A stretch of DNA of 64,000 bases from Candidatus Aminicenantales bacterium (GTDB lineage Bacteria > Acidobacteriota > Aminicenantia > Aminicenantales > Saccharicenantaceae): the NCBI GenBank assembly GCA_049512315.1, contig JBEKXF010000030.1:1-64000 (forward strand), read 5' to 3'. The position numbers and the translations under genes were made by a program. Below the pieces are notes generated by a model. The model saw nothing but the letters and a program-made list of their open reading frames with translations. It was not told the DNA's origin and did not search any database. This document shows, one piece after another, positions 1 through 64,000 of the stretch. How positions within the stretch are numbered: position 1 is the first letter of the stretch; every line of letters begins with the position of its first letter.

Positions 1-68
1 ACCAGGGACCGGATGTACTCGGCCCCTGGGACTATCGACCCGTAAATCGTCGACGACTTTAGATACAT
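1..68 (-). CDS. 5' end of an unidentified CDS running off the window (MYLKSSTIYGSIVPGAEYIRSL...)
   Basis: ATG at 68 with an open frame to the window edge; TATGAT -10-like box 10 nt upstream. Confidence 0.4.
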   Translation of the reverse strand, partial: MYLKSSTIYGSIVPGAEYIRSL

Positions 69-189
69 GGCGGCACCTATCATAGCCCAAGGTGTCACCT
101 ATGTATCTGAACGAGCTCAGCGCAGCGCGGCGAAAAACGGCGTTCTTTTCCCGGTGGACGAAGAGTTCCGGTTCAGACCGCCAACAGCC

Positions 190-1368
190 TCAGAAGCGGA
201 ATTTGACCCCGATCCTGAGGATCGTCCCGGTCAGGTTGAGCACGGCCAGGCGGGCGCCGACGATGCCGGACCCGGACGGCTCGGCCGAACGGACGAAGAG
301 AAGATTATGACTCCGGTCATCGGCCCCCTGCGCCTGGTAGTACCACAGGGACCCGGCCTCGGTCGAGGACGCGCCGGCCGAATTCCGGTACACGTCCGTG
401 CCGCTGAATTTACCGGGCTGGGCCAGCCGGAACCCCGCCTCGGAGAAAAAGAGGAGGCGCGGGCCGATCTTCCACTCGCCGCCGACCGCGACCTCCATCC
501 CCAAGGCATGGGCCTTCGCCCTCCCTTTCCATTCCTGCCAACTGACCTGGGATTCCACGAACGTGTAATCGTATCCCGCCTTGACCGAGTAGTAGGCGAA
601 GCTCCCCCGGATGTAGAAGTCCGGACGGGGGTAGAAACGGATCCCGACCTTGAAAGGAAGAGCCTCAACGATCGGCTTGGTCGTCGTGTTGGGGACGATG
701 AGCGAAAGGCCCCCGCCCGGGTAGTTGACCCGGCTCGAGCGCCGGCCCGTCAGGTAATCAACGCCCAGGCCGACCGAGAGGCGGGGATTGATCCTATAGA
801 AGACCTCGAAGGCGAGAAGGTAAGTCAGGCGGAGAGGGCCGACCGAGCCGCTGGCCGGAATGCCGAGAGAGGCCGCATTCGACCCGGCGAGCCCCTCGGC
901 CCCCTTGTTGAAATCGTCGGCGACGATCGTGCTCCCGCCGGCGGATAAAAAGATGTCGAGGGGGAGCAGGCTTGCGGGCCGGCCGGACTCGCCGCCCAGC
1001 CGGTCGCCCAGGGGCAGTTTCGGAGGTCCTGAGCCGGGCCGGGGCTCCCTCTCCGGTTTCGCCTCCGGGGCCTGGGACTGGTCCACGACGGTGACGAGGC
1101 TCTCGTGGATGTAACCGGCGATGACCCCGCCGTCCTCGAGGGTGTACCGGACGAGGTACCATTCCCCTTCCTTCCGGTCGGCTTCGAGGACTGTGCCCTC
1201 GGGGATCTGCTGGACGACGGCGCTCCCGAGGTCGGGTTTTTCCCTGAGGTTGGCCTGTTCGGCCGTGACCTTGATCTTGACCGTCCGGCCCAGGGCCGTC
1301 TGGGCTGGAAACACGAGGACCAGAAACAGCCCGATCATGGCCAGGAGGGAGAGCCCTTTTCTTGTCAT
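190..1368 (-). CDS. Secreted SH3-domain protein with a C-terminal outer-membrane beta-barrel
   Basis: Signal peptide; SH3b-like ANLREKP...GEWY...GYIHESLV; Pro-rich linker; amphipathic beta strands; terminal Phe (VKFRF). Confidence 0.7.
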   Translation of the reverse strand: MTRKGLSLLAMIGLFLVLVFPAQTALGRTVKIKVTAEQANLREKPDLGSAVVQQIPEGTVLEADRKEGEWYLVRYTLEDGGVIAGYIHESLVTVVDQSQAPEAKPEREPRPGSGPPKLPLGDRLGGESGRPASLLPLDIFLSAGGSTIVADDFNKGAEGLAGSNAASLGIPASGSVGPLRLTYLLAFEVFYRINPRLSVGLGVDYLTGRRSSRVNYPGGGLSLIVPNTTTKPIVEALPFKVGIRFYPRPDFYIRGSFAYYSVKAGYDYTFVESQVSWQEWKGRAKAHALGMEVAVGGEWKIGPRLLFFSEAGFRLAQPGKFSGTDVYRNSAGASSTEAGSLWYYQAQGADDRSHNLLFVRSAEPSGSGIVGARLAVLNLTGTILRIGVKFRF

Positions 1369-1453
1369 GGTTCTTACCTTGGGCCCATTATAGTTCAGAT
1401 TCCCAAGCCTTGAGAAGGGGACGGCGTCGCCTCCGGCTTGACGGAATTCCGGC

Positions 1454-4400
1454 CTATTCGTACTCGGCCCAGTGCTTGGCCGCGAGGCTTTCGAGAGGGT
1501 GGTCGGCGATGGCGTTGACGAAAAGGTCGGCGACCTGGAGATTGGTCAGGATCGGGATGGAGAAGTCGACGGCCATCCGCCTCAGACGGTAATCGGAGTC
1601 GAATTCGACCCGCTTCCCCGGATTGGGAATGGAGATGACGAAATCGATCTTGCGGCCGGCGATGTAGTCGCGGATATTGGGCCCTCTCCGCTCGTGGACC
1701 TTGAAGAGCCGTGTGTTCGGGATCCCGTTCTCGCGGAGGAAGTTCGAAGTGTGCTCGGTGGCGTAAAGGTGGAGGCCCAGGGCGTGGAGTTTGCGGGCCG
1801 GATCGAGGAAGCGGTGCTTGGAGGTCTCGCCGCCGATCGTCAGGAGGACGTTTTTCCTGGGGAAGCGGAAACCGGCGGACAGAAGGGCTTTGAGGAACGC
1901 TTCGTGGATGTCGTCGCCCAGGCAGGCCACCTCCCCGGTCGAGGCCATCTCGACGCCGAGGGTGGGGTCGGCGCCCTTGAGCCGGGAGAAGGAGAATTGG
2001 GGCGCCTTGACCCCCACGTAGTTCAGGTCGAGGGTCGTCTTTCGGTTCCGGACGGGCTGGCCCATCATGGCGGCCACGGCGAGCTCGATGAAGTTCGTCC
2101 GGGCCACCTTGGACACGAAGGGGAAGGAGCGCGAAGCCCGGAGGTTGCACTCGATGACCTTGATCTCGTTATCTTTGGCGATGAACTGGATGTTGAAGGG
2201 GCCGGTGATCCGGAGGGCCCCGGCGATCTCCCGGCCGATCTCCCGGATCCGGCGGATGGTCTCGATGTAGAGCTTCTGCGGCGGCAGGACCATGGTCGCG
2301 TCCCCGGAATGGACGCCGGCGTTCTCGACGTGTTCGATGATCGCCGAGGCGATGACCTCGCCGCGATCGGCCACGGCGTCGAGCTCGATCTCCTTGGCGT
2401 TCATGATGAACTTGGAGATCACGACCGGGTATTCGGGGCTGACGAGAGAGGCCTTGTGGAGATAGCGGTCGAGGAAGCGCTCGTTGAAGACGATGCTCAT
2501 GGCCGCCCCGCTCAGGACGTAGGACGGCCGGATGAGGACAGGGTAGCCGATGGAGCGGGAGAAGGTCTTGGCCTCGCGGGGGCTCCGGAGCTCCTTCCAC
2601 TCGGGCTGGTCCACGCCAAGCTCGTCGAGGAGTTTCGAGAACTTGTAGCGGTTCTCGGCCCGGTCGATGCTCGCCGGCGGCGTCCCGAGGACCCGCATCC
2701 CGGCCCGATGGCACTTGAGGGCGATGTTGTTCGGGATCTGGCCGCCCATGGAGAGGAGGATGCCGAGAGGCTTTTCCTTTTCATAGATATCGAGGACCCG
2801 CTCGAAGCTCAGCTCGTCGAAATAGAGCCGGTCGCAGATGTCGTAGTCTGTGGACACGGTCTCCGGGTTGTAGTTGACCATCAGGGTCGTAAATCCCATT
2901 TTCTTGAGGGCCAGGGCGGCGTTGACGCAGCACCAGTCGAACTCGACCGAGGAGCCGATGCTGTAGGAACCCGAGCCGAGGACCATGACCTTTTTTGACC
3001 CGCCGCGGCCGTTCCGGAAGGAGACATCGTCCTCGCGGCCGTTGTAGGTCACGTAGAGGTAATTGGTCCGGGCCGGGTATTCGGCGGCCAGGGTGTCGAT
3101 CTGTTTGATGGCCGGCACGATCCCGACCTGCTTCCGCTTCCTCCGGACGCGCGTCTCGGTCGAGCCCGAGAGGAGGGCGATCTGCTTGTCGGAGAACCCC
3201 TTCCGCTTGGCCTCGAGGAGGAGGTCCGGCGGGAGCCCGCCGAGCTTGCGGGCCCGGAGCTTGGCCTCGCAGTCGACGATGTTCTTGATCTTGTAAAGGA
3301 ACCACCTGTCGATGCGGGTCAGCTCGTGGATCCGCTGGACGGCCATCCCCTTCTTGAGGGCCTCGGCGATTCCGAAGAGCCGCTCGTCGGTCGGATGGCG
3401 GAGCTCCTTCTCCAGGTTCTCGAACGAGTAGTTCTCGTTGGTGACCAGGCCGTACATCCCGATCTGGAGCATCCGGGCCGCCTTCTGGATGGCCTCCTCG
3501 AACGACCGGCCGACGGCCATGACCTCGCCCACCGACTTCATCTCGGAGCCGATCTTCTTCGAGACGCGGCCGAACTTTTTGAGGTCCCAGCGCGGGATCT
3601 TGACGACGAGATAGTCCAGGGCCGGCTCGAAGCAGGCCGAGGTAACCCTGGTGATGGAATTCGGAAGGTCCGGGAGAAGGTGGCCCAGGACGAGCTTGGC
3701 GGCGATGAAGGCCAGGGGGTAGCCCGTGGCCTTGCTGGCCAGGGCCGAGCTCCGCGAAAGTCGCGCGTTGACCTCGATGATCCGGTAGTCGCCGTTGCGC
3801 GGGTTGAGGGCGAACTGGATGTTGCACTCGCCGACGATGCCCAGGTGCCGGACGGTCCGGATCGAGATCTCGCGGAGGCGGTGGTACTCCTCGTTCGTCA
3901 GCGTCTGGGACGGGGCGATGACGATGCTCTCCCCGGTGTGGATCCCCATAGGGTCGAAGTTCTCCATGTTGCAGACGGTGATGCAGTTGTCGGCCCTGTC
4001 CCGGACGACCTCGTACTCGATCTCCTTCCAGCCGGCGAGGTATTCTTCGATGAGGACCTGAGGCGCAGAGGCGAAGGCCTTCCGGAGCGCCTCGCGGAGC
4101 TCGCGGGGGGTTGCGGACATGCCGCTTCCCTTCCCTCCCAGGGCGTAGGCCACGCGGGCCATGACCGGGTAGCCGATGGAGCCGGCCGCCCGGAGCCCTG
4201 CCTCGACCGTCCGGACCGCGATGCCGCGGGGCGTTTTCAGCCGGCACTGGGCCAGGGCCCGGTTGAAGAGCTCCCGGTCCTCGGTCTTTTCAATGGCCTC
4301 CATCGGCGAGCCGAGGACGGGCACCTTGTGTTTCCGGAGGACCCCGCTCCGGGAGAGGGCGACGCCGCAGTTGAGGGCCGTCTGGCCGCCGAAGGAAAGC

Positions 4401-4651
4401 AGGATCCCGTCGGGCTTTTCCCTGGCGATGACCTGTTCCGTGAAATACGGCGTGACCGGGAGGAAGTAGACCCGGTCGGCCAGGTGCTCGGACGTCTGGA
4501 TGGTGGCGATATTGGGGTTGACGAGGACGACCTCGAGGCCTTCCTCTTTGAGGGCCTTGATGGCCTGGCTCCCGGAATAATCGAACTCGCCGGCCTCGCC
4601 GATCTTGAGCGCCCCGCTGCCGAGGATCAGGACCCGGCCCGGCTTCCTCAT
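1454..4651 (-). CDS. carB: Carbamoyl-phosphate synthase large subunit
   Basis: GSGALKIGEAGEFDYSG, NMENFDPMGIHTGES, duplicated ATP-grasp halves, MGS-like C-terminal domain. Confidence 0.98.
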   Translation of the reverse strand: MRKPGRVLILGSGALKIGEAGEFDYSGSQAIKALKEEGLEVVLVNPNIATIQTSEHLADRVYFLPVTPYFTEQVIAREKPDGILLSFGGQTALNCGVALSRSGVLRKHKVPVLGSPMEAIEKTEDRELFNRALAQCRLKTPRGIAVRTVEAGLRAAGSIGYPVMARVAYALGGKGSGMSATPRELREALRKAFASAPQVLIEEYLAGWKEIEYEVVRDRADNCITVCNMENFDPMGIHTGESIVIAPSQTLTNEEYHRLREISIRTVRHLGIVGECNIQFALNPRNGDYRIIEVNARLSRSSALASKATGYPLAFIAAKLVLGHLLPDLPNSITRVTSACFEPALDYLVVKIPRWDLKKFGRVSKKIGSEMKSVGEVMAVGRSFEEAIQKAARMLQIGMYGLVTNENYSFENLEKELRHPTDERLFGIAEALKKGMAVQRIHELTRIDRWFLYKIKNIVDCEAKLRARKLGGLPPDLLLEAKRKGFSDKQIALLSGSTETRVRRKRKQVGIVPAIKQIDTLAAEYPARTNYLYVTYNGREDDVSFRNGRGGSKKVMVLGSGSYSIGSSVEFDWCCVNAALALKKMGFTTLMVNYNPETVSTDYDICDRLYFDELSFERVLDIYEKEKPLGILLSMGGQIPNNIALKCHRAGMRVLGTPPASIDRAENRYKFSKLLDELGVDQPEWKELRSPREAKTFSRSIGYPVLIRPSYVLSGAAMSIVFNERFLDRYLHKASLVSPEYPVVISKFIMNAKEIELDAVADRGEVIASAIIEHVENAGVHSGDATMVLPPQKLYIETIRRIREIGREIAGALRITGPFNIQFIAKDNEIKVIECNLRASRSFPFVSKVARTNFIELAVAAMMGQPVRNRKTTLDLNYVGVKAPQFSFSRLKGADPTLGVEMASTGEVACLGDDIHEAFLKALLSAGFRFPRKNVLLTIGGETSKHRFLDPARKLHALGLHLYATEHTSNFLRENGIPNTRLFKVHERRGPNIRDYIAGRKIDFVISIPNPGKRVEFDSDYRLRRMAVDFSIPILTNLQVADLFVNAIADHPLESLAAKHWAEYE

Positions 4652-5727
4652 CCGGTCGCCCCCAGAAACTCATCGAAAAGGAACTCCGTGTCGGTCGGGC
4701 CCGGGCAGGCCTCGGGGTGGAACTGGACGCTCCAGAACGGCCGGCGGCGGTGCCGGATCCCCTCATTCGTCCCGTCGTTGGCGTTCGTGAACCAGGGGGC
4801 CCAGTCGCGCGGCAGGGTTTCCCTGTCGACGGCGAAGCCGTGGTTCTGGCTCGTGATGTAGCAGCGCTTCGTCCCTTCCTCGAGGCAGGGCTGGTTCTGG
4901 CTGCGGTGTCCGAACTTGAGCTTATACGTGTCGGCCCCGGCGGCCAGGGCCAGGATCTGGTTGCCCAGGCAGATCCCGAAGACGGGCAGGCCCTCGCGCA
5001 TGAGCCTCCGGACGGTGGCGATGGTCGCCGGAACGCGCTTGGGGTCGCCCGGACCGTTCGAGACGACGACCGCACGGGGCGAGAAGGACAGGATCCGGGC
5101 CAGGTCCGTATCGGCGGGAACGCGGACGACGGAGACGCCGCGGCGGGCCAGGCTGCGGATGATGCCCTGCTTCGCCCCGCAGTCGATGAGGACGACGGAG
5201 GTCCGGGCCCTCGGGTTGTAGATCCGGATCTCGGGCGTCGTGACCTCGGCCACGAGGTCGCGGGCGTTGGGGTCCGGGAGGTCGCGGGCCTCGGCCCGGA
5301 GGGTCCGGGGGCTGAGGGGGGCGTCCGCGACGGCCAGAAGGCCGGGCATGACGCCGTGGACGCGGAGCTTCTTGGTCAGGGCCCGGGTATCGACCCCGGC
5401 GATCGCCGGCACCCCGCTCTCGCGGAGCCAGTCGTTGAGCGTCTTCGTCGAGGCCGCGTGCGATGGCTTTTCGCAGAGCTCCGAGACGATGTAGCCGGCG
5501 ATCCGGGGCCGGTCCGATTCAAAGCTCGCTGGGTTGACCCCGTAATTGCCGATGAGAGGGTACGTCTGGCAGAGGATTTGGCCGTGGTAGGATGGGTCGG
5601 TGATACTCTCCGGGTAGCCGACGATCCCGGTATTGAAAACGACTTCCCCCCCGATCTTGGCGGACGCGCCGTAACCTACGCCCTCGTAGACGCTTCCGTC
5701 CGCAAGGGCCAGAATGGCTTTCCGGAT
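4648..5727 (-). CDS. carA: Carbamoyl-phosphate synthase small subunit (start uncertain; ATC at 5727 proposed)
   Basis: GEVVFNT, SNGPGDP, GICLGNQ (catalytic Cys), SQNHGF, QFHPEA; stop overlaps the carB start. Confidence 0.95.
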   Translation of the reverse strand: MRKAILALADGSVYEGVGYGASAKIGGEVVFNTGIVGYPESITDPSYHGQILCQTYPLIGNYGVNPASFESDRPRIAGYIVSELCEKPSHAASTKTLNDWLRESGVPAIAGVDTRALTKKLRVHGVMPGLLAVADAPLSPRTLRAEARDLPDPNARDLVAEVTTPEIRIYNPRARTSVVLIDCGAKQGIIRSLARRGVSVVRVPADTDLARILSFSPRAVVVSNGPGDPKRVPATIATVRRLMREGLPVFGICLGNQILALAAGADTYKLKFGHRSQNQPCLEEGTKRCYITSQNHGFAVDRETLPRDWAPWFTNANDGTNEGIRHRRRPFWSVQFHPEACPGPTDTEFLFDEFLGATG

Positions 5728-5756
5728 GGGGCTTGCCTCCGTCTCATTTTCGGTGC

Positions 5757-5785
5757 AGTATAGCACAGGCGCCTCTGCCGCTCAA
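5757..5785 (-). promoter_or_regulatory. sigma70-type promoter of carAB
   Basis: TTGAGC-17 bp-TATACT with TG extension. Confidence 0.7.
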
Positions 5786-5958
5786 GGGGGATCGGGGAAC
5801 TATCGGGAGCAGGCCGGACCATCTCCGGAAGGCGGGAATATCACCCCGAGAATCATCCTCCCTGAGCATGGCTCTCCCCCTGGGACTCTGGGAAAATGGT
5901 CGCGGGACCCCCCCCAACGTCATCCGTCTGTGGTACGATAGACGAAAGGAGATTTTTC

Positions 5959-7938
5959 GTGTCTGTGAACGAGGGCTCCGGGACGGCCGCCGAGAAACCC
6001 CCGGCCTCCCCGGCCAGCCGGGACGAGCTCATCGGTGAGTTCCTGAGAACGCTTCGGGTGGCTTTCAAGCTGGGGGCGATCTATAGTCTGGAGCACCCGG
6101 CCTTCAAAAAGACCATCGACGAGCTGATGGTCAAGACCGAAGCCATTTTCCAATTCCTCAACCCCCTGAGCATCGGCTTCACTCCGCATTCCCTCTTCGT
6201 CGACAACCGGTTCTGGGAAGGCGACCGGACCTATTGGGACTTGGCCCAGGTCTTCCATTACCGCAAGGTCAAGCGGCTCGAGATCCGTCCGGGCATCCCC
6301 CACAGCGAATTCCTGAGGTTCGCCTCCAAGTTCATGCTGCCCGTCAAGGCCTTCATTCAGGAAGGCGGTGCCCTCAACATCCTGAAGAAAGAGAACCTCA
6401 CCCACATCTCCCTGGACGTGCTGGATTATTCCCAGCTCCTGGTGGGCGAGGGAGAGGAGATCAAGGACATCTGGCCCTATCTCCTCATGGAAGCGGTGGA
6501 AGAGAACGACGGCCAGAAGCTCGACCAGCTGGCGGTGAGCTTCGAGAAGGTCGTCGGGAAGTTCAACACCGAGGACCTCATCCAGAACGAGGAGCTCCAC
6601 AAGAACTTCGTCAAGTTCTTCCAGTACCTCAAGGAAACGTCCGGGGAGAAGCACCGGACCTGCGCCAGGAGCCTGCTCCGGACGGCCATGACGGGCCGGA
6701 AGACCCTGCCGGAATCGAAGTTCGAGAACCTGAAACTCCTGCTCTCCGACCTGACGGAGAAGGACCTCGCCTCGACCCTCTGGGAGGAGATCATCGGGAA
6801 CGAGAAGTTCGACTCCCTGAGTTTCAGCATCTTCTGCAAGATCACCGACAAGGAGCGGCACAAGAAGGTGGCGACGTCCCTCCACGAGCTGTTCGAGACC
6901 GATGACCCGCAGAACCGGAAGGCCGAGGTGGAAACCAAGATCAAGATCCTCCTTTCGGGCACTTCGGGGCAGCTCCACTCCGAGATCTACCGCCAGACCC
7001 TGTCCGCCCTGCTGACCGAGATCTCCTTCGACAAGAAGACGACCTTCGACCATCAGCTCCTCCAGAGGAACTACCGGTTTATCCTGATCAACCTGCTGGC
7101 CCGGGAGCCGGCGGGGGAGATGGCGGTCACCCAGCTCGAAAGGATTATCGAGGAATGGGAGCGCGTCGATCAGGAACAGGATTTCGATTTCCTGGAGTGC
7201 CTGTTCGAAGTCCTCGAGGGCCGAGCCGCGGACTTGGCCGCCGAGCCGTCCTTCCAGAAGCTCCGGAAAGCCCTCTCGGAGCTCGTCGAAAGCGGCATCC
7301 TCCGGGGGGACAGCCGGCCCGAGCTTGACCTCTTCGTCGGGAAATTGGCGGAGAGCGTCCATGACCGTCAGGATTACCTCGACCGGATCTTCAAGGACAA
7401 GACGGTGACGCCCACGCTGCTCCGGGCCTATTTCCGGTTCTTCGCCTCCCACCGGGACGACTTCGACGCGGCGGTCAAGCGGAAAGCCTCCGACAGCGAC
7501 CTCCTCTGCCGGATCGCCGACAGCCTGAAGCTCCTGGACACTCCGGTGTCCCTGGCCACGCTCGAAATGATCTACCCCCTCGGCGACGCGAAGGTCAAGG
7601 TCCATGTCCTGCAGGCCATGCAGAAACTCAATGAATTCGATGAGACCTTCCTCTTCCCGGTCCTCGGATCCAAGGACCCGCTCATCCAGGCCGAGGCCCT
7701 GATCCTCCTGATGAGGAACGAGCGGACCAAGCACGTCGCCTTCGCCAAGCTGTTCAAGCTGCAGTCTCCCTACGGGATCCGGAACAAGGCCCTCATCCGC
7801 CACATCCGGCTCGTCGAGGAGAAGGATCTCCGGGCCGCCGATCTCTACGTCGAACCGCTAGCCCAGCGAAAAGATCTTTGGAACCGCAAGGTCCGCCAGG
7901 AGGCCCTGCGCGTTTTGGAGAAATGGCGTGAGGGATAA
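5959..7938 (+). CDS. Large alpha-helical protein with HEAT/ARM-like C-terminal repeats
   Basis: AAGGAG then GTG at 5959; coding-like codon usage; helical repeats at the C-terminus; overlaps the next gene. Confidence 0.75.
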   Translation: MSVNEGSGTAAEKPPASPASRDELIGEFLRTLRVAFKLGAIYSLEHPAFKKTIDELMVKTEAIFQFLNPLSIGFTPHSLFVDNRFWEGDRTYWDLAQVFHYRKVKRLEIRPGIPHSEFLRFASKFMLPVKAFIQEGGALNILKKENLTHISLDVLDYSQLLVGEGEEIKDIWPYLLMEAVEENDGQKLDQLAVSFEKVVGKFNTEDLIQNEELHKNFVKFFQYLKETSGEKHRTCARSLLRTAMTGRKTLPESKFENLKLLLSDLTEKDLASTLWEEIIGNEKFDSLSFSIFCKITDKERHKKVATSLHELFETDDPQNRKAEVETKIKILLSGTSGQLHSEIYRQTLSALLTEISFDKKTTFDHQLLQRNYRFILINLLAREPAGEMAVTQLERIIEEWERVDQEQDFDFLECLFEVLEGRAADLAAEPSFQKLRKALSELVESGILRGDSRPELDLFVGKLAESVHDRQDYLDRIFKDKTVTPTLLRAYFRFFASHRDDFDAAVKRKASDSDLLCRIADSLKLLDTPVSLATLEMIYPLGDAKVKVHVLQAMQKLNEFDETFLFPVLGSKDPLIQAEALILLMRNERTKHVAFAKLFKLQSPYGIRNKALIRHIRLVEEKDLRAADLYVEPLAQRKDLWNRKVRQEALRVLEKWREG

Positions 7939-9274
7939 AGCCAAGCTCTGTTTCATCTATCTCATGAACGCCATCCAGGCGGGGAAGATCTACGCGGGGG
8001 AGCATCCCAAATTCACGGAGTACCTGGAAAAGCTCTACGCCGGGATCCAGGAGATCCTGGAGGACCGGCAGGAGCTTGTCTTGGGCATCATCGGCGACGA
8101 ACCGGCCTGGGAGGACGAGATCTTTTTCAACCTCCGCGGCAAGCTCGCTCCGCTCATCGATTTCCTGGGGAAGAACGACGTCGAAAGGATCGTTTTCCAG
8201 CAGGGCCTGCGGTTCGAGGAGGTCCGCCAGTTCATCATCTTCCTGACCCGGACGAAGAAGCTCTCGAACGTGAGCGAACAGGAGTACTTCAATCTCCACG
8301 GCATCCAGAATATCCGCGCCGGCCGGGTCCGGGCCCTGGTCAAGACCGAGGGCGGCGAGGCCGAGGCCGCCCAGCTGGCGACGAGGTTCGAAAGCTCGGT
8401 CCAGACCGTCTCCCATTCCGTCAACCTCGTTCTCGAGGAGGAGGAGATCGACTATCTCGACCTGAGGTTCAACATCCTCGGCATCATGGAGGATTTCGTC
8501 GGCCGCCATCAGGAGCTCCTCAACCTGATCTCCGTCAAGAGGAGGGACCTCGTGACGTTCGTCCATCTCCTCAACGTCTCGCTCCTGGCGATGTTCTTCG
8601 CCTCCAAGCTCGATTTCGCCAAGGATGAGGTCCTGGACCTCGGCATCGCCGCCCTCTATCACGACGTCGGCAAGCTTTACATCTCGAAAAAGATCATCCA
8701 GAAAAAGAGTGCCCTGTCGGAAAAGGAATTCGGCCAGATCCGGAATCACCCCCTCCTCGGGGCCAAGATCCTCGAAGGCTACAAAGACTCGCTCGGGATC
8801 CTCCCGATGATCGTCGCCTACGAGCATCATCTCCGCTACGACCTGACCGGCTATCCGAAGGCGGCCTTCCCTCGGCGGCCCCATCCCGCCTCCATGATGA
8901 TCGCGATCTGCGACGTCTACGACGCCTTGGCCCTCAAACGGTCGTACAAGAAGGATTATCCACCCGATAAGATCTACGAGGTGATGATGCTCGACAAGGG
9001 GAAGAATTTCGACCCCCAGCTCCTGGACAAGTTCTTCCAGTTCACGGGCGTCTGGCCGGTCGGGACCCTGGTCTCACTGAGCGACCAGAGGATCGGCGTT
9101 GTCCGGCAGGTCCACGAGCAGGCCATCTTCAGCCCGACCGTCGAAGTGATCGCCCCGGATAGCCGGGGGGAGATGATCGACCTCGTCAAAGAGAAGGACA
9201 TCCGGGTCAAGGCCTCCCTGAACCCCCAGGGCGAAGGGAAATCCTATCTGCCATTCATCGCCGGCCCGGCCTGA
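7928..9274 (+). CDS. HD-GYP domain protein (putative c-di-GMP phosphodiesterase)
   Basis: YHDVGK, HHLRYDLTGYP, ICDVYDAL, KRSYK, FDP motifs. Confidence 0.9.
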   Translation: MRDKAKLCFIYLMNAIQAGKIYAGEHPKFTEYLEKLYAGIQEILEDRQELVLGIIGDEPAWEDEIFFNLRGKLAPLIDFLGKNDVERIVFQQGLRFEEVRQFIIFLTRTKKLSNVSEQEYFNLHGIQNIRAGRVRALVKTEGGEAEAAQLATRFESSVQTVSHSVNLVLEEEEIDYLDLRFNILGIMEDFVGRHQELLNLISVKRRDLVTFVHLLNVSLLAMFFASKLDFAKDEVLDLGIAALYHDVGKLYISKKIIQKKSALSEKEFGQIRNHPLLGAKILEGYKDSLGILPMIVAYEHHLRYDLTGYPKAAFPRRPHPASMMIAICDVYDALALKRSYKKDYPPDKIYEVMMLDKGKNFDPQLLDKFFQFTGVWPVGTLVSLSDQRIGVVRQVHEQAIFSPTVEVIAPDSRGEMIDLVKEKDIRVKASLNPQGEGKSYLPFIAGPA

Positions 9275-9334
9275 CCTTGCGGAAACCCGGCGATAAGATG
9301 TATATATCGTCCTATCACGGATAAGGAGGCACCG

Positions 9335-10123
9335 ATGTGGATCCGATGCTTCTGGCGACGCGCCATGATCTTTTTCTTCGCCGCGGGGTTTCTGGCCGCG
9401 GCCGGATATCCGGCGCCGGCCGGCAAAGCCCGGGCGGTCTTCAAGGAAACGGCCCACGATTTCGGCAAGGTCAGGCAGGCGGACGTCCTGACCCAGGAGT
9501 TCGTCTTCAAGAACGAAGGGGACGCGACGCTCGTCGTCGAGCGGGTCGAGACGACCTGCGGCTGCACGGCGGCCCTGGCTTCCGCGGACAAGATCGGCCC
9601 TGGGAAAGAGGGACGGATCAAGGTCAGCCTCGATACCCACGGCTACGCGGGCCGGATGACGCGCTTCGTCTACCTCGTCTCGAACGACGCGGACAATTCG
9701 CGCCGGGAGCTGAGCGTCACGGCCGAGGTCGAGGTCCCGCCCATGCCCAAAATCGAGCTCGACAAGTACAACATCGACCTGGGCCTGAGCCTCGAGGGCG
9801 AGGCCCCGTCGGCCAAGGTCGTGATCAGGAACGTCGGCGAGCTCGAGCTTTCGGTCGAGATGGCCCACGAGCAGGTCAAGTTCTTCGCCGGCGGGAAGGC
9901 CCTCCAGTTCCCGCTTATGATCCCGGCCGGGAGATCGGCCGAGGTCGAGTTCAGGTTCCCCCCCCAGACGAGACCTGGCTCGCTCAGGGACTACATCATC
10001 GTCAGGTCTAATGACACCTACCGCTCGACGCAGACCGTGTATTTCAGCCGCTACGTCGTCACCCGGAAGGACCTCAAAGACCTTTTCAAAAAGTATAAGG
10101 CGGTCCTGGAGGACCGGAAATAG
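9335..10123 (+). CDS. Secreted DUF1573-like Ig-fold protein
   Basis: HDFGKV...FKNEG...TTCGCT; AAGGAGG RBS; signal peptide. Confidence 0.75.
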   Translation: MWIRCFWRRAMIFFFAAGFLAAAGYPAPAGKARAVFKETAHDFGKVRQADVLTQEFVFKNEGDATLVVERVETTCGCTAALASADKIGPGKEGRIKVSLDTHGYAGRMTRFVYLVSNDADNSRRELSVTAEVEVPPMPKIELDKYNIDLGLSLEGEAPSAKVVIRNVGELELSVEMAHEQVKFFAGGKALQFPLMIPAGRSAEVEFRFPPQTRPGSLRDYIIVRSNDTYRSTQTVYFSRYVVTRKDLKDLFKKYKAVLEDRK

Positions 10124-10146
10124 GCACGGGTCGGCCCCGGGCGGAG

Positions 10147-10377
10147 ATGTCGGCGCTCCTCACGGTCAAGGTCCAGCCCCGGTCCAAAGCTCCGGGGGTG
10201 GAAAAGCTCGCCGGAGGGAAATTCCGGGTCCGCGTCCAGGCCGCGCCCGACAAGGGTCGGGCCAACCGGGAAATGATCGAGCGCCTGGCGGAATACCTGG
10301 ACATTCCGCCCTCGCGCCTGAAGATCGTCCGGGGGGAGACGTCCTCCAGTAAGTGGGTCAAGGTCGAACCGGGATGA
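10147..10377 (+). CDS. DUF167/YggU family protein
   Basis: VKVQPRS...AAPDKGRAN...IVRGETSSSK. Confidence 0.85.
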   Translation: MSALLTVKVQPRSKAPGVEKLAGGKFRVRVQAAPDKGRANREMIERLAEYLDIPPSRLKIVRGETSSSKWVKVEPG

Positions 10378-10395
10378 ACCGCCGGGCCGTGAACC

Positions 10396-11706
10396 GTGGG
10401 CATTTATAATCTCATCAGTTTTTCGGGGCTCTTCGTCCTCGCCGGCGTCGCCTGGCTCTTCTCCTCGGACCGGAAGGTCGTGAACTGGCGAGTCCTCGGC
10501 TGGGGCGTCGGCCTGCAGCTCCTCGTGGCCCTTTTTATCTTCGTCGTCCCCGCCGGGACCCAGGTCTTTCTGTGGGTCAACAACGCCGTCGCTTCCGTCC
10601 TCGACACCGCCACGGCCGGGACGAGATTCGTCTTCGGCCGGCTCGCCCTTCCGCCCGGGGCCGTGAACGAGACCGGCGAGACCTCTCTCGGCTACTTCCT
10701 GGCCTTCCAGGGGCTGCCGACCATCATTTTCTTCGCCGCCCTGCTCGGCGCCCTCTATTACCTCAGGATCATGCCCTTCTTCGTCCGCCTTTTCGCCCGG
10801 ATCTTCACGAGGCTCATGCGGATCAGCGGGGCCGAGGCCCTTTCGGTTTCCGCCAACATCTTCGTCGGGGTCGAGTCGGCCCTCGTCGTCCGCCCGCACC
10901 TCAAGGACATGACCCGCTCGGAGCTCGGCACGATCATCACGGCGGGCATGGGGACCATCGCTTCGACCGTCCTGGCGATGTACGTCATGATGCTCCAGAA
11001 GCAGATCCCGACGATCGCCGGGCACCTCGTCTCGGCATCCTTCATCTCGGCCCCGGCCTGCATCGTGATGGCCAAGCTCATCATGCCGGAGACGGGCAGG
11101 CCGCTGACGCTCGGGGTGGACGTCGAGCCCCACTACGAGCGTGAGGACAACCTGGTCATGGCCGTCATCAACGGAGCTGGGGAGGGGCTGAAGCTCCTCG
11201 GTGGCATCCTGACCCTGCTCATCGCCTTCCTGGGGATCCTGGCTCTCGTCAACCTGGGGCTCGGCGGGGCGGGCGGTCTCGTGAACGGCCTTTTCGGCTG
11301 GCACGTCAAGTGGTCGCTCGAAGCCGTCCTCGGCTACCTGTTCTACCCCCTCACTCTCGTCATGGGCGTGCCGCCGTCGGACGCCCTGACGGTCGCCAAG
11401 GTCCTCGGGGAGCGGACCGTCCTGACGGAAGTCTTCTCCTACCGGCACCTGGCCGACCTGCTGGCCGGCGGGGCCCTCCGCGACCCCCGTTCGGCCATCA
11501 TCGCCTCCTACGCCCTGTGCGGGTTCGCCCACGTGGCCTCGCTCGCCATCTTCGTCGGCGGCACGAGCGCGCTCGTCCCGACGCGCGTCCGCGACATCTC
11601 CCGGCTCGGCTTCCGGGCCCTTCTGGCGGCGACCCTGGCCTGCCTCATGACCGGCGCGGTGGCCGGGACCTTTTATACCGGCGCGTCCGTCCTCTTCGGA
11701 AAATAG
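10396..11706 (+). CDS. Concentrative nucleoside transporter (NupC/CNT family)
   Basis: AFQGLPTIIFF, ANIFVG, YALCGFAH; multiple TM segments. Confidence 0.9.
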   Translation: MGIYNLISFSGLFVLAGVAWLFSSDRKVVNWRVLGWGVGLQLLVALFIFVVPAGTQVFLWVNNAVASVLDTATAGTRFVFGRLALPPGAVNETGETSLGYFLAFQGLPTIIFFAALLGALYYLRIMPFFVRLFARIFTRLMRISGAEALSVSANIFVGVESALVVRPHLKDMTRSELGTIITAGMGTIASTVLAMYVMMLQKQIPTIAGHLVSASFISAPACIVMAKLIMPETGRPLTLGVDVEPHYEREDNLVMAVINGAGEGLKLLGGILTLLIAFLGILALVNLGLGGAGGLVNGLFGWHVKWSLEAVLGYLFYPLTLVMGVPPSDALTVAKVLGERTVLTEVFSYRHLADLLAGGALRDPRSAIIASYALCGFAHVASLAIFVGGTSALVPTRVRDISRLGFRALLAATLACLMTGAVAGTFYTGASVLFGK

Positions 11707-11763
11707 CCGCCCCCTGGGACGATCCCGCCCGGCCGATCGTCTTTCCCTCAGGAAGGTTGAGGC

Positions 11764-12867
11764 GTGAAAGACCGGACGCTCCTTTGGCTGGCTTTTCACC
11801 TGGTTTTCCTGGCCTCGCCGGGGGCGGGCCGGAGGGCGCTCGGGCGCTTCCACGATGTCGGGGACATCTTCCTCGCCCGGCCCCCGGACCTCGCAGGCCT
11901 GGGACTCCCGGAGGACGCCATCCGGGCCATCCGGAGCGGGGAAGTCCTGGCCGGCGCGGAGCGCGAACTGGAAATTGTCCGCCGAAAGGCGTATACTCTT
12001 TTGACTTTAGAGGACCCCGGTTATCCGAGGTATCTCCGAGAAATATTCGACGCGCCGCCCGTGCTCTACTGCGCGGGGCGGCCGGAGGTTCTTGAAGATC
12101 CCGCGGTGGCCGTCGTGGGATCGAGGCGGCCCACGCCTTACGGGCGGGCCTTGGCCGAGAAGCTGGCCGGAGAGCTGGCGTCCCGCGGCTGCGCCATCGT
12201 GAGCGGCCTGGCGGTCGGGATCGACGCCTGCGCCCACTGGGGAGCCATCAGAAACGGGAGGACGATCGCCGTGTTGGGCTCGGGACTGGACGTTCTGTAT
12301 CCGAGTGTGAACAGGGGCCTGGCCGAGAAGGTCATGGAGCGGGGAGCGGTCCTGACGGAGTTCCCGCTGGGGACCCAGCCCCTCCAGAGGAACTTCCCGA
12401 TCCGGAACAGGATCATCAGCGGCCTCGCCCTCGGGCTCGTGGTCGTCGAGGCCGCCGAACGGAGCGGCTCGCTGATCTCCGCCAGCTTCGCCCTTGACCA
12501 GGGCCGGGAGGTCATGGCGGTCCCGGGAAGCGTCATGTCGGAGCTCAGCCGGGGGACGAACGGCCTGATCAAGGCGGGCGCCGGGCTCGTCGAAACGTGG
12601 GAGGACGTGGCCGGAGGGCTGCCGTCGCCCTGGCGGGAGAAACTCCTTGCGCAAAGGGAAGAGAAGGCGGACAATAATCGGGATTCTCTGACCGAGGAAG
12701 AGGGCCGGTTGATGAAAGAGCTGCCTGCGGACGGGGCCGTTCACGTCGACGAGCTGGCGGATCGGACGGCCCTTCCCGTCGCCGGGCTGCTGGCGCTCCT
12801 GCTCGGGCTCGAGCTCCGGGGACTCGTCGTCCAGCACCCGGGCAAACTGTTTCAGAGGAGTATATAA
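11764..12867 (+). CDS. dprA: DNA-processing protein DprA
   Basis: VVGSR, VSGLAVGIDACAH, NFPIRNRIISGL, SGSLISA. Confidence 0.95.
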   Translation: MKDRTLLWLAFHLVFLASPGAGRRALGRFHDVGDIFLARPPDLAGLGLPEDAIRAIRSGEVLAGAERELEIVRRKAYTLLTLEDPGYPRYLREIFDAPPVLYCAGRPEVLEDPAVAVVGSRRPTPYGRALAEKLAGELASRGCAIVSGLAVGIDACAHWGAIRNGRTIAVLGSGLDVLYPSVNRGLAEKVMERGAVLTEFPLGTQPLQRNFPIRNRIISGLALGLVVVEAAERSGSLISASFALDQGREVMAVPGSVMSELSRGTNGLIKAGAGLVETWEDVAGGLPSPWREKLLAQREEKADNNRDSLTEEEGRLMKELPADGAVHVDELADRTALPVAGLLALLLGLELRGLVVQHPGKLFQRSI

Positions 12868-15180
12868 GTGGGAAAGTCACTCGTCATCGTTGAGTCCCCG
12901 GCCAAGGCCAAGACCGTCAACCATTACCTCGGCGAAGAATACATCGTCAAGGCGTCCATGGGGCACGTCCGCGACCTGCCGGAAAAAAAGCTGGGGGTCG
13001 ACGTCCAGGCGGACTTCCAGCCGACCTACCAGGTCATCCCCGAAAAGAAAAAGATCGTGGCCGAGCTCAAGAAGGCGGCCAAAGCCAGCGACCGGGTCAT
13101 CCTGGCGGCCGACCCGGACCGCGAGGGCGAGGCCATTTCCTGGCACCTCAGCCAGCTCATCCAGGAGGACAACCCCCACATCTCACGGGTCGTGTTCCAT
13201 GAGATCACCAAGGAAGGTATCGAGGAGGCCTTCAAGAACCTGGGCGGGCTTGATGAGAACCTGATCCAGGCCCAACAGACGCGCCGCATCCTGGACCGGC
13301 TCGTCGGCTATCTCATCAGCCCCCTGCTCTGGAAGAAGATCGGGAAGGGCCTGAGCGCCGGGCGCGTCCAGTCCGTGGCCCTGCGGCTGATCTGCGAGCG
13401 GGAGAAGGAGATCAAGGCCTTTGCCGCCGAGGAGTACTGGACGATCGCGGCCCAGCTCGAAGCCGAGCAGCCGCCGGCCTTCAAGGCCACCCTGGCCAAG
13501 ATCGACGGCAAGAAGACCAAGGTCAAAAACGGCGACGAGGCCCGGGCCATCGTCTCGGCCTGCGAGAAGGGCCCCTTCATCCTTGAGGGCATCAAGGTCC
13601 AGGAGAAGCGAAGGCAGCCCGGTCCGCCGTACATCACCAGCACCCTCCAGCAGGACGGCTTCCGGATCCTCCGCTTCCCGGTCAAGAGGACGATGTTCAT
13701 CGCCCAGAAGCTCTACGAGGGCCTCGAGATCGGCGAGCTCGGCCAGACCGGGCTGATCACCTACATGCGAACGGACTCGGTCCGCATCTCGGACCAGGCC
13801 AGGGCGGCAGCCAAGACCTACATCGAGCAGAAGTATTCGCCCGCTTACGTGCCGGCCAAGCCGCACCTGTTCAAGAACCCGAAGAAGTCCCAGGACGCCC
13901 ACGAGGCGATCCGGCCGGCCCACCTCGATTTCCCGCCGGACAGGGTCAAGCCGTTCCTCAAGAAAGAGGAATACGACCTCTACCGGTTGATCTGGAATCG
14001 GTTCCTCGCCTCCCAGATGGCATCGGCCGTCATCGAGGAGACGGAGTTCGACATCAGCGTCAAGCCCGCCGCCGGAGTCGCCGCCGCTTCCGGGACGCCG
14101 GGTCCGGCCTACGGATTTAAGGCGAAGGGTGAGGTCGTCAAGTTCGACGGCTTCCTCGCGGCCTACCCGAACAGCAACGGCGAGAAGGAGCTCCTGCCCA
14201 AGGCCCGAGAGGGGGAGACGCTCAAGCTCCTGGGCCTCGAATCCAAGCAGAAATTCACCGAGCCGCCCCCGCGCTATACGGAAGGGACGCTCGTCAAGGA
14301 GCTCGAATCCCGCGGCATCGGCCGGCCGAGCACCTATGCCCCCATCATCACCACGCTCCAGGACCGGACCTACGTCGTCAGGGACAAGGGAAAATTCACC
14401 CCCACCGAGCTCGGGATGTACGTCACGGACTTCCTGGTCAAGTTCTTCGCCGATCTCATGGACTATAAGTTCACGGCCCACATGGAGGAGGAGCTCGACC
14501 AGATCGGGGACGGCGAGCAGAAATGGGTCGACAGCCTGAGGGAGTACTACACTCTTCTCGAGAAGGACCTGAAGCTGGGCCAGGAGACCGAAGGGGTCAA
14601 GAGGACCGGCATCCCGACCGACGAGAAATGCCCCAAGTGTGGACAGCCTCTGGTCATCAAGGACGGCCGCTTCGGCCGGTTCAAGGCCTGTTCGGGCTAC
14701 CCGCAGTGCACGTTCCGGGAGAGCCTGAACAAGAAGGAGTCCAAGCCCCTCGACGAGAAGTGCCCCCAGTGCGGCTCGAACCTGGTCCAGAAATTCGGGA
14801 AATTCGGGCCCTTCGTCGCCTGCTCGGACTACCCCAAATGCAAGTACATCAAGAAGGAAAACGCCGAGACCGGCATCGATTGCCCCAAAGCCTGCGGGGG
14901 GAAGATCCTCCGACGCAAGACCCGGCGGGGGAAGATCTTCTACGGCTGCAGCAACTATCCCAAGTGCACGTTCGCGACCTGGGACGAGCCGGTGAACAGG
15001 CCCTGCCCGGCCTGCGGCCAGAAGTTCTTGCTCAAGAAGCATGTCATGCGCGGCGACCCGTATCTCCACTGCTGGACCGAAACATGCGCCTTCAAGGAAG
15101 TCGTGCCGGCGGAGAAGATCTGGGACAAGACCAAGAAGGACGAGAACGATCCCGGAACTGATGACCAAGGAACTCTCTGA
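12868..15180 (+). CDS. topA: DNA topoisomerase I with C-terminal Zn ribbons
   Basis: IVESPAKAKT, DPDREGEAI, SAGRVQS, ITYMRTDS, QDAHEAIRP, C4 Zn fingers. Confidence 0.98.
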   Translation: MGKSLVIVESPAKAKTVNHYLGEEYIVKASMGHVRDLPEKKLGVDVQADFQPTYQVIPEKKKIVAELKKAAKASDRVILAADPDREGEAISWHLSQLIQEDNPHISRVVFHEITKEGIEEAFKNLGGLDENLIQAQQTRRILDRLVGYLISPLLWKKIGKGLSAGRVQSVALRLICEREKEIKAFAAEEYWTIAAQLEAEQPPAFKATLAKIDGKKTKVKNGDEARAIVSACEKGPFILEGIKVQEKRRQPGPPYITSTLQQDGFRILRFPVKRTMFIAQKLYEGLEIGELGQTGLITYMRTDSVRISDQARAAAKTYIEQKYSPAYVPAKPHLFKNPKKSQDAHEAIRPAHLDFPPDRVKPFLKKEEYDLYRLIWNRFLASQMASAVIEETEFDISVKPAAGVAAASGTPGPAYGFKAKGEVVKFDGFLAAYPNSNGEKELLPKAREGETLKLLGLESKQKFTEPPPRYTEGTLVKELESRGIGRPSTYAPIITTLQDRTYVVRDKGKFTPTELGMYVTDFLVKFFADLMDYKFTAHMEEELDQIGDGEQKWVDSLREYYTLLEKDLKLGQETEGVKRTGIPTDEKCPKCGQPLVIKDGRFGRFKACSGYPQCTFRESLNKKESKPLDEKCPQCGSNLVQKFGKFGPFVACSDYPKCKYIKKENAETGIDCPKACGGKILRRKTRRGKIFYGCSNYPKCTFATWDEPVNRPCPACGQKFLLKKHVMRGDPYLHCWTETCAFKEVVPAEKIWDKTKKDENDPGTDDQGTL

Positions 15181-16045
15181 GTTTCTCGCCTACCTCCGGC
15201 ACGAGAGGAACGCCTCCCCCCATACTATCGCGGGCTACGAGCGGGACCTCCGCCAGCTCTCGGAGTATCTCCGGGAGAGGGAGGTCCGCTGGAACAAAGC
15301 GGGAAATGTCGTCCTTCGCGGTTTCCTGGCGACCCTCCACGAGAAAAAGCAGAAAAAATCGACCATCGGCCGCAAGCTCGCCGCCATGCGGTCTTTCTAC
15401 GACTTCTGCCTGAGGAAAAAATGGGTCGCCGAGAACCCCGCCAAGGTCCTGGCGACCCCGAAGCAGGACAAGCCGGTCCCCTCTTTTCTGTCCGAGGAGG
15501 AGATGGCCGGCCTCCTCGACCTGCCGACATCGGACAAACCCATCGACCTCCGCGACCGGGCTCTCCTGGAGCTCTGTTACGCGACGGGGACCCGGGTGAG
15601 CGAGCTCGTCGGGATCGACGTCGGCGACATCCATCTCGATGAGCGGCTCGTCCGCGTCCGTGGCAAGGGGAAAAAAGAGCGGCTCGTCCCCTTCGGCCGG
15701 AAAGCGGCCGTGACGCTCCAGGCCTACTTTCGCGCTCGGCCCCTGCTCCTCCAGGACCGGATGGGGGAGCCGGCCGTTTTCCTCAATTACCGCGGTGGAC
15801 GGCTGACCACGCGGTCGGTCCAGCGGATGGTCCAGGCCCACATCCGGAGGACGGCCGTGAGCCGTAGGATCAGCCCCCACTCCATCCGGCATTCCTTCGC
15901 CTCCCACCTCCTCGGCCGCGGCGCTGACCTGCGGGTCATCCAAGAGCTCCTCGGCCACGCGAGCCTGGCCACGACCCAAAAATACACCCACGTCGACCTC
16001 AGGCAGCTCCTCGCGGTCTACAAGAAAAGCCATCCCCGGTCCTAG
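15161..16045 (+). CDS. xerC: Tyrosine recombinase XerC
   Basis: TGTRVSEL, GKGKKER, HSIRHSFASH, LLGHASLATTQKY; dprA-topA-xerC synteny. Confidence 0.9.
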   Translation: MTKELSEFLAYLRHERNASPHTIAGYERDLRQLSEYLREREVRWNKAGNVVLRGFLATLHEKKQKKSTIGRKLAAMRSFYDFCLRKKWVAENPAKVLATPKQDKPVPSFLSEEEMAGLLDLPTSDKPIDLRDRALLELCYATGTRVSELVGIDVGDIHLDERLVRVRGKGKKERLVPFGRKAAVTLQAYFRARPLLLQDRMGEPAVFLNYRGGRLTTRSVQRMVQAHIRRTAVSRRISPHSIRHSFASHLLGRGADLRVIQELLGHASLATTQKYTHVDLRQLLAVYKKSHPRS

Positions 16046-16132
16046 AACGCGGGCCGGCCCCGACAACCGGAGTTTCCCCCGCCTCGCCTGCCGGTCCACT
16101 TCCATTGACGCGCGGCTCCGGACGGCAGTTTA

Positions 16133-16188
16133 TAACTTATTGTAATAAAACATGATAGAAACACGGCGGGCCTGGCACCGCGTTTGCA
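16133..16188 (+). promoter_or_regulatory. sigma54 -24/-12 promoter with an upstream IHF-like site
   Basis: TGGCAC-CGCGT-TTGCA at 16173-16188; AT-rich TAACTTATTGTAA at 16133-16145. Confidence 0.7.
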
Positions 16189-16216
16189 CTCTTCCTCGGC
16201 GAAAGGAGGTCTCATC

Positions 16217-16528
16217 ATGACCGCAAAAACCAACAAGGGATTGGCCGCGGGATTGGCCGCGGCGCTCCTCATCCTGTCCGTGTCCGGTGCCTGGGCGCAG
16301 GCGAACTCGCCCAAGGCCAAAATCAACATCAACACGGCCGCTCAGGCCGAGCTCGAGACCCTGCCGAGGATCGGGCCCAAGGTGGCCCAGAGGGTCATCG
16401 ATTACCGGAACCAGAACGGGAGCTTCAAGAAGGTCGAGGACATCATGAAGGTCAAGGGGATCGGCGAGAAGATCTTCGCTCAGATCAAGGATCTCATCAC
16501 CGTCGGCCCGGAAAACCAGGTCAAGTGA
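16217..16528 (+). CDS. comEA: ComEA-like helix-hairpin-helix DNA receptor
   Basis: Signal peptide; ININTA...LPRIGPKVAQRVIDYR...VKGIGEK; AAGGAGGT RBS. Confidence 0.9.
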   Translation: MTAKTNKGLAAGLAAALLILSVSGAWAQANSPKAKININTAAQAELETLPRIGPKVAQRVIDYRNQNGSFKKVEDIMKVKGIGEKIFAQIKDLITVGPENQVK

Positions 16529-16593
16529 GCAAAGGAGGAGGTCCCCCTCCTCCTCCTCCTCCAGCCGCGGGAAGGGGTTCGGAGCCGCCCCTC

Positions 16594-17199
16594 TCAATCC
16601 TTGATATGGACGGCCAGGAATTTCTTGAGCTTCCGCAGGGCCCGGCCCCGGTGGCTGACCTCGTTTTTCTCTCCGGGTCCGAGCTCGGCGAACGTCTTCC
16701 GGAGCGGGGGATAGTAAAAGAGAGGGTCGTAGCCGAAGCCGTTCCGGCCTCGTAGGGTCTGGGCGATCCGCCCGCGGACCCCGCCGCGGATCTCACGGAT
16801 GACCCGGCCGTCCTTGGCGAGGACCATGGCGCAGGAAAATCCGGCGCCCCGGTCCTTCCCGGGAACGCCGCGGAGACGGCGAAGGACCTTGCGGATGTTC
16901 CTGTCATCTGTCGGCTTGGGAGAGGAGAAGCGCGCCGACCGGATGCCCGGTGCCCCGCCTAGAGCATCGATCTCGAGGCCCGAATCCTCGGCCAGGGTCA
17001 GGCCATTCCATTTCCGGCTGTAGAAGAGGCTCTTGGCCCGGGCGTTTTCGAGGAACGACGCTCCGCGCTCCCGGAACGAGAGGCCCGGCAGGACGTCCCC
17101 GAGGCCCAGGACACGTAGAGGCAGGCCCTTCAGGGCCTCGCGGATCTCCCGGACCTTGCCCTGGTTAGTCGTGGCCAGGAGGAGAGAGGTCTCACTCAA
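16594..17199 (-). CDS. rdgB: Non-canonical purine NTP pyrophosphatase (RdgB/HAM1)
   Basis: ATTNQGKVRE, EDSGL, GFGYDPLF, KNEVSHRGRA. Confidence 0.95.
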   Translation of the reverse strand: MSETSLLLATTNQGKVREIREALKGLPLRVLGLGDVLPGLSFRERGASFLENARAKSLFYSRKWNGLTLAEDSGLEIDALGGAPGIRSARFSSPKPTDDRNIRKVLRRLRGVPGKDRGAGFSCAMVLAKDGRVIREIRGGVRGRIAQTLRGRNGFGYDPLFYYPPLRKTFAELGPGEKNEVSHRGRALRKLKKFLAVHIKD

Positions 17200-17839
17200 T
17201 CTTCAGCTCTTCGATGTCGGCCAGGTCGAACAGGCCCTGGTTGAATTCCTGCTCTTTTTCTTCGGAGGCTGAAAAGAAGAAAGTCACGATGAAGGACTTG
17301 GCCTCTTCCTTCAGGCTTATCTTTTCGAGCCGGATTCCGTGATGGAGGGCGAGCTTGCGGAGGCTCGATAGGATGTAGGGCCTCTGCTTGAACTTGACGT
17401 GGTATTGGAACTGGGACTTTCGAAGGTAGGACTCCTCGACCCGCCGGAAGAGGATCAGGGTAGCGATGGTCATGGCGGTGAAGATGAGCGCCGGCACGTA
17501 GTAGCCGGCCCCGATCACGAGCCCCAGACCGGCCACGAGCCAGAGGGTCGAGGCGGTGGTCAGCCCGGCGATGGTGCCTCGGGCGTGGAGGATGGTTCCG
17601 GCCCCGAGGAACCCGATCCCGGTGATGACCCCGGCCGCCATCCGGACCAGGGTGTCGGTCGTCCCGCCTTTGGCCTGGATGAGGAGGACCGCCAGGGTCA
17701 TCATCATGGCGGACCCGACGCAGACGAGGATGTTCGTCCGGAACCCCGCCGGCTTCTGGCTAGCCTCGCGCTCGAGGCCGATCAGCCCGCCCAGGGCGAT
17801 GGCCAGGACCAGTTTCAGGATGACTTCGATGATCTCCAT
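17192..17839 (-). CDS. MgtC/SapB family membrane protein
   Basis: IGLERE...AGFRT, GIGFLGAG, GLTTASTLW. Confidence 0.9.
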   Translation of the reverse strand: MEIIEVILKLVLAIALGGLIGLEREASQKPAGFRTNILVCVGSAMMMTLAVLLIQAKGGTTDTLVRMAAGVITGIGFLGAGTILHARGTIAGLTTASTLWLVAGLGLVIGAGYYVPALIFTAMTIATLILFRRVEESYLRKSQFQYHVKFKQRPYILSSLRKLALHHGIRLEKISLKEEAKSFIVTFFFSASEEKEQEFNQGLFDLADIEELKIE

Positions 17840-17904
17840 GGGCTCTCCCTTCAGGAAGGCTCGCGGACGCGGCTCGGGACGTTCCTCTCAGCTCCCTTTT
17901 TTAG

Positions 17905-19341
<1,437 letters not shown>

Positions 19342-19382
19342 GGTTGTGATCCGGCGGGTTTGACACCGCTCAAAAAAACTTC

Positions 19383-19432
19383 TTGACAAGCCTTTTTTTT
19401 CATGTTAAATGACTTAGTCTATTGACTTAGTC
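19383..19432 (+). promoter_or_regulatory. Promoter and tandem operator upstream of the Rrf2 gene
   Basis: TTGACA at 19383; TGACTTAGTC at 19410-19419 and again at 19423-19432. Confidence 0.6.
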
Positions 19433-19451
19433 GACAAAGCGAGGCGCTCCG

Positions 19452-19898
19452 ATGAGGCTTTCGACCAAAGGCGAATACGCCAGCCGGGCCATGCTCGAAC
19501 TTTCGCTCCGGTTCGAGGACGGCCCCCTCCATGTCCGGGAGATCGCCAAGGCCCAGAACATCCCCCTCCACTTCCTCCAGCAGATCCTTCTTCTCCTCAA
19601 GCGGGCCGGCTATCTAAAGAGCCGGAAAGGTCAGAAAGGCGGCTATGCCCTGGCCAAGCCGCCTTCAGCCATCAACGTGGCCGAGGTTATCCGGGTGATG
19701 GACGGCCCCCTGGCCCCCATCGACTGCGTCAGCGTCATGGCCCACGAGACCTGCCCTATGGAAGGCACGTGCGGCCTGCGCTGGCTGTGGAAGGACGTCC
19801 GGGATTCCGTGGCGGGGATCCTGGAGCAGACGACGTTCGCCGACCTGGTCAAGAAGAGCAAAGTTCCGGGCGGGGGCAGGAAAAAGCGGGGGATTTGA
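19452..19898 (+). CDS. Rrf2-family transcriptional regulator (IscR/CymR-like, three Cys)
   Basis: MRLSTKGEYA, SRKGQKGGYAL, DGPLAPIDC...C...C. Confidence 0.92.
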   Translation: MRLSTKGEYASRAMLELSLRFEDGPLHVREIAKAQNIPLHFLQQILLLLKRAGYLKSRKGQKGGYALAKPPSAINVAEVIRVMDGPLAPIDCVSVMAHETCPMEGTCGLRWLWKDVRDSVAGILEQTTFADLVKKSKVPGGGRKKRGI

Positions 19899-19949
19899 GT
19901 GAGACGCAGGCGCTCCGGATTCCGATCCCTGATGAAAAGAGAAAAAACA

Positions 19950-20951
19950 ATGACGGAAAAGACGAAGAAAACGCCGCTCAGGCGGGCTGGGCTTGCCCTT
20001 CTGGCCGCGGCCCTTCTGGCCGTGTCCGCGCCGGCCGAGGACAAGGAGGATTCCCCGCTCGTGACCGCCGCCAAGCCTCTGAAGCTCAGCGGCTACGCCC
20101 AGCTTCTGGCCGTCGATTGGGACAAGGGCGTGGACAGCTTTTCCCTCCGGAGGGCCCGCCTCACCCTGGCCGGGGAGATCGTCAAGAACCTCAGGTTCAA
20201 GGTCACCGCGGACCTCGTGAAATCGCCGGCGCTCCTCGACGCCCTCGTCGAGTTCGAGCCGTCCAAGATCATCGGGTTGCGGTTCGGCCAGTTCCTCGTT
20301 CCCTTCAGCCTCGAGAGCGTCACGCCGACCTCCGAGCTTGACATGGTCAACCGGTCGGCTGTCGTGGAGGCGCTCGCGGCCGGCCGCGACAACGGGTCCT
20401 CGGGAAGGGACATCGGGACCGTGGTTTACGGGAGCTATGCGATCGTGGATTACGCCGTGGGGCTTTTCAACGGCGCCGGCATCAACAAGGCCGACACGAA
20501 CAGCCATAAGGACTGGAGCGGCCGGGCCGTCATTCACCCCTTCAAGTTCCTCGCTATCGGAGGCTCCCTTTATCGGGGCAAACAGAGTCCTTCGGCCGAT
20601 GTCCCGCTCGTCAAGCGCGACAAGGAAGGACTCGAAGCGGCCCTCGTCTTCAAGAGGGTTTCCCTCAAAGGCGAATACATCCACGCCTTGGACGACCTGG
20701 TATCCAAGGCCGGCTGGTATATTCAGGCCGGCTTGTTTGCCCTGCCCGATAAGCTCCAGGCTCTTCTCCGCTATGATTCACTCGACCTCGACAGGTCCGT
20801 CGCCGGCGACGCGAAAAACGTGATCGCCCTGGGCCTCAACTGGTTCATCCTGGGCCGGACTAAGCTCCAGGTAAACTATGAGATCCACAGGCTCGAAGGA
20901 GGAGGACGGGAGAAATCCGGCCTCCTGGCCCAGTTCCAGGCCGCTTTCTAA
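19950..20951 (+). CDS. Outer-membrane porin, OprO/OprP-like
   Basis: Signal peptide; FSLRRARL, GQFLVPFSLE, GRDIG; terminal Phe; start may be 19932. Confidence 0.8.
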   Translation: MTEKTKKTPLRRAGLALLAAALLAVSAPAEDKEDSPLVTAAKPLKLSGYAQLLAVDWDKGVDSFSLRRARLTLAGEIVKNLRFKVTADLVKSPALLDALVEFEPSKIIGLRFGQFLVPFSLESVTPTSELDMVNRSAVVEALAAGRDNGSSGRDIGTVVYGSYAIVDYAVGLFNGAGINKADTNSHKDWSGRAVIHPFKFLAIGGSLYRGKQSPSADVPLVKRDKEGLEAALVFKRVSLKGEYIHALDDLVSKAGWYIQAGLFALPDKLQALLRYDSLDLDRSVAGDAKNVIALGLNWFILGRTKLQVNYEIHRLEGGGREKSGLLAQFQAAF

Positions 20952-20973
20952 GGGACGTTGAAAGGAAGACGCC

Positions 20974-21957
20974 ATGAAAAAAACAGTTTTGATCCTGATC
21001 CTGGTTCTCGTGTCGGCCGCGCCCGGCCCATCGGCTCAGGTTCCGGCTCAGGGCCGGGAGGTCGCGGCGGAGCTCCGCGGCAGCCTGTCCCTCTCCGGCG
21101 CCTGGGCCCTCTATCCCATGGCCCTCAAGTGGGCGGAGGAATTCCAGAAGCTCCACCCCGGCGTCCGGATCGATGTCCAGGCCGGCGGCGCGGGCAAGGG
21201 GATCGCGGACGTCCTGGCCGGGGCGGTCGATGTCGGCATGGTCTCCCGGGAGATCAACCCGGCCGAGACCGCCAAGGGCGCCCTGGCCGTGGCCGTCACT
21301 AAAGACGCGGTCGTGCCGACGATCAGCCGGAAAAACCCGTTCCTGGCCGAGCTCCTCCGCCGCGGCCTCAGGAAAGAGGAATTCACCGCGATCTGGATCA
21401 CGAAGGCCGTCGATTCGTGGGCCGGTCTCTTCGGCAGGAAGGGGCCCTCTCCCATCCACGTCTATACCCGGTCGGACGCCTGCGGCGCCGCGGAAACCTG
21501 GGCCGCCTACCTCGGCCAGCGGCAGGAAGACCTCACGGGGGTCGGCGTTTACGGCGACCCCGGCGTCGCCGAGGCCGTCAAGCGCGACCCGCTCGGGATC
21601 GGCTACAACAACGTCAATTTCGCCTACGACGCGAAGACGAAAAAGCCGGTCGAGGGACTGGAGGTCTGCCCCATCGACCTCGACGGCAACGGGACGCTCG
21701 ACCCGCAGGAGCACGTCTATGCCACGCGCGACGACATCATCCGGGCCATCGCCGCGAACGTCTATCCTTCCCCGCCGGCCCGGGAGCTCTATTTCGTCCT
21801 GAAAGGGCGGCCGCGGAGCCCGCTTCTTTTCGAGTTCATGAAGTGGGTCCTGACCGACGGCCAGAAATACGTGCCGGAGATGGGCTATCTCCCCCCCGGG
21901 CCGGAGCGGATCGCGCAGGGCTTCCGGGCCGTCGGAGGAGCGGACAAGGGAAAATGA
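20974..21957 (+). CDS. PstS-like periplasmic oxyanion-binding protein (divergent binding motifs)
   Basis: Signal peptide; SGAWALYP, GGAGKG, VGMVSR, RSDACGA, YPSPPARELY; sits in a pstCAB-like operon. Confidence 0.8.
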   Translation: MKKTVLILILVLVSAAPGPSAQVPAQGREVAAELRGSLSLSGAWALYPMALKWAEEFQKLHPGVRIDVQAGGAGKGIADVLAGAVDVGMVSREINPAETAKGALAVAVTKDAVVPTISRKNPFLAELLRRGLRKEEFTAIWITKAVDSWAGLFGRKGPSPIHVYTRSDACGAAETWAAYLGQRQEDLTGVGVYGDPGVAEAVKRDPLGIGYNNVNFAYDAKTKKPVEGLEVCPIDLDGNGTLDPQEHVYATRDDIIRAIAANVYPSPPARELYFVLKGRPRSPLLFEFMKWVLTDGQKYVPEMGYLPPGPERIAQGFRAVGGADKGK

Positions 21958-22841
21958 AACGGCTTCTCAAGGACGTCTGGGCCCGCCGGGGGATGTCCCT
22001 GCTGGCCCTCCTTCCCGGGCTCCTCGTCCTGCTCATCGTGCTCGGGCTTTTCCTCAAGTCGAAGGCCATCCTGGGGGTCCAGCCCCTGTCCCACCTCCTC
22101 CTCGGCACGGACTGGCACCCTCTCAAGGGACAGTTTGGTCTTTTCCCGTTCATCTCGGGCACAGTCTGGGTCACGGTAACGGCCCTTGTTCTCGCGGTCC
22201 CGGTCTCGATCCTGACGGCCATCTACCTTTCAGAGTTCGCCCCGCGCTTCGTCAGGGAACTCGCCCGGCCCGTCATCGACCTCCTGGCTGGGCTTCCGTC
22301 CGTCGTCTTCGGAGTCTGGGGCGTCATTCTCATCGTCCCCTTCGTCGGCGACGTCCTCGCCCCGCTCTTCGGGGCATCCTCGAGCGGCTACAGCGTTCTC
22401 GCCGGCGGGATCGTTCTGGCCATCATGATCTTTCCGACCATCATCCACGTATCCCTGGAGGTCTTCGCTTCGATCCCGTATTCCCTGCGCGAGGCCTCGC
22501 TCTCGCTGGGCGCGACCCGGTGGGAAACGGCCCGCCACGTCGTCCTGAGGAAGGGGAGCCAGGGCGTCCTGGCCGCGTCCGTCCTCGGCTTTTCCCGGGC
22601 CTTCGGGGAAACCATGGCCGTCCTGATGGTGGCCGGGAACGTCCCCGTCGCCCCGAAGTCCCTCTTCGACCCCGGCTATCCTCTTCCCGCCCTCATCGCC
22701 AACAATTACGGGGAGATGATGTCCATCCCCCGCTACGATTCCGCCCTCATGCTGGCCGCCCTGGTCCTCCTCGCGGTCGTTCTCTTCTTCAACATCCTGG
22801 CCCACCGGATCCTGGTCCGGGTCGAGAGGAGGTCCCGGTGA
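21954..22841 (+). CDS. pstC: PstC-like ABC permease
   Basis: LAGLPSVVFG, EAA loop REASLSLGATRWE, RAFGETMAV. Confidence 0.85.
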   Translation: MKRLLKDVWARRGMSLLALLPGLLVLLIVLGLFLKSKAILGVQPLSHLLLGTDWHPLKGQFGLFPFISGTVWVTVTALVLAVPVSILTAIYLSEFAPRFVRELARPVIDLLAGLPSVVFGVWGVILIVPFVGDVLAPLFGASSSGYSVLAGGIVLAIMIFPTIIHVSLEVFASIPYSLREASLSLGATRWETARHVVLRKGSQGVLAASVLGFSRAFGETMAVLMVAGNVPVAPKSLFDPGYPLPALIANNYGEMMSIPRYDSALMLAALVLLAVVLFFNILAHRILVRVERRSR

Positions 22842-23716
22842 TGACCAACGGCCTCAACGGGACCCTGAAAAAAAGGAAAAGGGTCGAGCTCTTTTTCAAG
22901 GTCCTGATGATCGGCTCCACGGCCCTGGTCATCGGGAGCCTCATCGTCATCGTCGGGACCATCGTCTGGAAGAGCGTCCCCGCCCTGACCCTGTCCATGG
23001 TCACGAGGACGCCCAAGGGCGGGTTTTACCTGGGGAAAGAGGGCGGGATCCTGAACGCCATCGCGGGGTCGCTTGATCTAGCGCTGGGGGCGACGGCTCT
23101 GGCCTTCCTCCTGAGCCTGCCCCTCGCCCTCTACCTGAACCTCTACAAGGGCCGCGGCTCGAAGACGGCCGCCTGGACCCGGTTCTCGATCGACGTCCTC
23201 TGGGGCGTGCCGTCCATCGTCTACGGCGCTTTCGGCTTCCTGGTCATGATGATGATCGGCCTCCGGGCCTCACTTCTGGCCGGGATCGTGACCGTCGCCC
23301 TCCTTGAGTTCCCGATCATGAGCCGGGCCATCGACGAGGTCGTCCGCCTGGTCCCGAAAGAGCTCAGGGAGGCCTCGGATTCGCTCGGCGCCACCCGCCT
23401 CGAGACGGCGGTCCGGGTCGTCGTCCGGCAGTCCGTGCCCGGGATCCTGACGGCCGTGCTGATGGCTTTCGGCCGGGGCATCGGCGACGCGGCCTCCGTC
23501 CTTTTCACGGCCGGCTTCACGGACCGGGTGCCGGCTTCCCTCCTCGACCCGGCGGCGACGCTGCCCCTGGCCATCTTCTTCCAGCTCGGAACGCCGTTCC
23601 CCGAGGTCCAGCAGAGGGCCTATGCCTCGGCCGCGGTCCTGACCCTGATCATCCTCGCGGCGAGCGTCACGGGGAGACTCGTCAGCCGGAGGTACGCGAA
23701 GCATGTCGTCAAGTAA
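22838..23716 (+). CDS. pstA: PstA-like ABC permease
   Basis: GGILNAIAGS, GVPSIVYG, REASDSLGATRLE; GTGA overlap with pstC. Confidence 0.85.
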   Translation: MMTNGLNGTLKKRKRVELFFKVLMIGSTALVIGSLIVIVGTIVWKSVPALTLSMVTRTPKGGFYLGKEGGILNAIAGSLDLALGATALAFLLSLPLALYLNLYKGRGSKTAAWTRFSIDVLWGVPSIVYGAFGFLVMMMIGLRASLLAGIVTVALLEFPIMSRAIDEVVRLVPKELREASDSLGATRLETAVRVVVRQSVPGILTAVLMAFGRGIGDAASVLFTAGFTDRVPASLLDPAATLPLAIFFQLGTPFPEVQQRAYASAAVLTLIILAASVTGRLVSRRYAKHVVK

Positions 23717-23719
23717 AGG

Positions 23720-24493
23720 ATGGGCGCGCCGATGAACGAGATGACCCCGATCAGCATCCGGAACCTGAGCGTTTTCTACGGCGGTCATCGCGTCCTGAAG
23801 GACGTCAACCTCGATATCCCGGCCAGGAAGATCACCGTCATCATCGGGCCCTCCGGCTGCGGGAAGACGACCCTCCTCAAGTCCCTGAACCGCCTGCTCG
23901 ACCCCGTCGAGGGGGTCCGGGTCGAAGGGGAGGTCCTGGTCGACGGCGAGGACATCTACGGGCCCCGGACCGAGGTGACCCGGATCCGGAAGAAGATGGG
24001 CCTCCTCTCCCAGAAACCTCAGGTCCTGCCCATGTCGATCTATGATAACGTCGCCTACGGCCCGAGGATCCACGGCCTCCGCACCCGGGCGGAGCTCGAC
24101 CGGACCGTCGAGCACTATCTTAGGGTTTCGGGGCTCTGGGAGGAGGTCAGCGACCGGCTCCACCATCCCGCCTCCGAGCTTTCCGTCGGCCAGCAGCAAC
24201 GCCTCTGCCTGGCCCGGGGCCTGGCCGTCGAGCCCGAGATCATCCTCGGCGACGAGCCGACCTCGGCCCTGGACCCCCAATCCAGCCAGAACGTGGAGCG
24301 GCGGCTGATGGAGCTCAAGAAGGATTACACCGTCGTGGTCGTGACCCACATCCTCCGGCAGGCCCGAAGGATCGCCGACCACCTCGCCTTCCTTTACCTC
24401 GGAGAGCTCGTCGAAGACGGGCCGGCGGCCGAAGTTTTCCAAAACCCCCGGAACGCGCGGACGCGGGCCTACCTGACCGGCGAGATCAGCTGA
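23720..24493 (+). CDS. pstB: PstB-like ABC ATPase
   Basis: GPSGCGKTT, LSVGQQQRLC, DEPTSALDP, VTH. Confidence 0.88.
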   Translation: MGAPMNEMTPISIRNLSVFYGGHRVLKDVNLDIPARKITVIIGPSGCGKTTLLKSLNRLLDPVEGVRVEGEVLVDGEDIYGPRTEVTRIRKKMGLLSQKPQVLPMSIYDNVAYGPRIHGLRTRAELDRTVEHYLRVSGLWEEVSDRLHHPASELSVGQQQRLCLARGLAVEPEIILGDEPTSALDPQSSQNVERRLMELKKDYTVVVVTHILRQARRIADHLAFLYLGELVEDGPAAEVFQNPRNARTRAYLTGEIS

Positions 24494-24506
24494 GCCCAGC
24501 CCCGGC

Positions 24507-27401
24507 CTACATTTTGACCGAGCAGGTCATGAACCGCTGGAGGAAATTGAAGAAGTCGATCTCGTTGGCGGCGAGGCCGTGCTCGTAGACGTAGCGGGCG
24601 GCCAGGCGTGAGGCGAAGAGCGCCCGGAGGTAGGCCTCGGGCACGCGCTGGATGATCTTGCCGACGCCGAGCAGGTCGCAGAGCACGGGCGGGCAGCCGA
24701 CCTCGACGACCTTCTCGACGAGGGCCTTGTCCTCGAACAGGGCCGAGCCCATGATGCTGTCCTTGATGGCGTTGATCTTCTCGCTGACCATGTCGCTGAG
24801 GATGCTCCGGGGGATGCCCGTCCTCAGGTTCTCGCGCCAGAGGACGTCGAACTCCCGGCGGGCGTTGTCCGCGATGTACTCGATGTCCTCCTTGACGTAG
24901 GTCTTGCGGAAGTCCGAGATCTTCCCGTCCCGGACGACCATGAGCTCCTCGAACTCCTTATCGGTCATGGCCATGGCGGAGAGGACCTCGAGGGAAGATG
25001 AGGTGACCCCGCCCTTGTTGGCCGAGGCATCCTTGTACAGGATGACGCCCTTCTCCTCGAGCCTCAGCCGGGCTTGCTGGGTGATGAAGAGGTTGGCGCC
25101 CTCGACGATGACCTTGAAGCGGGGCTGGCCCTTCTCGTCGACCCATTCCGTCCAGTTGTTGATGTTGACCGACGACGGCCGCCCGCCGCAGGGGACGAAG
25201 ATGTCGGCCCGGAACTTGGGGTGAAGGTGGAAAGTGTTCCGGAACTCGAGCCCGTTCTCAACCCGCTCGCCGTCGGGGAGCTTGACGTCGGTCGCCTTGA
25301 TGGAAACGAAAAAGCCCTCCGCCGAGAGGAGTTTGATCTCGAAATGCTCGACCATTTTCCGGGACTTGGCCAGCCGGATGAGCTCCTTGCGGTTGAGACC
25401 CTGGGGGTCGTAGAGGACCCCGGAACCGTCGACGAGGGCCAGGGTCTTGTCCTTAGAGATGAGGATCTCGTTCGAGCCGAGGTCTCCGTCGGGCCCGCCC
25501 GTCATGACCTTGGTGATCTTGTCCTCCTTGAGGCCGAGCTTTTCCAGGGAGCCGAGGACGTACTCGTGGATCGAGCGGGTGGTCATGCCGTAAAGATCGT
25601 GGGGAATTCCCCCCATGGTCACGGGCTTGCCCGTCGTGAAGGCCTTCCAGAACTTGTAGCCGCGCTGGCGGGCCCTGAGGGCCGCCCACTCCATGAGGTC
25701 GGCCGTGCCCTCGTCGGGACCGAGGAAGAGAATGACGTCCTTCCCGTAATAATCGGTGACGGCGGGGTTGGGGAGCATGAGGTCGAGCAGGCCGTCGACG
25801 TACTTTTTGAAGGCTGCGACGGGTTGGTCCTGGAAGCCCCAGCGGAGGAGGATCGTGCCTTTGGACCCGCCCTCGGGGAGGTCCTTGTTCTTGCGCTGCT
25901 GGGTGGAGGCCAGGCCGTAGTTCTCGTCGAAGATGAAATCGGAGTTGTTGAGGTAGTTCTGGTAGTGGGAGGAGCGGACGATCCGGATGCCGCCGCGGGC
26001 GATGTCCCGGAAGCGGATGTGGAAGCCCCGGAACTCGCGGCCGATGATGTGGAAGAGACCGAAGGGCTCGAGGGGATAGTCCACCCGGTTGAGGAAGTCC
26101 GGCCGGTACATGAAGGAGATGGAGGTCTTCTCCTTGATGTAGAAATTCGTCTTGAGGACGGTCTCGACGAAGAGGGCCCCCGACAGGAAGACGCTGCGGT
26201 CGGCCTCGACGACGATCTTGCGGGCCATCTCCTTCCGGAGCGCGGCCAGGCCGGCGGCGATGTCGTGGTCCTTGCCGGCCGGGTTGTACTTCTTGTCGAA
26301 GAGCGCGAAGAGCCGGTGGATCCACTCGTGGTTGTCGATCAGGGCGTCCCAGACCCTGGGCTCGGTGTAGGTCTCCTTGGCCAGGCGGGTCCTGAGCTCC
26401 CGCAGGATCCCCTGGAGCTCGGGCGAGTCCTTGAGGGCCTCGGCCAGCCTGAGGTACTCCTCGTTGTAGCCGCTCAGGAACTGGTGGGCGAAGCTCCAGA
26501 GGGCGGTCCCGAAGACCATCTCCTGGGCCGAGAGCTTTCCCTCCCGGAAGAGGGAGGACAGGGGACAGGTCGAGATGACGTAGATGAGGCTGATGTCCTC
26601 GATGAGGTCCTGAAGCTTGCCCTTGGCCGGGGCCTCGTCGAGATAGTGGGTGTAGATCGTCTTTCCGTTGGCGAAATGCTCGATGTATTTCCGATTGCTG
26701 TGAAGCCCGTGAGAATTGATGACGTCGGAGACGTTCGTGAAGAAGCGGGGGCTCGCGTCGGTGTTGGTCACGACGGAGATCCGGATCTCCTTCTCCTCGG
26801 GGACCGGCGTGACATCAATGAGCGGGCTCTCCCAGCCTTTGGCCCGCTCGAGGAGCTCTTGGGTGCGCTTGAAGGCCTCCTTGGAGACGGTGGCCATGAA
26901 CATCTTGTCGGCGACTTTCCGGAGGTCGGTCTCGTCGGGTGGGACCTTGACCGCCGGGAATTCCGGCTTGTCCACGATGTACATCCGGAGGTGCTCCAGG
27001 CCGCGGGCCTTGCGCAGGGTCCGGTAGGACTGGAGCCGGTAATGAGGGTACCGGTCCTCGATCCTCTCCTCAATCTCGATCGCCCGGGGGTGGGACTCCT
27101 CGACGAGGTACAGGGCCTCGTTGTCGTGCTCGGTCATGAAATCGATCCTGATGGCTTTCTCGCCGCGGAGGATGGCCATGATCTCGGCGGCCCGGAGGGC
27201 CTCGATGTGCCGGGCGATCGTTTCGAGCGGGGTCGTGATGAAGTAGGACTCGCTCATCCCGAGCCCGGTGACGAACAGCTCGATCTCTTCGCGGACGCAG
27301 GCTTCGGGGTAAAAATCGTCCTTGACGATCAGGGCCTCGAGCTTTGCGAGCTGGCCTTCGGTGAAAACCGTATCGGCGGCGATTTGCTTGAGAGTTTTCA
27401 T
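24507..27401 (-). CDS. Large (964 aa) NAD-specific glutamate dehydrogenase
   Basis: FRDIARGGIR, KNKDLPEGGSKG, GPDEGTA, GGPDGDLGSNE, DASANKGGVTSSS. Confidence 0.9.
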   Translation of the reverse strand: MKTLKQIAADTVFTEGQLAKLEALIVKDDFYPEACVREEIELFVTGLGMSESYFITTPLETIARHIEALRAAEIMAILRGEKAIRIDFMTEHDNEALYLVEESHPRAIEIEERIEDRYPHYRLQSYRTLRKARGLEHLRMYIVDKPEFPAVKVPPDETDLRKVADKMFMATVSKEAFKRTQELLERAKGWESPLIDVTPVPEEKEIRISVVTNTDASPRFFTNVSDVINSHGLHSNRKYIEHFANGKTIYTHYLDEAPAKGKLQDLIEDISLIYVISTCPLSSLFREGKLSAQEMVFGTALWSFAHQFLSGYNEEYLRLAEALKDSPELQGILRELRTRLAKETYTEPRVWDALIDNHEWIHRLFALFDKKYNPAGKDHDIAAGLAALRKEMARKIVVEADRSVFLSGALFVETVLKTNFYIKEKTSISFMYRPDFLNRVDYPLEPFGLFHIIGREFRGFHIRFRDIARGGIRIVRSSHYQNYLNNSDFIFDENYGLASTQQRKNKDLPEGGSKGTILLRWGFQDQPVAAFKKYVDGLLDLMLPNPAVTDYYGKDVILFLGPDEGTADLMEWAALRARQRGYKFWKAFTTGKPVTMGGIPHDLYGMTTRSIHEYVLGSLEKLGLKEDKITKVMTGGPDGDLGSNEILISKDKTLALVDGSGVLYDPQGLNRKELIRLAKSRKMVEHFEIKLLSAEGFFVSIKATDVKLPDGERVENGLEFRNTFHLHPKFRADIFVPCGGRPSSVNINNWTEWVDEKGQPRFKVIVEGANLFITQQARLRLEEKGVILYKDASANKGGVTSSSLEVLSAMAMTDKEFEELMVVRDGKISDFRKTYVKEDIEYIADNARREFDVLWRENLRTGIPRSILSDMVSEKINAIKDSIMGSALFEDKALVEKVVEVGCPPVLCDLLGVGKIIQRVPEAYLRALFASRLAARYVYEHGLAANEIDFFNFLQRFMTCSVKM

Positions 27402-27518
27402 GGCGTGCTCCTTTTGCGGACGCGACTCAAACGGGCCATCATTATAGCAGGTCGATTTTTCCCGTTCAACCGAGCCTCTCTCCCAGGGTCAAGGCCACAA
27501 CCGGTCCCCCCCGCCTCC

Positions 27519-28064
27519 CTACAGAGCGCCGATCCGCTTGAGGCCCTCCCGGAGGGCTTCCTGGACCCTTTCGATCCGCTCCGGGGCCCAGGCCGGAGCG
27601 CCGCCCGCCCGGTCGAAGAAACGCGGGCTCGCGAAGTTGAAGACCCGGCCGTTCCTGCGATGGCGGTATCGAAAATCGATCTCCGGGTGTCCGAAAACGA
27701 GCATCATCATGGTTGCCGCCATCCTGGTCAGGGGCGGCCTGTCGAGGTGGCCGTGACGGAACCGGGCCGTGACTTTCGTCCCCTTCAGAGGGGCGGACTC
27801 GATGGCCACGGTCCCGCCGCAGAGCCCGGCCGTCTGGGCCAGGAGGGCCAGGCCGAGGCCGGTCCTCTTGCGCTTGGTCGTGAAAAAAGGGTCCAGGGCC
27901 CGGTCGAGCTCCTCTCCCGTCATCCCGCGGCCGTCGTCCGTCACCCGGACCGTCAGGAGGTCCCGGCGCTCGTTCTCGTTGACGGCGATCTCGATCCGCC
28001 CCGCCCCGGCCGAGATGGCGTTCTCGGCCAGATCGAGGATGTGGAAAGACAGGTCCTCCATCAT
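27519..28064 (-). CDS. Stand-alone HATPase_c (histidine-kinase-like) protein of the hydrogenase-associated cluster
   Basis: LDLAENAISAGA (N box), DDGRGM (G1), DPFFTTK, GLGL, HLDRPPL. Confidence 0.85.
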   Translation of the reverse strand: MMEDLSFHILDLAENAISAGAGRIEIAVNENERRDLLTVRVTDDGRGMTGEELDRALDPFFTTKRKRTGLGLALLAQTAGLCGGTVAIESAPLKGTKVTARFRHGHLDRPPLTRMAATMMMLVFGHPEIDFRYRHRRNGRVFNFASPRFFDRAGGAPAWAPERIERVQEALREGLKRIGAL

Positions 28065-28831
28065 GACGGATGGACCTCCCGGCCTTCCCGGCCGGCCAGG
28101 GCTTTCCGGATCTCCTCAAGGCTCGGCCGGGCCAGGAGGAATTCCATGGCCGCCCGGCCGATTTCCTCGGGCCGATGGGCGTCGGAGAACCGGACCAGAG
28201 GATGCGCGGTGCGCGGCCCGAAGGTCGCCCGGGCCTGCGCGTACGTCATGAGCGGCGAGACCTCGACGGCGTCGAGCTCGAGGTCGGGGGGGATGAAACC
28301 GAGCTGAGAGATGATGCTGAAGGCCTCCCGGTCGATGTGGGACGCGACGGCCAGACCGCCGTGCTTGTGGATGAGTCCGACGGCCTCGTAGACGGTCAGC
28401 CGGGTCGCCCCGATCAGGCAGTGCGGATTGAAACCCGTGACGCCGTCCTCCGCGTCGACGATCACCTGGTCCTTGACGAAGGACCTCTTCGAAGGGACGT
28501 CGGGCAGGTTCTCGTAGACGACTGCGAGAAGCGGCCCGAGGTCCGTCCCCGCCTCGAACAGACCGAGAATGTGGGCTTCCTCCTCGGTGGCCAGTTCCAG
28601 GCCGGGCAGGACGACGAGGCCGGTTCCCGCCGCGGCCTCGGCCACGGCGCCCGCGTTCTCTGTCGAATTATGGTCGGTGACGGCGATGATGTCGAGGCCC
28701 GTGGCCCGGGCCCGCTCGACGACGGCCCGGGGGTACATCGATAGCTCTCCGCAGGGCGACAGACACGTGTGGATGTGGAGGTCGGCCCGAAATCGCCTGA
28801 GCTCCTCAGGACCCCTTGACCCCGAGCCCAT
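28061..28831 (-). CDS. PHP-domain phosphoesterase
   Basis: DLHIHTCLSPC, TDHNS, SHIDR, SDAH; start approximate. Confidence 0.88.
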   Translation of the reverse strand: MGSGSRGPEELRRFRADLHIHTCLSPCGELSMYPRAVVERARATGLDIIAVTDHNSTENAGAVAEAAAGTGLVVLPGLELATEEEAHILGLFEAGTDLGPLLAVVYENLPDVPSKRSFVKDQVIVDAEDGVTGFNPHCLIGATRLTVYEAVGLIHKHGGLAVASHIDREAFSIISQLGFIPPDLELDAVEVSPLMTYAQARATFGPRTAHPLVRFSDAHRPEEIGRAAMEFLLARPSLEEIRKALAGREGREVHPS

Positions 28832-29147
28832 GAAGCCTTCCGACGAGTTCGAATGCCGCGGCCGGGGCCCCGAGAATGGGTACCCCTTCTTTCTCCGCCC
28901 GCTCGACCGTCTCGGCGGCCGGCTCCCGGCCGTTGACGAGGACGATCCCGGCGAGCTCCTTCAGGACGGCCACCGCGACGATATTCGGGTGGACCTGGAT
29001 GGTGACCCAGAGGTCGTCCTTCCCGGCGTGGGCCATCACGTCGCTGAGGAGGTCGCCCGCGTAGCCGCCGGCGACCGGCCGGTCGAGCTTCCCTTCCGCC
29101 GCAAAAACCTTGAGGTCGAGGCGTGTCACCAGGTCCGTGAGTTTCAT
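28806..29147 (-). CDS. DRTGG-domain protein
   Basis: GGYAGDLLSDVMA, WVTIQVHPNIVAVA. Confidence 0.85.
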   Translation of the reverse strand: MKLTDLVTRLDLKVFAAEGKLDRPVAGGYAGDLLSDVMAHAGKDDLWVTIQVHPNIVAVAVLKELAGIVLVNGREPAAETVERAEKEGVPILGAPAAAFELVGRLHGLGVKGS

Positions 29148-30421
29148 CGTTTCTCCTTTTCAACGAACGGGCAGTCGGCGAGACGGGCCAGGCCGCGGAC
29201 GATGTCGTCCGCCAGCGTCCGGCAATCCGGTGCCCCGCAGGCCCCGCAGTCCTTGCGCGGCAGATTCGCGATGAGCTTTTCCCGGCGCTTGGCCTTGAGG
29301 ATGGCCCGGGCGGGGTCGGGGTCGAGGGGCGGCGTTTCGACGGGCGCCACGGGGTGGTCGAACGACAGGAAATTCTTGTGGTAGAGCCGGCTCATGTCCT
29401 TGTGGTCGACGACGGCCCGGTCCCCCGCCGCGTCGACGAGCTGGAGGATGCGGCTCTTCGCCAGGAAACGGTTCTCCACCTGGAGCGGCCCGCCGACGCA
29501 TCCGTCCGGGCAGACCGTGCACTCGAGGAGGTCGATGTCCTGGAGGAGGCCCGCCTCGACCTGGTCCAGGACCCGCATGGTGTCCTGGACCCCCGAAACG
29601 GCGACGGCCCGGTGGTTCTTGAACCCCCGGGTCTCGCCGCCGGAGAGGGACCAGCCCATCCCGATCCCGCTGAACAGGGTTTCCGGGAAAAGATGGCGCA
29701 TGAGCGCGTCATCCTGGCTCTTCCGGAGGGAGTTGAGGACCTGCGGGTAGATGTCCCGGATCGAGATCGCCCCGTCGAGGTAAGATTTTTCGAGGGTCGC
29801 GGGGCTGTTGATGGAAACCATCTTCGCCGGGCAGGGCGTCAGGTGGATGATCCCGATCTTTTCGGGCGGCAGGTGCAGGGCCCTGGGCAGGATGGCCCTG
29901 AGGATCTTGGCCGCGATCTCCCGGGGCGGCTCGATCGGCAGAATCTGCCTGCAGAGCGCGGGGTAGCGCCGCTGGATGAGCCGGACGACGACCGGGCAGG
30001 TGGAGGTGATGAACGGCCGGGGCTGGGGATGCTCGTTGAGGTATTCCTCGATGGCGGCCGTGTTGAGCTCGCAGATCGCGCTGGGGTCGTAGACCTCGTC
30101 GAACCCGATCCGGCGCAGGGCGGAGAGAATCTCGTTGGGCAGAGTCGTGCTGCCGAACTGCCCATAGATCACGGTCGAAGGGATGGCCACCTTATAGGCG
30201 AAGGCGTCGAGGGCCGCGAACGACGTCGTGTGGGAGTGGACGGCGTCGTAGGGACAGAAGCGAAGACATTCACCGCAGTCGATGCAGTACTCGTCGATGA
30301 TCCGGGCTTTCCCGTCCTTGACCCGGATCGCCTTGGTCGGACAGACGGTCATGCAGTGGACGCAGCCGACGCATTTGTCCTTCGTGATATGGATCGCGTG
30401 ATAATGCTGTGTTTCTTTCAT
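29144..30421 (-). CDS. Divergent, putatively sensory [FeFe]-hydrogenase-like protein with a C-terminal Fe-S domain
   Basis: N-terminal 2x[4Fe-4S]; H-cluster-like motifs TSTCPVV, TPCPAK, ECTVCPDGCVGG; C-terminal LPRKDCGACGAPDC. Confidence 0.85.
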   Translation of the reverse strand: MKETQHYHAIHITKDKCVGCVHCMTVCPTKAIRVKDGKARIIDEYCIDCGECLRFCPYDAVHSHTTSFAALDAFAYKVAIPSTVIYGQFGSTTLPNEILSALRRIGFDEVYDPSAICELNTAAIEEYLNEHPQPRPFITSTCPVVVRLIQRRYPALCRQILPIEPPREIAAKILRAILPRALHLPPEKIGIIHLTPCPAKMVSINSPATLEKSYLDGAISIRDIYPQVLNSLRKSQDDALMRHLFPETLFSGIGMGWSLSGGETRGFKNHRAVAVSGVQDTMRVLDQVEAGLLQDIDLLECTVCPDGCVGGPLQVENRFLAKSRILQLVDAAGDRAVVDHKDMSRLYHKNFLSFDHPVAPVETPPLDPDPARAILKAKRREKLIANLPRKDCGACGAPDCRTLADDIVRGLARLADCPFVEKEKR

Positions 30422-30833
30422 GGTTGATGTCCGTTCGTGTGGATGGTGATCTCGAGATGGGTCCCCCGGCCGGCCCAAGACTCGATGCGGAAGGCATCGG
30501 CGTTTTTCCTGATGTTCGGCAGCCCCATGCCCGCGTCGCCGTCGAATAACCCTCCGTCATCGCCAGGTCGACGTCCGGGATGCCGGGCCCGCTGTCGTCG
30601 ACGGTGATCCGGACCTCGCCAGGAGATACAGCCAGTTTGACCCGGCCCTCCCAGGCGTACATGATGACGTTCATTTCAGCCTCATAAGAGGCGATGGCGG
30701 CCCGGCGGACGATCGGGGCGTCGAGGCCCAGCTCTTTCAGAAGGTCCTTGATCCGGCAGGCCACGGCCCCGGCCTTGGCGAAGTCGCCTCCCTTGACGGG
30801 AAACTCCTGGCGGAAGACGGCGTCACCGGCCAT
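30418..30833 (-). pseudogene. RsbT/anti-sigma-type Ser/Thr kinase, frameshifted at 30534/30535
   Basis: YEAEMNV, DDSGPGIPDVDLAMTEGYSTA in one frame; AGMGLPNIRKNADAFRIES continues in another frame and ends in an ATGA overlap with the next gene. Confidence 0.8.
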
Positions 30834-31176
30834 GGATCCTGCCCCCGAAGAGAGCCGAGATCCGCGAACACGCCTCGAACATCGGTAGCTTCGTGGCGAT
30901 GAGCGGCAGGCCCTTCGCCCGGGCCTGCTCGAGGACGTCCGCGCCCGGGCGCTTGCCCTGGACAAAGACGACCGCCGCCATGTCGGCCACCGAGCACGTA
31001 GAGATAACGTGGGGATTAGCCAGGCCCGTCAAGAGGAAGGAGCCGGGCTCGGCGGAGGTCAGGACATCGCTCATGAGATCAGAGGCGAAGACCGCCGGGC
31101 ATTCGAGCCCGAGGGGGCTCCCAGGCGTCAGCAGCTCGCCGTTGATCCCGGTCATGATATCCTTCAGCGTGATCAT
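30823..31176 (-). CDS. DRTGG-domain protein
   Basis: ASDLMSDVL, LLTGLANP, FVQGKRP. Confidence 0.85.
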   Translation of the reverse strand: MITLKDIMTGINGELLTPGSPLGLECPAVFASDLMSDVLTSAEPGSFLLTGLANPHVISTCSVADMAAVVFVQGKRPGADVLEQARAKGLPLIATKLPMFEACSRISALFGGRIHGR

Positions 31177-31253
31177 CGGAGTTTCGCCTCCCGTCGGATC
31201 TTGCGGGGTCCTTTCCTCCCGGCCTCGCCGGACAGCCCCTGGCCCCATTCTCT

Positions 31254-31282
31254 ATTATATGATGAGGGTGGCGGGCAGGCAA
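31254..31282 (-). promoter_or_regulatory. sigma70 promoter of the DRTGG/sensor operon
   Basis: TTGCCT-17 bp-TATAAT. Confidence 0.7.
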
Positions 31283-31369
31283 GGCGCGTCCTTTGATCGG
31301 TCCGGGGCCGGGCTTTTTCTTCCGTCGGGGGAAAGACGGTCCGGGGATGACCCGCGGAGGCGAGGCCAT

Positions 31370-31414
31370 AAAAAAGGCCGGAGGGAGGAGGGTTTCCCCC
31401 TCCTCCCCCCGGCC
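31370..31414 (-). terminator. Rho-independent terminator after the glutamate-synthase-family gene
   Basis: Long GC stem followed by a T6 run on the minus strand. Confidence 0.85.
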
Positions 31415-31440
31415 GGAGGTAAATCAGCCCGTCGAGGCGC

Positions 31441-33019
31441 TTATTTCGCCTTGAGGATCTTCTGGACCTCGGACTTGTCGACGTCCGTGATGTACGGAAT
31501 GCCGCTGATGTCCGACGCCTCTTTCGTCAGGGAGGCGAGGTCGTCCCGGGTGATGTAGTCCAGAGTGAACTTACGCCCCCCCGCCATGAACTGCCGCAGG
31601 CCCTGGCTCAGCCGCTTGAAGTAGGTGTAAAGACCGATCGCGCCCGTCGGCAGGTCATCGAACCGTTTCCCGTATTTTTTCTTGAGCTCGGGGGCCGTGA
31701 CGAAGATCTCCTCTTTGCTCGTGCCGAAGCGTTCGACGTAGACGGGCATCTGGCCGTCCGTGATCCGGCTGCCGATCGTCTTGCCCACCATGGCCGACGC
31801 CAGGGGGGACCGGGCCATGCCCACGCACTTGACGAAGGGCGCGCCGAGGGCCAGGGCCTTGAAGATCTGGTCCTCGAAGGTGATGCCGCCGGCGAAGGCG
31901 ATATCGGGGACGAATTCGCCCTGCTTCTTGAGCTGGGCGGCGTACATGTAGGTCAGCGACCAGATCTCGACGGTCGGGACGCCCCACTCGTTCATCATCC
32001 GCCAGGGGCTCATGCCCGTGCCGCCGCCGGCCCCGTCCACGGTCAGGAGGTCGAGCTTGGCCTTGGAGGCGTATTTCACGGCCCGGGCCAGGTCGGCGGG
32101 CCGGTAAGCGCCCGTCTTGAGGAAGACGTGCTTGGCGCCGAACTTGCGGAGCTCCTTGACCCGCTTCATGAAGTCCTCTTCGTCGACCATCCCCAGGCGG
32201 GAATGGCGCTCAAATTCCTTGAAGCTGCCCTTCTCGAAGGCCGCGATGATGTTGGGGTCCTCGGGGTCGGGAAGGACGATGTAGCCCCTCTTCTTAAGCA
32301 TCTGGGCCTTCTTGAGGGTCTTGATCTTGACCTCGCCGCCGATGTCCTTGGCGCCCTGGCCCCACTTGAGCTCGACAACATCGACGCCGAGTTTGTCGAG
32401 GGCGTATTCCTGGGTGCCCAGGCGGGTGTCCTCGACGTTGGACTGGACGACGACCGCGCCGTAGCCGGGCTCCTGCCAGTCCTTGTAGGACTTAACCCGC
32501 ATCTCCATGTCGGGCGAGCGGACGATCCGGCCGTTCTTGATCTCGGACTCGTCGTCCATGCCGCAGACGTTCTCCCCGACGGTCAGGATGGACCCGGAGA
32601 TGGCCGCGCCGACGGCCAGGCCGGGCCAGTTCTGCTTGGCGACGTTGGTCGAGCCCATGCCGGAGATGATGAACGGGACCTTGAGCTTGATCCCCTCGCC
32701 GCGGCCGATCTTGGTCTCGATGGTCACCTTCTCGAAGGTCGCCTTGTCGCTGTCGGCCGGCACACCGCAGGCGCCCTTGGCCGTGCCCATGATGCTGAAG
32801 TGGGACAGGTCGACGGGGTAGTCCTTCTCGCCGCCCGCGGTGATGATCCCGAACGGCTGAGGGTAGAGGACCTCGGCCCCGCGGTAGGCGGACTTCCCGA
32901 TCTCGCACATCCCGATGCACCCGTCGACGCAGGTCACGCACATCCCGCTGAAGGGACTGACGGATCCCTCGGTCCGTCAGGGTGGCTGCGCTTCGGTTGA
33001 GTCTCGTGAAACTCGGCAT
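31441..33019 (-). CDS. Stand-alone FMN-binding glutamate synthase family protein; frameshift near the 5' end (32975/32976), intact ORF 31441-32943
   Basis: ELKWGQGAKDIGGE, LKTGAY, DGAGGGTGMSP, AGGI...KALALGA; N-terminal CxxCxxxCxxxC; GAGGAGG RBS precedes the out-of-frame ATG at 33019. Confidence 0.85.
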
Positions 33020-33079
33020 GAAATTACCTCCTCATATCCTTTGTTGTTTTATCTTCATGGTCATGAATCATGGCCACAG

Positions 33080-33760
33080 TCAGGTTTTTTCCCGGACGCA
33101 GGTCCCGCACCGGCCGGCGTCGTACATCCAACACTGGAGGTCGTCGTAATAGTCGAGGCAGGTCGGGTCCATGGTCAGGCAGCCGTTGCAGAGAGTCGTC
33201 TCCGCCTGCGGGCCCTGGCAGCGGAGCTGGCAGGCGGGGCAGACGTACATGCAGGCGCCGCACAGCCGGCAGGTCTCCGAGCGGATGTCGAAAGGGGTCG
33301 AGATCTTCGTCTTGTAGCCCCGCTGCTGGAAGCCGATGGCCCGGGCGTCCATCTGCTCCGCGCAGATCCGGACGCACCGGCCGCAGAGGATGCACTCCTC
33401 GTGCCGCGGCTCGAACCGGACCTGGGTCACCCCGAACTGCGAGGCCAGATCCTGGAGGACCTTGGACCCGGGGGCGACCGAGACCATGAGCTCGATCATC
33501 ATCTTCCGGGCCGCGATGACCCGCTTCGTGTCCGTCCGGACGACGAGCCCCTCCTCGACTGGATAGGTGCAGGAGGAGACGAGCTTGGCCCTGGTGCCCT
33601 CGCCGATCTCGACGACGCAGAGCCGGCACCCGCCGTAGGGAGTCAGCCCCTCGTAATAGCACAGGGTCGGGATCTCGAGCCCGTAGAACTTGGCCGCCTC
33701 GAGGATGGTCCAGCCCTCCTCGGCGCTCACTTCCAAGCCGTTCATGCGAAAGGTGATCAT
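33080..33760 (-). CDS. Short NuoG/HydA-N-terminal-like Fe-S subunit without an H-cluster (BfuA-like)
   Basis: IPTLC...GGCRLCVVE...SSC ([2Fe-2S]); CILCGRCVRIC; CRLCGACMYVCP; extra Cys-rich tail. Confidence 0.85.
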   Translation of the reverse strand: MITFRMNGLEVSAEEGWTILEAAKFYGLEIPTLCYYEGLTPYGGCRLCVVEIGEGTRAKLVSSCTYPVEEGLVVRTDTKRVIAARKMMIELMVSVAPGSKVLQDLASQFGVTQVRFEPRHEECILCGRCVRICAEQMDARAIGFQQRGYKTKISTPFDIRSETCRLCGACMYVCPACQLRCQGPQAETTLCNGCLTMDPTCLDYYDDLQCWMYDAGRCGTCVREKT

Positions 33761-33768
33761 GTTTTCCC

Positions 33769-35586
33769 TCAGATGATTTGGATGGCCTCTTCGCGCTGGG
33801 CCTCGATGGCCTCGAACCGGCAAGCCTCCTGGCAGGCTCCGCACTTGATGCACTTCGTCTGGTCGATCAGGTGGACATCTTTCAGCGTCCCCTTGATGGC
33901 CTGCGTCGGGCAGGCGTTCTTGCAGGATTGGCAGCCGGTGCACTTCTCGGCGACGACGACGTAGCGGATGAGGGCCTGGCAGACGCCCGCCGGGCACCGC
34001 TTGTCCAGGATGTGGGCTTCGTACTCGTGGCGGAAATACTGGAGGGTGGTGAGAACCGGGTTGGCCGCCGTCTGGCCGAGGCCGCAGAGAGAGGCGTCCT
34101 TGCATGTCCGGGCCACTTCCTCGAGGACCTCGAGGTCCTTCTCCGTGCCCTTGCCCTCGGTGATCTTCTTGACGATCTCCCACATCCTCTGGGTCCCTTC
34201 CCGGCAGGACACGCACTTGCCGCAGGATTCGTCGCGGAGGAAGTTGAGGAAATACTTGGCGATATCGACCATGCAGGTCTTGTCGTCCATGACGATCATG
34301 CCGCCCGAGCCCATCATGGCCCCGGCTTCGGTCAGGCTTTCGTAATCGATGGGCAGGTCCAGGAGCTTGGCGGGGATGCAGCCGCCCGACGGCCCGCCAA
34401 TCTGGACGGCCTTAAATTCGTGGCCGCCGGGAATGCCGCCGCCGATGCCGAAGACGATATCCCGGAGGCTGATCCCCATCGGGACTTCGACCAGCCCCGT
34501 GTTGTTGATCTTGCCGACGAGCGAGAAGATCTTGGTGCCCTTGCTCGTCTTCGTCCCGAGGGCCGAGAACCATTTGGCCCCGCGGAGGATGATGTTGGGC
34601 ACGGTGGCCCAGGTCTCGACGTTGTTGATCACGGTCGGCTTTCCCCAGAGGCCCTTATTGGCGGGATACGGGGGTCGCTGACGGGGCATGCCGATCCGCC
34701 CCTCGACCGACGCGATGAGCGCGGTCTCTTCGCCGGAGACGAAGGCTCCCGCGCCCTGGACGATTTCGAGGTCGAAATTGAAGCCGGTCCCCAGGATGTC
34801 CTCGCCGAGCAAGCCGTTTTCTCTCGCCTGCCGGATGGCGATCTCGACGCGCTTGAGGGCCAGCGGGTATTCGTGCCGGATGTAAATGAAGCCCTTCTCG
34901 GCCCCGACGGCCTTGGCCCCGATGACCATGCCTTCAAGGATCGCGTGGGGGTCGGCTTCAAGAACGGACCGGTCCATGAACGCGCCCGGGTCGCCCTCGT
35001 CGCCGTTGCAGATGAGGTACTTGGGCGATCCCTTGGCCGCGCGGCCGGCCGCCCACTTCTTCCCCGTGGGAAAACCGGCGCCGCCCCGCCCCCGGAGCCC
35101 GGAGGCCGTGATCTCGGAGATGATCTTTTCGGACGTCATCTCCGTCAGGGCCTTCCCCATGGCCTCGTAGCCGTCGAAAGCGATGTATTCCTCGGCTTTT
35201 TCCGGGTCGATCCGGCCACGGTTGCGGAGGACGATGAGCCGCTGGTGCTTGAAGAACTCGATGTCCTTCATCTTCGGGATCGGCTCTTTCTCCTCGGGGG
35301 GGATGTACATTAGCTTCTTGACGGGCCGGCCCTTGATCAAATGCTCTTCGACCAGGAAGGGGATGTCCGAGACCTTGAGCTGCTGGTAGAAGACGCCGTC
35401 GGGGTGGACCATGAGGATCGGGCCCCTCTCGCAGAACCCGTTGCAGCCCGTCGCGATGACGAGAATCTCGTCCTGGAGCTTCCGCTTTCGGATTTCCTTC
35501 TCGAGGGCCTCCTTGATCTTGAAGGCCCCGCAGGAAACGCACCCGGTGCCGGCGCAAACCAGAAGATGTGCTCGATATTGTTTCAA
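33769..35586 (-). CDS. HydB/NuoF-like NADH/FMN subunit with N-terminal [2Fe-2S] and C-terminal 2x[4Fe-4S] (BfuB-like)
   Basis: GLRGRGGAGFPTG, GDEGDPGAFMDR, GAGAFVSGEE, GGPSGGC, ESCGKCVSCREG, EAHI..KRCPAGVC. Confidence 0.92.
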   Translation of the reverse strand: MKQYRAHLLVCAGTGCVSCGAFKIKEALEKEIRKRKLQDEILVIATGCNGFCERGPILMVHPDGVFYQQLKVSDIPFLVEEHLIKGRPVKKLMYIPPEEKEPIPKMKDIEFFKHQRLIVLRNRGRIDPEKAEEYIAFDGYEAMGKALTEMTSEKIISEITASGLRGRGGAGFPTGKKWAAGRAAKGSPKYLICNGDEGDPGAFMDRSVLEADPHAILEGMVIGAKAVGAEKGFIYIRHEYPLALKRVEIAIRQARENGLLGEDILGTGFNFDLEIVQGAGAFVSGEETALIASVEGRIGMPRQRPPYPANKGLWGKPTVINNVETWATVPNIILRGAKWFSALGTKTSKGTKIFSLVGKINNTGLVEVPMGISLRDIVFGIGGGIPGGHEFKAVQIGGPSGGCIPAKLLDLPIDYESLTEAGAMMGSGGMIVMDDKTCMVDIAKYFLNFLRDESCGKCVSCREGTQRMWEIVKKITEGKGTEKDLEVLEEVARTCKDASLCGLGQTAANPVLTTLQYFRHEYEAHILDKRCPAGVCQALIRYVVVAEKCTGCQSCKNACPTQAIKGTLKDVHLIDQTKCIKCGACQEACRFEAIEAQREEAIQII

Positions 35587-35595
35587 GGCTCCCTC

Positions 35596-35988
35596 TCAGT
35601 ACACGGTTTCGCTGCCGATCGCCAGGGCGTAATCGGGCACCAGACGGCCGCAGAGGATGTGTTCGGCGAAGATCTTCCTCATTTTCTGCGGGGTGAGGTC
35701 GACATACTTGACCGGCGGCTGGCCCTTGAACTCGACGGTCGCCATCGGTTCCCGGTTGCACAGCCCGGCGCAGCCGGATGTCGCTACGATCACGTCCTGG
35801 ACCTTGTTCTTCCGGACCTCGTCGAGGAGGGCCTCCATGACTTCGCGGGCGCCGGCGGCAATCCCGCACGTGCCCATGTGGACCGTCACCTTCGCCCGGC
35901 CCTCGCTTCCGCGGATGGTCGTCAAGGCCCTCGTTTTTTCGCGGATCTTCGCTAAATCCTGGATGCGGAGTTTCTTCTTTTCGGCCAT
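35596..35988 (-). CDS. Thioredoxin-like [2Fe-2S] ferredoxin subunit (HydD/HndB-like)
   Basis: VHMGTCGIAAGA, SGCAGLCNREP. Confidence 0.85.
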   Translation of the reverse strand: MAEKKKLRIQDLAKIREKTRALTTIRGSEGRAKVTVHMGTCGIAAGAREVMEALLDEVRKNKVQDVIVATSGCAGLCNREPMATVEFKGQPPVKYVDLTPQKMRKIFAEHILCGRLVPDYALAIGSETVY

Positions 35989-36461
35989 CAGCTTTCCTTT
36001 CCTTTCTGATACTTTTTCAGGATCGTGCCGACTTTCCGGATGGTCGCATGGCCGTAGTAGGTTTCGTCGACCACGACGACGGGCCCGATGGCGCAACAAC
36101 CGAGGCAAGCGACCGTCTCCAGGGTGAATTGGTTGTCCTTCGTCGTCCCCCCGGCCTCGATCTCCAACTGGCGCTCGAATTCGTCGAGGATCTTCGGCCC
36201 GCCCCGGACGTGGCAGGCCGTCCCCATGCAGATCAGGCAGGTATGTTTTCCCCGGGGGGTGAGGCTGAAGGCGCGGTAGAACGTGGCCACGCCGAGGACG
36301 TCGATCAGGGACATGCCCAGGGCGTTCGCGACCTCGCGGAGGGACTCGGCGGAAAGGTAATGGTGTTTGTCCTGGATGTCCAGGAGGATGGCGATGAGGT
36401 TCTTCTTGAGCCCCTGGTGCTTCTTGATGATGGATTGGATCTTGTTTTTTTCGACGTCCAA
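35988..36461 (-). CDS. HydC/NuoE-like [2Fe-2S] subunit
   Basis: GVATFY, CMGTACHVRG, VACLGCCAIGP; GAGGAGG RBS before TTG. Confidence 0.92.
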   Translation of the reverse strand: MDVEKNKIQSIIKKHQGLKKNLIAILLDIQDKHHYLSAESLREVANALGMSLIDVLGVATFYRAFSLTPRGKHTCLICMGTACHVRGGPKILDEFERQLEIEAGGTTKDNQFTLETVACLGCCAIGPVVVVDETYYGHATIRKVGTILKKYQKGKES

Positions 36462-36673
36462 AGCTATCCCTCCTCTGGGCGGATGGAATCGGAATCCGGG
36501 CGGTCGGACGCGGAGGCGGTCCTCCTGGACAGGGCGGAGACGGGGAAGTGGCGCAGTGCGGAGGGAGAGGGGGGGGTCGGTCGGCCGACCTTCGAAGCGC
36601 CTAATGCGGCTGAGGACTTCTGGTTAAAAATATAAAACTCCAAAAAGCCAAACGCCACAAAAATAAGATTGGG

Positions 36674-36703
36674 GTTATACCAGAACGAATTCGGCTTTGT
36701 CAA
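36674..36703 (-). promoter_or_regulatory. sigma70 promoter of the HydCDBA-like/glutamate synthase operon
   Basis: TTGACA-18 bp-TATAAC. Confidence 0.6.
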
Positions 36704-36763
36704 GTGCCACCCCCGACCCAAAACGGCGGTTGCGCGGATCGCGGGGACCACGAGGCACGCCGC

Positions 36764-37117
36764 TTAGGGATCGGCGACTTCGATCTCGATCTTTTCGACG
36801 ACGAGGTCCATGCCGCCGACGAGCTCGATGTCCGTCGAGCCGCAGGAGGCGCAGGCGGTCGCCGGGTCTTCGAGAAACGCGTTCCCCCCGCAGCGGCGGC
36901 ACTTGAAATCGAACGGAGCGACCTCGATCTCGAGGCAAGAGCCCTCGGCCAGCGTCCCCTTTTTGATGGTGTCGAAGGCCGATTCGATGAGGTCGGGGAC
37001 GACTCCCGAGAGCCGGCCGACCCGGAGCTTCACGGCCGTGATCCGGACTGCGTTCTGCTCGCGGGCCTTTTCTTCGAGGATCTCGAACAGGCTGGCGACG
37101 ATCGAAAGCTCATGCAC
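36764..37117 (-). CDS. hypA: Hydrogenase nickel metallochaperone HypA
   Basis: MHELS (GTG start), two CxxC motifs. Confidence 0.92.
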   Translation of the reverse strand: MHELSIVASLFEILEEKAREQNAVRITAVKLRVGRLSGVVPDLIESAFDTIKKGTLAEGSCLEIEVAPFDFKCRRCGGNAFLEDPATACASCGSTDIELVGGMDLVVEKIEIEVADP

Positions 37118-37781
37118 GGCCGGCCCGCTCCCGGGCAAGGGCGTCGGCGAAGAAGGCGGCCAGCTTATCCATCCCCTCTCCCTTGAGCGCCGAGACCCGG
37201 AAAACCCTGAGCCGGGGGTTGACGGTCAGAGCTTCCGCGGTCGCCTTGTCCGGGTCGAACGGCAGAAAGGGGACGAGGTCGGATTTGGTCAGGATGAGGA
37301 CGTCCGCCGTTAGGAAGGCCTGGGGGTATTTCTTGGGCTTGTCGTCACCCTCCGGCGACGAGAGGAGGACGCAGCGCAGGCTTTCGCCGAGGTCGAAGCC
37401 GGCCGGGCAGACGAGATTCCCGACGTTCTCGATAAAAAGGAAGTCGATCGCCGCGGGGACGTCCGGGAGGACCTTGCCGACCATTTTCGCCTCGAGATGG
37501 CAGGCCCCGCCGGTCGTGATCTGCCAGGCCGGGACGCCCTTGGCCCGGATGCGCTCGGCGTCGCGTTCGGTCTCGATATCACCCTCGATGACGGCCATCC
37601 GGTATGTCGTCCCCATCCGGTCCGCCAGAGCCTCGAGGAGGGCCGTCTTGCCCGAGCCCGGTGAGCTCAGGAGATTGACGCAGAGGATGCCGCGGCTCCG
37701 GAGCTCCCGCCTGATCTCCGCGGCGACCTGCTTGTTGGTCCCGAGGAGGTCCTTGAGGACGAGGACGTCTTTTTTCGTCAC
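37110..37781 (-). CDS. hypB: Hydrogenase nickel GTPase HypB
   Basis: SSPGSGKT, GGACHLEA, ENVGNLVCPA, EGDDKPKKYP. Confidence 0.95.
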   Translation of the reverse strand: MTKKDVLVLKDLLGTNKQVAAEIRRELRSRGILCVNLLSSPGSGKTALLEALADRMGTTYRMAVIEGDIETERDAERIRAKGVPAWQITTGGACHLEAKMVGKVLPDVPAAIDFLFIENVGNLVCPAGFDLGESLRCVLLSSPEGDDKPKKYPQAFLTADVLILTKSDLVPFLPFDPDKATAEALTVNPRLRVFRVSALKGEGMDKLAAFFADALARERAGRA

Positions 37782-38302
37782 GCTGCGTGTCCTTTTTTGG
37801 AGAATGGTTTTTTCAGGAACCCTTCGAGGAAGCGGACGGCCTCGCGGAGGTCCCTCTCGGCCCGCGGCGACAGCCCCTCGCCGACGCCCCAGCGGTGCCC
37901 CCGGATGGCCAGCAGATGGGCCTCCGGCCTCCGGCCGTAGAGCCCGGCGCAGACCGCCAGCACGGCGCCCGGCCCCATGGCGTGGGTCATCGCGGGGACG
38001 GGGGCTTCGGGTCTGACCTCGGTCCAGGTGAACGGGGCCCGGAGGGCCCGGGCCGCGTCGACGAAGACGACGATGTCGTGTTGGGAGCAGGCGAGGGCGT
38101 CCTCGACATTAAGCTGGTAATTGGCGTCGCAGGTCACTCCCGGAAGGCCGAGGGGCTCCAGATGCTCGACGGCCGCGGTCCCCAGCCCGTCGTCCCCGCG
38201 GCCGGGATTGCCGATCCCGAAGACGAGGACCCGGCGCAGCGCCTTTTTCGGCCGGGGAATTATCGGACCTTCCTCTGGAGGACGTTTCCGTTCGGATCGC
38301 AC
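37778..38302 (-). CDS. Hydrogenase maturation protease (HoxW-like)
   Basis: GIGNPGRGDDGLG, VFVDA, THAM; GAGGT then GTG at 38302 (start approximate). Confidence 0.88.
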   Translation of the reverse strand: MRSERKRPPEEGPIIPRPKKALRRVLVFGIGNPGRGDDGLGTAAVEHLEPLGLPGVTCDANYQLNVEDALACSQHDIVVFVDAARALRAPFTWTEVRPEAPVPAMTHAMGPGAVLAVCAGLYGRRPEAHLLAIRGHRWGVGEGLSPRAERDLREAVRFLEGFLKKPFSKKGHAA

Positions 38303-39708
38303 AGCGTGACCTCGAGGGGCATGAGGCCGACGGCGTGGGTGGCGCAGCTCAGGCACGGGTCGTAGGCCCGGATGGCCACCTCCACCCGGTTCAGCATCCC
38401 TTCCGTGATCTCGGGCTTCTCCGAGAGGGCGTTCTCCGCCACCCAGTGGACGGCCCTGTTCATGGGCTCATTGTTGTTCGTCGTCGAAACGATCAGGTTG
38501 GCCATGGTGATCTGGTCGTCCGCGTTGACCCGGTAATGGTGGAAAAGAGTCCCCCGCGGCGCCTCGACCAGGCCCACCCCTTCGGACACCCGCTTTCCCA
38601 GCTTGACGAGCTTTGTCCCCTGGAGGTCCTTGTCGCGCAGGAGCTCCTTGATGACCTCAGCCGAATGGAGGAGTTCGATGAGCCGGGCCCAGTGCGAGTG
38701 CAGGGACATGTTGTTGGGCTTTCCGTCGGTGTAGGCCTTGTAGATCTCGAACTCCTTTTGGGCCAGGGGCGAGGGGATGTGATCGCAGGTGTTGAGCCGG
38801 GCCAGCGGACCGACCCGGTACCAGCCGGCCGACTTGCCCAGGGACTTGAGGAACGGAAATTTCATGTAGCTCCAGGGGCGGATCTCTTCCCCGATGTACT
38901 TGAGGTAATCCTGATAATCGACGTCGTTAAGGACCTTGTGGCCGTCCGCGTCCACGGCCCTGAGGACGCCGTGGTAGAAGTCCAGGGCGCCGTCCTTGCG
39001 GACCAGGCTCAGGTGGTTCGACGGGAATTCGGCGAAACCGTCGATGACGGCCTTGTTCTTCTTGTGATAGTCCTTGAAGAAGTCGACGGCCGCCTGGGCC
39101 CAGGCGATCATCTGGTCGATATTGAGGGGGGCAGGCCCCTTGAGGAACGTGTCCCTCTCCTCGGGGCTCAGGTTCTTGTTGACGCCCCCCGGCACGGCGC
39201 CCGTGCCGTGGATCTTCTTGCCCGCCGTGGCCAGGATGATCTCCTGCCCGAACTTGCGGAGCAGCACACCCTGGACGGCCAGGTCCCTGTTCAGGGCGAC
39301 GACGCCGATGATGTTCCGGACGGCCGGGTCCGCATCCATCCCTAGCAGGAAGTCGGGCGAGGCGAGGTGGAAGAAGTGAAGGGCGTGGGACTGGAGGATC
39401 TGGCCGTAGTGCATGAGCCGCCTCATCTTCTCGGCCGTGGGCGGCAGCCCCTTGGGGCCCGTGCCGACGATGACGTCCATGGCCTTGGCGGCGGCCAGGT
39501 GGTGGCTGACCGGGCAGATCCCGCACAGCCTCTGGACGAGGACCGGGGCCTCCCAGTACGGCCGTCCCTGGACGAACCGCTCAAAGCCGCGGAACTCGAC
39601 AATGTGGAAACGGGACTGGGTGACCTTCCCCTTGTCGTCCAGGTGGATGGTCACCTTCCCGTGGCCTTCGACCCGAGTGACGGGTTCGATCGTGATCTTG
39701 CGTGCCAT
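38260..39708 (-). CDS. hoxH: Group 3d [NiFe]-hydrogenase large subunit
   Basis: EPVTRVEGHG; L1 QRLCGICPVSH; L2 YDPCLSCATH plus a cleavable tail. Confidence 0.95.
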   Translation of the reverse strand: MARKITIEPVTRVEGHGKVTIHLDDKGKVTQSRFHIVEFRGFERFVQGRPYWEAPVLVQRLCGICPVSHHLAAAKAMDVIVGTGPKGLPPTAEKMRRLMHYGQILQSHALHFFHLASPDFLLGMDADPAVRNIIGVVALNRDLAVQGVLLRKFGQEIILATAGKKIHGTGAVPGGVNKNLSPEERDTFLKGPAPLNIDQMIAWAQAAVDFFKDYHKKNKAVIDGFAEFPSNHLSLVRKDGALDFYHGVLRAVDADGHKVLNDVDYQDYLKYIGEEIRPWSYMKFPFLKSLGKSAGWYRVGPLARLNTCDHIPSPLAQKEFEIYKAYTDGKPNNMSLHSHWARLIELLHSAEVIKELLRDKDLQGTKLVKLGKRVSEGVGLVEAPRGTLFHHYRVNADDQITMANLIVSTTNNNEPMNRAVHWVAENALSEKPEITEGMLNRVEVAIRAYDPCLSCATHAVGLMPLEVTLCDPNGNVLQRKVR

Positions 39709-39721
39709 GCTCGTTCACCCT

Positions 39722-40267
39722 TCAGTCATACTTGATGAGGTCGTAGGTCAGGTTCAGGGGCCTTCCCTCGACGAGGGCCGTCAGGGCCTCCCAGATGAGG
39801 TCGGCCGACGGCGGGCAGCCCGGCAGGAAATAATCGATTTTCACGATCTCGTGGCAGGGATAGACCTTGTCCAGGATGATGGGCAGCTCTTCGTCGTCCG
39901 GGATGAGCCGGTCGGCCGGGTCCACGGTCGGACTGTTCATGTAGGCCTCGTCGAGGCATTCCTTGAGGGGGATGCCGTTGCGCAGGGCGGGCAGCCCGCC
40001 CATGATGGCGCACTCGCCGACAGAGACCAGGATCTTGCAGTTGTTCCGGAAATACCTGAGGACCTCGACGTTCTCGCTGTTGCAGCAGCCGCCCTCGATG
40101 AGGCCCACGTCGACGGCCTTGGTGAATTTCTTGATGTCGTCGATGGGCGACTTGTTGAACTCCACGAGCTCGATGAGCTTGAAGATCCGGTCGTCGATGT
40201 CGAGGAGCGACATGTGGCAGCCGAAGCAGCCGGCCAGTGAGGCGGTGGCGATGACGGGCTTGTTCAT
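39722..40267 (-). CDS. hoxY: [NiFe]-hydrogenase small subunit
   Basis: GCFGCHMS, VGECA, PGCPP; short single-cluster type. Confidence 0.93.
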   Translation of the reverse strand: MNKPVIATASLAGCFGCHMSLLDIDDRIFKLIELVEFNKSPIDDIKKFTKAVDVGLIEGGCCNSENVEVLRYFRNNCKILVSVGECAIMGGLPALRNGIPLKECLDEAYMNSPTVDPADRLIPDDEELPIILDKVYPCHEIVKIDYFLPGCPPSADLIWEALTALVEGRPLNLTYDLIKYD

Positions 40268-40271
40268 GATC

Positions 40272-40976
40272 TCACCTCGCGGATCCTTCCTCGACGTCGC
40301 TGCCGATGGGTTTTTTGTCGAATTTCCGCTTCCCGATGGGCACGGCGAAGCCGACCTCCTTCCTTAGGATGGCGCCCACGGGGCAAATGTCCATGGCCTT
40401 ACGGGCCTCCTCATCGTTGAGGCGCGCGGCTAGGTCGCGGTCCACTTCAATTGTCACCTGCCGGGTCCGGCCCCTGGAGGCGAAAACCTTCCGCCCGTCC
40501 TTGGCCCGGACGGCCCGGACGCAGCGGAGGCACTGGATGCACCGGTTCCGCTCGAGCATGATCTTAGGGCTCGACGCGTCGAGGTCCCGGACGGGGAAGA
40601 GATATGGAAAGCGGGGGGCCGTGATCCGGTACCGGTAGGCGAGGGCCTGGAGCTCGCAGTTGCCGCTCTTCTCGCAGGTCGGGCACATATGGTTGCCCTC
40701 GACGAAGAGCATCTCGAGAAGGGCCTTCCGCATGTCCTCGAGGTCCGGGACCGTGTTTTCGATGGTCATGCCCTCGGCCACCGGCTGGGTGCAGGCGGCC
40801 ATGTACCGGCCGCCGACCCGGACCGTGCAGATGCGGCAACTACCAACGGGCATGAGCCCTTCATAATGGCATAGCACGGGGATGTAGACGCCGTTCGCCT
40901 TGGCGGCCTCGACGATGGTCTGGCCCGACTTCGCCAGGCACCCCTTGCCGTCGATGGTGAATCGGATCTCAGTCAT
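40272..40976 (-). CDS. hoxU: Diaphorase Fe-S subunit
   Basis: IPVLC...GSCRIC, HMCPTCEKSGNC, CIQCLRC. Confidence 0.92.
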   Translation of the reverse strand: MTEIRFTIDGKGCLAKSGQTIVEAAKANGVYIPVLCHYEGLMPVGSCRICTVRVGGRYMAACTQPVAEGMTIENTVPDLEDMRKALLEMLFVEGNHMCPTCEKSGNCELQALAYRYRITAPRFPYLFPVRDLDASSPKIMLERNRCIQCLRCVRAVRAKDGRKVFASRGRTRQVTIEVDRDLAARLNDEEARKAMDICPVGAILRKEVGFAVPIGKRKFDKKPIGSDVEEGSAR

Positions 40977-42777
40977 GGAGGGACTCCTTGCACTCGGGCT
41001 GGCGGTTGGCCGCCGTGCAACCGTCCTGGATGGCCTCCCGGAGATCGAAGTCCGGGACGAAGTCGACGCCCTTCCGGACCTTCGCCTCATAGAGCTCGCG
41101 GAAGCTCTGGAGGGTCGTCAGGATCGGGTTGGGCGAAGTCTGGCCCAGCCCGCACCGGCTCGTCGTCTTGACCAGCTTCCCCCAATCCTCGAGGTCCTTG
41201 AGGTCCTGGTCCGTGCCCCGGCCCTGGACGACCTTTTCGAATTTCTTTTTCAGGAGGACGTTGCCCGCCCGGCAGGGGGTGCACCAGCCGCAGGACTCCT
41301 CGACGAAAAAGTCCATGAAATTGCCGACGATCTCAAAGATGTCGCGCTCCGGCCCGAAGATGATGACCGAGCCGCCCGTCGAGAGGTCCGAGAAACAAAT
41401 CTTTCTCTGGAAGCCGGCCCGCGAGAGGCAGGTCCCGGAGGGGCCGCCGACCTGGACGGCCTTGGCGTCCGGGGCCCCGGCCATCTTCAGGAGGTCCTCG
41501 ACGGTCAGGCCGAACTCGACCTCGTAGACGCCGGGAGAGGCGCAGTCCCCGGAGACGCTTAGGAGCTTGGTCCCCGAAGACTTCGCCGTTCCCATGGTCT
41601 TGAACCAGGCCGCGCCGTGAACGAGGATCTGGGCGGCCGTAGCCAGGGTCTCCACGTTGTTGACGGTCGTCGGCTGGTTGAGATAGCCGACCTGGACCGG
41701 GAACGGCGGCCTGTCACGCGGCTCTCCCCTTTTCCCCTCGGCCGATTCGAGAAGGGCGGATTCCTCCCCGCAGATGTAGGCGCCCGCGCCTGATTTGATC
41801 GTGACGTCGAAGTCGAAACCCGGCGCCCCCGCGATCTTCTTCCCCAGGACGTTCTCCCGGCGAAGGCCGTCGAGGACGGATTCGAGGTAAGGCTTCAGAT
41901 AAGAGTATTCGGCCCGGAGATAGAGGACACCTTCCCTGGCGCCGACCGCGTAGCCGGCCACGGCCATGCCCTCGAAGAGGAGCCGCGGCAGCTCGGTCAG
42001 GATGACCCGGTCCTTGAACGTGCCTGGCTCTCCCTCGTCGGCGTTGCAGACGACATAGTGCCGGTCGGCCTTTTCCTTCCGGCAGAAATCCCACTTGAGC
42101 CCCGTCGGGAAGCCGGCCCCGCCGCGGCCCTGAAGGCTCGACTTCTTGACCTCGTTGATGACCCCTTCGGGTTTCATCGCGATGGCTTTCCTGACGGCGG
42201 ACCCGGACTCGAACGGGCCGAAAAGGACCGGGCCCCGCTTCCGGATGTTGTTCGAAACCATAGCCCGGACGAGGTCGGACTGGTTGGCGCCGTCTCCGAA
42301 AGCTTTGACCATGTCCCGGGCGGACCGGCCGGCCCGCAGGTCCCGGACGATGTCCCTGGCCTTTTCGGCCGTTAAATTCGTGAAGACGACGCCATTGACG
42401 ATGGCCGAGGGCTCCTGGTCGTTCATCCCGATGCAGGACGTCGGGAAGAGCCCGAGGAGGCCGTCCGCCGCGACCTCGCCAAACCGGCAGCCCGCCTCCT
42501 CCTCGAAGGCCCGGGCCACGGCGGCCCGGCCTTTCATCCGGGAGGTGATGGAGTCGTTCAGGAAGATGGCAGCCGTCCCTCGGGGAGCAAGGGAAAAGAA
42601 GTGGTAGTAGGTCACGACGCCCCGGACCTCGGCCTCGGAAAGCTTGAGGTGGCGGGCGATCTCGGACACGGCCTCGGCGGGAACGCGGCCGGCCCAGGCC
42701 TGGACGTCCCGGACGATGTCCAGGAGCCTCGACGGGTCCTTCCGGTGCTTGAGGATGATCTCTTTATAGTGTTCCAT
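40969..42777 (-). CDS. hoxF: Diaphorase flavoprotein, NuoE-NuoF fusion
   Basis: N-terminal NuoE-like domain with degenerate Cys ligands; GRGGAGFPTG, EGEPGTFKDR, GAGAYICGEE, ESCGWCTPCR. Confidence 0.92.
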   Translation of the reverse strand: MEHYKEIILKHRKDPSRLLDIVRDVQAWAGRVPAEAVSEIARHLKLSEAEVRGVVTYYHFFSLAPRGTAAIFLNDSITSRMKGRAAVARAFEEEAGCRFGEVAADGLLGLFPTSCIGMNDQEPSAIVNGVVFTNLTAEKARDIVRDLRAGRSARDMVKAFGDGANQSDLVRAMVSNNIRKRGPVLFGPFESGSAVRKAIAMKPEGVINEVKKSSLQGRGGAGFPTGLKWDFCRKEKADRHYVVCNADEGEPGTFKDRVILTELPRLLFEGMAVAGYAVGAREGVLYLRAEYSYLKPYLESVLDGLRRENVLGKKIAGAPGFDFDVTIKSGAGAYICGEESALLESAEGKRGEPRDRPPFPVQVGYLNQPTTVNNVETLATAAQILVHGAAWFKTMGTAKSSGTKLLSVSGDCASPGVYEVEFGLTVEDLLKMAGAPDAKAVQVGGPSGTCLSRAGFQRKICFSDLSTGGSVIIFGPERDIFEIVGNFMDFFVEESCGWCTPCRAGNVLLKKKFEKVVQGRGTDQDLKDLEDWGKLVKTTSRCGLGQTSPNPILTTLQSFRELYEAKVRKGVDFVPDFDLREAIQDGCTAANRQPECKESLHD

Positions 42778-42963
42778 GATGATACCCCATGAATGAGCGT
42801 CATAGTTTAGCATAAAAGGGGATCCAAAAAAATAGTCAGAGATCCGGTCCCGGGTCCGGCCCCGAGCCGGGGTGGGGGGCAATTTTTGGGCTTGCATTTT
42901 TCCTTGAAAACAGGTTAAGATGGGGCTAGAACAATCCGGATAGGACCCTGTGAAGGAGGAATC

Positions 42964-43653
42964 ATGAGAAAAAAGACATTGATCGTTTTAGGGATCCTGC
43001 TCGCCTTTTTCGTCATGCAGAGCTGTTCCTCAAGCCCTGAGAAGTCCATTCTCGCCCGGTACTTCAACGCCGTCCGCATGAACGACAATGCCACCATGGC
43101 TTCCATGGCCCTCGAGCCGGCCCAGTGGGACGTCGCCTCGTGGGAGATCATCAGCATCAGCCCGGAAAAGATCGAGCCGGCGACCATTTCCGACCTCAAC
43201 AAGAAAGAGCTTGAGGCGAAGAAGGCCCAGGACGCCCAGATCGGCCCGACCATGGATGCCGACACCATCCTTGCCAATGCCAAGGATGAGCTCGACCTCG
43301 CCAGGACGGGCGGGGCCAAGGCCGTCGCCAAGAAGAAAGTCGAAGAGGCCCAGGCGAAATACGACACGGAATACGGCAAGATGAAGGACCTCAAGAAGGG
43401 CTACAGCGACGCCAAGGCGGCCGCCGCGGCCGAAGAGCAGATCACGCTCTTTTCGCTCGGCCTCCGGGATCTGCCCACGGTCAGGGACCTCGGAGGGAGC
43501 ATCCACTCCAAGGACGTCGTCGTCAAGATCAAGACCAAGCAGGGGCAGACCAAGAACTATCGCCTACTGATGAAAATGTACGACCTGAAGAACGAAGCCG
43601 GCCAAAAGCTGCCGAGCCGCTGGGTCATCACCAAGTTCGAGCCGATCGCCTGA
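42964..43653 (+). CDS. Hypothetical lipoprotein with a central coiled coil
   Basis: AAGGAGG RBS; signal peptide ending MQSC (lipobox-like); Ala/Lys/Glu-rich helical middle. Confidence 0.7.
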   Translation: MRKKTLIVLGILLAFFVMQSCSSSPEKSILARYFNAVRMNDNATMASMALEPAQWDVASWEIISISPEKIEPATISDLNKKELEAKKAQDAQIGPTMDADTILANAKDELDLARTGGAKAVAKKKVEEAQAKYDTEYGKMKDLKKGYSDAKAAAAAEEQITLFSLGLRDLPTVRDLGGSIHSKDVVVKIKTKQGQTKNYRLLMKMYDLKNEAGQKLPSRWVITKFEPIA

Positions 43654-43720
43654 GAAGAAGAGCTCCTCGCTGGGACGCCTTGACTCTTTTTCTTCATTCT
43701 ATATAATAGGACTTTTTTCC

Positions 43721-43792
43721 GGGCCGTTAGCTCAGAGGGAGAGCACCGGCCTTTTAAGCCGGGTGTCGCTGGTTCGAGTCCAGCACGGCTCA
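43721..43792 (+). tRNA. tRNA-Lys(UUU), CCA not encoded
   Basis: Cloverleaf; anticodon loop CTTTTAA; GGTTCGAGTCC; TTGACT-16-TATAAT promoter upstream. Confidence 0.95.
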
Positions 43793-43802
43793 TTCTTTTT
43801 TT

Positions 43803-43875
43803 GCCCCTGTCGTCTAGAGGCCCAGGACACCGCCCTTTCAAGGCAGCAACACGGGTTCGAATCCCGTCGGGGGCG
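43803..43875 (+). tRNA. tRNA-Glu(UUC), CCA not encoded
   Basis: GTCTAGAGGCCCAGGAC D-arm; loop CTTTCAA; GGTTCGAATCC. Confidence 0.93.
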
Positions 43876-43927
43876 CTTGACTCTCCCAAACCCGCGACGG
43901 GGCGGCGGGCCTAACGTACGCCTGGCG

Positions 43928-44191
43928 TCAGGCTTCCTTGGCGGGCGTTTCGCCTGAGGGCCGGTCCGGTTCCGGACTCTGCCCTTCCGTCCCCTCGGTT
44001 CGAGCCGCCGCGGCGCGCCTCTTTTTATGGAGCCAGAAGACAAAGGCGGCCGGAACCTGATAAAAGGCGATGATGACGGGGGACAAGATGAGCCAGTAGA
44101 TGTTGAAGTCCCGGACGAAAAGATAGAGGAATCCGGCCAGGCCGGCGACCGAGAGGAAAACGGCCAAGGCCGGGAGGAGAGGGGAACCCAT
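43928..44191 (-). CDS. Small two-TM membrane protein immediately downstream of tRNA-Val
   Basis: 87 aa; two hydrophobic segments followed by KKRR; GC3-rich codons. Confidence 0.6.
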   Translation of the reverse strand: MGSPLLPALAVFLSVAGLAGFLYLFVRDFNIYWLILSPVIIAFYQVPAAFVFWLHKKRRAAAARTEGTEGQSPEPDRPSGETPAKEA

Positions 44192-44265
44192 GGTGGGCGG
44201 TGCAGGGTTCGAACCTGCGACCCCCGGTTTGTAAGACCGATACTCTGCCACTGAGCTAACCGCCC
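44191..44265 (-). tRNA. tRNA-Val(UAC) with encoded CCA
   Basis: GGGCGGTTAGCTCAG...loop CTTACAA...GGTTCGAACCC...ACCGCCCACCA. Confidence 0.95.
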
Positions 44266-44455
44266 TCCTTACGCCGCTCCCGGGGGGAATCGGCGTCCTT
44301 AGGGTAGGTAAAAGGCCCCCTTGTTGTCAAGCCGGCCGGGAACGGAGGGACGACGCCTCTCGGTCTTGATGTGGACGGTGGAGGGGAATTTGACAGAAGG
44401 TCGCTCCTATGCTAAATTTGACGTTCCACTTCTATCTAGATAAAGGGCAGAACCA

Positions 44456-45019
44456 ATGTACGCAGTGATCCTGACAGGCGGAAAACAGTATCGCGTGAAG
44501 GAAGGTGATGTTCTCTCGGTGGAGAAGCTCGACGTTGAGAACGGCCGGAAGGTCGGATTCGACCGGGTCCTCCTGATCGAAGACGGGGAAAGTGTCCTCG
44601 TCGGGACTCCCGTCCTCGAGAGCGCCCTGGTCCGGGCCGAAATCATCGAGACATACAAGGACGAGAAAGTCCTCGTCTTCAAGAAAAAGAGAAGGAAACA
44701 GTTCCGGCGGACCCGCGGCCACAGGCAACAGTTGACCAGGGTCCGGGTCGAGGGGATTTACGCCGATAAAAGCGCCGCCCCCGCGGAAGAGGCTCCGGCG
44801 GAGAAGCCGCGGCCCGCCGTCCCGGAGAAGGCCCCCGAGGCGAAGCCCGCGGCCAAGGCCACGGAAAAAGCGGTCGCCGAGCCCAAGAAACCGGCTCCCA
44901 AAGCCAAGAAGCCGGCCAGGCAGGCCAAGTCCAAAGCCGCTCCCAAAGCCAAGACCGTCGGCAAGAAGACGGCCGGGGCCAAGCCGGCCGGCAAACCGAA
45001 AAAAGCGACCAAGGAGTAA
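44456..45019 (+). CDS. rplU: 50S ribosomal protein L21 with an Ala/Lys/Pro-rich extension
   Basis: MYAVILTGGKQYRV, FKKKRRK, GHRQQLT. Confidence 0.97.
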   Translation: MYAVILTGGKQYRVKEGDVLSVEKLDVENGRKVGFDRVLLIEDGESVLVGTPVLESALVRAEIIETYKDEKVLVFKKKRRKQFRRTRGHRQQLTRVRVEGIYADKSAAPAEEAPAEKPRPAVPEKAPEAKPAAKATEKAVAEPKKPAPKAKKPARQAKSKAAPKAKTVGKKTAGAKPAGKPKKATKE

Positions 45020-45022
45020 GCT

Positions 45023-45277
45023 ATGGCCCATAAAAAAGCAGCCGGAAGCGCCCGCAACGGAAGAGACAGCGCAGGGAAAAGGCTCGGGGTCAAGCGCCAT
45101 GGCGGCCAGGCCGTCAACGCTGGCTCGATCCTCGTCCGGCAGAGGGGAACGCCCATCAAGCCCGGCCTGAATGTCGGCCGGGGGAAGGACGATACCCTCT
45201 TCGCCAGGATCACGGGGGTCGTCCATTTTGTCGATAAGGGAGGGGGGGGCAAGGTCGTTTCGGTCCTGCCCACTTGA
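45023..45277 (+). CDS. rpmA: 50S ribosomal protein L27
   Basis: [24 protein letters not shown]. Confidence 0.98.
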
Positions 45278-45357
45278 GGTCGACATCAAAGCATCTGTTC
45301 CTCCGAGTCCCGAAACGAGCTTTTTCACCGTCTCCTGCCGCGGCACCGGTGATCTCC

Positions 45358-46383
45358 GTGTTTATTGATCAGGTTGAGATCGCGCTGAAGGCAGGGAAAG
45401 GCGGCGACGGCTGCGTCAGCTTCCGGCGCGAATATAAGGTCCCCAGGGGTGGGCCCGACGGCGGACACGGCGGGAACGGGGGGAGCATCTATCTCATCTC
45501 GGACGCGAGCGTCCATTCCCTGGCCTATTTCCGGTTCCACCCCATCCTCAAGGCCAAGAAGGGGCTCCCCGGCGAGGGGAGCCGCCGGACCGGGAAGCGG
45601 GGGACCGACCTCCGGCTCCCCGTTCCGGTGGGAACGGTGGTCAAGGAAAAAGGCAAGGACGAATTGCTGTTCGATTTCGTCCTTCCCAACCAGGTCTATC
45701 AGGCGGCCAAGGGCGGAAAGGGCGGGCGCGGGAACGCCTCCTATGCCACGGCCACGCACCAAACGCCGCGGGAGTGGGAACCCGGGCGCCCCGGGGAGGA
45801 GAAGGAGCTCGTCCTGGAGCTCAAACTGATCGCGGACGTCGGGCTGGTCGGGTTCCCGAACGCCGGCAAGTCCACCCTGATCTCCAAGATCTCGGCGGCC
45901 CGACCGCTCATCGCCGATTATCCCTTCACGACGTTGACGCCCAACCTCGGCGTCGTGGAGCTGGGGACGGCCCGGAGCTTTGTCGTCGCGGACATCCCCG
46001 GCCTGATCGAAGGCGCCCACCTTGGCCACGGCCTCGGCACCCGCTTCCTGCGCCACATCGAGCGGACCAAGGTCCTTGTCCACCTCGTCGACGTCTCTCC
46101 TTACACGGAGCGGGACCCCGTCCACGATTACGACGTTGTCATGGAGGAGCTCGAGTCCTTCAACCCGGGGCTCGCCCGGCGGGCCCAGATCCTGGCAGCC
46201 AACAAGGTAGACCTCCTGGGCGGTGACACGTCACGGCTGGAGAAGCTCAAAAAGATGGCAGCGAGAAAGAGAATCCCGTTTTTCGCCATCTCGGCCCTCA
46301 AGGGCGAGGGGCTCCGGCAGCTCGTCGCAGCCATGGCGAGGACCCTGGAGCGCCTGGAGAAAGGCGGGGACGGAAAGGCGTGA
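45358..46383 (+). CDS. obgE: GTPase ObgE
   Basis: FIDQV...GKGGDG...GGPDGG, GFPNAGKST, YPFTTLTPNLG, DIPGLIEGA, NKVD. Confidence 0.97.
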   Translation: MFIDQVEIALKAGKGGDGCVSFRREYKVPRGGPDGGHGGNGGSIYLISDASVHSLAYFRFHPILKAKKGLPGEGSRRTGKRGTDLRLPVPVGTVVKEKGKDELLFDFVLPNQVYQAAKGGKGGRGNASYATATHQTPREWEPGRPGEEKELVLELKLIADVGLVGFPNAGKSTLISKISAARPLIADYPFTTLTPNLGVVELGTARSFVVADIPGLIEGAHLGHGLGTRFLRHIERTKVLVHLVDVSPYTERDPVHDYDVVMEELESFNPGLARRAQILAANKVDLLGGDTSRLEKLKKMAARKRIPFFAISALKGEGLRQLVAAMARTLERLEKGGDGKA

Positions 46384-47039
46384 GAAAGCGGATCGGCCTC
46401 TACGGCGGCACCTTCAACCCCATCCACCGGGGGCACCTCCGGGCGGCGGAGGACGTCCGTGCGGCGTTCCGCCTGGACACGGTCCTCTTCATCCCCTCCT
46501 ACATTCCCCCGCACAAGGAGTCCGCGGGCATCGCCTCGGCCGTCGACCGCTTCCGGATGGTGGAGCTCGCCTGCCGGGGACACGAGGGCTTCGTCGCCTC
46601 GCCGGTCGAGGTCGAGGCCCGGGAGACGTCCTACTCCATCCTGACCCTGACGAAGATCAAGGAGCTCAATCCCGGCGCCTGGGTCTTTTTCATCGTCGGC
46701 GCGGACGCGTTCCTCGAGATCGGGACGTGGCGCGAGTCCGAGCGGGTCCTCGCCGAATGCCCGTTCATCGTGACGGGCCGGCCCGGCTTCGACCTCGAGT
46801 CTGCCGCGGAGGTCCTGGGCGGCCGTCTCCGGGAGCGGGTCTGCCGGGTCCCCGAAGGCGGGGCCGCGGACGAATCCCAATTTTCGCGCTTCGGAGTTTT
46901 CCTCTTGCCGATCAAGGCCCTGGATATCTCGTCGACGGACATCCGGGGCCGGGCCCAGCGGGGCGAGAGCCTCGAGGGCCTGGTCCCCGAGCCCGTCGCG
47001 ACCTACATCCGGGAGCACCAACTCTATACGGGTCGATAG
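46380..47039 (+). CDS. nadD: Nicotinate-nucleotide adenylyltransferase
   Basis: GGTFNPIHRGH, PPHK, ISSTDIR. Confidence 0.95.
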   Translation: MRKRIGLYGGTFNPIHRGHLRAAEDVRAAFRLDTVLFIPSYIPPHKESAGIASAVDRFRMVELACRGHEGFVASPVEVEARETSYSILTLTKIKELNPGAWVFFIVGADAFLEIGTWRESERVLAECPFIVTGRPGFDLESAAEVLGGRLRERVCRVPEGGAADESQFSRFGVFLLPIKALDISSTDIRGRAQRGESLEGLVPEPVATYIREHQLYTGR

Positions 47040-47044
47040 GAACC

Positions 47045-47416
47045 ATGCCACAAGAGAAAAAAAAGTCCTTCACGAAGCGGAGCCTTCCCCCGGAAGTCAA
47101 GCTGGCCGTCCAGGTTTGCCTGGCGAAGAAGGCCGAGGACCTCTGCGTCCTCGACCTTTCCGGCCTCTCCTCCTTCACCGATTACTTCCTGGTCATGCAC
47201 GGGAATTCATCGCGCCAGAACGCGGCTGTCGCCGAAGGGCTCGAAAGCGAGCTGAAAAAGGCGGGGACGCGACCATTGAGCGTCGAAGGCCGCGAGACGG
47301 AGGATTGGATCCTCCTCGACTACGGCTTCTTCGTCGCCCACGTCTTCTCCCCGAAGGCGCGCGAGCACTACTCGCTCGAGAAGCTGTGGGGCGACGCCCC
47401 GCGGCTCGATTACTGA
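47045..47416 (+). CDS. rsfS: Ribosome silencing factor
   Basis: KKAED, DYFLV, WILLDYG, YSLEKLW. Confidence 0.93.
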   Translation: MPQEKKKSFTKRSLPPEVKLAVQVCLAKKAEDLCVLDLSGLSSFTDYFLVMHGNSSRQNAAVAEGLESELKKAGTRPLSVEGRETEDWILLDYGFFVAHVFSPKAREHYSLEKLWGDAPRLDY

Positions 47417-47562
47417 TCTCAAGTTCTAACGGACATCCCCCTGCGTCCGTTTTCCCTAGGGATTTATAATCTGATCATCTCCATCGGCCGCAGGCGTCGC
47501 AGGGAGGGAAAGGGGTTGACAAATCGGGGTCGGGTCATTATTGTGTGAGGGCGTTTCCGGCG

Positions 47563-48030
47563 ATGCGCCTGAAAATCCTCTGGCCCGGCAAGACGAAAAG
47601 CCCCGAACTCAGGGCGCTCCAGGATTTTTACGCGGCCCGGATCGGGGCGCTCGCGACCCTGGAGATCGTGGAGACCCGGGAGGCCCGGGGGGTCGACGAA
47701 AAGTTCCCGGAAAAGATCAAGGACCTGGAGGCGCGGGGACTTGAAAAACACCTCGAAGGCGTCTATAGTATCTGCCTTCTTGACCGGGGCAAGGAAATGA
47801 CGTCTCCGGAATTCGCGCGTTTCCTTCGCCTTCGGGCCGAGGACGCGGGAAGGCCGCCGGCCTTCGTGGTCGGCGGGTTTCTCGGCCTTGCGGACAGGAT
47901 CACGGAAGGGGCCGACCTGCGGCTGTCACTGTCGCGGCTGACCTTTTCCCACGAGCTGAGCCGGGTCATCCTGCTCGAGCAGGTTTACAGGGCCCTGACC
48001 ATTATCGGGGGCCGACATTACGCCAAGTAA
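47563..48030 (+). CDS. rlmH: 23S rRNA pseudouridine-1915 methyltransferase
   Basis: LDRGKEMTS, VGGFLG, LSRLTFSHEL, EQVYRA, YAK. Confidence 0.9.
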   Translation: MRLKILWPGKTKSPELRALQDFYAARIGALATLEIVETREARGVDEKFPEKIKDLEARGLEKHLEGVYSICLLDRGKEMTSPEFARFLRLRAEDAGRPPAFVVGGFLGLADRITEGADLRLSLSRLTFSHELSRVILLEQVYRALTIIGGRHYAK

Positions 48031-48042
48031 GGGAGTGACAGA

Positions 48043-48414
48043 GTGGCCAAGAAAATGGGCAAGAAGGAACGGGACGATTTCCGGAAGATGCTCCTCGCGA
48101 AGAAGGAGACGATCGTCCGGAAGCTCAGCGAGCTGACCAACGAGAGCAAGGAGATGGAAACCAACGTCGCCCAGGATGTCGTGGACAAGGCGGAGACGTC
48201 ATATACGAAGGAATTCCTTCTGAGCCTTTCGGACGCGGACCGGGAGCAGCTGCTCCTCATCGACGAAGCGCTCAAGAGGCTCAGGCGCGAGGAATTCGGT
48301 GTCTGCCAGCTCTGCCAGCAGGAGATCGGCCGGAAGAGGCTCGAGGCCGTTCCCTGGACTCGGTACTGCATCGACTGCCAGGAGAAGGCCGAGGAAGAGT
48401 GCAAGTCCCAGTGA
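48043..48414 (+). CDS. DksA/TraR C4 zinc-finger protein
   Basis: Coiled coil with DVVDKA; CQLC...RLEAVPW...CIDC. Confidence 0.9.
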   Translation: MAKKMGKKERDDFRKMLLAKKETIVRKLSELTNESKEMETNVAQDVVDKAETSYTKEFLLSLSDADREQLLLIDEALKRLRREEFGVCQLCQQEIGRKRLEAVPWTRYCIDCQEKAEEECKSQ

Positions 48415-49154
48415 CCATGTCCTTGCGGGCCCGGGCTGCCGCCGCGGCCCGGCACGTCGAGCTCCTGTTTTTTCCCTCGTTCTGCCGGTTGTGTTCCCGT
48501 CCGCTCGGGCGGCCCGGCGAGAGGATCGTCTGCCGGGATTGCCTGGGCCGGCTGGCCCCGCGGCGCGGACCGGTCTGCCTGTGCTGCGGCCGGTTCTTCG
48601 AGGGTGCCGGCGAAGATCACCTTTGCGCGCGGTGCCTGGAGCGTCCCCCTGACTTTTCCGTCCACCGGTCGTGCGGCCGCTATGACGGGGTCCTCAAGGA
48701 CCTCATCCTGCTTTTCAAGTACCGCAAATACTCCGTTCTGGGCCGGGCCCTGGCCGCTTATGCCGGGGAATCCCTGGGAGCCGACGATGTGCTCTGGCAG
48801 GGCGCGGATTTCCTTGTCCCCGTCCCCCTGCATGGGAAGAGGAAAAGGGAGCGCGGCTTCAATCAGTCCGAGGTCCTGACCCGCGAGCTGGCCAGGATCA
48901 AGGGGATGAACGTCCTTAAGGGGGGCCTGGTGAAGACGGCGAACGTCCCGCCGCAGACGACGCTTGAAAGCGCGGGCCGTGAAAAAAACGTCCGGGGCGC
49001 CTATGCCGTGAGGGGGAGCTCGAAGATCGAGGGGAAAACTCTGGTCCTCGTGGACGACGTCTTCACGACGGGCTCGACGCTCCGGGAGTGCAGCCGGGTC
49101 CTGCGGCAGGCCGGCGCCGCCGAGGTCCGGGCCCTGACCCTGGCCCAGGCATAA
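48411..49154 (+). CDS. comF: ComF family protein (Zn ribbon + PRTase)
   Basis: Four CxxC motifs; PVPLH, RGFNQS, VDDVFTTGST. Confidence 0.92.
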   Translation: MTMSLRARAAAAARHVELLFFPSFCRLCSRPLGRPGERIVCRDCLGRLAPRRGPVCLCCGRFFEGAGEDHLCARCLERPPDFSVHRSCGRYDGVLKDLILLFKYRKYSVLGRALAAYAGESLGADDVLWQGADFLVPVPLHGKRKRERGFNQSEVLTRELARIKGMNVLKGGLVKTANVPPQTTLESAGREKNVRGAYAVRGSSKIEGKTLVLVDDVFTTGSTLRECSRVLRQAGAAEVRALTLAQA

Positions 49155-49186
49155 AAAAAGGGCGGCCTCCTTTGCGGAGACCGCCC
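49153..49186 (-). terminator. Rho-independent terminator of hsp20
   Basis: GGGCGGTCTCC-loop-GGAGGCCGCCC followed by T7 on the minus strand. Confidence 0.85.
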
Positions 49187-49202
49187 CGGTCGCGGCGAAG
49201 CG

Positions 49203-49673
49203 TTATTTCTTGGCTTTTTCGGCGGCGAGCGACTTCAGGATCTTGACTTTCTTCGGCTTGAGCTCGGCCCTCTTGGGCATGTGGATCTTCAGGACGCCGT
49301 TCTCGTGCTCGGCTTCGACCTTGTCCTGATCCACGTAACTCGGCAGGGTGAAGGACCGGAAGAACGACCCGTAGGCCCGCTCGATCCGGTGGTAATTTTC
49401 CTCTTTGGTCTCCTTCTCGAATTTCCGTTCCCCTCTGAGAGTCAGCGTGTTGTCCTCGACCTTGATCTCGATGTCTTTCTCCTCGATTCCCGGAATTTCG
49501 GCCGTCAGGACGACCTCATTTTCCGTCTCGTAGATGTCCACGGCCGGCGCCCAGGAACTCGTCGCAAGGTCCCTTTCCTCTCCGCGGGAAGCGGCCATGT
49601 CCTCAAAGAGCTTGTTCATTCTCTCCCTGAGAGTCACCATGTCCCTGAAAGGATCCCATCTAATAATGGCCAT
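49203..49673 (-). CDS. Small heat-shock protein Hsp20
   Basis: WDPFR, PAVDIYE, ERAYGSFFRSF, NGVLKI. Confidence 0.95.
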   Translation of the reverse strand: MAIIRWDPFRDMVTLRERMNKLFEDMAASRGEERDLATSSWAPAVDIYETENEVVLTAEIPGIEEKDIEIKVEDNTLTLRGERKFEKETKEENYHRIERAYGSFFRSFTLPSYVDQDKVEAEHENGVLKIHMPKRAELKPKKVKILKSLAAEKAKK

Positions 49674-49689
49674 CTTAACCTCCGTTTAA

Positions 49690-49737
49690 AATATCTTAGT
49701 CAGACATTAATATAATATCTTAGTGACTAGATGTCAA
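49690..49737 (-). promoter_or_regulatory. hsp20 promoter overlapped by a repeated operator-like motif
   Basis: TTGACA-17-TATATT; AATATCTTAGT at 49690-49700 and 49714-49724. Confidence 0.7.
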
Positions 49738-49788
49738 GTATTAAGCAAGACTTTTTCAGTTTTTTTCAACCAAAAAATTCCGGGGAGT

Positions 49789-50490
49789 TTATCTATAGCC
49801 CTCAATGAGGACCGTCGCTTCTCCCTTGAGGGGTCTTTTTTCCAGTTCTTGGAGGAGATCGACGGCCGTCCCCCTGATGAACTCCTCATGGATCTTCGTC
49901 AGCTCCCGGGCGATGACAACCCGTCTCGCCCCCAGGCCGGCCAGGACCGCTTCCAGGAACTCGAGGATCCTCCTGGTCGGAAGGTAAAAGACCAGCGTGG
50001 CTTTTTCTTCTTTGAGGGACAGGAGGAATTTTCGAAGCCCTTCTTTTTTTGGGGGAGGAAATCCGGCGAACAGGAACCGGTGGGTCGGAAGACCCGCCGC
50101 GGAGAGGGCCGCCGCGACCGCCGACGGGCCCGGGACCGGGATCACGGAGACACCCTCCTTCAGGGCCTCCCGGATGAGAGGGAATCCCGGGTCAGAAATG
50201 CCGGGGGTTCCGGCGTCCGAGACTAGGGCGACGTCCTTCCCGGACCTAAGGATGCCGATGATCTCCGGGACCTTCCGGCCTTCACGCGGGTGAAAATAGC
50301 TGATGAGCCGTTTCCTCAGGCCGTACTTGTTCAGGAGCTTGAGGGTCTGGCGGGTGTCCTCGCAGGCGACGGCTTCCACTTCCCCGAGGATCCGGACGGC
50401 CCTGAAGGTGATGTCCTCGAGGTTCCCGATCGGCGTCGCGACGACGAAGAGGCGGCCTTTCGGGCCGGCCCCCGTGGCATCTCCACACAC
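49789..50490 (-). CDS. rsmI: 16S rRNA (cytidine-1402-2'-O)-methyltransferase
   Basis: VATPIGNLEDIT, CEDTR, SDAGTPGISDPG, RELTKIHEE. Confidence 0.95.
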   Translation of the reverse strand: MCGDATGAGPKGRLFVVATPIGNLEDITFRAVRILGEVEAVACEDTRQTLKLLNKYGLRKRLISYFHPREGRKVPEIIGILRSGKDVALVSDAGTPGISDPGFPLIREALKEGVSVIPVPGPSAVAAALSAAGLPTHRFLFAGFPPPKKEGLRKFLLSLKEEKATLVFYLPTRRILEFLEAVLAGLGARRVVIARELTKIHEEFIRGTAVDLLQELEKRPLKGEATVLIEGYR

Positions 50491-50493
50491 GGA

Positions 50494-51312
50494 TTATCTT
50501 CCCCAGTCGTAGGGATAGAGAAAATCGTGGCCAACGGAGCGGGGGGAGAGCTTGGCGATCGGCGGGAGCTTCCTCTTGAACTCCGAATTCCTGATCATCT
50601 CCGCCACCCTCCGGACCACCGCGGGCTTGAACCCGGCTTTTACCAGCTCCGGCCCGGACTTTCTTTTCTCGACGAGATTCTCGAGGATCTCGTCAAGCTC
50701 GGCGTAGGTCAGCCCGATCTCCTGCTCGTCGGTCTGGCCCGACCACAGGCCCGCCGTGGGCGCCTTCCTGATGATGGAGGCCGGGACGCGCAGGTGCCTC
50801 GCGAGCTCACGGACCTGGGTCTTGTAAAGGTCGCCCATGGGGCTGATGCCGCAGGCCATATCGCCGTGGATCGTCCCGTAGCCGATGAGGAGCTCGGTCT
50901 TGTTGCTCGTCCCGAGGATGAGTGCCTTCTCTCGGGCCGAATAGTCGTAGAGGATGGACATCCTTTCCCTGGCCATCTTGTTGCCGCGGAGAATACGGCT
51001 TCGCGTCGGGTGGGCGGCGAAATAGGCGTCCACCTGGGGGGCGATATCGATCGTCCGGGTCCGGATGCCGAGGACGCGGCCGACCTTTTCGGCGTCACGG
51101 ACTTCGGCCGGGAACGAATCTCCGTACGGCATGATCAGGCCCAGGACGTTCCGGGGCCCCAGGGCCCGGGCCGCCAGGGCGGCGCAGACCGTTGAATCCA
51201 ATCCGCCGGAGAGGCCCAGGATCCCCTTCCTGAAGCCGAACTTGGCCAGCTCTCCGCGGATGAACCCCGTCAGGACCTTCTCCACGAATATGGGATTAAT
51301 CTTCAGGGACAC
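50494..51312 (-). CDS. nadE: NAD+ synthetase (synthetase subunit)
   Basis: LSGGLDS, GNKMARERM, GTSNKTE, KAPTAGLW. Confidence 0.95.
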   Translation of the reverse strand: MSLKINPIFVEKVLTGFIRGELAKFGFRKGILGLSGGLDSTVCAALAARALGPRNVLGLIMPYGDSFPAEVRDAEKVGRVLGIRTRTIDIAPQVDAYFAAHPTRSRILRGNKMARERMSILYDYSAREKALILGTSNKTELLIGYGTIHGDMACGISPMGDLYKTQVRELARHLRVPASIIRKAPTAGLWSGQTDEQEIGLTYAELDEILENLVEKRKSGPELVKAGFKPAVVRRVAEMIRNSEFKRKLPPIAKLSPRSVGHDFLYPYDWGR

Positions 51313-52150
51313 GGACGACCCTCTCGAGTGACCGTAGGATGACGTCGGGCTTTTCGTCCCGCTTGAAGAGCCACTTCGTCCGGGCCTCGCGGACGGCGGT
51401 CAGGTCGAGGCGGCGGACCAGAAGCTCGGGGTCCAGATAGGCCGCCCGGGCCAGGAGACGGCCGCCGGGCCCGTAGATGAACGAGCCGCCGGCGAAAGAG
51501 ACCCCATCCTCGATCCCCACCCGGTTTGCGTAGGCGACGAAGGCGGTCGAAAAATAGGATACGGCCTCTCCCATGAGCTCCCACATCCGGCTGGTCTCGA
51601 AAGCCTCTCCCTCCGAAACCCCCCGGCCGGGTGCCGCGGAGATGACGATGATCACGTCGGCCCCGCCGGCATAAAGGACGTAGCTCGCGCCGTAGTGGAG
51701 GAAGTCGCGGCAGATCATCAGGCCCACTTTTCCGAAGGGCGTCGGGAACACCCGGAAATCGCGGCCTTGGGCGAAGAACTTGGCCTCCTCGAACATCCCG
51801 TTCGTCGGCAGGAAGACCTTGCGATGGACGTGGAGGAGCTTCCCGCCGGAGATGAACGCGGCCGAGTTGTAAAAGAGGCCCTTCTCCCCGGCCCTCTCCT
51901 CCATGAACCCCAGGACGACCGAGAGCCCCCGGCTCCGGGCCAGGATCTTCTTGAACCGGGGGTCCGTGGCCGGGTCGAGGGCCACGTCGCCGGCCAGATC
52001 CTTGAGGGTGTAGCCGGTCAGGCTGAGCTCCGGAAAGACGATGAGGTCCGCTTTCACACGGCAGGCCTTGTCCATGAACTCCAGGTGGAGCTCCAGATTC
52101 CGCCCGACATCCCCGAGGCGGGGGGCGATCTGAGCCAGGGCGATCTTCAT
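51296..52150 (-). CDS. Nitrilase-family amidase, probable glutaminase partner of NadE
   Basis: E-K-C triad in FPELSLTGY, HRKVFLP, MICRD; overlaps nadE. Confidence 0.88.
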   Translation of the reverse strand: MKIALAQIAPRLGDVGRNLELHLEFMDKACRVKADLIVFPELSLTGYTLKDLAGDVALDPATDPRFKKILARSRGLSVVLGFMEERAGEKGLFYNSAAFISGGKLLHVHRKVFLPTNGMFEEAKFFAQGRDFRVFPTPFGKVGLMICRDFLHYGASYVLYAGGADVIIVISAAPGRGVSEGEAFETSRMWELMGEAVSYFSTAFVAYANRVGIEDGVSFAGGSFIYGPGGRLLARAAYLDPELLVRRLDLTAVREARTKWLFKRDEKPDVILRSLERVVRVPED

Positions 52151-52278
52151 GCCCCAAAAACTACCATAAACCCGGCCCCTTTTCAATCGCGCCCCCTCGC
52201 GAGACGAGGGTTGAAATATTCCCGGGTTTTCATTATAGTCTTGATGTTCCCTCTTTGGACAAGGGATCGATCGCCAAG

Positions 52279-53739
52279 ATGAATCATATCGCGCTCAGCC
52301 TCCGGGACATCTATTTCAACAAGAGAACGGGCCGCCTGGTCTACAAGCGGGGAGACGTCCAGAAATATTTCTTCTTCCAAAAAGGGACGCTCATCCAGGT
52401 CAAGACCACCGTGCCCGAAGAGCGGCTGGGCGAGGTCCTCTACAAGCTCGAGCGCATCTCCAAGGACGCCCACGCCGCCATGGACCAGTACATCGAGCCC
52501 AACCAGAACATCGGCCAGGTCCTGCGAAGCCGCGGCGTCATCTCCGAGCAGGACCTGTCGGACGCCCTGACCTACCAGCTTAGGGAGACGACGCTCAACG
52601 TTTTCCCCTACTTTGATGCCGAGATCACTTTCCAGGAGCGGGACGATTTCACCTCTCAGACAGAGGAATCCAAGATCAGCATCCCCTTCATCATCGAATA
52701 TGGCATCCGCCGGATGCAGCCCAACCCCATCCTCAAGGCGTTCCTGGCCCGGCAGGTCCCGTTCCTGAAGCGGAAGTCCTTCGCCTACCTTCTGACCGTG
52801 GACGAAAAGGAGATCCTGGACAAGATCACGGGCGTCGACCCGGCCGAAGCCATCCTCCAGACCCTGACCTCGCCGCCGGATTTCTTCTGGAAGAGCCTCT
52901 ACCTGTTCTACTGCCTGGACCTCGTGGACGTGAAAAAGGAAGAAGGCGCGCAGGCCGCGGCGGCCGCCGGCGCGGCGGAAACGGCGTCCCGCGGGACCGG
53001 AATGACCCCGGAAATCTCTGAAGTCCTCGCCTTCCGCGAGGCCGTAGCCCAGAAGAATTTTTATCAGATCCTCGAGGTCGCCAAGACGGCCTCGGAGGAA
53101 GAGATCAAGAAGGCCTATTTCCAGATGGCCCGCCGCTTCCACCCCGACCGGTTCGAGCGGAAGGCGGCCGCGGAGTACAAAAACCAGATCGACGAAGTCT
53201 TCGACGCCATCACGAACGCCTACCGGCTCCTCAGCAACGAGGACAAGCGGAAGGACTATGACTCGGGCATCGCGACGGGCGTCCAAGAAGAGGCCCAGGA
53301 CTCCGTCAAGAAGGCCGAGATCAAGTTCCGGCAGGGAAAGACTTTGTTCGACATGGACCGGTTCGACGACGCCGTCTCCTATCTCGAGGAAGCGGTCCGC
53401 CTGAGACGGGACAAGGCCGATTATTACCTGCTCCTGGCCATGGCCGAATCCAAGATCCAGAGCTATCTCCGGAAAGCCGAATCGGATTTCCTCAAAGCGA
53501 TCAGCCTCGAGGCCTGGAACCCGGAAGGCTATGTCGGCCTCGGGGTCCTCTACAGGACCGAAGGGCTCCAGACCAAAGCCATCCGGCAGTTCAAGAAAGC
53601 CCTGGAGGCCGATCCCGAGCACGCCAAGGCCCGCCAGGAGCTTGCAGACATGGGCCTGGGGCCGAAAAAGAAGAAGGGGCTCGAAGGCCTCTTTTCCCTG
53701 GACTTTCTCGGGTCCAAGGGCAAGCAGAAAAAAAAGTAG
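52279..53739 (+). CDS. J-domain (HPD) + TPR protein with a DUF4388-like N-terminus
   Basis: NFYQILEV...IKKAY...RFHPDR; TPR helices; N-terminal TGRL...FFQKG...ERLGEVL. Confidence 0.85.
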   Translation: MNHIALSLRDIYFNKRTGRLVYKRGDVQKYFFFQKGTLIQVKTTVPEERLGEVLYKLERISKDAHAAMDQYIEPNQNIGQVLRSRGVISEQDLSDALTYQLRETTLNVFPYFDAEITFQERDDFTSQTEESKISIPFIIEYGIRRMQPNPILKAFLARQVPFLKRKSFAYLLTVDEKEILDKITGVDPAEAILQTLTSPPDFFWKSLYLFYCLDLVDVKKEEGAQAAAAAGAAETASRGTGMTPEISEVLAFREAVAQKNFYQILEVAKTASEEEIKKAYFQMARRFHPDRFERKAAAEYKNQIDEVFDAITNAYRLLSNEDKRKDYDSGIATGVQEEAQDSVKKAEIKFRQGKTLFDMDRFDDAVSYLEEAVRLRRDKADYYLLLAMAESKIQSYLRKAESDFLKAISLEAWNPEGYVGLGVLYRTEGLQTKAIRQFKKALEADPEHAKARQELADMGLGPKKKKGLEGLFSLDFLGSKGKQKKK

Positions 53740-55761
<2,022 letters not shown>

Positions 55762-55837
55762 CTATCAGAGAGTCCTCATCGCCGACCCTCGCGGGGCGGG
55801 GGGCGACGAGGTTCGAACGCGCCTCCGGCGGGCCCCT

Positions 55838-56989
55838 TTAGCGCCCGAGCTTCGCCCTGACCTGGGCGACGAGCTGGTTGAACTTGTCGATGACGCCCTT
55901 CTGCTGGGACTTGATCTGCTCGATGGCCTGTTTCTCGGACTCGATGGCGTTGTTCAGCTTCTTCATGGAGACCTTTTCGGGGCCCGTGAGGTCGTCGTCG
56001 CTTTTGCTCCCGTACTTGTCGTTGTAGGTCTTGGTCATCTCAGCGATGTTCTTGTTGTGCTCTTCGATCTGGGTGTTGATCGCGGCCAGGTCCGGGCTGT
56101 CGCTGATATAGAGGTTCAGGGCCGCTTGATGAAGGTTCTTCTGCTGGGCGGCGTTCAGGAGGCCGGCTTCGATGAGGGCGTTGATGGCTTCGGGCTTGAG
56201 GGAGGGCTTGGTCTTGGCCTCTTTGTTCAGGATGACCGCGATATTGAGGGCGAGGTTGGCGGTCTTCTTTTTGGCGTAGGCTTCCCTGTAGATCGCCAGG
56301 GCCTCGTCGACCTTGCCTTCCTTGTAGAGGGTCTGGGCCAGGAGGGAGGCACTTTCGGAACCTTGGTCGGCGGCATAGAACTCCCGGAAGACCTTTTCGG
56401 CTTCGACGTACTTCTGGCTCTTGTAGAGGGTCGAGGCGAGGTTGTTGAGCTGTTTCGTGATGCTCGGGTCCTTCAGGATGCCGTAGGCCGTGATATAGGA
56501 TGCGGCCGCGGCGCCGTAGTCGCCGGACTTCTCGGCGAACTGGCCGAGGAGAACGTGGCCGGAAGCCTGGAGTTGGGCCGCCGTCTTAGGGTCGGCGCTG
56601 GCCTTACCCTTGTCGATGATCCGTTGGACGGATGCTTTCGCCTTGTCCATTTGTCCCATTCCCGCGTAAAGGGAAGGGATGCTGAAAGTGATCTGGAGCT
56701 TGACGGTCTCGTCGATCCCGCTCATGGCCAGGGCCTTTTCGCCGCAGTCGATGGCCTTCTGGGCGTTCTTGGTCGCGCAGGGGGTCAGGCAGTAATAGGC
56801 GTAAGCGTAAGCGTCGTACTGGCCGCCTTTCCCCGCGTATTGAGTGATATAGGCATCGAGGGCCTGGATTTGCTGGCACTTGTCGGAGAGCTGCATGGCC
56901 TTGAGGTATTGCTCGTCGGCGCTCTGGGCGGCCAGAAGGCCCGTCAGCAGGAAAACCAAGGTCACGGTGGTCCAAAGTGTCTTTTTCAT
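55838..56989 (-). CDS. Secreted TPR-like alpha-helical protein
   Basis: Signal peptide; TPR-like helices; TTGACA-17-TATGAT promoter upstream. Confidence 0.75.
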   Translation of the reverse strand: MKKTLWTTVTLVFLLTGLLAAQSADEQYLKAMQLSDKCQQIQALDAYITQYAGKGGQYDAYAYAYYCLTPCATKNAQKAIDCGEKALAMSGIDETVKLQITFSIPSLYAGMGQMDKAKASVQRIIDKGKASADPKTAAQLQASGHVLLGQFAEKSGDYGAAAASYITAYGILKDPSITKQLNNLASTLYKSQKYVEAEKVFREFYAADQGSESASLLAQTLYKEGKVDEALAIYREAYAKKKTANLALNIAVILNKEAKTKPSLKPEAINALIEAGLLNAAQQKNLHQAALNLYISDSPDLAAINTQIEEHNKNIAEMTKTYNDKYGSKSDDDLTGPEKVSMKKLNNAIESEKQAIEQIKSQQKGVIDKFNQLVAQVRAKLGR

Positions 56990-57241
56990 TCGAAACCTCG
57001 CATCAAAATTTGTAGAATCATAGCCCGCATCCCGGCAATTGTCAATATGTTGCCGCACACCCATAAAATATAGCAATTCTCATGCCAATAATGAAAAACG
57101 GGGACATCGGCATGCCCTATCGAGCGTTTCCTCTGACGGGCGCCCTGATCCGGCACGCGGCGGCCGGGAGGACCGTCTCTCAAATTGGACACCCCCTCCT
57201 TTGTTTTACTTCACCGGCGGCAATGCAATATAATACCCGAG

Positions 57242-58180
57242 ATGAAAACAGCCCAGGACTTCGGAAGCGTTTTCCTTGAAGCGACAGGCCTGCCGCTCCG
57301 GGAAAAGGTCGGGCTCGACCCGTTCTCAAGCTTCAAGATCGGCGGCCCGGCCGACCTTTTTTTCGAGGCCCAGACGGAGGATGACCTCAAGCAGGCCGTG
57401 GCGGTCGCCGCCCGTGAGAGATTTCCTTTCTACGTCATCGGGGGGGGCACCAACATCCTTTTCGACGACGAGGGGTACCATGGCCTGATCATCCGGAACA
57501 GGGCGGGAGGCCTGGCCGATTGCGAAGGCTTGGTGACCGTCGCTTCGGGGACCGGCCTGTCGTCCCTGCTCCAATACAGCTTGACCAGGGGGCTCGTCGG
57601 CCTGGAATTCACGGCCGGGATCCCGGGCACGGTGGGCGGCGCGCTCGCCGGTAACGCCGGGGCCTTCGGCCGGAGCATCGGGGATCTCCTCGAGGAGGCC
57701 GTTCTCGTCGACCCGGCCGGCGGAGAGCGGAGGCTCGCCCGGCAGGATCTCGGCTTCGGCTACAGGACGTCCTCCCTCCAGAAAAGCCATGCCGTCGTCC
57801 TCCGGGCCGTCATCGAGGCCGCGCCAGGCGACCGCAAAATCTCGGAAGCCAGGATCAAGGATTACCTGGAGAAGAGGCGGACGAAACATCCCCCCTGGGG
57901 GACCGCCTGCGCCGGGAGCTACTTCAAGAACCCGTGTTCGCCGGCGGGGGAGAAGGTCGCGGCCGGACGGCTCCTTGAGCAGGCCGGCGCGAAGGGCCTG
58001 GCGGTCGGCGGCGCGGCCGTTTATGAAGGGCACTGCAATTTCATCGTGAACACGGGGAGCGCCCGGGCCAGGGACGTCCTTCAGCTGGCGGAGGAGATGA
58101 AGAAGCGCGTCTTCGGGATGTCCGGCATCCGACTGGAGGAGGAAGTCATTCACGTTCCAGCAACCGCTTCAATGCTCTGA
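57242..58180 (+). CDS. murB: UDP-N-acetylmuramate dehydrogenase
   Basis: FKIGGPA, GGGTNI, GIPGTVGGA..GNAGA, AGSYFKNP, HCNFIVN. Confidence 0.95.
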   Translation: MKTAQDFGSVFLEATGLPLREKVGLDPFSSFKIGGPADLFFEAQTEDDLKQAVAVAARERFPFYVIGGGTNILFDDEGYHGLIIRNRAGGLADCEGLVTVASGTGLSSLLQYSLTRGLVGLEFTAGIPGTVGGALAGNAGAFGRSIGDLLEEAVLVDPAGGERRLARQDLGFGYRTSSLQKSHAVVLRAVIEAAPGDRKISEARIKDYLEKRRTKHPPWGTACAGSYFKNPCSPAGEKVAAGRLLEQAGAKGLAVGGAAVYEGHCNFIVNTGSARARDVLQLAEEMKKRVFGMSGIRLEEEVIHVPATASML

Positions 58181-59012
58181 CCTTCCGGTTCGGCAGGGAT
58201 CGACCCGCGATCAGTCCCAAGGCCTGTTTTCCCAAGGTCTTATATGTCTTTTCCTCGCGAGGGCGGCTCTTCAGGGCCTCGAGATGTCTGCGGACGGTCT
58301 CGACATCCCCCCGGGCGACCGGGCCCGTGAACGCTTTTTCCCAGCCAAATTTTTTTACGTTCTGTAAAGTTCCTTGGACGAGAGGCAGCAGGACGGCGAT
58401 GGCCGTTTTTTGGCGGACTCCCGCCTCGCGGAGAAGTGCTGCGGCGGACGCCTCGAGCGAAACCAGCCCGTTCGAGGCCAGGCTGCAGGCGGCATGGTAG
58501 AGAGGCTTATCATTTTCCCGCAGGACCAGCGCCCGCCCGCCGAGCGTCCTGACCACGTCCCGCCCGGCCCTGACCGCGTCCGCGTCCCCCTCTAGCCCCC
58601 AGAAGATCCCGCGGAAGAAACGGACGGACGCGCCCTTTTCAGGGAAGGACTGGACGGGATGCATGGACGCCGCCCGGGCGCCCTTTTTCCGGAGGGGGTT
58701 GAGGACAGCCGCGGGATGAAGCCCGCTCGTGTGAAAGACGAAGCGGCCGGCCCAGCTCGACCCCGGCCGGGCCAGCTTTTTCGCTACGACCTTTAGCGTA
58801 TCGTCCGGGACGCAGATGAACACGACTCGGGCCCCGCGCGCCGCCTTCCCGATGTCCGACGTCGCCGTCCCCCGGCCGATGATTTTCCGGGCCTCCCGGG
58901 CTGCGGCCGGGTCCCGGTCGGCGATGACTTTGAGATCCCAGCCTTTTTTCGTCAGGGCGGCGCCGAGCGACGTGCCGAGCCGTCCCGCACCGACGATGGA
59001 GAATGTCGTCAT
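58146..59012 (-). CDS. Rossmann-like/DUF2520 oxidoreductase
   Basis: IVGAGRLG, VPDD, HTSG, HPVQSF, YHAAC, TGPVARGD. Confidence 0.85.
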   Translation of the reverse strand: MTTFSIVGAGRLGTSLGAALTKKGWDLKVIADRDPAAAREARKIIGRGTATSDIGKAARGARVVFICVPDDTLKVVAKKLARPGSSWAGRFVFHTSGLHPAAVLNPLRKKGARAASMHPVQSFPEKGASVRFFRGIFWGLEGDADAVRAGRDVVRTLGGRALVLRENDKPLYHAACSLASNGLVSLEASAAALLREAGVRQKTAIAVLLPLVQGTLQNVKKFGWEKAFTGPVARGDVETVRRHLEALKSRPREEKTYKTLGKQALGLIAGRSLPNRKVRALKRLLERE

Positions 59013-59485
59013 GGCTTGGACTTGAAGACCTCGTCCCAGAGGTTGACTTCGAGCGGCGACGGGGCTTCGACCCGCTTCTCCATCTCCTTCTGCTTTTTCC
59101 GTTCCTTCAGGGCGGTCTTGAGCTCCCGGGCGAAGACCTCCGACGTCACCGCGGTCACGCCGTTCGCCTTGGCGCATTCCCGGATGGCCCGGTCCGAGCT
59201 GACGACGAAGAACCGCCTCCGGTCCGTCAGCCGGAGGATGACGTCCTCGATGACGTCGTCGGCACTCTGCCCTTCCCCAGGATAGAGGATCGTGAACTTG
59301 GGGTTGACGGCGACCGCCGTCCGCTCTCGCTCGGGGTTGCCGTCGAAGACGAGGTGGATCCGGCTATGGGTGACCTTCTGGAAGCCCAGCAGCCGGCCGA
59401 CGAGCCCCTCCCGGCCGGACCTCTCCTTGAGCTCGTGGGGGGCGATGCGGCCGAGGAGGTTGTTCCCGTCGATCAAGTAGGCCAT
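59009..59485 (-). CDS. NYN/YacP-like PIN nuclease
   Basis: LIDGNN, VFDG, SADD, VSSDR. Confidence 0.8.
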   Translation of the reverse strand: MAYLIDGNNLLGRIAPHELKERSGREGLVGRLLGFQKVTHSRIHLVFDGNPERERTAVAVNPKFTILYPGEGQSADDVIEDVILRLTDRRRFFVVSSDRAIRECAKANGVTAVTSEVFARELKTALKERKKQKEMEKRVEAPSPLEVNLWDEVFKSKP

Positions 59486-59510
59486 GGCGTGTTGCGTTCC
59501 GCGCCGCCGG

Positions 59511-59855
59511 TCATCCCGGAGGCCACTTCATCCGGCGGCCGCCGAGGAGGTGGAAATGGATGTGAAAGACTTCCTGGCCGGAGTCCCTGGCCGTATTGAG
59601 GACGATCCGGTAGCCGGTTGTCCCGATCCCTTTCTCCCAGGCGATCTCCCGGGCCCGGAAGAGGATCTCGCCGAGCAGACCCTCGGCCCCTTCCGGGGCG
59701 TCGTTGAGCGAGGCGAAATGCGTCTTGGGAATGAGCAGGAGATGGACGGGCGCCTGGGGGCGGATGTCCTCGAACACGAGAAATTTCTCGTCCTCGTAGA
59801 CGATCTTCGCCGGGATCTCCTTTTTGGCGATCCGGCAGAAAAGACAGGTGTCCAT
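59511..59855 (-). CDS. Histidine triad (HIT) protein
   Basis: CLFC, GQEVFHIHFHLLGG, WPPG. Confidence 0.95.
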   Translation of the reverse strand: MDTCLFCRIAKKEIPAKIVYEDEKFLVFEDIRPQAPVHLLLIPKTHFASLNDAPEGAEGLLGEILFRAREIAWEKGIGTTGYRIVLNTARDSGQEVFHIHFHLLGGRRMKWPPG

Positions 59856-59866
59856 GGACCCTCCTC

Positions 59867-61129
59867 TCAGGACGTGAATCTTTCGATCGAAGCGCCTAGG
59901 CCGCGGAGCTTCTCCTCGATCCTCTCGTAGCCCCGGTCGAGGTGCTCGATCTCGCTGAGGATGGTTTCGCCGCCGGCGATGAGCCCGGCCAGGATGAGGC
60001 AGGCCGAGGCCCGGAGGTCGGTGGCCGTGACCTCGGCGCCGGAGAGGGGCGTCACGCCCTTGACGATGGCCTTGTCTCCCTGGACCTCGATCGACGCCCC
60101 GAGCCGGACGAGCTCGTTGACGTGGGCGAACCGGCGGTCGAAGATCGTCTCCGTGATGATGGACGTCCCCTCGGCCTGGGTCATGAGGGTGATGAACTGG
60201 GCCTGCATGTCCGTGGGGAAGCCGGGGTAGGGGGAGGTCGTGATATCCTGGGCCTTAATGTCGCGGTTGCCGAAAACGCGGAGGCCCCTCCGTCCTTCCG
60301 GATCGATCACCGCCCCGGAATAGCGGAGCTTCTCGATGACCGTCCGGACGTGGCCCGGCTCGACGCCCATGAGGAGGACGTCCCCGCCGGTCAGCGCGCC
60401 GGCGACGAGGAACGTCCCGGTCTCGATCCGGTCGGGGATGATGTCGTGGCTGGCGCCGTGGAGCTCCTGGACGCCCAGGATGTGGGCCGTGTCGTCGCCG
60501 CGCCATTCGATCCTGGCCCCCATCTTGTTCAGGAGGACGGCCAGGTCGGTCACTTCGGGTTCGACGGCGCAGTTCTTCAGGATGGTCTCGCCTTCGGCCA
60601 GGGCCGCGGCCATGAGGAGGTTCTCCGTGCCCGTAACCGTCTTTCTCTCGAACTCAATGACGGCGCCGCGGAGCCGGTCGGCCTGGGCCTGGATATAGCC
60701 GTGCTCGAGCGAGATCTTCGCCCCGAGCTTCTGCAGGCCGCCGATGTGGAGGTCGACCGGGCGCGAACCGATGGCGCAGCCGCCGGGCAGGGCGACGGCC
60801 GCTTTGCCGAAGCGGGCCAGGAGTGGTCCGAGGACGAGGATGGACGCCCGCATGGCCCGGACGAGCTCGTAAGAGGCCTCGTCGGACGTGATCCGCTCGA
60901 CGCGCACGGAGACGGAATTCTCCTGGAGCGAACATTTTCCGCCCAGCTCGTTGACCAAAGTCAGAATAGTGTGGACGTCCTTAACCCGCGGGACGTTGCC
61001 GAGGCGGACCTCGTCGCCCGTCAGCAGGCCGGCCGCGATCGCGGGCAGGACGGCGTTCTTGGCCCCGCTGATGCGGACTTTCCCTTTCAGCTGGAGGTCG
61101 GGGCCGCCGAGGATACGGATTTTTTCCAC
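59867..61129 (-). CDS. murA: UDP-N-acetylglucosamine 1-carboxyvinyltransferase
   Basis: SGAKNA, MRAS, LPGGCAIGSRPVDLH, PGFPTDMQAQ, DRGYE. Confidence 0.97.
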   Translation of the reverse strand: MEKIRILGGPDLQLKGKVRISGAKNAVLPAIAAGLLTGDEVRLGNVPRVKDVHTILTLVNELGGKCSLQENSVSVRVERITSDEASYELVRAMRASILVLGPLLARFGKAAVALPGGCAIGSRPVDLHIGGLQKLGAKISLEHGYIQAQADRLRGAVIEFERKTVTGTENLLMAAALAEGETILKNCAVEPEVTDLAVLLNKMGARIEWRGDDTAHILGVQELHGASHDIIPDRIETGTFLVAGALTGGDVLLMGVEPGHVRTVIEKLRYSGAVIDPEGRRGLRVFGNRDIKAQDITTSPYPGFPTDMQAQFITLMTQAEGTSIITETIFDRRFAHVNELVRLGASIEVQGDKAIVKGVTPLSGAEVTATDLRASACLILAGLIAGGETILSEIEHLDRGYERIEEKLRGLGASIERFTS

Positions 61130-61160
61130 GGCTCGATTCTAAAGGAAGTTATCGCCGAAT

Positions 61161-63101
61161 TCAACCGGCCGGGACGATGCCCTGGCGAGACCAGCCCCAG
61201 GCGTCGTAGTAGGCGTCGAGGACGGAGCTGTATAATGCCTCGTCGACGGCCCGGCCCTGGTGGGCGCCCCGGGTCATCGGGACCTTGAGCTTGGCTGGGA
61301 CGAAAGCGTCGTAGGTCCGGTCGCGGCCTTGGATGTTGTTCATCCGGCGCTCGAGGGCATAGATCCGGCGGCCGCACTCCTTGAGCGAATCGGCCGTGTA
61401 TTCGATCCCGGTCAGGGCGCGGTAGAGGGAGAGGAACGGCTCCGCGGTGATGTCGCCGGTGAAGAAATCGCACAGGCCGAGGGAATCGACGAGGGCCTTG
61501 CCGGCCTGGCCCTCCGCGACGTAGGCCGCCAGGTCCCGGGCGTCCTTGAGCCCACCCTCCTCGGCCTGGATCGTCCAGGCGTAGGTGTGGTCGCCCCGGC
61601 CGCGGTTCGAGGTCCCGTAGGCCGTGAACATCCCCGGGAAGACCTTGGGGTTGATCCCGGCGTAGCCGAGGCCGCCGTAGGCCGTCGTCGCGCAATAGGC
61701 GATGTCGGCGAGCGCGCCCGCGGCCGAGCGGCCCGCCAGTTCGGCGACGACACGGTCGGTGTAGTGGCCGAGGAGCCGGCCCAAATCGCTCGCGCCGTAG
61801 GCGATGTCCTTCAGCGCCTGGATCATTTCGGCGGCGTCCCCGAACCGGAGGCGGCTGCCGAAGCCCGTGAAGAAGCCCTTCTCGGAAAGCTCCATGGCCC
61901 CGGCCATGATGCTGCCGAAGGTCATCGTATCGACGCCCAGCTCGTTGCAGAGATAATTCATGTGGAAGATGGCGTCACGGTCGAGGATGCAGCAGTTGAT
62001 CCAGAGGGCGATCGTCTCGAACTCGGGGCGGACGCCGGCGCCGGCGTAAGGCCCCGAGTCGACCTTGGCCGACCGGGTGCAGAAAATGTGACGGCACTTG
62101 TTGCAGACGTTGTGCTTGCCGGAGATCTCAAGGAAGGCGTCCGTCGAGACGCGGGCGTAGTCGCCGGGGTCGAAGGACCCCTCGTCGAAATTGTGCCAGG
62201 GGAGGTATCCGCCCTTGACGCCCAGGTAGCGGCCGTTGAAAGCCCGGTCGAGCCACCAGGTCGTCCCCGTCGTCGGCCGGAACGAGGCCGTCCGGTTGGG
62301 GTCCTCGACGCTGGCCTTGACGATCCGGTCGAGCTCCGGCCCGAGCTTCCTGAATTCCTCGGCGTCCGCATAGGACACCGGGTTTTTTCCGAGCGCCGTG
62401 ACGGCGACGAGGTTCTTGGAGCCGAAGACGGCCCCGGCCCCGCCGCGGCCGAAGTTCCGGTGATAATCGGCCGTGAGGCAGGCGAAGTCCACGAGGTTCC
62501 AGCCCGCCGGCCCCACGCAGACCGTGGAGGACCCCTTGATCTTCCGGGAGAGTTCGTCCGTAATCTCCGAGGCCGGCCGGGGCACGGAGCGGCCGCCGAC
62601 CTTCTGGAAGAGGCTCTCTTCTGCGTCGACGACGCGGACGGCTCCCTCAATGACCTCGATGCGAACGGGGCGGTCGGCCCGGCCGTCGATGATGAGCTGG
62701 TCGATGCCGGCCCGCTTGAGCATGTTGTGGAAGAGGCCGCCGGCGCTCGAGTGCGTGATCATGCCGTAGATGGGCCTATGTCCCGGCACCCAGGCCCCGC
62801 TTTCGGGCGACCGGGTCATGGTCCCGATGAAGGAGCAGGAGCCCCGACCCGCGGTCGGGATGACGGTATCGTTCGCGGCGGCGCTGCCGATGACGATCCT
62901 GTTCCCGGGGCCGAGGGGGTCCTTGAGCGGAGCTCCGGCCTGGAGCTTTTCGGAGAGGAGCTGGGCCTGGAGCCCGCGGCCGCCGACGTAATCGCGGCAG
63001 AGAGTGGGGTCGGCCGGCTCGACCCGGACCGATCGGTCCGTCAGGTCGACCCAGGCCCACGTTCCCCGGTATCCGGACAATGTTGATCTTTTTTCAGGCA
63101 T
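61161..63101 (-). CDS. Aldehyde:ferredoxin oxidoreductase (W/Mo AOR) family protein, divergent
   Basis: YVGGRGL, GRGGAGAVFGSKNL, CNKCRHIFC, PEFET, CNELGVDT, RGRGDH, DSLGLC, YYDAWGW. Confidence 0.85.
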   Translation of the reverse strand: MPEKRSTLSGYRGTWAWVDLTDRSVRVEPADPTLCRDYVGGRGLQAQLLSEKLQAGAPLKDPLGPGNRIVIGSAAANDTVIPTAGRGSCSFIGTMTRSPESGAWVPGHRPIYGMITHSSAGGLFHNMLKRAGIDQLIIDGRADRPVRIEVIEGAVRVVDAEESLFQKVGGRSVPRPASEITDELSRKIKGSSTVCVGPAGWNLVDFACLTADYHRNFGRGGAGAVFGSKNLVAVTALGKNPVSYADAEEFRKLGPELDRIVKASVEDPNRTASFRPTTGTTWWLDRAFNGRYLGVKGGYLPWHNFDEGSFDPGDYARVSTDAFLEISGKHNVCNKCRHIFCTRSAKVDSGPYAGAGVRPEFETIALWINCCILDRDAIFHMNYLCNELGVDTMTFGSIMAGAMELSEKGFFTGFGSRLRFGDAAEMIQALKDIAYGASDLGRLLGHYTDRVVAELAGRSAAGALADIAYCATTAYGGLGYAGINPKVFPGMFTAYGTSNRGRGDHTYAWTIQAEEGGLKDARDLAAYVAEGQAGKALVDSLGLCDFFTGDITAEPFLSLYRALTGIEYTADSLKECGRRIYALERRMNNIQGRDRTYDAFVPAKLKVPMTRGAHQGRAVDEALYSSVLDAYYDAWGWSRQGIVPAG

Positions 63102-63172
63102 CTCGGGCTCTCCTCTTTTCTTCATCAATGGTCATGGCAGGCGTCGCTCATCACCAGCCCGAGGCGTCCGGA

Positions 63173-64000
63173 TCATTTGATGGACTTGAGCGCCTGGTCG
63201 AGGTCGGCGATGACATCGTCCGGGTGCTCGCCGCCGACGCAGAGCCGGATGAGCTGGGGCGGGATATCGGCCATGCGCCGTGCCTCCTCGCCCTGCTGCT
63301 GGTGCGTCGAGATCGCCGGGATCGTGGCGACGCTCTTGATCCGGCCGAGGTCGGTGGCCCGGTGGATCATCTTGAAGTGATCGAAAACTTTCCTGGCGTT
63401 GTCCGGCGGGCCGTCGACCCGGAAGCTCATCAGGTGGCCGTAGCGGTTGACCTCGTTTCCGGTCCCGTCATCGGAATCGACGAGCTTCATGTATTGCTTG
63501 GCCACGGCGTGAAGGGGGTGACGGGGCAGGCCCAGGAAATCGACCTGGTAGACCTTGGGATGGGTCGAGAGGAATTCCGCCACCTTCTGGCAGTTCCGGC
63601 TGACGAGGTCCATTTTGGAGCTGAGGGTCCGGAGATCGTTGAGGGCGAAGAGGGCGTTGACGGGCGACGCCGACGGCCCGTTGTCCCGGTAGGGCCAGAA
63701 CTTGACGTATTCCGCGAAGCTCTCCTTGAACATGGGATCGTCGTTCCGGACCTTGGTGACGATGGGTTTGCGGCTGATGAGCGCCCCGCCGATGGCCAGC
63801 CCGCCTGAGGTGATGGATTTCGTCAGAGAGTGAACGACGACGTCCGCGCCGTGGGCGATGGGCCGCATCAGGGCCGGCGTGGCGCAGGTGGCATCGATGA
63901 TCACGGGGATTTCCCGGGAATGGGCGAGGTCCGCGAGAGCCTTGATGTCGGTGAAGGACTGCTGAGGATTGGAGGGCATTTCCATGTACAGGAAACGCGT
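63173..64000 (-). CDS. PLP-dependent Cys/Met metabolism enzyme (MetY/MGL family), 5' end outside the window
   Basis: EMPSNP, IIDAT.ATP, VVHSLTK (PLP Lys), STHQQ, IRLCVGGEH.DD. Confidence 0.88.
   Translation of the reverse strand, partial: TRFLYMEMPSNPQQSFTDIKALADLAHSREIPVIIDATCATPALMRPIAHGADVVVHSLTKSITSGGLAIGGALISRKPIVTKVRNDDPMFKESFAEYVKFWPYRDNGPSASPVNALFALNDLRTLSSKMDLVSRNCQKVAEFLSTHPKVYQVDFLGLPRHPLHAVAKQYMKLVDSDDGTGNEVNRYGHLMSFRVDGPPDNARKVFDHFKMIHRATDLGRIKSVATIPAISTHQQQGEEARRMADIPPQLIRLCVGGEHPDDVIADLDQALKSIK

What the first reader, a model, noticed from the sequence alone, without database searches (positions are those of the whole stretch)
19452..24493. Rrf2-led porin + Pst-like ABC importer that may not carry phosphate
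Seen: Rrf2 (3 Cys), porin, PstS-like, pstC, pstA and pstB in one tight run. There is no phoU or phoBR in the window and I saw no Pho box. In the binding protein the Ser/Thr-rich phosphate-contacting motifs are changed: G-S/A-T to GAWA, GSG to GAG, RSDGSGT to RSDACGA. The ATPase signature is LSVGQ. Known: PstS relies on Ser/Thr hydroxyls, sulfate-type binders rely largely on backbone NH groups, and IscR/CymR-type Rrf2 proteins sense Fe-S or cysteine status. Inference: a Pst-derived importer re-purposed for a sulfur oxyanion (sulfate, thiosulfate, sulfite) or another anion under sulfur/Fe-S control, which pipelines would mis-annotate as phosphate transport.
Basis: partly seen in the sequence, partly recalled or inferred. 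Interest (0 to 1): 0.75.

Follow-up and report, generated by a model that had tools for sequence, protein, structure and literature searches.

The report
Phosphate-type transporter that probably imports sulfate
This six-gene operon looks like a phosphate uptake system, but its binding protein has lost the phosphate-gripping residues and its relatives sit next to sulfate-activating genes, so it is most likely a widespread sulfate importer that databases label as phosphate transport.

Summary
Window 19452-24493 (+) holds one tight operon: Rrf2 regulator, OprO/P-type porin, PstS-like binding protein, PstC, PstA and PstB.

The binding protein scores far below the PstS cut-off (104 vs 206.6 bits). 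Four hydroxyl positions of canonical PstS are replaced (SGSTS>SGAWA, GSS>GAG, DGSGT>DACGA).

It belongs to a large conserved family: 196 clusters at 50% identity, and at least 565 species' genomes in many phyla. The family has its own co-evolving PstCAB lineage.
- PhoU lies beside it in 0 of 80 related loci.
- An Rrf2 gene lies just upstream in 45 of 64.
- In 10 of 80 loci, sulfate-activation genes (CysH-CysD-CysN, Sat, or CysC-CysD-CysN-sulfotransferase) adjoin it on the same strand.

In 201 Bacteroidales genomes, 68 of 71 carriers have CysD against 74 of 130 non-carriers. None of the 201 has a classical sulfate-binding protein.

The window's own genome has a canonical pst-phoU-phoRB locus, a second canonical pst, Sat plus APS kinase, and no SulP or Sbp.

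Best reading (about 0.68): a Pst-derived sulfate (possibly also thiosulfate) importer under an Rrf2 repressor. No binding or uptake assay exists, and three related genomes carry it without Sat or CysD.

The parts
19383..19432 (+). Candidate promoter (TTGACA at 19383-19388, AT-rich -10 around 19405-19411) followed by a tandem pair of 9-nt palindromes GACTTAGTC (19411-19419 and 19424-19432). This is the probable operator of the Rrf2 repressor.
   Evidence: Sequence read. GACTNAGTC occurs only at these two places in the 64-kb window. The same pair, 13 nt apart and 27-40 nt upstream of the Rrf2 start, is present in L008, L009, L010, L015, L027 and L078, with one copy in L007. That accounts for 13 of the 17 hits in 1.01 Mb of loci. 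The sigma-70 scan itself listed no promoter. The function is inferred.
19452..19898 (+). Rrf2-family transcription regulator, 148 aa, with Cys92-x8-Cys101-x5-Cys107; first gene of the operon.
   Evidence: PF02082, E 2.6e-38. It lies below the equivalog cut-offs of CymR (105 vs 195), IscR (99.6 vs 207.55), RirA and NsrR. The Cys triad is conserved in the Aminicenantes, Bacteroidales, Flavobacterium and Omnitrophota neighbours and absent in 8 of 51.
19899..20951 (+). Outer-membrane anion porin of the OprO/OprP family. The ORF starts at a GTG directly after the Rrf2 stop; the real start is probably ATG 19932 or 19950.
   Evidence: PF07396 Porin_O_P, E 5.2e-18. A homologous porin is in 23 of 80 loci. 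Others carry DUF2490 (8) or AlgE-like (7) barrels at the same place.
20974..21957 (+). Periplasmic binding protein of the PstS fold with an altered anion pocket (SGAWALYP, GGAGKG, TRSDACGAAETW); the proposed sulfate binder.
   Evidence: PF12849, 105 bits. TIGR02136 gives 104.3 vs a cut-off of 206.6, and TIGR00975 gives 66.2 vs 205. Motifs. AF2 model pLDDT 89.3; the nearest solved folds are all PstS at 24% identity or less.
21954..22841 (+). PstC-type permease (295 aa); its start overlaps the binding-protein stop by 4 nt.
   Evidence: TIGR02138, 266.7 bits, above the cut-off. It is 36-38% identical to the genome's canonical PstC paralogues, against 44-93% to the PstC of related loci.
22841..23716 (+). 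PstA-type permease (291 aa).
   Evidence: TIGR00974, 188.4 vs 193.45. It is 34-35% identical to the own paralogues, against about 50-70% to related loci of other phyla.
23720..24493 (+). PstB-type ATPase (257 aa) with the ABC signature LSVGQ.
   Evidence: TIGR00972, 337 vs 343.2. The signature is LS[IVLM]GQ in 61 of 66 related PstB, and LSGGQ in two of the three own canonical copies checked. It is 48-51% identical to the own paralogues, against 56-91% to related loci.

Best explanation
The operon encodes a complete envelope-spanning importer for sulfate, possibly also thiosulfate, that evolved from the Pst phosphate ABC transporter.

Proposed route: an OprO/P-type anion porin lets the anion through the outer membrane. 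The PstS-fold protein captures it in a pocket where the Ser/Thr hydroxyls are gone. That pocket is left with main-chain NH groups, the kept Ser91-Arg92 and Arg166-x-Asp168, and an aromatic residue (Trp44). A dedicated PstC/PstA/PstB lineage pumps the anion in.

In this Aminicenantes genome the sulfate would feed ATP sulfurylase plus APS kinase, that is PAPS for sulfation. In many Bacteroidota it would feed CysDN-CysH, that is cysteine synthesis.

The first gene, an Rrf2 protein, most likely represses its own operon. It would bind the tandem GACTTAGTC palindromes that overlap the promoter and release them when sulfur or Fe-S status is low.

Shown here: the gene content, the altered motifs, the family's size and conservation, the gene neighbourhoods and the co-occurrence. 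Inferred: the ligand, the direction of regulation and the signal.
For: 1. The binding protein fails the PstS cut-offs. It lacks the hydroxyl residues at four pocket positions that the genome's own canonical PstS paralogues and solved PstS keep.

2. Among 92 full-length representatives of the family, position 44 is W, F or Y in 59, position 172 is Ala in 60, and Arg166 and Asp168 are each kept in 79.

3. The family is large and distinct. PstC, PstA and PstB are much closer to those of related loci in other phyla than to the same genome's canonical copies.

4. PhoU is found in 0 of 80 loci. Rrf2 lies within 2.5 kb upstream in 45 of 64.

5. Sulfate-activation genes lie on the same strand next to the transporter in 10 of 80 loci. 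CysH-CysD-CysN lies downstream in L036, L042, L044, L052, L055, L060 and L068, with CysH at the contig end in L062. Sat lies downstream in L025. CysC-CysD-CysN-sulfotransferase lies upstream in L064. The names were confirmed above NCBIfam cut-offs for the L055 genes and the L025 Sat. A sulfatase follows in L015, L070 and L071.

6. In 201 sampled Bacteroidales genomes, 68 of 71 carriers have CysD against 74 of 130 non-carriers (odds ratio 17, Fisher p 5e-10). Only 3 of the 59 genomes without CysD carry it, whereas 34 of those 59 have SulP. None of the 201 has an Sbp/CysP-type protein.

7. It does not replace canonical PstS: 33 of 71 carriers have one against 26 of 130 non-carriers.

8. The own genome (96.6% complete) has pst-phoU-phoRB on C1, a second canonical pst on C8 and two PiT genes. 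It has Sat-APS kinase on C39 and no SulP or Sbp.

9. A conserved tandem palindrome sits at the promoter.
Against: Nothing here measures binding, transport or expression.

In the window's own class (121 Aminicenantia genomes), Sat is no more frequent in carriers (51 of 59) than in non-carriers (57 of 62).

Three genomes of one family (G209, G215, G221; 98-99% complete) carry the system but show neither Sat nor CysD. A fourth of that family, G232, also lacks Sat and was not tested for CysD. Sulfate would have no known use there.

The own genome has no PAPS/APS reductase and no sulfite reductase, so it cannot make cysteine from sulfate.

41 of 142 CysD-positive Bacteroidales have neither this system nor SulP, so other sulfate routes exist.

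38 of 71 Bacteroidales carriers have no canonical TIGR02136 PstS. One small Omnitrophota genome has this protein as its only PBP_like_2 hit.

PstC passes the PstC equivalog cut-off, the porin family is named phosphate-selective, and the pocket keeps S-R-E and R-x-D as canonical PstS does.

The co-occurrence statistics ignore shared ancestry. The Cys triad is absent from 8 of 51 partner Rrf2 proteins.
Confidence: 0.68

Rival explanations
1. It is still a phosphate importer: a third Pst system with a divergent PstS, expressed under redox or Fe-S control instead of the Pho regulon.
For: The fold and nearest solved structures are all PstS. PstC passes the PstC cut-off, and PstA and PstB miss theirs by only about 5-6 bits. 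The porin belongs to the OprO/P family. Ser91-Arg92 and Arg166-x-Asp168 are kept as in canonical type-2 PstS. 38 of 71 Bacteroidales carriers lack a canonical TIGR02136 PstS. One small genome has it as its only PBP_like_2 protein. Three Aminicenantia genomes have it without Sat or CysD.
Against: Four hydroxyl ligand positions are replaced by W, A/G, C and A across the closer family. PhoU is in 0 of 80 loci, and no PhoB/PhoR pair recurs next to it. It sits in operons with CysH-CysD-CysN or Sat in 10 of 80 loci. It is positively, not complementarily, distributed with canonical PstS. The own genome already has two canonical Pst systems and two PiT genes.
Confidence: 0.12
2. It imports another anion rather than sulfate itself. 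Candidates are thiosulfate only (the apolar W/A/C/A face would suit the outer sulfur), sulfite, selenate, or a phosphonate or phosphite whose non-oxygen substituent faces the aromatic residue.
For: The hydroxyls are replaced by apolar or aromatic residues rather than by other hydrogen-bond donors. Position 44 varies among W, F and Y, so ring character rather than the indole NH seems to be selected. Genomes of family f9 have the system but no Sat or CysD, which fits a sulfur source that needs no ATP sulfurylase; their locus lies beside MetH-like, SerC-like and SerA-like genes. Some Bacteroidales loci carry a second, tandem binding protein with other pocket residues. From memory, that recalls the Sbp/CysP pair for sulfate and thiosulfate in E. 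coli.
Against: CysD, CysN, Sat and CysH act on sulfate or APS/PAPS only; thiosulfate, sulfite and phosphonates do not need them. Yet these are the recurrent operon partners and the strongest genome-wide correlate. No phosphonate or phosphite catabolic gene was seen among the neighbours scanned.
Confidence: 0.15

Closest known systems
PstSCAB phosphate ABC importer (PhoT family), with an OprO/OprP porin as in the Pseudomonas and Xanthomonas pst clusters
   Same: The gene order is the same: porin, binding protein, two permeases, ATPase. The fold is PstS/PBP_like_2, the PstC score is above the equivalog cut-off, and the Ser-Arg and Arg-x-Asp pocket elements are kept.
   Different: The binding protein scores half the PstS cut-off. 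Four hydroxyl ligands are lost. The ABC signature is LS[IVL]GQ. There is no PhoU and no PhoBR link; an Rrf2 gene leads the operon. Sulfate-activation genes are the recurrent neighbours.
SulT sulfate/thiosulfate ABC importer (Sbp or CysP with CysT, CysW, CysA)
   Same: The proposed substrate is the same, as is the operon link to cysDN/cysH. Some loci have two tandem binding proteins, as E. coli has Sbp and CysP (the E. coli fact is recalled).
   Different: It is not homologous at family level. No TIGR00971 match was found in the genome or in 201 Bacteroidales. The permeases hit CysT/CysW models at only 26-47 bits against cut-offs of 246-329.
CymR, the Rrf2-type master regulator of cysteine and sulfur-source genes in Bacillus and Staphylococcus, and IscR
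   Same: It has an Rrf2 fold. CymR is its best-scoring NCBIfam equivalog model (105 bits). It is placed to control a sulfur-acquisition operon. It has an IscR-like three-Cys cluster region.
   Different: It scores below the cut-offs of CymR, IscR, RirA and NsrR. Its Cys spacing is C-x8-C-x5-C; IscR's C-x5-C-x5-C is recalled. That CymR has no such triad and works through CysK is also recalled, not tested. The operator GACTTAGTC x2 is specific to the Aminicenantes loci.
TupABC tungstate importer, a precedent for a PBP_like_2 protein binding an oxyanion other than phosphate
   Same: Another PBP_like_2 protein in the same genome (C7, about 99.4-100.4 kb) sits beside one permease, one ATPase and what read, by eye, as molybdopterin-synthesis genes, so I take it for TupA. 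This is an inference; no family scan was run on those neighbours.
   Different: Tup uses a single SulT-type permease. The window's system keeps the full PstC/PstA/PstB set.

Membership tests
PstS phosphate-binding protein (TIGR02136 / TIGR00975) | Score above the curated family cut-off | tested here: not met
   TIGR02136 gives 104.3 bits vs 206.6, and TIGR00975 gives 66.2 vs 205. The genome's C1 and C8 paralogues carry the canonical motifs.
PstS phosphate-binding protein (TIGR02136 / TIGR00975) | Type II periplasmic binding fold of the PBP_like_2 kind | tested here: met
   PF12849, 105 bits. AF2 pLDDT is 89.3. The top 40 or so Foldseek PDB hits are PstS proteins.
PstS phosphate-binding protein (TIGR02136 / TIGR00975) | Ser/Thr hydroxyl donors in the three anion loops (E. 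coli T10, S38, S139, T141; numbering recalled) | tested here: not met
   The aligned positions are W44, A73/G74, C170 and A172.
PstS phosphate-binding protein (TIGR02136 / TIGR00975) | Arg-x-Asp pair (E. coli R135/D137, recalled) and the Ser-Arg of type-2 PstS | tested here: met
   R166, D168, S91 and R92 are invariant in the 24-sequence family alignment.
PstS phosphate-binding protein (TIGR02136 / TIGR00975) | Membership of the Pho regulon: linkage to phoU/phoBR, or a Pho box | tested here: not met
   PhoU is in 0 of 80 loci by tblastn. The genome's PhoU is only on C1. A guessed Pho-box repeat is absent; that is a weak test.
PstS phosphate-binding protein (TIGR02136 / TIGR00975) | High-affinity, selective phosphate binding | not testable with these tools
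   This needs ITC or thermal shift on purified protein. The structure tools give no coordinates and offer no sulfate or phosphate ligand.
PstCAB membrane and ATPase components (PhoT family) | Equivalog scores for PstC, PstA and PstB | tested here: inconclusive
   PstC scores 266.7, above 196.45. PstA scores 188.4, below 193.45. PstB scores 337, below 343.2. They form a separate lineage from the genome's canonical copies.
SulT sulfate/thiosulfate ABC importer | Sbp/CysP-type binding protein and CysT/CysW permeases | tested here: not met
   No TIGR00971 hit was found in the genome. The permeases hit the CysT/CysW models far below cut-off.
SulT sulfate/thiosulfate ABC importer | Operon or regulon link to sulfate activation and reduction genes | tested here: met
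   10 of 80 related loci carry such genes. In Bacteroidales 68 of 71 carriers have CysD against 74 of 130 non-carriers. The link is not seen in the window itself; Sat and CysC lie on contig C39.
CymR / IscR subfamilies of Rrf2 | Score above the equivalog cut-off | tested here: not met
   CymR scores 105.4 vs 195, and IscR 99.6 vs 207.55.
Fe-S-binding Rrf2 regulators | Three conserved Cys in the C-terminal cluster-binding region | tested here: met
   C92, C101 and C107 are present here and in most partners, but absent in 8 of 51. Cluster binding itself was not tested.

The most novel reading that the evidence does not exclude
This would be an unrecognised third class of prokaryotic sulfate ABC importer, born from the phosphate Pst system rather than from SulT. 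It would be the main sulfate entry route in much of Bacteroidota, Aminicenantes, Planctomycetota, Omnitrophota and even ANME/Methanoperedens archaea. It is annotated everywhere as phosphate transport.

Its dedicated Rrf2 regulator would read cellular sulfur supply through occupancy of its own Fe-S cluster. Where two binding proteins stand in tandem, they would split sulfate from thiosulfate.
Probability: 0.3. Interest if true: 0.85.

Novelty: new variant of a known kind. Interest (0 to 1): 0.72.

Why it matters
Sulfate uptake is the first step of sulfur assimilation and of PAPS-dependent sulfation. Yet none of 201 sampled Bacteroidales genomes has the classical sulfate-binding protein, although 142 have CysD.

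If this family is the missing importer, two consequences follow.

First, hundreds of species' genomes and thousands of metagenome proteins are labelled 'phosphate transport' when they are not. That distorts phosphorus and sulfur budgets inferred from metagenomes of sediments, peat, guts and bioreactors.

Second, it gives a natural experiment in how a binding pocket switches between two near-identical tetrahedral anions: hydroxyls removed, an aromatic residue added, Arg-x-Asp kept.

It also gives a new Rrf2 regulon tied to sulfur supply. Cultured carriers exist (Flavobacterium restrictum, F. fructosi), so the claim is directly testable.

Tried and rejected
- Pho box: I derived a candidate repeat (TCCTTAA-N4-TCCTTAA) from the C1 pst promoter by eye and searched the window. 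The only match (3 mismatches) is at 42546, no more than chance gives. This is a weak test because the motif is my guess.
- Promoter and terminator scan of 19200-24700: no promoter passed the rule, and terminators were at chance level.
- Earlier notes of this scan: no look-alike by sequence, and two unrelated notes by words.
- Protein Atlas: only 'phosphate' names, and no structure held.
- Sat co-occurrence in Aminicenantia: no association (51 of 59 vs 57 of 62).
- Complementary distribution with SulP in Bacteroidales: not significant (28 of 71 vs 65 of 130).
- CysH-like protein query in Bacteroidales: 130 of 201 matched. I did not cross-tabulate it because weak paralogues blur the set.
- Pocket modelling: the AF2 model is confident, but no coordinates or sulfate/phosphate ligands are offered, so the pocket was judged from alignments only.
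- Literature: eight full-text searches found no paper describing a Pst-type sulfate importer or an Rrf2-pst link. I read passages of PMC5193443 (its Rrf2 and pst entries are unrelated rows of a fitness table). I read passages of PMC11535334 (a TauE-type sulfate transporter, nothing on Pst). Subscription journals, supplements and database re-annotations were not seen.
- Not run: complex prediction, sequencing-run look-up, read laying, a family tree with canonical PstS outgroups, and phylogenetically corrected statistics.

Full report
WHAT IS THERE

Window 19452-24493 carries six genes on the + strand, with no gaps larger than 22 nt and with overlapping stop and start codons.
- Rrf2 regulator, 19452-19898 (PF02082, E 2.6e-38).
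- Porin of the OprO/OprP family, 19899-20951 (PF07396, E 5e-18).
- PBP_like_2 binding protein, 20974-21957.
- PstC, 21954-22841.
- PstA, 22841-23716.
- PstB, 23720-24493.

Enolase lies upstream on the same strand. A large NAD-glutamate dehydrogenase converges downstream. Close relatives are named Candidatus Aminicenantes.

THE BINDING PROTEIN IS NOT A NORMAL PstS

It scores 104.3 bits on TIGR02136 (cut-off 206.6) and 66.2 on TIGR00975 (cut-off 205). PstC passes its cut-off, and PstA and PstB miss theirs by 5-6 bits.

I aligned it with solved PstS 4gd5 and 4exl and with the two canonical PstS paralogues of the same genome. The three anion loops read as follows.
- SGAWALYP where canonical proteins have SGSTS / GSTS.
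- GGAGKG where they have GSSAG / GGSS.
- TRSDACGAA where they have (R/E)EDGSGT / REEGSGT.
- Ser91-Arg92-Glu93 and Arg166-x-Asp168 are kept.

In recalled E. coli numbering, the hydroxyl donors T10, S38, S139 and T141 become W, A/G, C and A.

The AF2 model is confident (pLDDT 89.3). Its nearest solved folds are all PstS proteins at 24% identity or less, so no member of this family has a solved structure in that library.

IT IS A LARGE, CONSERVED FAMILY WITH ITS OWN TRANSPORTER

The best 120 hits are 65-93% identical, and where a source names them it calls them phosphate-binding or simply substrate-binding proteins.

Against 50%-identity representatives there are 196 clusters at E<=1e-30. Among 92 full-length representatives:
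- position 44 is W, F or Y in 59;
- position 172 is Ala in 60;
- position 170 is Cys in 31, Ser in 45 and Ala in 11;
- Arg166 and Asp168 are each kept in 79.

The best 80 loci come from Aminicenantes, Bacteroidales, Flavobacterium (cultured F. restrictum, F. fructosi), Planctomycetota, Omnitrophota, Kiritimatiellia, Ignavibacteriales, Spirochaetota and the archaea Methanoperedens and ANME-2.

The window's PstC, PstA and PstB are 36-38%, 34-35% and 48-51% identical to the same genome's canonical copies. They are mostly 50-70% identical to those of related loci in other phyla.

The ABC signature is LS[IVLM]GQ in 61 of 66 family PstB proteins. It is LSGGQ in two of the three canonical copies checked in the own genome; the third gave no match to the pattern.

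NEIGHBOURS

PhoU was found in 0 of 80 loci (tblastn with the genome's own PhoU). Clustering of all locus ORFs plus Pfam scans of recurrent clusters turned up no phosphate-regulon gene.

An Rrf2 gene lies within 2.5 kb upstream in 45 of the 64 loci that have at least 1800 nt of upstream DNA: 34 on the same strand and 11 divergent. The other 19 showed none with this query.

The outer-membrane gene varies: Porin_O_P in 23 loci, DUF2490 in 8, an AlgE-like barrel in 7.

The informative neighbours are sulfur genes.
- CysH, CysD and CysN follow PstB directly on the same strand in 7 of the 55 loci with at least 1500 nt downstream (L036, L042, L044, L052, L055, L060, L068). CysH sits at the contig end in L062.
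- ATP sulfurylase follows PstB in the Phycisphaerae locus L025.
- In the Rikenellaceae locus L064, APS kinase, CysD, CysN and a sulfotransferase precede the porin on the same strand.
- The names hold against NCBIfam cut-offs for the L055 genes and the L025 Sat.
- A sulfatase follows in L015, L070 and L071. A DsrE-like gene, an FGE-sulfatase gene and a Cys/Met PLP enzyme occur once each.

CO-OCCURRENCE

I sampled 201 Bacteroidales genomes. The sample is not corrected for shared ancestry, and the quality filter was not reported for these handles.
- 71 carry the family at E<=1e-120.
- 142 have CysD.
- 0 have an Sbp/CysP-type protein.
- 93 have SulP.
- 59 have a canonical PstS above cut-off.

Cross-tabulation:
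- CysD is in 68 of 71 carriers against 74 of 130 non-carriers (odds ratio 17, p 5e-10).
- Among the 59 genomes without CysD, only 3 carry the family, while 34 have SulP.
- SulP is, if anything, negatively linked to CysD (odds ratio 0.52).
- Canonical PstS is commoner in carriers (33 of 71) than in non-carriers (26 of 130), so the family does not stand in for PstS.

Results against my reading:
- 41 of 142 CysD-positive genomes have neither system.
- 38 of 71 carriers lack a canonical PstS.
- In the window's own class (121 genomes, 59 carriers), Sat is near-universal and unrelated to carriage: 51 of 59 against 57 of 62.
- Three genomes of one Aminicenantia family (98-99% complete) carry the system but show neither Sat nor CysD. 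They have two other PBP_like_2 proteins each. Their locus faces MetH-like, SerC-like, DUF1015 and SerA-like genes.

THE WINDOW'S OWN GENOME (3.55 Mb, 96.6% complete)

Contig C1 holds a canonical pstS, a pstCAB set and phoU. The flanking genes read, by eye and without a family scan, as a porin and a response-regulator/kinase pair.

C8 holds a second canonical pstSCAB, and C7 a TupA-like system beside what read by eye as Moa genes. There are two PiT genes.

No SulP, no Sbp, no PAPS-reductase-domain protein and no sulfite reductase were found.

There is an operon-like run of Sat, a phosphodiesterase-family protein, APS kinase, a sugar epimerase and UDP-glucose dehydrogenase on C39. There are also at least eight sulfatase homologues.

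So here, imported sulfate would serve PAPS synthesis and sulfation, not cysteine synthesis.

REGULATION

The Rrf2 protein scores below every named equivalog; CymR is best at 105 vs 195 bits.

Its C92-x8-C101-x5-C107 triad is conserved in the Aminicenantes, Bacteroidales, Flavobacterium and Omnitrophota partners. It is missing in 8 of 51 (Planctomycetota, Kiritimatiellia, Spirochaetota).

Between a TTGACA (19383-19388) and the start codon lie two GACTTAGTC palindromes 13 nt apart. These are the only GACTNAGTC sites in the window. The same pair stands at the same place in six related Aminicenantes loci. Bacteroidales loci have another palindrome (GTATTAATAC) in the divergent intergenic region.

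I infer an autoregulated repressor. The signal (Fe-S occupancy, cysteine status, redox) is not shown.

VERDICT

The best explanation is a Pst-derived sulfate importer, possibly also taking thiosulfate, led by an Rrf2 repressor (confidence 0.68). The rivals are a divergent phosphate importer (0.12) and another anion such as thiosulfate only (0.15).

I found no description of such a system in eight full-text searches or in the passages read. I could not see subscription journals or database re-annotations.

I rate it a new variant of a known kind, with interest 0.72.

Noticed in passing
L064:2686-11700 (Rikenellaceae MAG): One same-strand run holds APS kinase, CysD, CysN, a sulfotransferase, a porin and the Pst-like binding protein with PstCAB. 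This looks like a complete uptake-to-sulfation cassette.
   Followed up: partly
L095:202-2232, L096:208-2202, L097, L098 (Bacteroidales genomes G092, G081, G026, G142): Two binding-protein genes stand in tandem. One is the standard form (SGAFALYP / RSDACGA). The other is 30-33% identical with different pocket residues (for example HGANAVYP / RSDAGGAS). They may form a two-specificity pair.
   Followed up: partly
related loci L030, L034, L037, L039, L045, L061, L065, L079 and L031, L058, L072, L075, L076, L083, L084: The outer-membrane gene beside the transporter is swapped between three unrelated barrel families: Porin_O_P, DUF2490 and AlgE-like. This hints that DUF2490 is an anion channel.
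   Followed up: no
own genome, contig C39:9208-14692: Sat, a type I phosphodiesterase-family protein, APS kinase, an NAD epimerase and UDP-glucose dehydrogenase stand in a row. This suggests sulfated polysaccharide synthesis in this Aminicenantes genome, which also has at least 8 sulfatase homologues.
   Followed up: partly
own genome, contig C1:133100-133140 (upstream of the canonical porin-pst operon): There is a direct repeat TCCTTAA-TCAA-TCCTTAA with 11-nt period, a candidate Pho box for this lineage. It was read by eye and tested nowhere else.
   Followed up: no
own genome, contig C8:52069-53580: The second canonical pst locus carries two PstB genes in tandem, 48% and 51% identical to the window's PstB.
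   Followed up: no
L045, L061, L091 (and L065, L030): DUF1015, together with SerA-like and SerC-like genes, recurs next to the transporter in Planctomycetota and in one Aminicenantia family.
   Followed up: no
L046 and L051 (Methanoperedens, ANME-2 MAGs): Archaeal genomes carry the same binding protein (53-56% identity) with PstCAB and without an Rrf2 neighbour. This fits transfer between domains.
   Followed up: no
window 24507-27401 (-) and 17920-19341 (+): The large NAD-specific glutamate dehydrogenase and enolase flank the operon. They are conserved neighbours only within Aminicenantes: 6 loci for GDH and 8 for enolase.
   Followed up: no

Follow-up and report, generated by a model that had tools for sequence, protein, structure and literature searches.

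Which reaction would a bifurcating (Bfu-type) iron-sulfur core serve when its operon ends not in a hydrogenase or molybdopterin gene, but in one for a flavoprotein related to glutamate synthase? Does such an arrangement form glutamate, does it act on some other substrate, or do the genes merely stand side by side? These questions are raised by five genes on the minus strand of contig JBEKXF010000030.1 of a Candidatus Aminicenantales bacterium (GCA_049512315.1), in the stretch of 64,000 nt analysed here (hereafter, the window). The original prediction, made from the sequence of the window, was of one unit running from a promoter near position 36700 to a terminator, and encoding HydC-, HydD-, HydB- and short HydA-like subunits followed by an FMN protein of the glutamate synthase family; all five genes were recovered at the expected position among the open reading frames, translations and Pfam matches. 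The sigma-70-like promoter (TTGACA-N18-TATAAC, 36712-36683, minus strand) was spotted by eye; a consensus scan did not list it, as its rule demands that the second hexamer end in T. A leader of about 210 nt, for which an Rfam search returned no family match, separates it from the gene of BfuC, a NuoE-like [2Fe-2S] subunit (157 aa, 35988-36461; PF01257 over its full length, E 3.8e-49) starting with a TTG codon preceded by GGAGGG. The following gene encodes a small thioredoxin-like [2Fe-2S] protein (130 aa, 35596-35988), its start overlapping the BfuC stop by 1 nt, and precedes those of a full-length Bfu-type BfuB, or NuoF-like subunit (605 aa, 33769-35586), of a short BfuA (226 aa, 33080-33760, ATG at 33760; Fer2_4 and Fer4_7 matches), and of a GltB-like FMN TIM-barrel protein (31441-33019; 528 aa if intact), whose true start is the ATG at 33019, behind a GAGGAGG ribosome-binding site. 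A strong intrinsic terminator (31414-31376; 17-bp stem with 14 GC pairs, loop of 5, TTTTTT) ends the series, so that promoter and terminator bracket the five genes as one unit. As anticipated, Pfam detected no H-cluster, molybdopterin, NiFe or amidotransferase domain in the five proteins, nor any GXGXG domain. The expected absence of GltD holds for the operon in the window but not for its family, since 45 of 73 relatives have a BfuB with a fused GltD-like module.

The GltB-like gene is broken in the assembly by an 8-base deletion at 32975/32976, leaving an open frame from 31441 to 32943; in the window translations frame A reads MPSFTRLNRSAATLTD.. and frame B continues, after a TGA, as ..RTEGSVSPFSGMCVTC.. 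Contigs from all four public peat metagenome runs carry eight additional bases behind position 32975, and these restore (by hand derivation) the reading ..TLTKNRTEGS.., as in the 528-aa protein P0001, which is 99% identical. The frameshift that had been predicted is therefore real in the window sequence but tied to the assembly rather than to the natural gene: as the deletion is missing from the contigs of all these runs, an error of the assembly or a rare variant is its probable origin. Another frameshift is present in the next unit of the window.

The core of the operon is of the bifurcating type. BfuB comprises an N-terminal thioredoxin-like [2Fe-2S] domain, an FMN/NADH domain, a [4Fe-4S] domain, a His/Cys segment and a C-terminal 2x[4Fe-4S] ferredoxin domain, and matches end to end the solved HydB of a bifurcating NiFe hydrogenase (7t2r_B; E 7.7e-258, residues 3-594 of 597), with Cys motifs aligned; it also aligns over its full length with the solved bifurcating subunits 7q4v_B, 9n5u_B, 9mqx_B and 7p5h_B. 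The features on which the prediction of a bifurcating-type HydB had relied (GAFMDR, GAGAF, GGPSG, YEAHILDKRCPAGVC, the N-terminal Cys pairs and two C-terminal CxxCxxCxxxC motifs) correspond residue for residue to 7t2r_B. The NuoF-type FMN/NADH domain and the N3-type [4Fe-4S] cluster (B1) are present (PF01512, E 1.7e-48; PF10589, E 5.3e-34), ESCGKCVSCREG and SLCGLGQ aligning to 7t2r_B, as are the motifs of the extra clusters (C11, C16, C47 and C51; HILDKRCPAGVC; CTGCQSCKNACP and CIKCGACQEACR), all matching both 7t2r_B and 7q4v_B, while residues 543-595 match PF00037 and PF13237. According to a 2022 survey of Bfu enzymes, these extra clusters, i.e., the N-terminal [2Fe-2S], the His/Cys segment and the C-terminal 2x[4Fe-4S], are missing in non-bifurcating NuoF homologues (PMC9304861). 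The same survey gives F182, A202 and M204 of the Acetomicrobium mobile enzyme as Bfu-specific residues of the NADH/FMN site (Schut 2022, PMC9304861): A202 and M204, within GAFMDR, are kept in the window with the same numbering, whereas F182 is not placeable on the printed alignment, the window BfuB having R182, and A at the position of A. mobile F180.

The best solved relatives of BfuC are likewise bifurcating C subunits (8a6t_C, 7p5h_C, 9mqx_C and 7t2r_C, E about 1e-38), and the four Cys of its single [2Fe-2S] cluster, in CLICMGTACH..CLGCC, align to HydC 8a6t_C. The small thioredoxin-like protein, the HydD-like subunit of the original prediction (HndB/HydD), scores slightly below the cut-off for PF01257 (23.4 vs 24.8 bits), and is encoded by a separate gene in eight of the 80 related loci. 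Its best match is the N-terminal domain of NfnB (9n5u_B, residues 7-92, E 2.4e-13) from the NfnABC/Stn transhydrogenase (PDB 9N5U), which resembles the window operon in joining a Bfu core to a glutamate-synthase-derived module. In Nfn/Stn this module is GltD-like and lies within BfuA, the third substrate being NADP(H), whereas in the window it is GltB-like, and in relatives of the window operon a GltD-like part takes the place of BfuB's ferredoxin domain.

The short BfuA consists of a [2Fe-2S] domain, a ferredoxin-like 2x[4Fe-4S] domain and a C-terminal stretch that is specific to the family and has eight conserved Cys: across 30 sequences, C177, C181, C191 and C194 never vary, and C201, C210, C218 and C221 hardly ever. 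Pfam found neither PF10588 nor a catalytic domain in this protein, though PF10588 does match the HoxU encoded in the same window. A BfuA devoid of both His-ligated cluster and catalytic domain, next to a separate FMN subunit, corresponds to the Type 2 Bfu layout, and the best solved relative of BfuA is indeed WorA (9mqx_A, E 2.6e-38) of the Type 2 enzyme WorABCSL from A. mobile (PDB 9MQX; PMC12318220), WorB and WorC being strong matches too. Both systems thus share a BfuBC core and a short BfuA, which in WorABCSL is described as relaying electrons between the separate catalytic subunit and the core (PMC12318220); by analogy, the window BfuA may play the same role. The two differ in the partner (tungstopterin WorL with its WorS nanowire, vs an FMN TIM-barrel protein), in the C-terminus of BfuA, which in WorA is a zinc finger and adaptor helix (PMC12318220) and lacks the eight Cys, and in the extra small thioredoxin-like subunit of the window. 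The bifurcating hydrogenases NiFe-HydABCSL (7T2R) and FeFe-HydABC (7Q4V, 7P5H, 8A6T) are similar in that their HydB is collinear with the window BfuB from end to end, all cluster motifs being kept, and their HydC resembles BfuC, but the window unit contains neither a hydrogenase subunit nor an H-cluster domain.

The co-occurrence of the GltB-like gene with such a core, which the original prediction had named as a check, proved to be obligate. In 79/79 testable loci, the gene immediately upstream of the GltB-like one, and on its strand, encodes a short BfuA (the 80th locus, L028, has no upstream DNA), and BfuB was found in 73 of 74. These loci belong to Aminicenantes, Zixibacteria, Planctomycetota, Bacteroidota, Ignavibacteria, Actinomycetota, Thermoplasmatales, Methanophagales and others, with the FMN protein 67-85% identical across phyla. 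Among 121 genomes of the host's class, this type of BfuA (counted when full-length, at least 57% identical and covered over its Cys-rich C-terminus) and the high-identity GltB-like gene share exactly the same 51 genomes, BfuA occurring in 0/70 others; both genes are adjacent in 50 of the 51, and at contig ends in the last (G038). The FMN enzyme is thus the best candidate for the third-substrate module, in line with the proposal that it is the catalytic one.

What enzyme could these genes form? Our preferred reading, to which we would grant somewhat less than an even chance, is that the five genes encode one soluble Bfu-type iron-sulfur flavoenzyme, whose GltB-like catalytic module would reduce the imine of 2-oxoglutarate and ammonia with NADH and reduced ferredoxin. 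The sequence comparisons establish the domain make-up, the Bfu-type features, the obligate linkage of the genes and the homologous active-site motifs, whereas the assembly of the proteins, the route of the electrons, the substrate, the direction of the reaction and the requirement for two carriers are inferred. NAD(H) would react at the FMN of BfuB, and ferredoxin at its C-terminal 2x[4Fe-4S] domain, with BfuC and the extra thioredoxin-like protein supplying [2Fe-2S] clusters of the bifurcating core. The short BfuA would act as a wire, leading from its [2Fe-2S] and two [4Fe-4S] clusters to its family-specific Cys-rich C-terminus, and electrons would then pass through an N-terminal four-Cys cluster of the GltB-like subunit to the FMN of this subunit. 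There, at the third-substrate module, the most likely substrate is the imine that 2-oxoglutarate forms with free ammonia, which would be reduced to L-glutamate. By using NADH and reduced ferredoxin together, the enzyme would be an ammonia-dependent, glutaminase-less glutamate synthase. Literature searches turned up no description of such a Bfu and GltB-like enzyme, in agreement with the earlier statement that no characterised enzyme of this kind was known.

The assignment of the substrate depends on how far the FMN protein can be compared with glutamate synthase. PF01645 is its sole significant Pfam family (67.7 bits vs a cut-off of 20.4, E 1.4e-18), with IMPDH below threshold, but the match is limited to positions 185-302 of 369. 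An hhalign comparison of the family with the FMN domain of E. coli GltB gave a probability of 80% (E 1.4e-5), and both are bridged by P0240, which is similar to P0001 (E 7e-48) and to E. coli GltB (E 6e-6). Through this intermediate, Q224-G-A-K227, R274 and GGTGMSP of the family fall on Q934-G-A-K937, R957 and GGTGASP of E. coli, positions that presumably correspond to the residues holding 2-oxoglutarate and FMN in glutamate synthase; a GG..D..KA..LGA motif is also common to both. The family hence shares with GltBD (E. coli GltB; PDB 1OFD, 7MFM, 2VDC) the FMN (beta/alpha)8 domain and, in its BfuB-fused relatives, a GltD-like module. It differs by the absence of the Ntn-type glutamine amidotransferase (PF00310), central and GXGXG beta-helix (PF01493) domains, PF00310 and PF01493 having no match in this protein or anywhere in the host genome (96.6% complete), and of the glutamate synthase [3Fe-4S] motif C-x5-C-x4-C, since the family has no Cys in the stretch opposite E. 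coli CKYLRICHLNNC (residue 1102). Instead, the family has an N-terminal CX2CX3CX3C (C30, C33, C37, C41), and its predicted electron donor is the Bfu core.

The possibility that the same complex and electron path serve another substrate of the FMN subunit (a 2-oxo or imino acid, a cyclic imine, an enoate or an unknown metabolite), any glutamate gene nearby reflecting only regulation or pathway neighbourhood, is the closest competitor, which we hold to be unlikely without being far-fetched. It is favoured by the restricted Pfam match, by a conserved insertion of about 17-20 residues in the loop after QGAK relative to E. coli GltB, and by the absence of any NCBIfam family for this protein. As further points against the preferred reading, a search of PDB sequences with the FMN protein returned no natural relative and no significant direct match to a solved GltS, and the AlphaFold2 model (pLDDT 84.5, pTM 0.87) resembles alpha-hydroxy-acid oxidases, type-2 IPP isomerase and GltS equally, without singling out glutamate synthase. 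Against another substrate stand the retained QGAK, Arg and FMN motifs, as well as relatives fused to FrhB-like modules that have been read, on bioinformatic grounds, as putative F420-dependent glutamate synthases (FGltS, uncharacterised; PMC3448663). FGltS likewise combines a glutaminase-less GltS-type FMN unit with a separate electron-input module (PMC3448663): P0240 (800 aa, Fer4, FrhB-like and GltB-like parts) shares with P0001 30% identity over residues 28-510 as well as the N-terminal Cys motif, but the FGltS input module is an FrhB homologue (F420H2), that of the window being BfuABC. Pfam found an FrhB domain in none of the five window proteins, only in this distant relative.

The surrounding genes bear on the substrate in both directions. 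Of the 80 loci, 18 have a gene for a small GDH or a GS in their fetched flanks, often less than 300 nt away, and the recurrence of such neighbours in phyla that are not related, archaeal ones included, argues against another substrate; Aminicenantes typically show the order Lrp/AsnC-glnA-operon, and two archaeal loci GDH-operon-GS. In the other 62 the fetched flanks contain neither gene, which points the opposite way. In the window, a large NAD-GDH gene is found 4 kb downstream of the operon on the same strand. The host genome has two GS genes but no small GDH, GXGXG or GATase_2, PF01645 matching elsewhere only IMPDH, and a sister genome without the operon has a small GDH at the syntenic place. 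Across the 121 genomes, a small GDH is present in 112 and GXGXG in seven, so that no complementary pattern suggests that the operon replaces another glutamate-forming enzyme; the operon occurs in 6/9 genomes without small GDH and in 49/112 with it. This missing complementarity with GDH or GOGAT also speaks for a different substrate.

Even if glutamate is the product or the reductant, are both carriers required? The 2-oxoglutarate+NH4+/glutamate potential is about -0.13 V, far above that of NADH; with such a couple, the proposed reaction would run downhill as a confurcation, not as an energy-coupling bifurcation, and since neither branch needs energetic help, an obligate two-carrier coupling has no obvious rationale. 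The operon may thus encode a glutamate-forming or -oxidising enzyme on a NuoEF-type module that is not obligately bifurcating, driven by NADH or ferredoxin alone, the extra clusters passing or storing electrons, an alternative that we consider improbable. Besides the potentials, it draws on the C-terminal module of BfuB, which is a ferredoxin domain in 27 loci and a GltD-like FAD module in 45 of the 73 relatives, so that ferredoxin is no constant partner of the family. The module is swapped even among close cores such as L002 and L003 (1020 and 1024 bits against that of the window), suggesting an exchangeable second donor site. Conversely, BfuB has, apart from the unmatched F182 position, the features given as separating bifurcating from non-bifurcating NuoF homologues (PMC9304861), and the Wor-Bfu enzyme is described as requiring both acceptors though each reaction is exergonic (PMC9304861). 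Finally, it is very improbable that the genes are mere neighbours, with BfuABC serving another enzyme and the FMN protein acting alone, or that the locus is decaying, as might be read from the two frameshifts, the adjoining upstream Hox-type NiFe hydrogenase operon, a locus with nothing but a truncated BfuA and the FMN gene (L008), and two genomes of the host's genus without the operon, given that the hydrogenase operon owns diaphorase genes (a NuoE-F fusion and HoxU), that the deletion is missing from the public contigs, that the linkage has no exception, and that a decaying gene would not be so conserved across phyla.

The third substrates listed for Bfu enzymes in the 2022 survey are H2, formate, NADP, F420, CO, pyruvate, aldehydes, aryl-CoA, quinone and H2O2, and its main text mentions neither glutamate nor GltB (PMC9304861). 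If our preferred reading is true, the 2-oxoglutarate/glutamate couple would join them, as a nitrogen and amino-acid reaction. The unit, with its four or five soluble subunits, is small and strongly conserved and therefore directly testable by anaerobic co-expression, and the swap between a ferredoxin domain and a GltD-like module in BfuB proteins with nearly identical cores provides a natural experiment on how the low-potential branch of Bfu enzymes works. A wider reading, rather doubtful at this stage, is that anaerobes have here a third way of assimilating ammonium, independent of ATP, in which a Bfu-type enzyme feeds electrons of NADH and reduced ferredoxin to an ammonia-dependent, glutaminase-less glutamate synthase, and which would have spread by gene transfer through bacterial and archaeal genomes of at least 505 species; the GltD-fusion form would then draw electrons from a second pyridine nucleotide instead of ferredoxin. 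With adjoining GDH genes, the operon could also serve as a glutamate-based redox shuttle between ferredoxin and pyridine-nucleotide pools. Overall, the gene combination is retained by hundreds of anaerobes, bacterial and archaeal, often beside glutamate or glutamine genes, and therefore probably represents an undescribed redox route into glutamate metabolism, which, if true, would tie the ferredoxin and NADH pools directly to this metabolism in uncultured Aminicenantes, Zixibacteria, Planctomycetota and Thermoplasmatales.

The unit is compact and lies on the minus strand, from 36712 to 31376. It starts at a sigma-70-like promoter (TTGACA-N18-TATAAC, 36712-36683), which was read by eye and missed by a consensus scan; behind it comes a leader of about 210 nt that has no Rfam match and in which no sigma-54-like motif was seen. 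The first gene encodes a BfuC/NuoE-like protein (35988-36461, 157 aa), whose stop is overlapped by the start of the gene for a thioredoxin-like [2Fe-2S] protein (35596-35988, 130 aa); then come a BfuB/NuoF-like subunit (33769-35586, 605 aa), a short BfuA (33080-33760, 226 aa) and, last, the GltB-like FMN protein (31441-33019), behind which a strong intrinsic terminator (31414-31376) closes the unit. The next downstream unit has its own promoter (31282-31254), separate from the Bfu operon, and an Rfam scan over 30400-37300 gave no significant match. The original prediction of a single unit, running from a promoter near 36700 to this terminator, is thus borne out, and all the motifs that it quoted were found in the window translation. 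Pfam matches no hydrogenase, molybdopterin or amidotransferase domain in the five proteins, in agreement with that prediction, nor any GXGXG or GltD domain.

Judged from alignments, the unit has an electron-input module of bifurcating (Bfu) type. Over residues 3-594, BfuB can be aligned to subunit B of NiFe-HydABCSL, a bifurcating enzyme of solved structure (7t2r_B, E 7.7e-258), and nearly as well to HydB, NfnB and WorB; the cysteines of the N-terminal [2Fe-2S] cluster line up, as do the N3-type cluster, the His/Cys segment and the two ferredoxin motifs at the C-terminus, and the GAFMDR motif keeps A202 and M204. Such features are used in the survey by Schut et al. (2022, PMC9304861) to tell bifurcating from non-bifurcating NuoF homologues, and the end-to-end match fits the HydB-like subunit with bifurcating-type features that had been proposed. 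For F182, which the survey also names, no matching position was found in the printed alignment. The C subunits of these solved enzymes are likewise matched by BfuC, and the small 130-aa protein is, by sequence comparison, a free-standing copy of the BfuB N-terminal domain. The host genome (G000) possesses a second Bfu operon (L098, contig C19:106-7063), in the order BfuC, ferredoxin-type BfuB, molybdopterin (formate-dehydrogenase-type) BfuA, NfnA-like and NfnB/GltD-like genes. Since this operon has its own BfuB, 74% identical to that of the window, the latter is a dedicated paralogue.

According to Pfam, BfuA consists of a [2Fe-2S] domain and a two-cluster ferredoxin-like domain, with neither a His-ligated cluster motif nor a catalytic domain. 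Its best solved relative is WorA (9mqx_A, E 2.6e-38), the short BfuA of the Type 2 Bfu enzyme WorABCSL, which is described in PMC12318220 as linking a separate catalytic module to the core via a C-terminal zinc finger and helix. In contrast to WorA, the C-terminus of the window family bears eight cysteines instead of the zinc finger and helix; these have no counterpart in WorA in the alignment, and four are invariant and four nearly invariant among 30 sequences from many phyla. AlphaFold2 modelled the first 120 residues well and gave residues 139-226 a pLDDT below 50, as expected for a metal-binding or partner-dependent region, a value that says no more than this.

Is the FMN protein a constant companion of this core? 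A one-genome-per-species scan found a relative in at least 505 genomes, and the best 80 loci were taken further. In 79 of these 80, the gene immediately upstream of the FMN gene, on the same strand, is the short BfuA; the remaining locus (L028) begins 290 nt before the FMN gene, so that its upstream gene cannot be judged. Where there was enough upstream DNA, BfuB was present in 73 of 74 loci, and BfuC in 63 of the 80, with room for it in only two (L008 and L026) of the other 17. The sole BfuB exception, and the sole exception to linkage among the best 80 loci, is L008:7429-9575, in which a truncated BfuA (aligned from residue 56) and the FMN gene are preceded by unrelated genes over 7.4 kb.

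The same association was found at class level, in 121 host-class genomes that are at least 85% complete and for which, as they are kin, no p-value on co-occurrence is given. The FMN gene is present at high identity in 51 of them, and the genomes with BfuA, counted if its Cys-rich end was covered and identity was at least 57%, are precisely these 51, the other 70 having none. The two genes adjoin in 50 of the 51, and in the last (G038) both are at contig ends. A 42-43% identical paralogue of the FMN protein occurs in four more genomes, all of which lack a long-C-terminus BfuA, and the 42% identical paralogue in G051 has no adjoining Bfu genes. Operon presence splits within genera (for example 7/9, 1/2 and 0/2 beside the host itself), so the co-occurrence cannot be put down to one inherited block. 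The architecture of the unit and its gene linkage are established, and the neighbourhood check that the original prediction had called for, of this GltB subfamily with Bfu genes, came out in its favour.

Among the relatives, BfuB comes in two forms. As in the window, it finishes in a 2x[4Fe-4S] ferredoxin domain in 27 of the best 80 loci; 45 loci have a GltD/NfnB-like module (Fer4_20 and Pyr_redox_2) in place of that domain, giving a BfuB of about 1050 aa; the predicted absence of GltD thus stands for the window operon but not for the family. An Aminicenantes locus (L043:414-9575) has the two sets one after the other, ahead of the FMN gene, in the order BfuC, BfuB-GltD fusion, BfuC, ferredoxin-type BfuB, divergent BfuA, family-type BfuA and FMN gene. 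Because both BfuB forms sit on nearly identical cores (1020 bits for L002 and 1024 bits for L003 against the window core), the second donor site seems to have been exchanged recently. A separate small thioredoxin-like gene occurs in eight of the 80 loci, both BfuB forms among them. BfuC is about 283 aa long in 29 loci, represented by L065:3193-4041, where the NuoE domain (residues 15-149) is followed by a C-terminal extension.

The FMN protein itself is unusually conserved, with 67-85% identity across the best 80 loci, which range from Aminicenantes through Planctomycetota to Thermoplasmatales and Methanophagales archaea. It matches only 1122 of 1.84 billion cluster representatives at E <= 0.001, and 188 at E <= 1e-30. 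PF01645 scores 67.7 bits on it, hhalign against the FMN domain of E. coli GltB gives a probability of 80%, and ESM Atlas returned only clusters named PF01645. A direct profile search with E. coli GltB gave an alignment limited to the FMN-phosphate region, NCBIfam has no model for the protein, and phmmer against PDB found designed TIM barrels as its only relatives, none of them natural. In fold searches, Foldseek and VIA-align could not place GltS above other FMN barrels. Fused forms of at least 925 aa were not found, which is weak evidence.

The connection to glutamate synthase is made through a distant relative of 800 aa from the representative library (P0240), a natural fusion of a 2x[4Fe-4S] ferredoxin domain, a FrhB-like F420-type module and a GltB-like domain, which bridges the intact FMN homologue P0001 (E 7e-48) and E. 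coli GltB (E 6e-6). Along this bridge, the family motifs ELKWGQGAKD-IGGE, FERHS and DGAGGGTGMSP correspond to IKVAQGAKPGEGGQ, KLRYS and GYDGGTGASP of E. coli, and in glutamate synthase the Gln, Lys and Arg of these motifs hold 2-oxoglutarate. Where E. coli has its [3Fe-4S] motif, the aligned stretch of the family is Cys-free; the family has near its N-terminus a C30-x2-C33-x3-C37-x3-C41 motif preceded by the conserved peptide NRSAATLTKNRT. Proteins like P0240 match what PMC3448663 put forward, on genomic grounds only, as a 'putative F420-dependent glutamate synthase'. With a FrhB-type input in P0240 and a Bfu input in the window, the GltB-like unit therefore looks like a portable catalytic module taking electrons from differing input modules.

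In the window, the FMN gene starts at an ATG (33019) behind GAGGAGG, and its frame changes after 16 codons, while homologues are 526-528 aa long, the nearest (P0001, 528 aa) being 99% identical. Contigs from four public peat metagenome runs, belonging to four studies, were aligned on 32500-33500; the run best holding the locus may itself be the window's source sample. In each of the four, an otherwise window-identical contig has 8 extra bases behind 32975, with insertion-bearing to total depths of 71.6/71.6, 7.9/7.9, 21/21 and 7.27/13.2. By manual reconstruction, the 8 bases bring back the reading frame together with residues K-N-R, as in P0001. At 32832-32833, moreover, the window has CG and the contigs of all four runs AT; CG gives Gly, whereas AT gives the Cys of most homologues (residue 66 of the intact protein, mostly conserved), a further sign of a local difference between assembly and population. 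The simplest reading is that the frameshift is an assembly fault or a rare variant, and that the FMN gene is not dead.

Directly upstream of the Bfu unit and on the same strand lies a complete Hox-type NAD-linked [NiFe] hydrogenase operon (36764-42897), with a NuoE-NuoF fusion (40969-42897), a HoxU-like gene (40272-41090), small (39722-40267) and large (38260-39708) subunits, a 192-aa ORF (37778-38356), HypB (37110-37781) and HypA (36764-37138). Downstream, the separate minus-strand unit at 28061-31248 comprises a small protein starting MITLKDIM, an anti-sigma/HATPase-like kinase gene bearing another frameshift (near 30540-30560), a sensory-type FeFe-hydrogenase-like protein (29144-30478; Fe_hyd_lg_C, Fer4 and PF04060) and a PHP-domain protein (28061-28831). 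The arrangement sensory unit-operon-HypAB is conserved in two genomes of a sister genus, and the FeFe-hydrogenase-like gene adjoins the operon in 6 of the best 80 loci. Further on, also on the minus strand, is a large NAD-specific glutamate dehydrogenase (24507-27401, 964 aa), the sole clear GDH of the host genome. This genome is 96.6% complete and has two glutamine synthetase (GS) genes; apart from the FMN protein and IMP dehydrogenase it contains no PF01645 protein, nor any GXGXG, GATase_2 or small GDH. The IMP dehydrogenase is the match on contig C8, rejected as a second GltB-like protein.

Neighbours across the best 80 loci were clustered and their representatives scanned with Pfam. Small GDH was found at 13 loci, GS at 7 and either at 18, in Aminicenantes, Zixibacteria, Acetothermia, Ignavibacteria, Phycisphaerales, Coatesbacteria, Vulcanimicrobiota, Bacteroidota and two archaeal lineages, often within 300 nt and on the same strand. 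The typical order in Aminicenantes is Lrp/AsnC regulator-glnA-operon, and in two archaeal loci (L027 and L036) GDH-operon-GS. NtrC-type sigma-54 activators flank 18 of the 80 loci, and a sigma-54-like motif lies upstream of BfuC in only 4 of 60. A genome of the host's genus without the operon (G015) has, at the syntenic place, a small GDH and a free-standing thioredoxin-like [2Fe-2S] protein; there (L097, G015:C1:18000-35000), between HypA and the sensory unit, are also a 754-aa NfnA-NfnB-like fusion, a hybrid histidine kinase, a 695-aa protein that joins an FeFe-hydrogenase-like domain to a histidine kinase, a response regulator and a split TPP enzyme. This context therefore points to glutamate and nitrogen metabolism. 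Does the operon simply replace one of the usual enzymes? Small GDH is present in 112 of the 121 host-class genomes and GXGXG in only 7, and the operon occurs with and without either, which counts against such a simple replacement.

The assembly, electron path, substrate and coupling of a Bfu-GltB-like enzyme are inferred from these features. The five proteins would form one Type 2 Bfu enzyme, in which NADH would react at the BfuB FMN and ferredoxin at the C-terminal clusters of BfuB; electrons would then travel via BfuA, with its Cys-rich end, to the GltB-like subunit, reaching first its N-terminal cluster and then its FMN, where the imine of 2-oxoglutarate and ammonia would be reduced to glutamate. 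That there is one complex, with the FMN protein as its catalytic subunit, is very probable; we lean modestly towards glutamate/2-oxoglutarate as the substrate, and obligate use of both carriers in the ferredoxin-type form is evenly balanced. The 2-oxoglutarate plus NH4+/glutamate couple lies at about -0.13 V, and both donors would therefore react downhill. If this potential holds, the enzyme would belong among the high-potential types of Bfu enzyme (quinone, peroxide) proposed in Table 1 of Schut et al. (PMC9304861).

Full-text literature searches found no paper that describes a GltB-like subunit together with a core of Bfu or HydABC type. The words glutamate, GltB and GltD are absent from the main text of PMC9304861, and one supplement (8,449 characters) contains no match, though the paper's Supplementary Table 1 of clades, which may lie outside that file, could list the operon unnamed. 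As to the benefit for the host, one may speculate on ATP-free ammonium assimilation at low ammonium. What emerges is a probable Bfu enzyme whose catalytic module is new; it is uncharacterised, widespread and easily put to the test.
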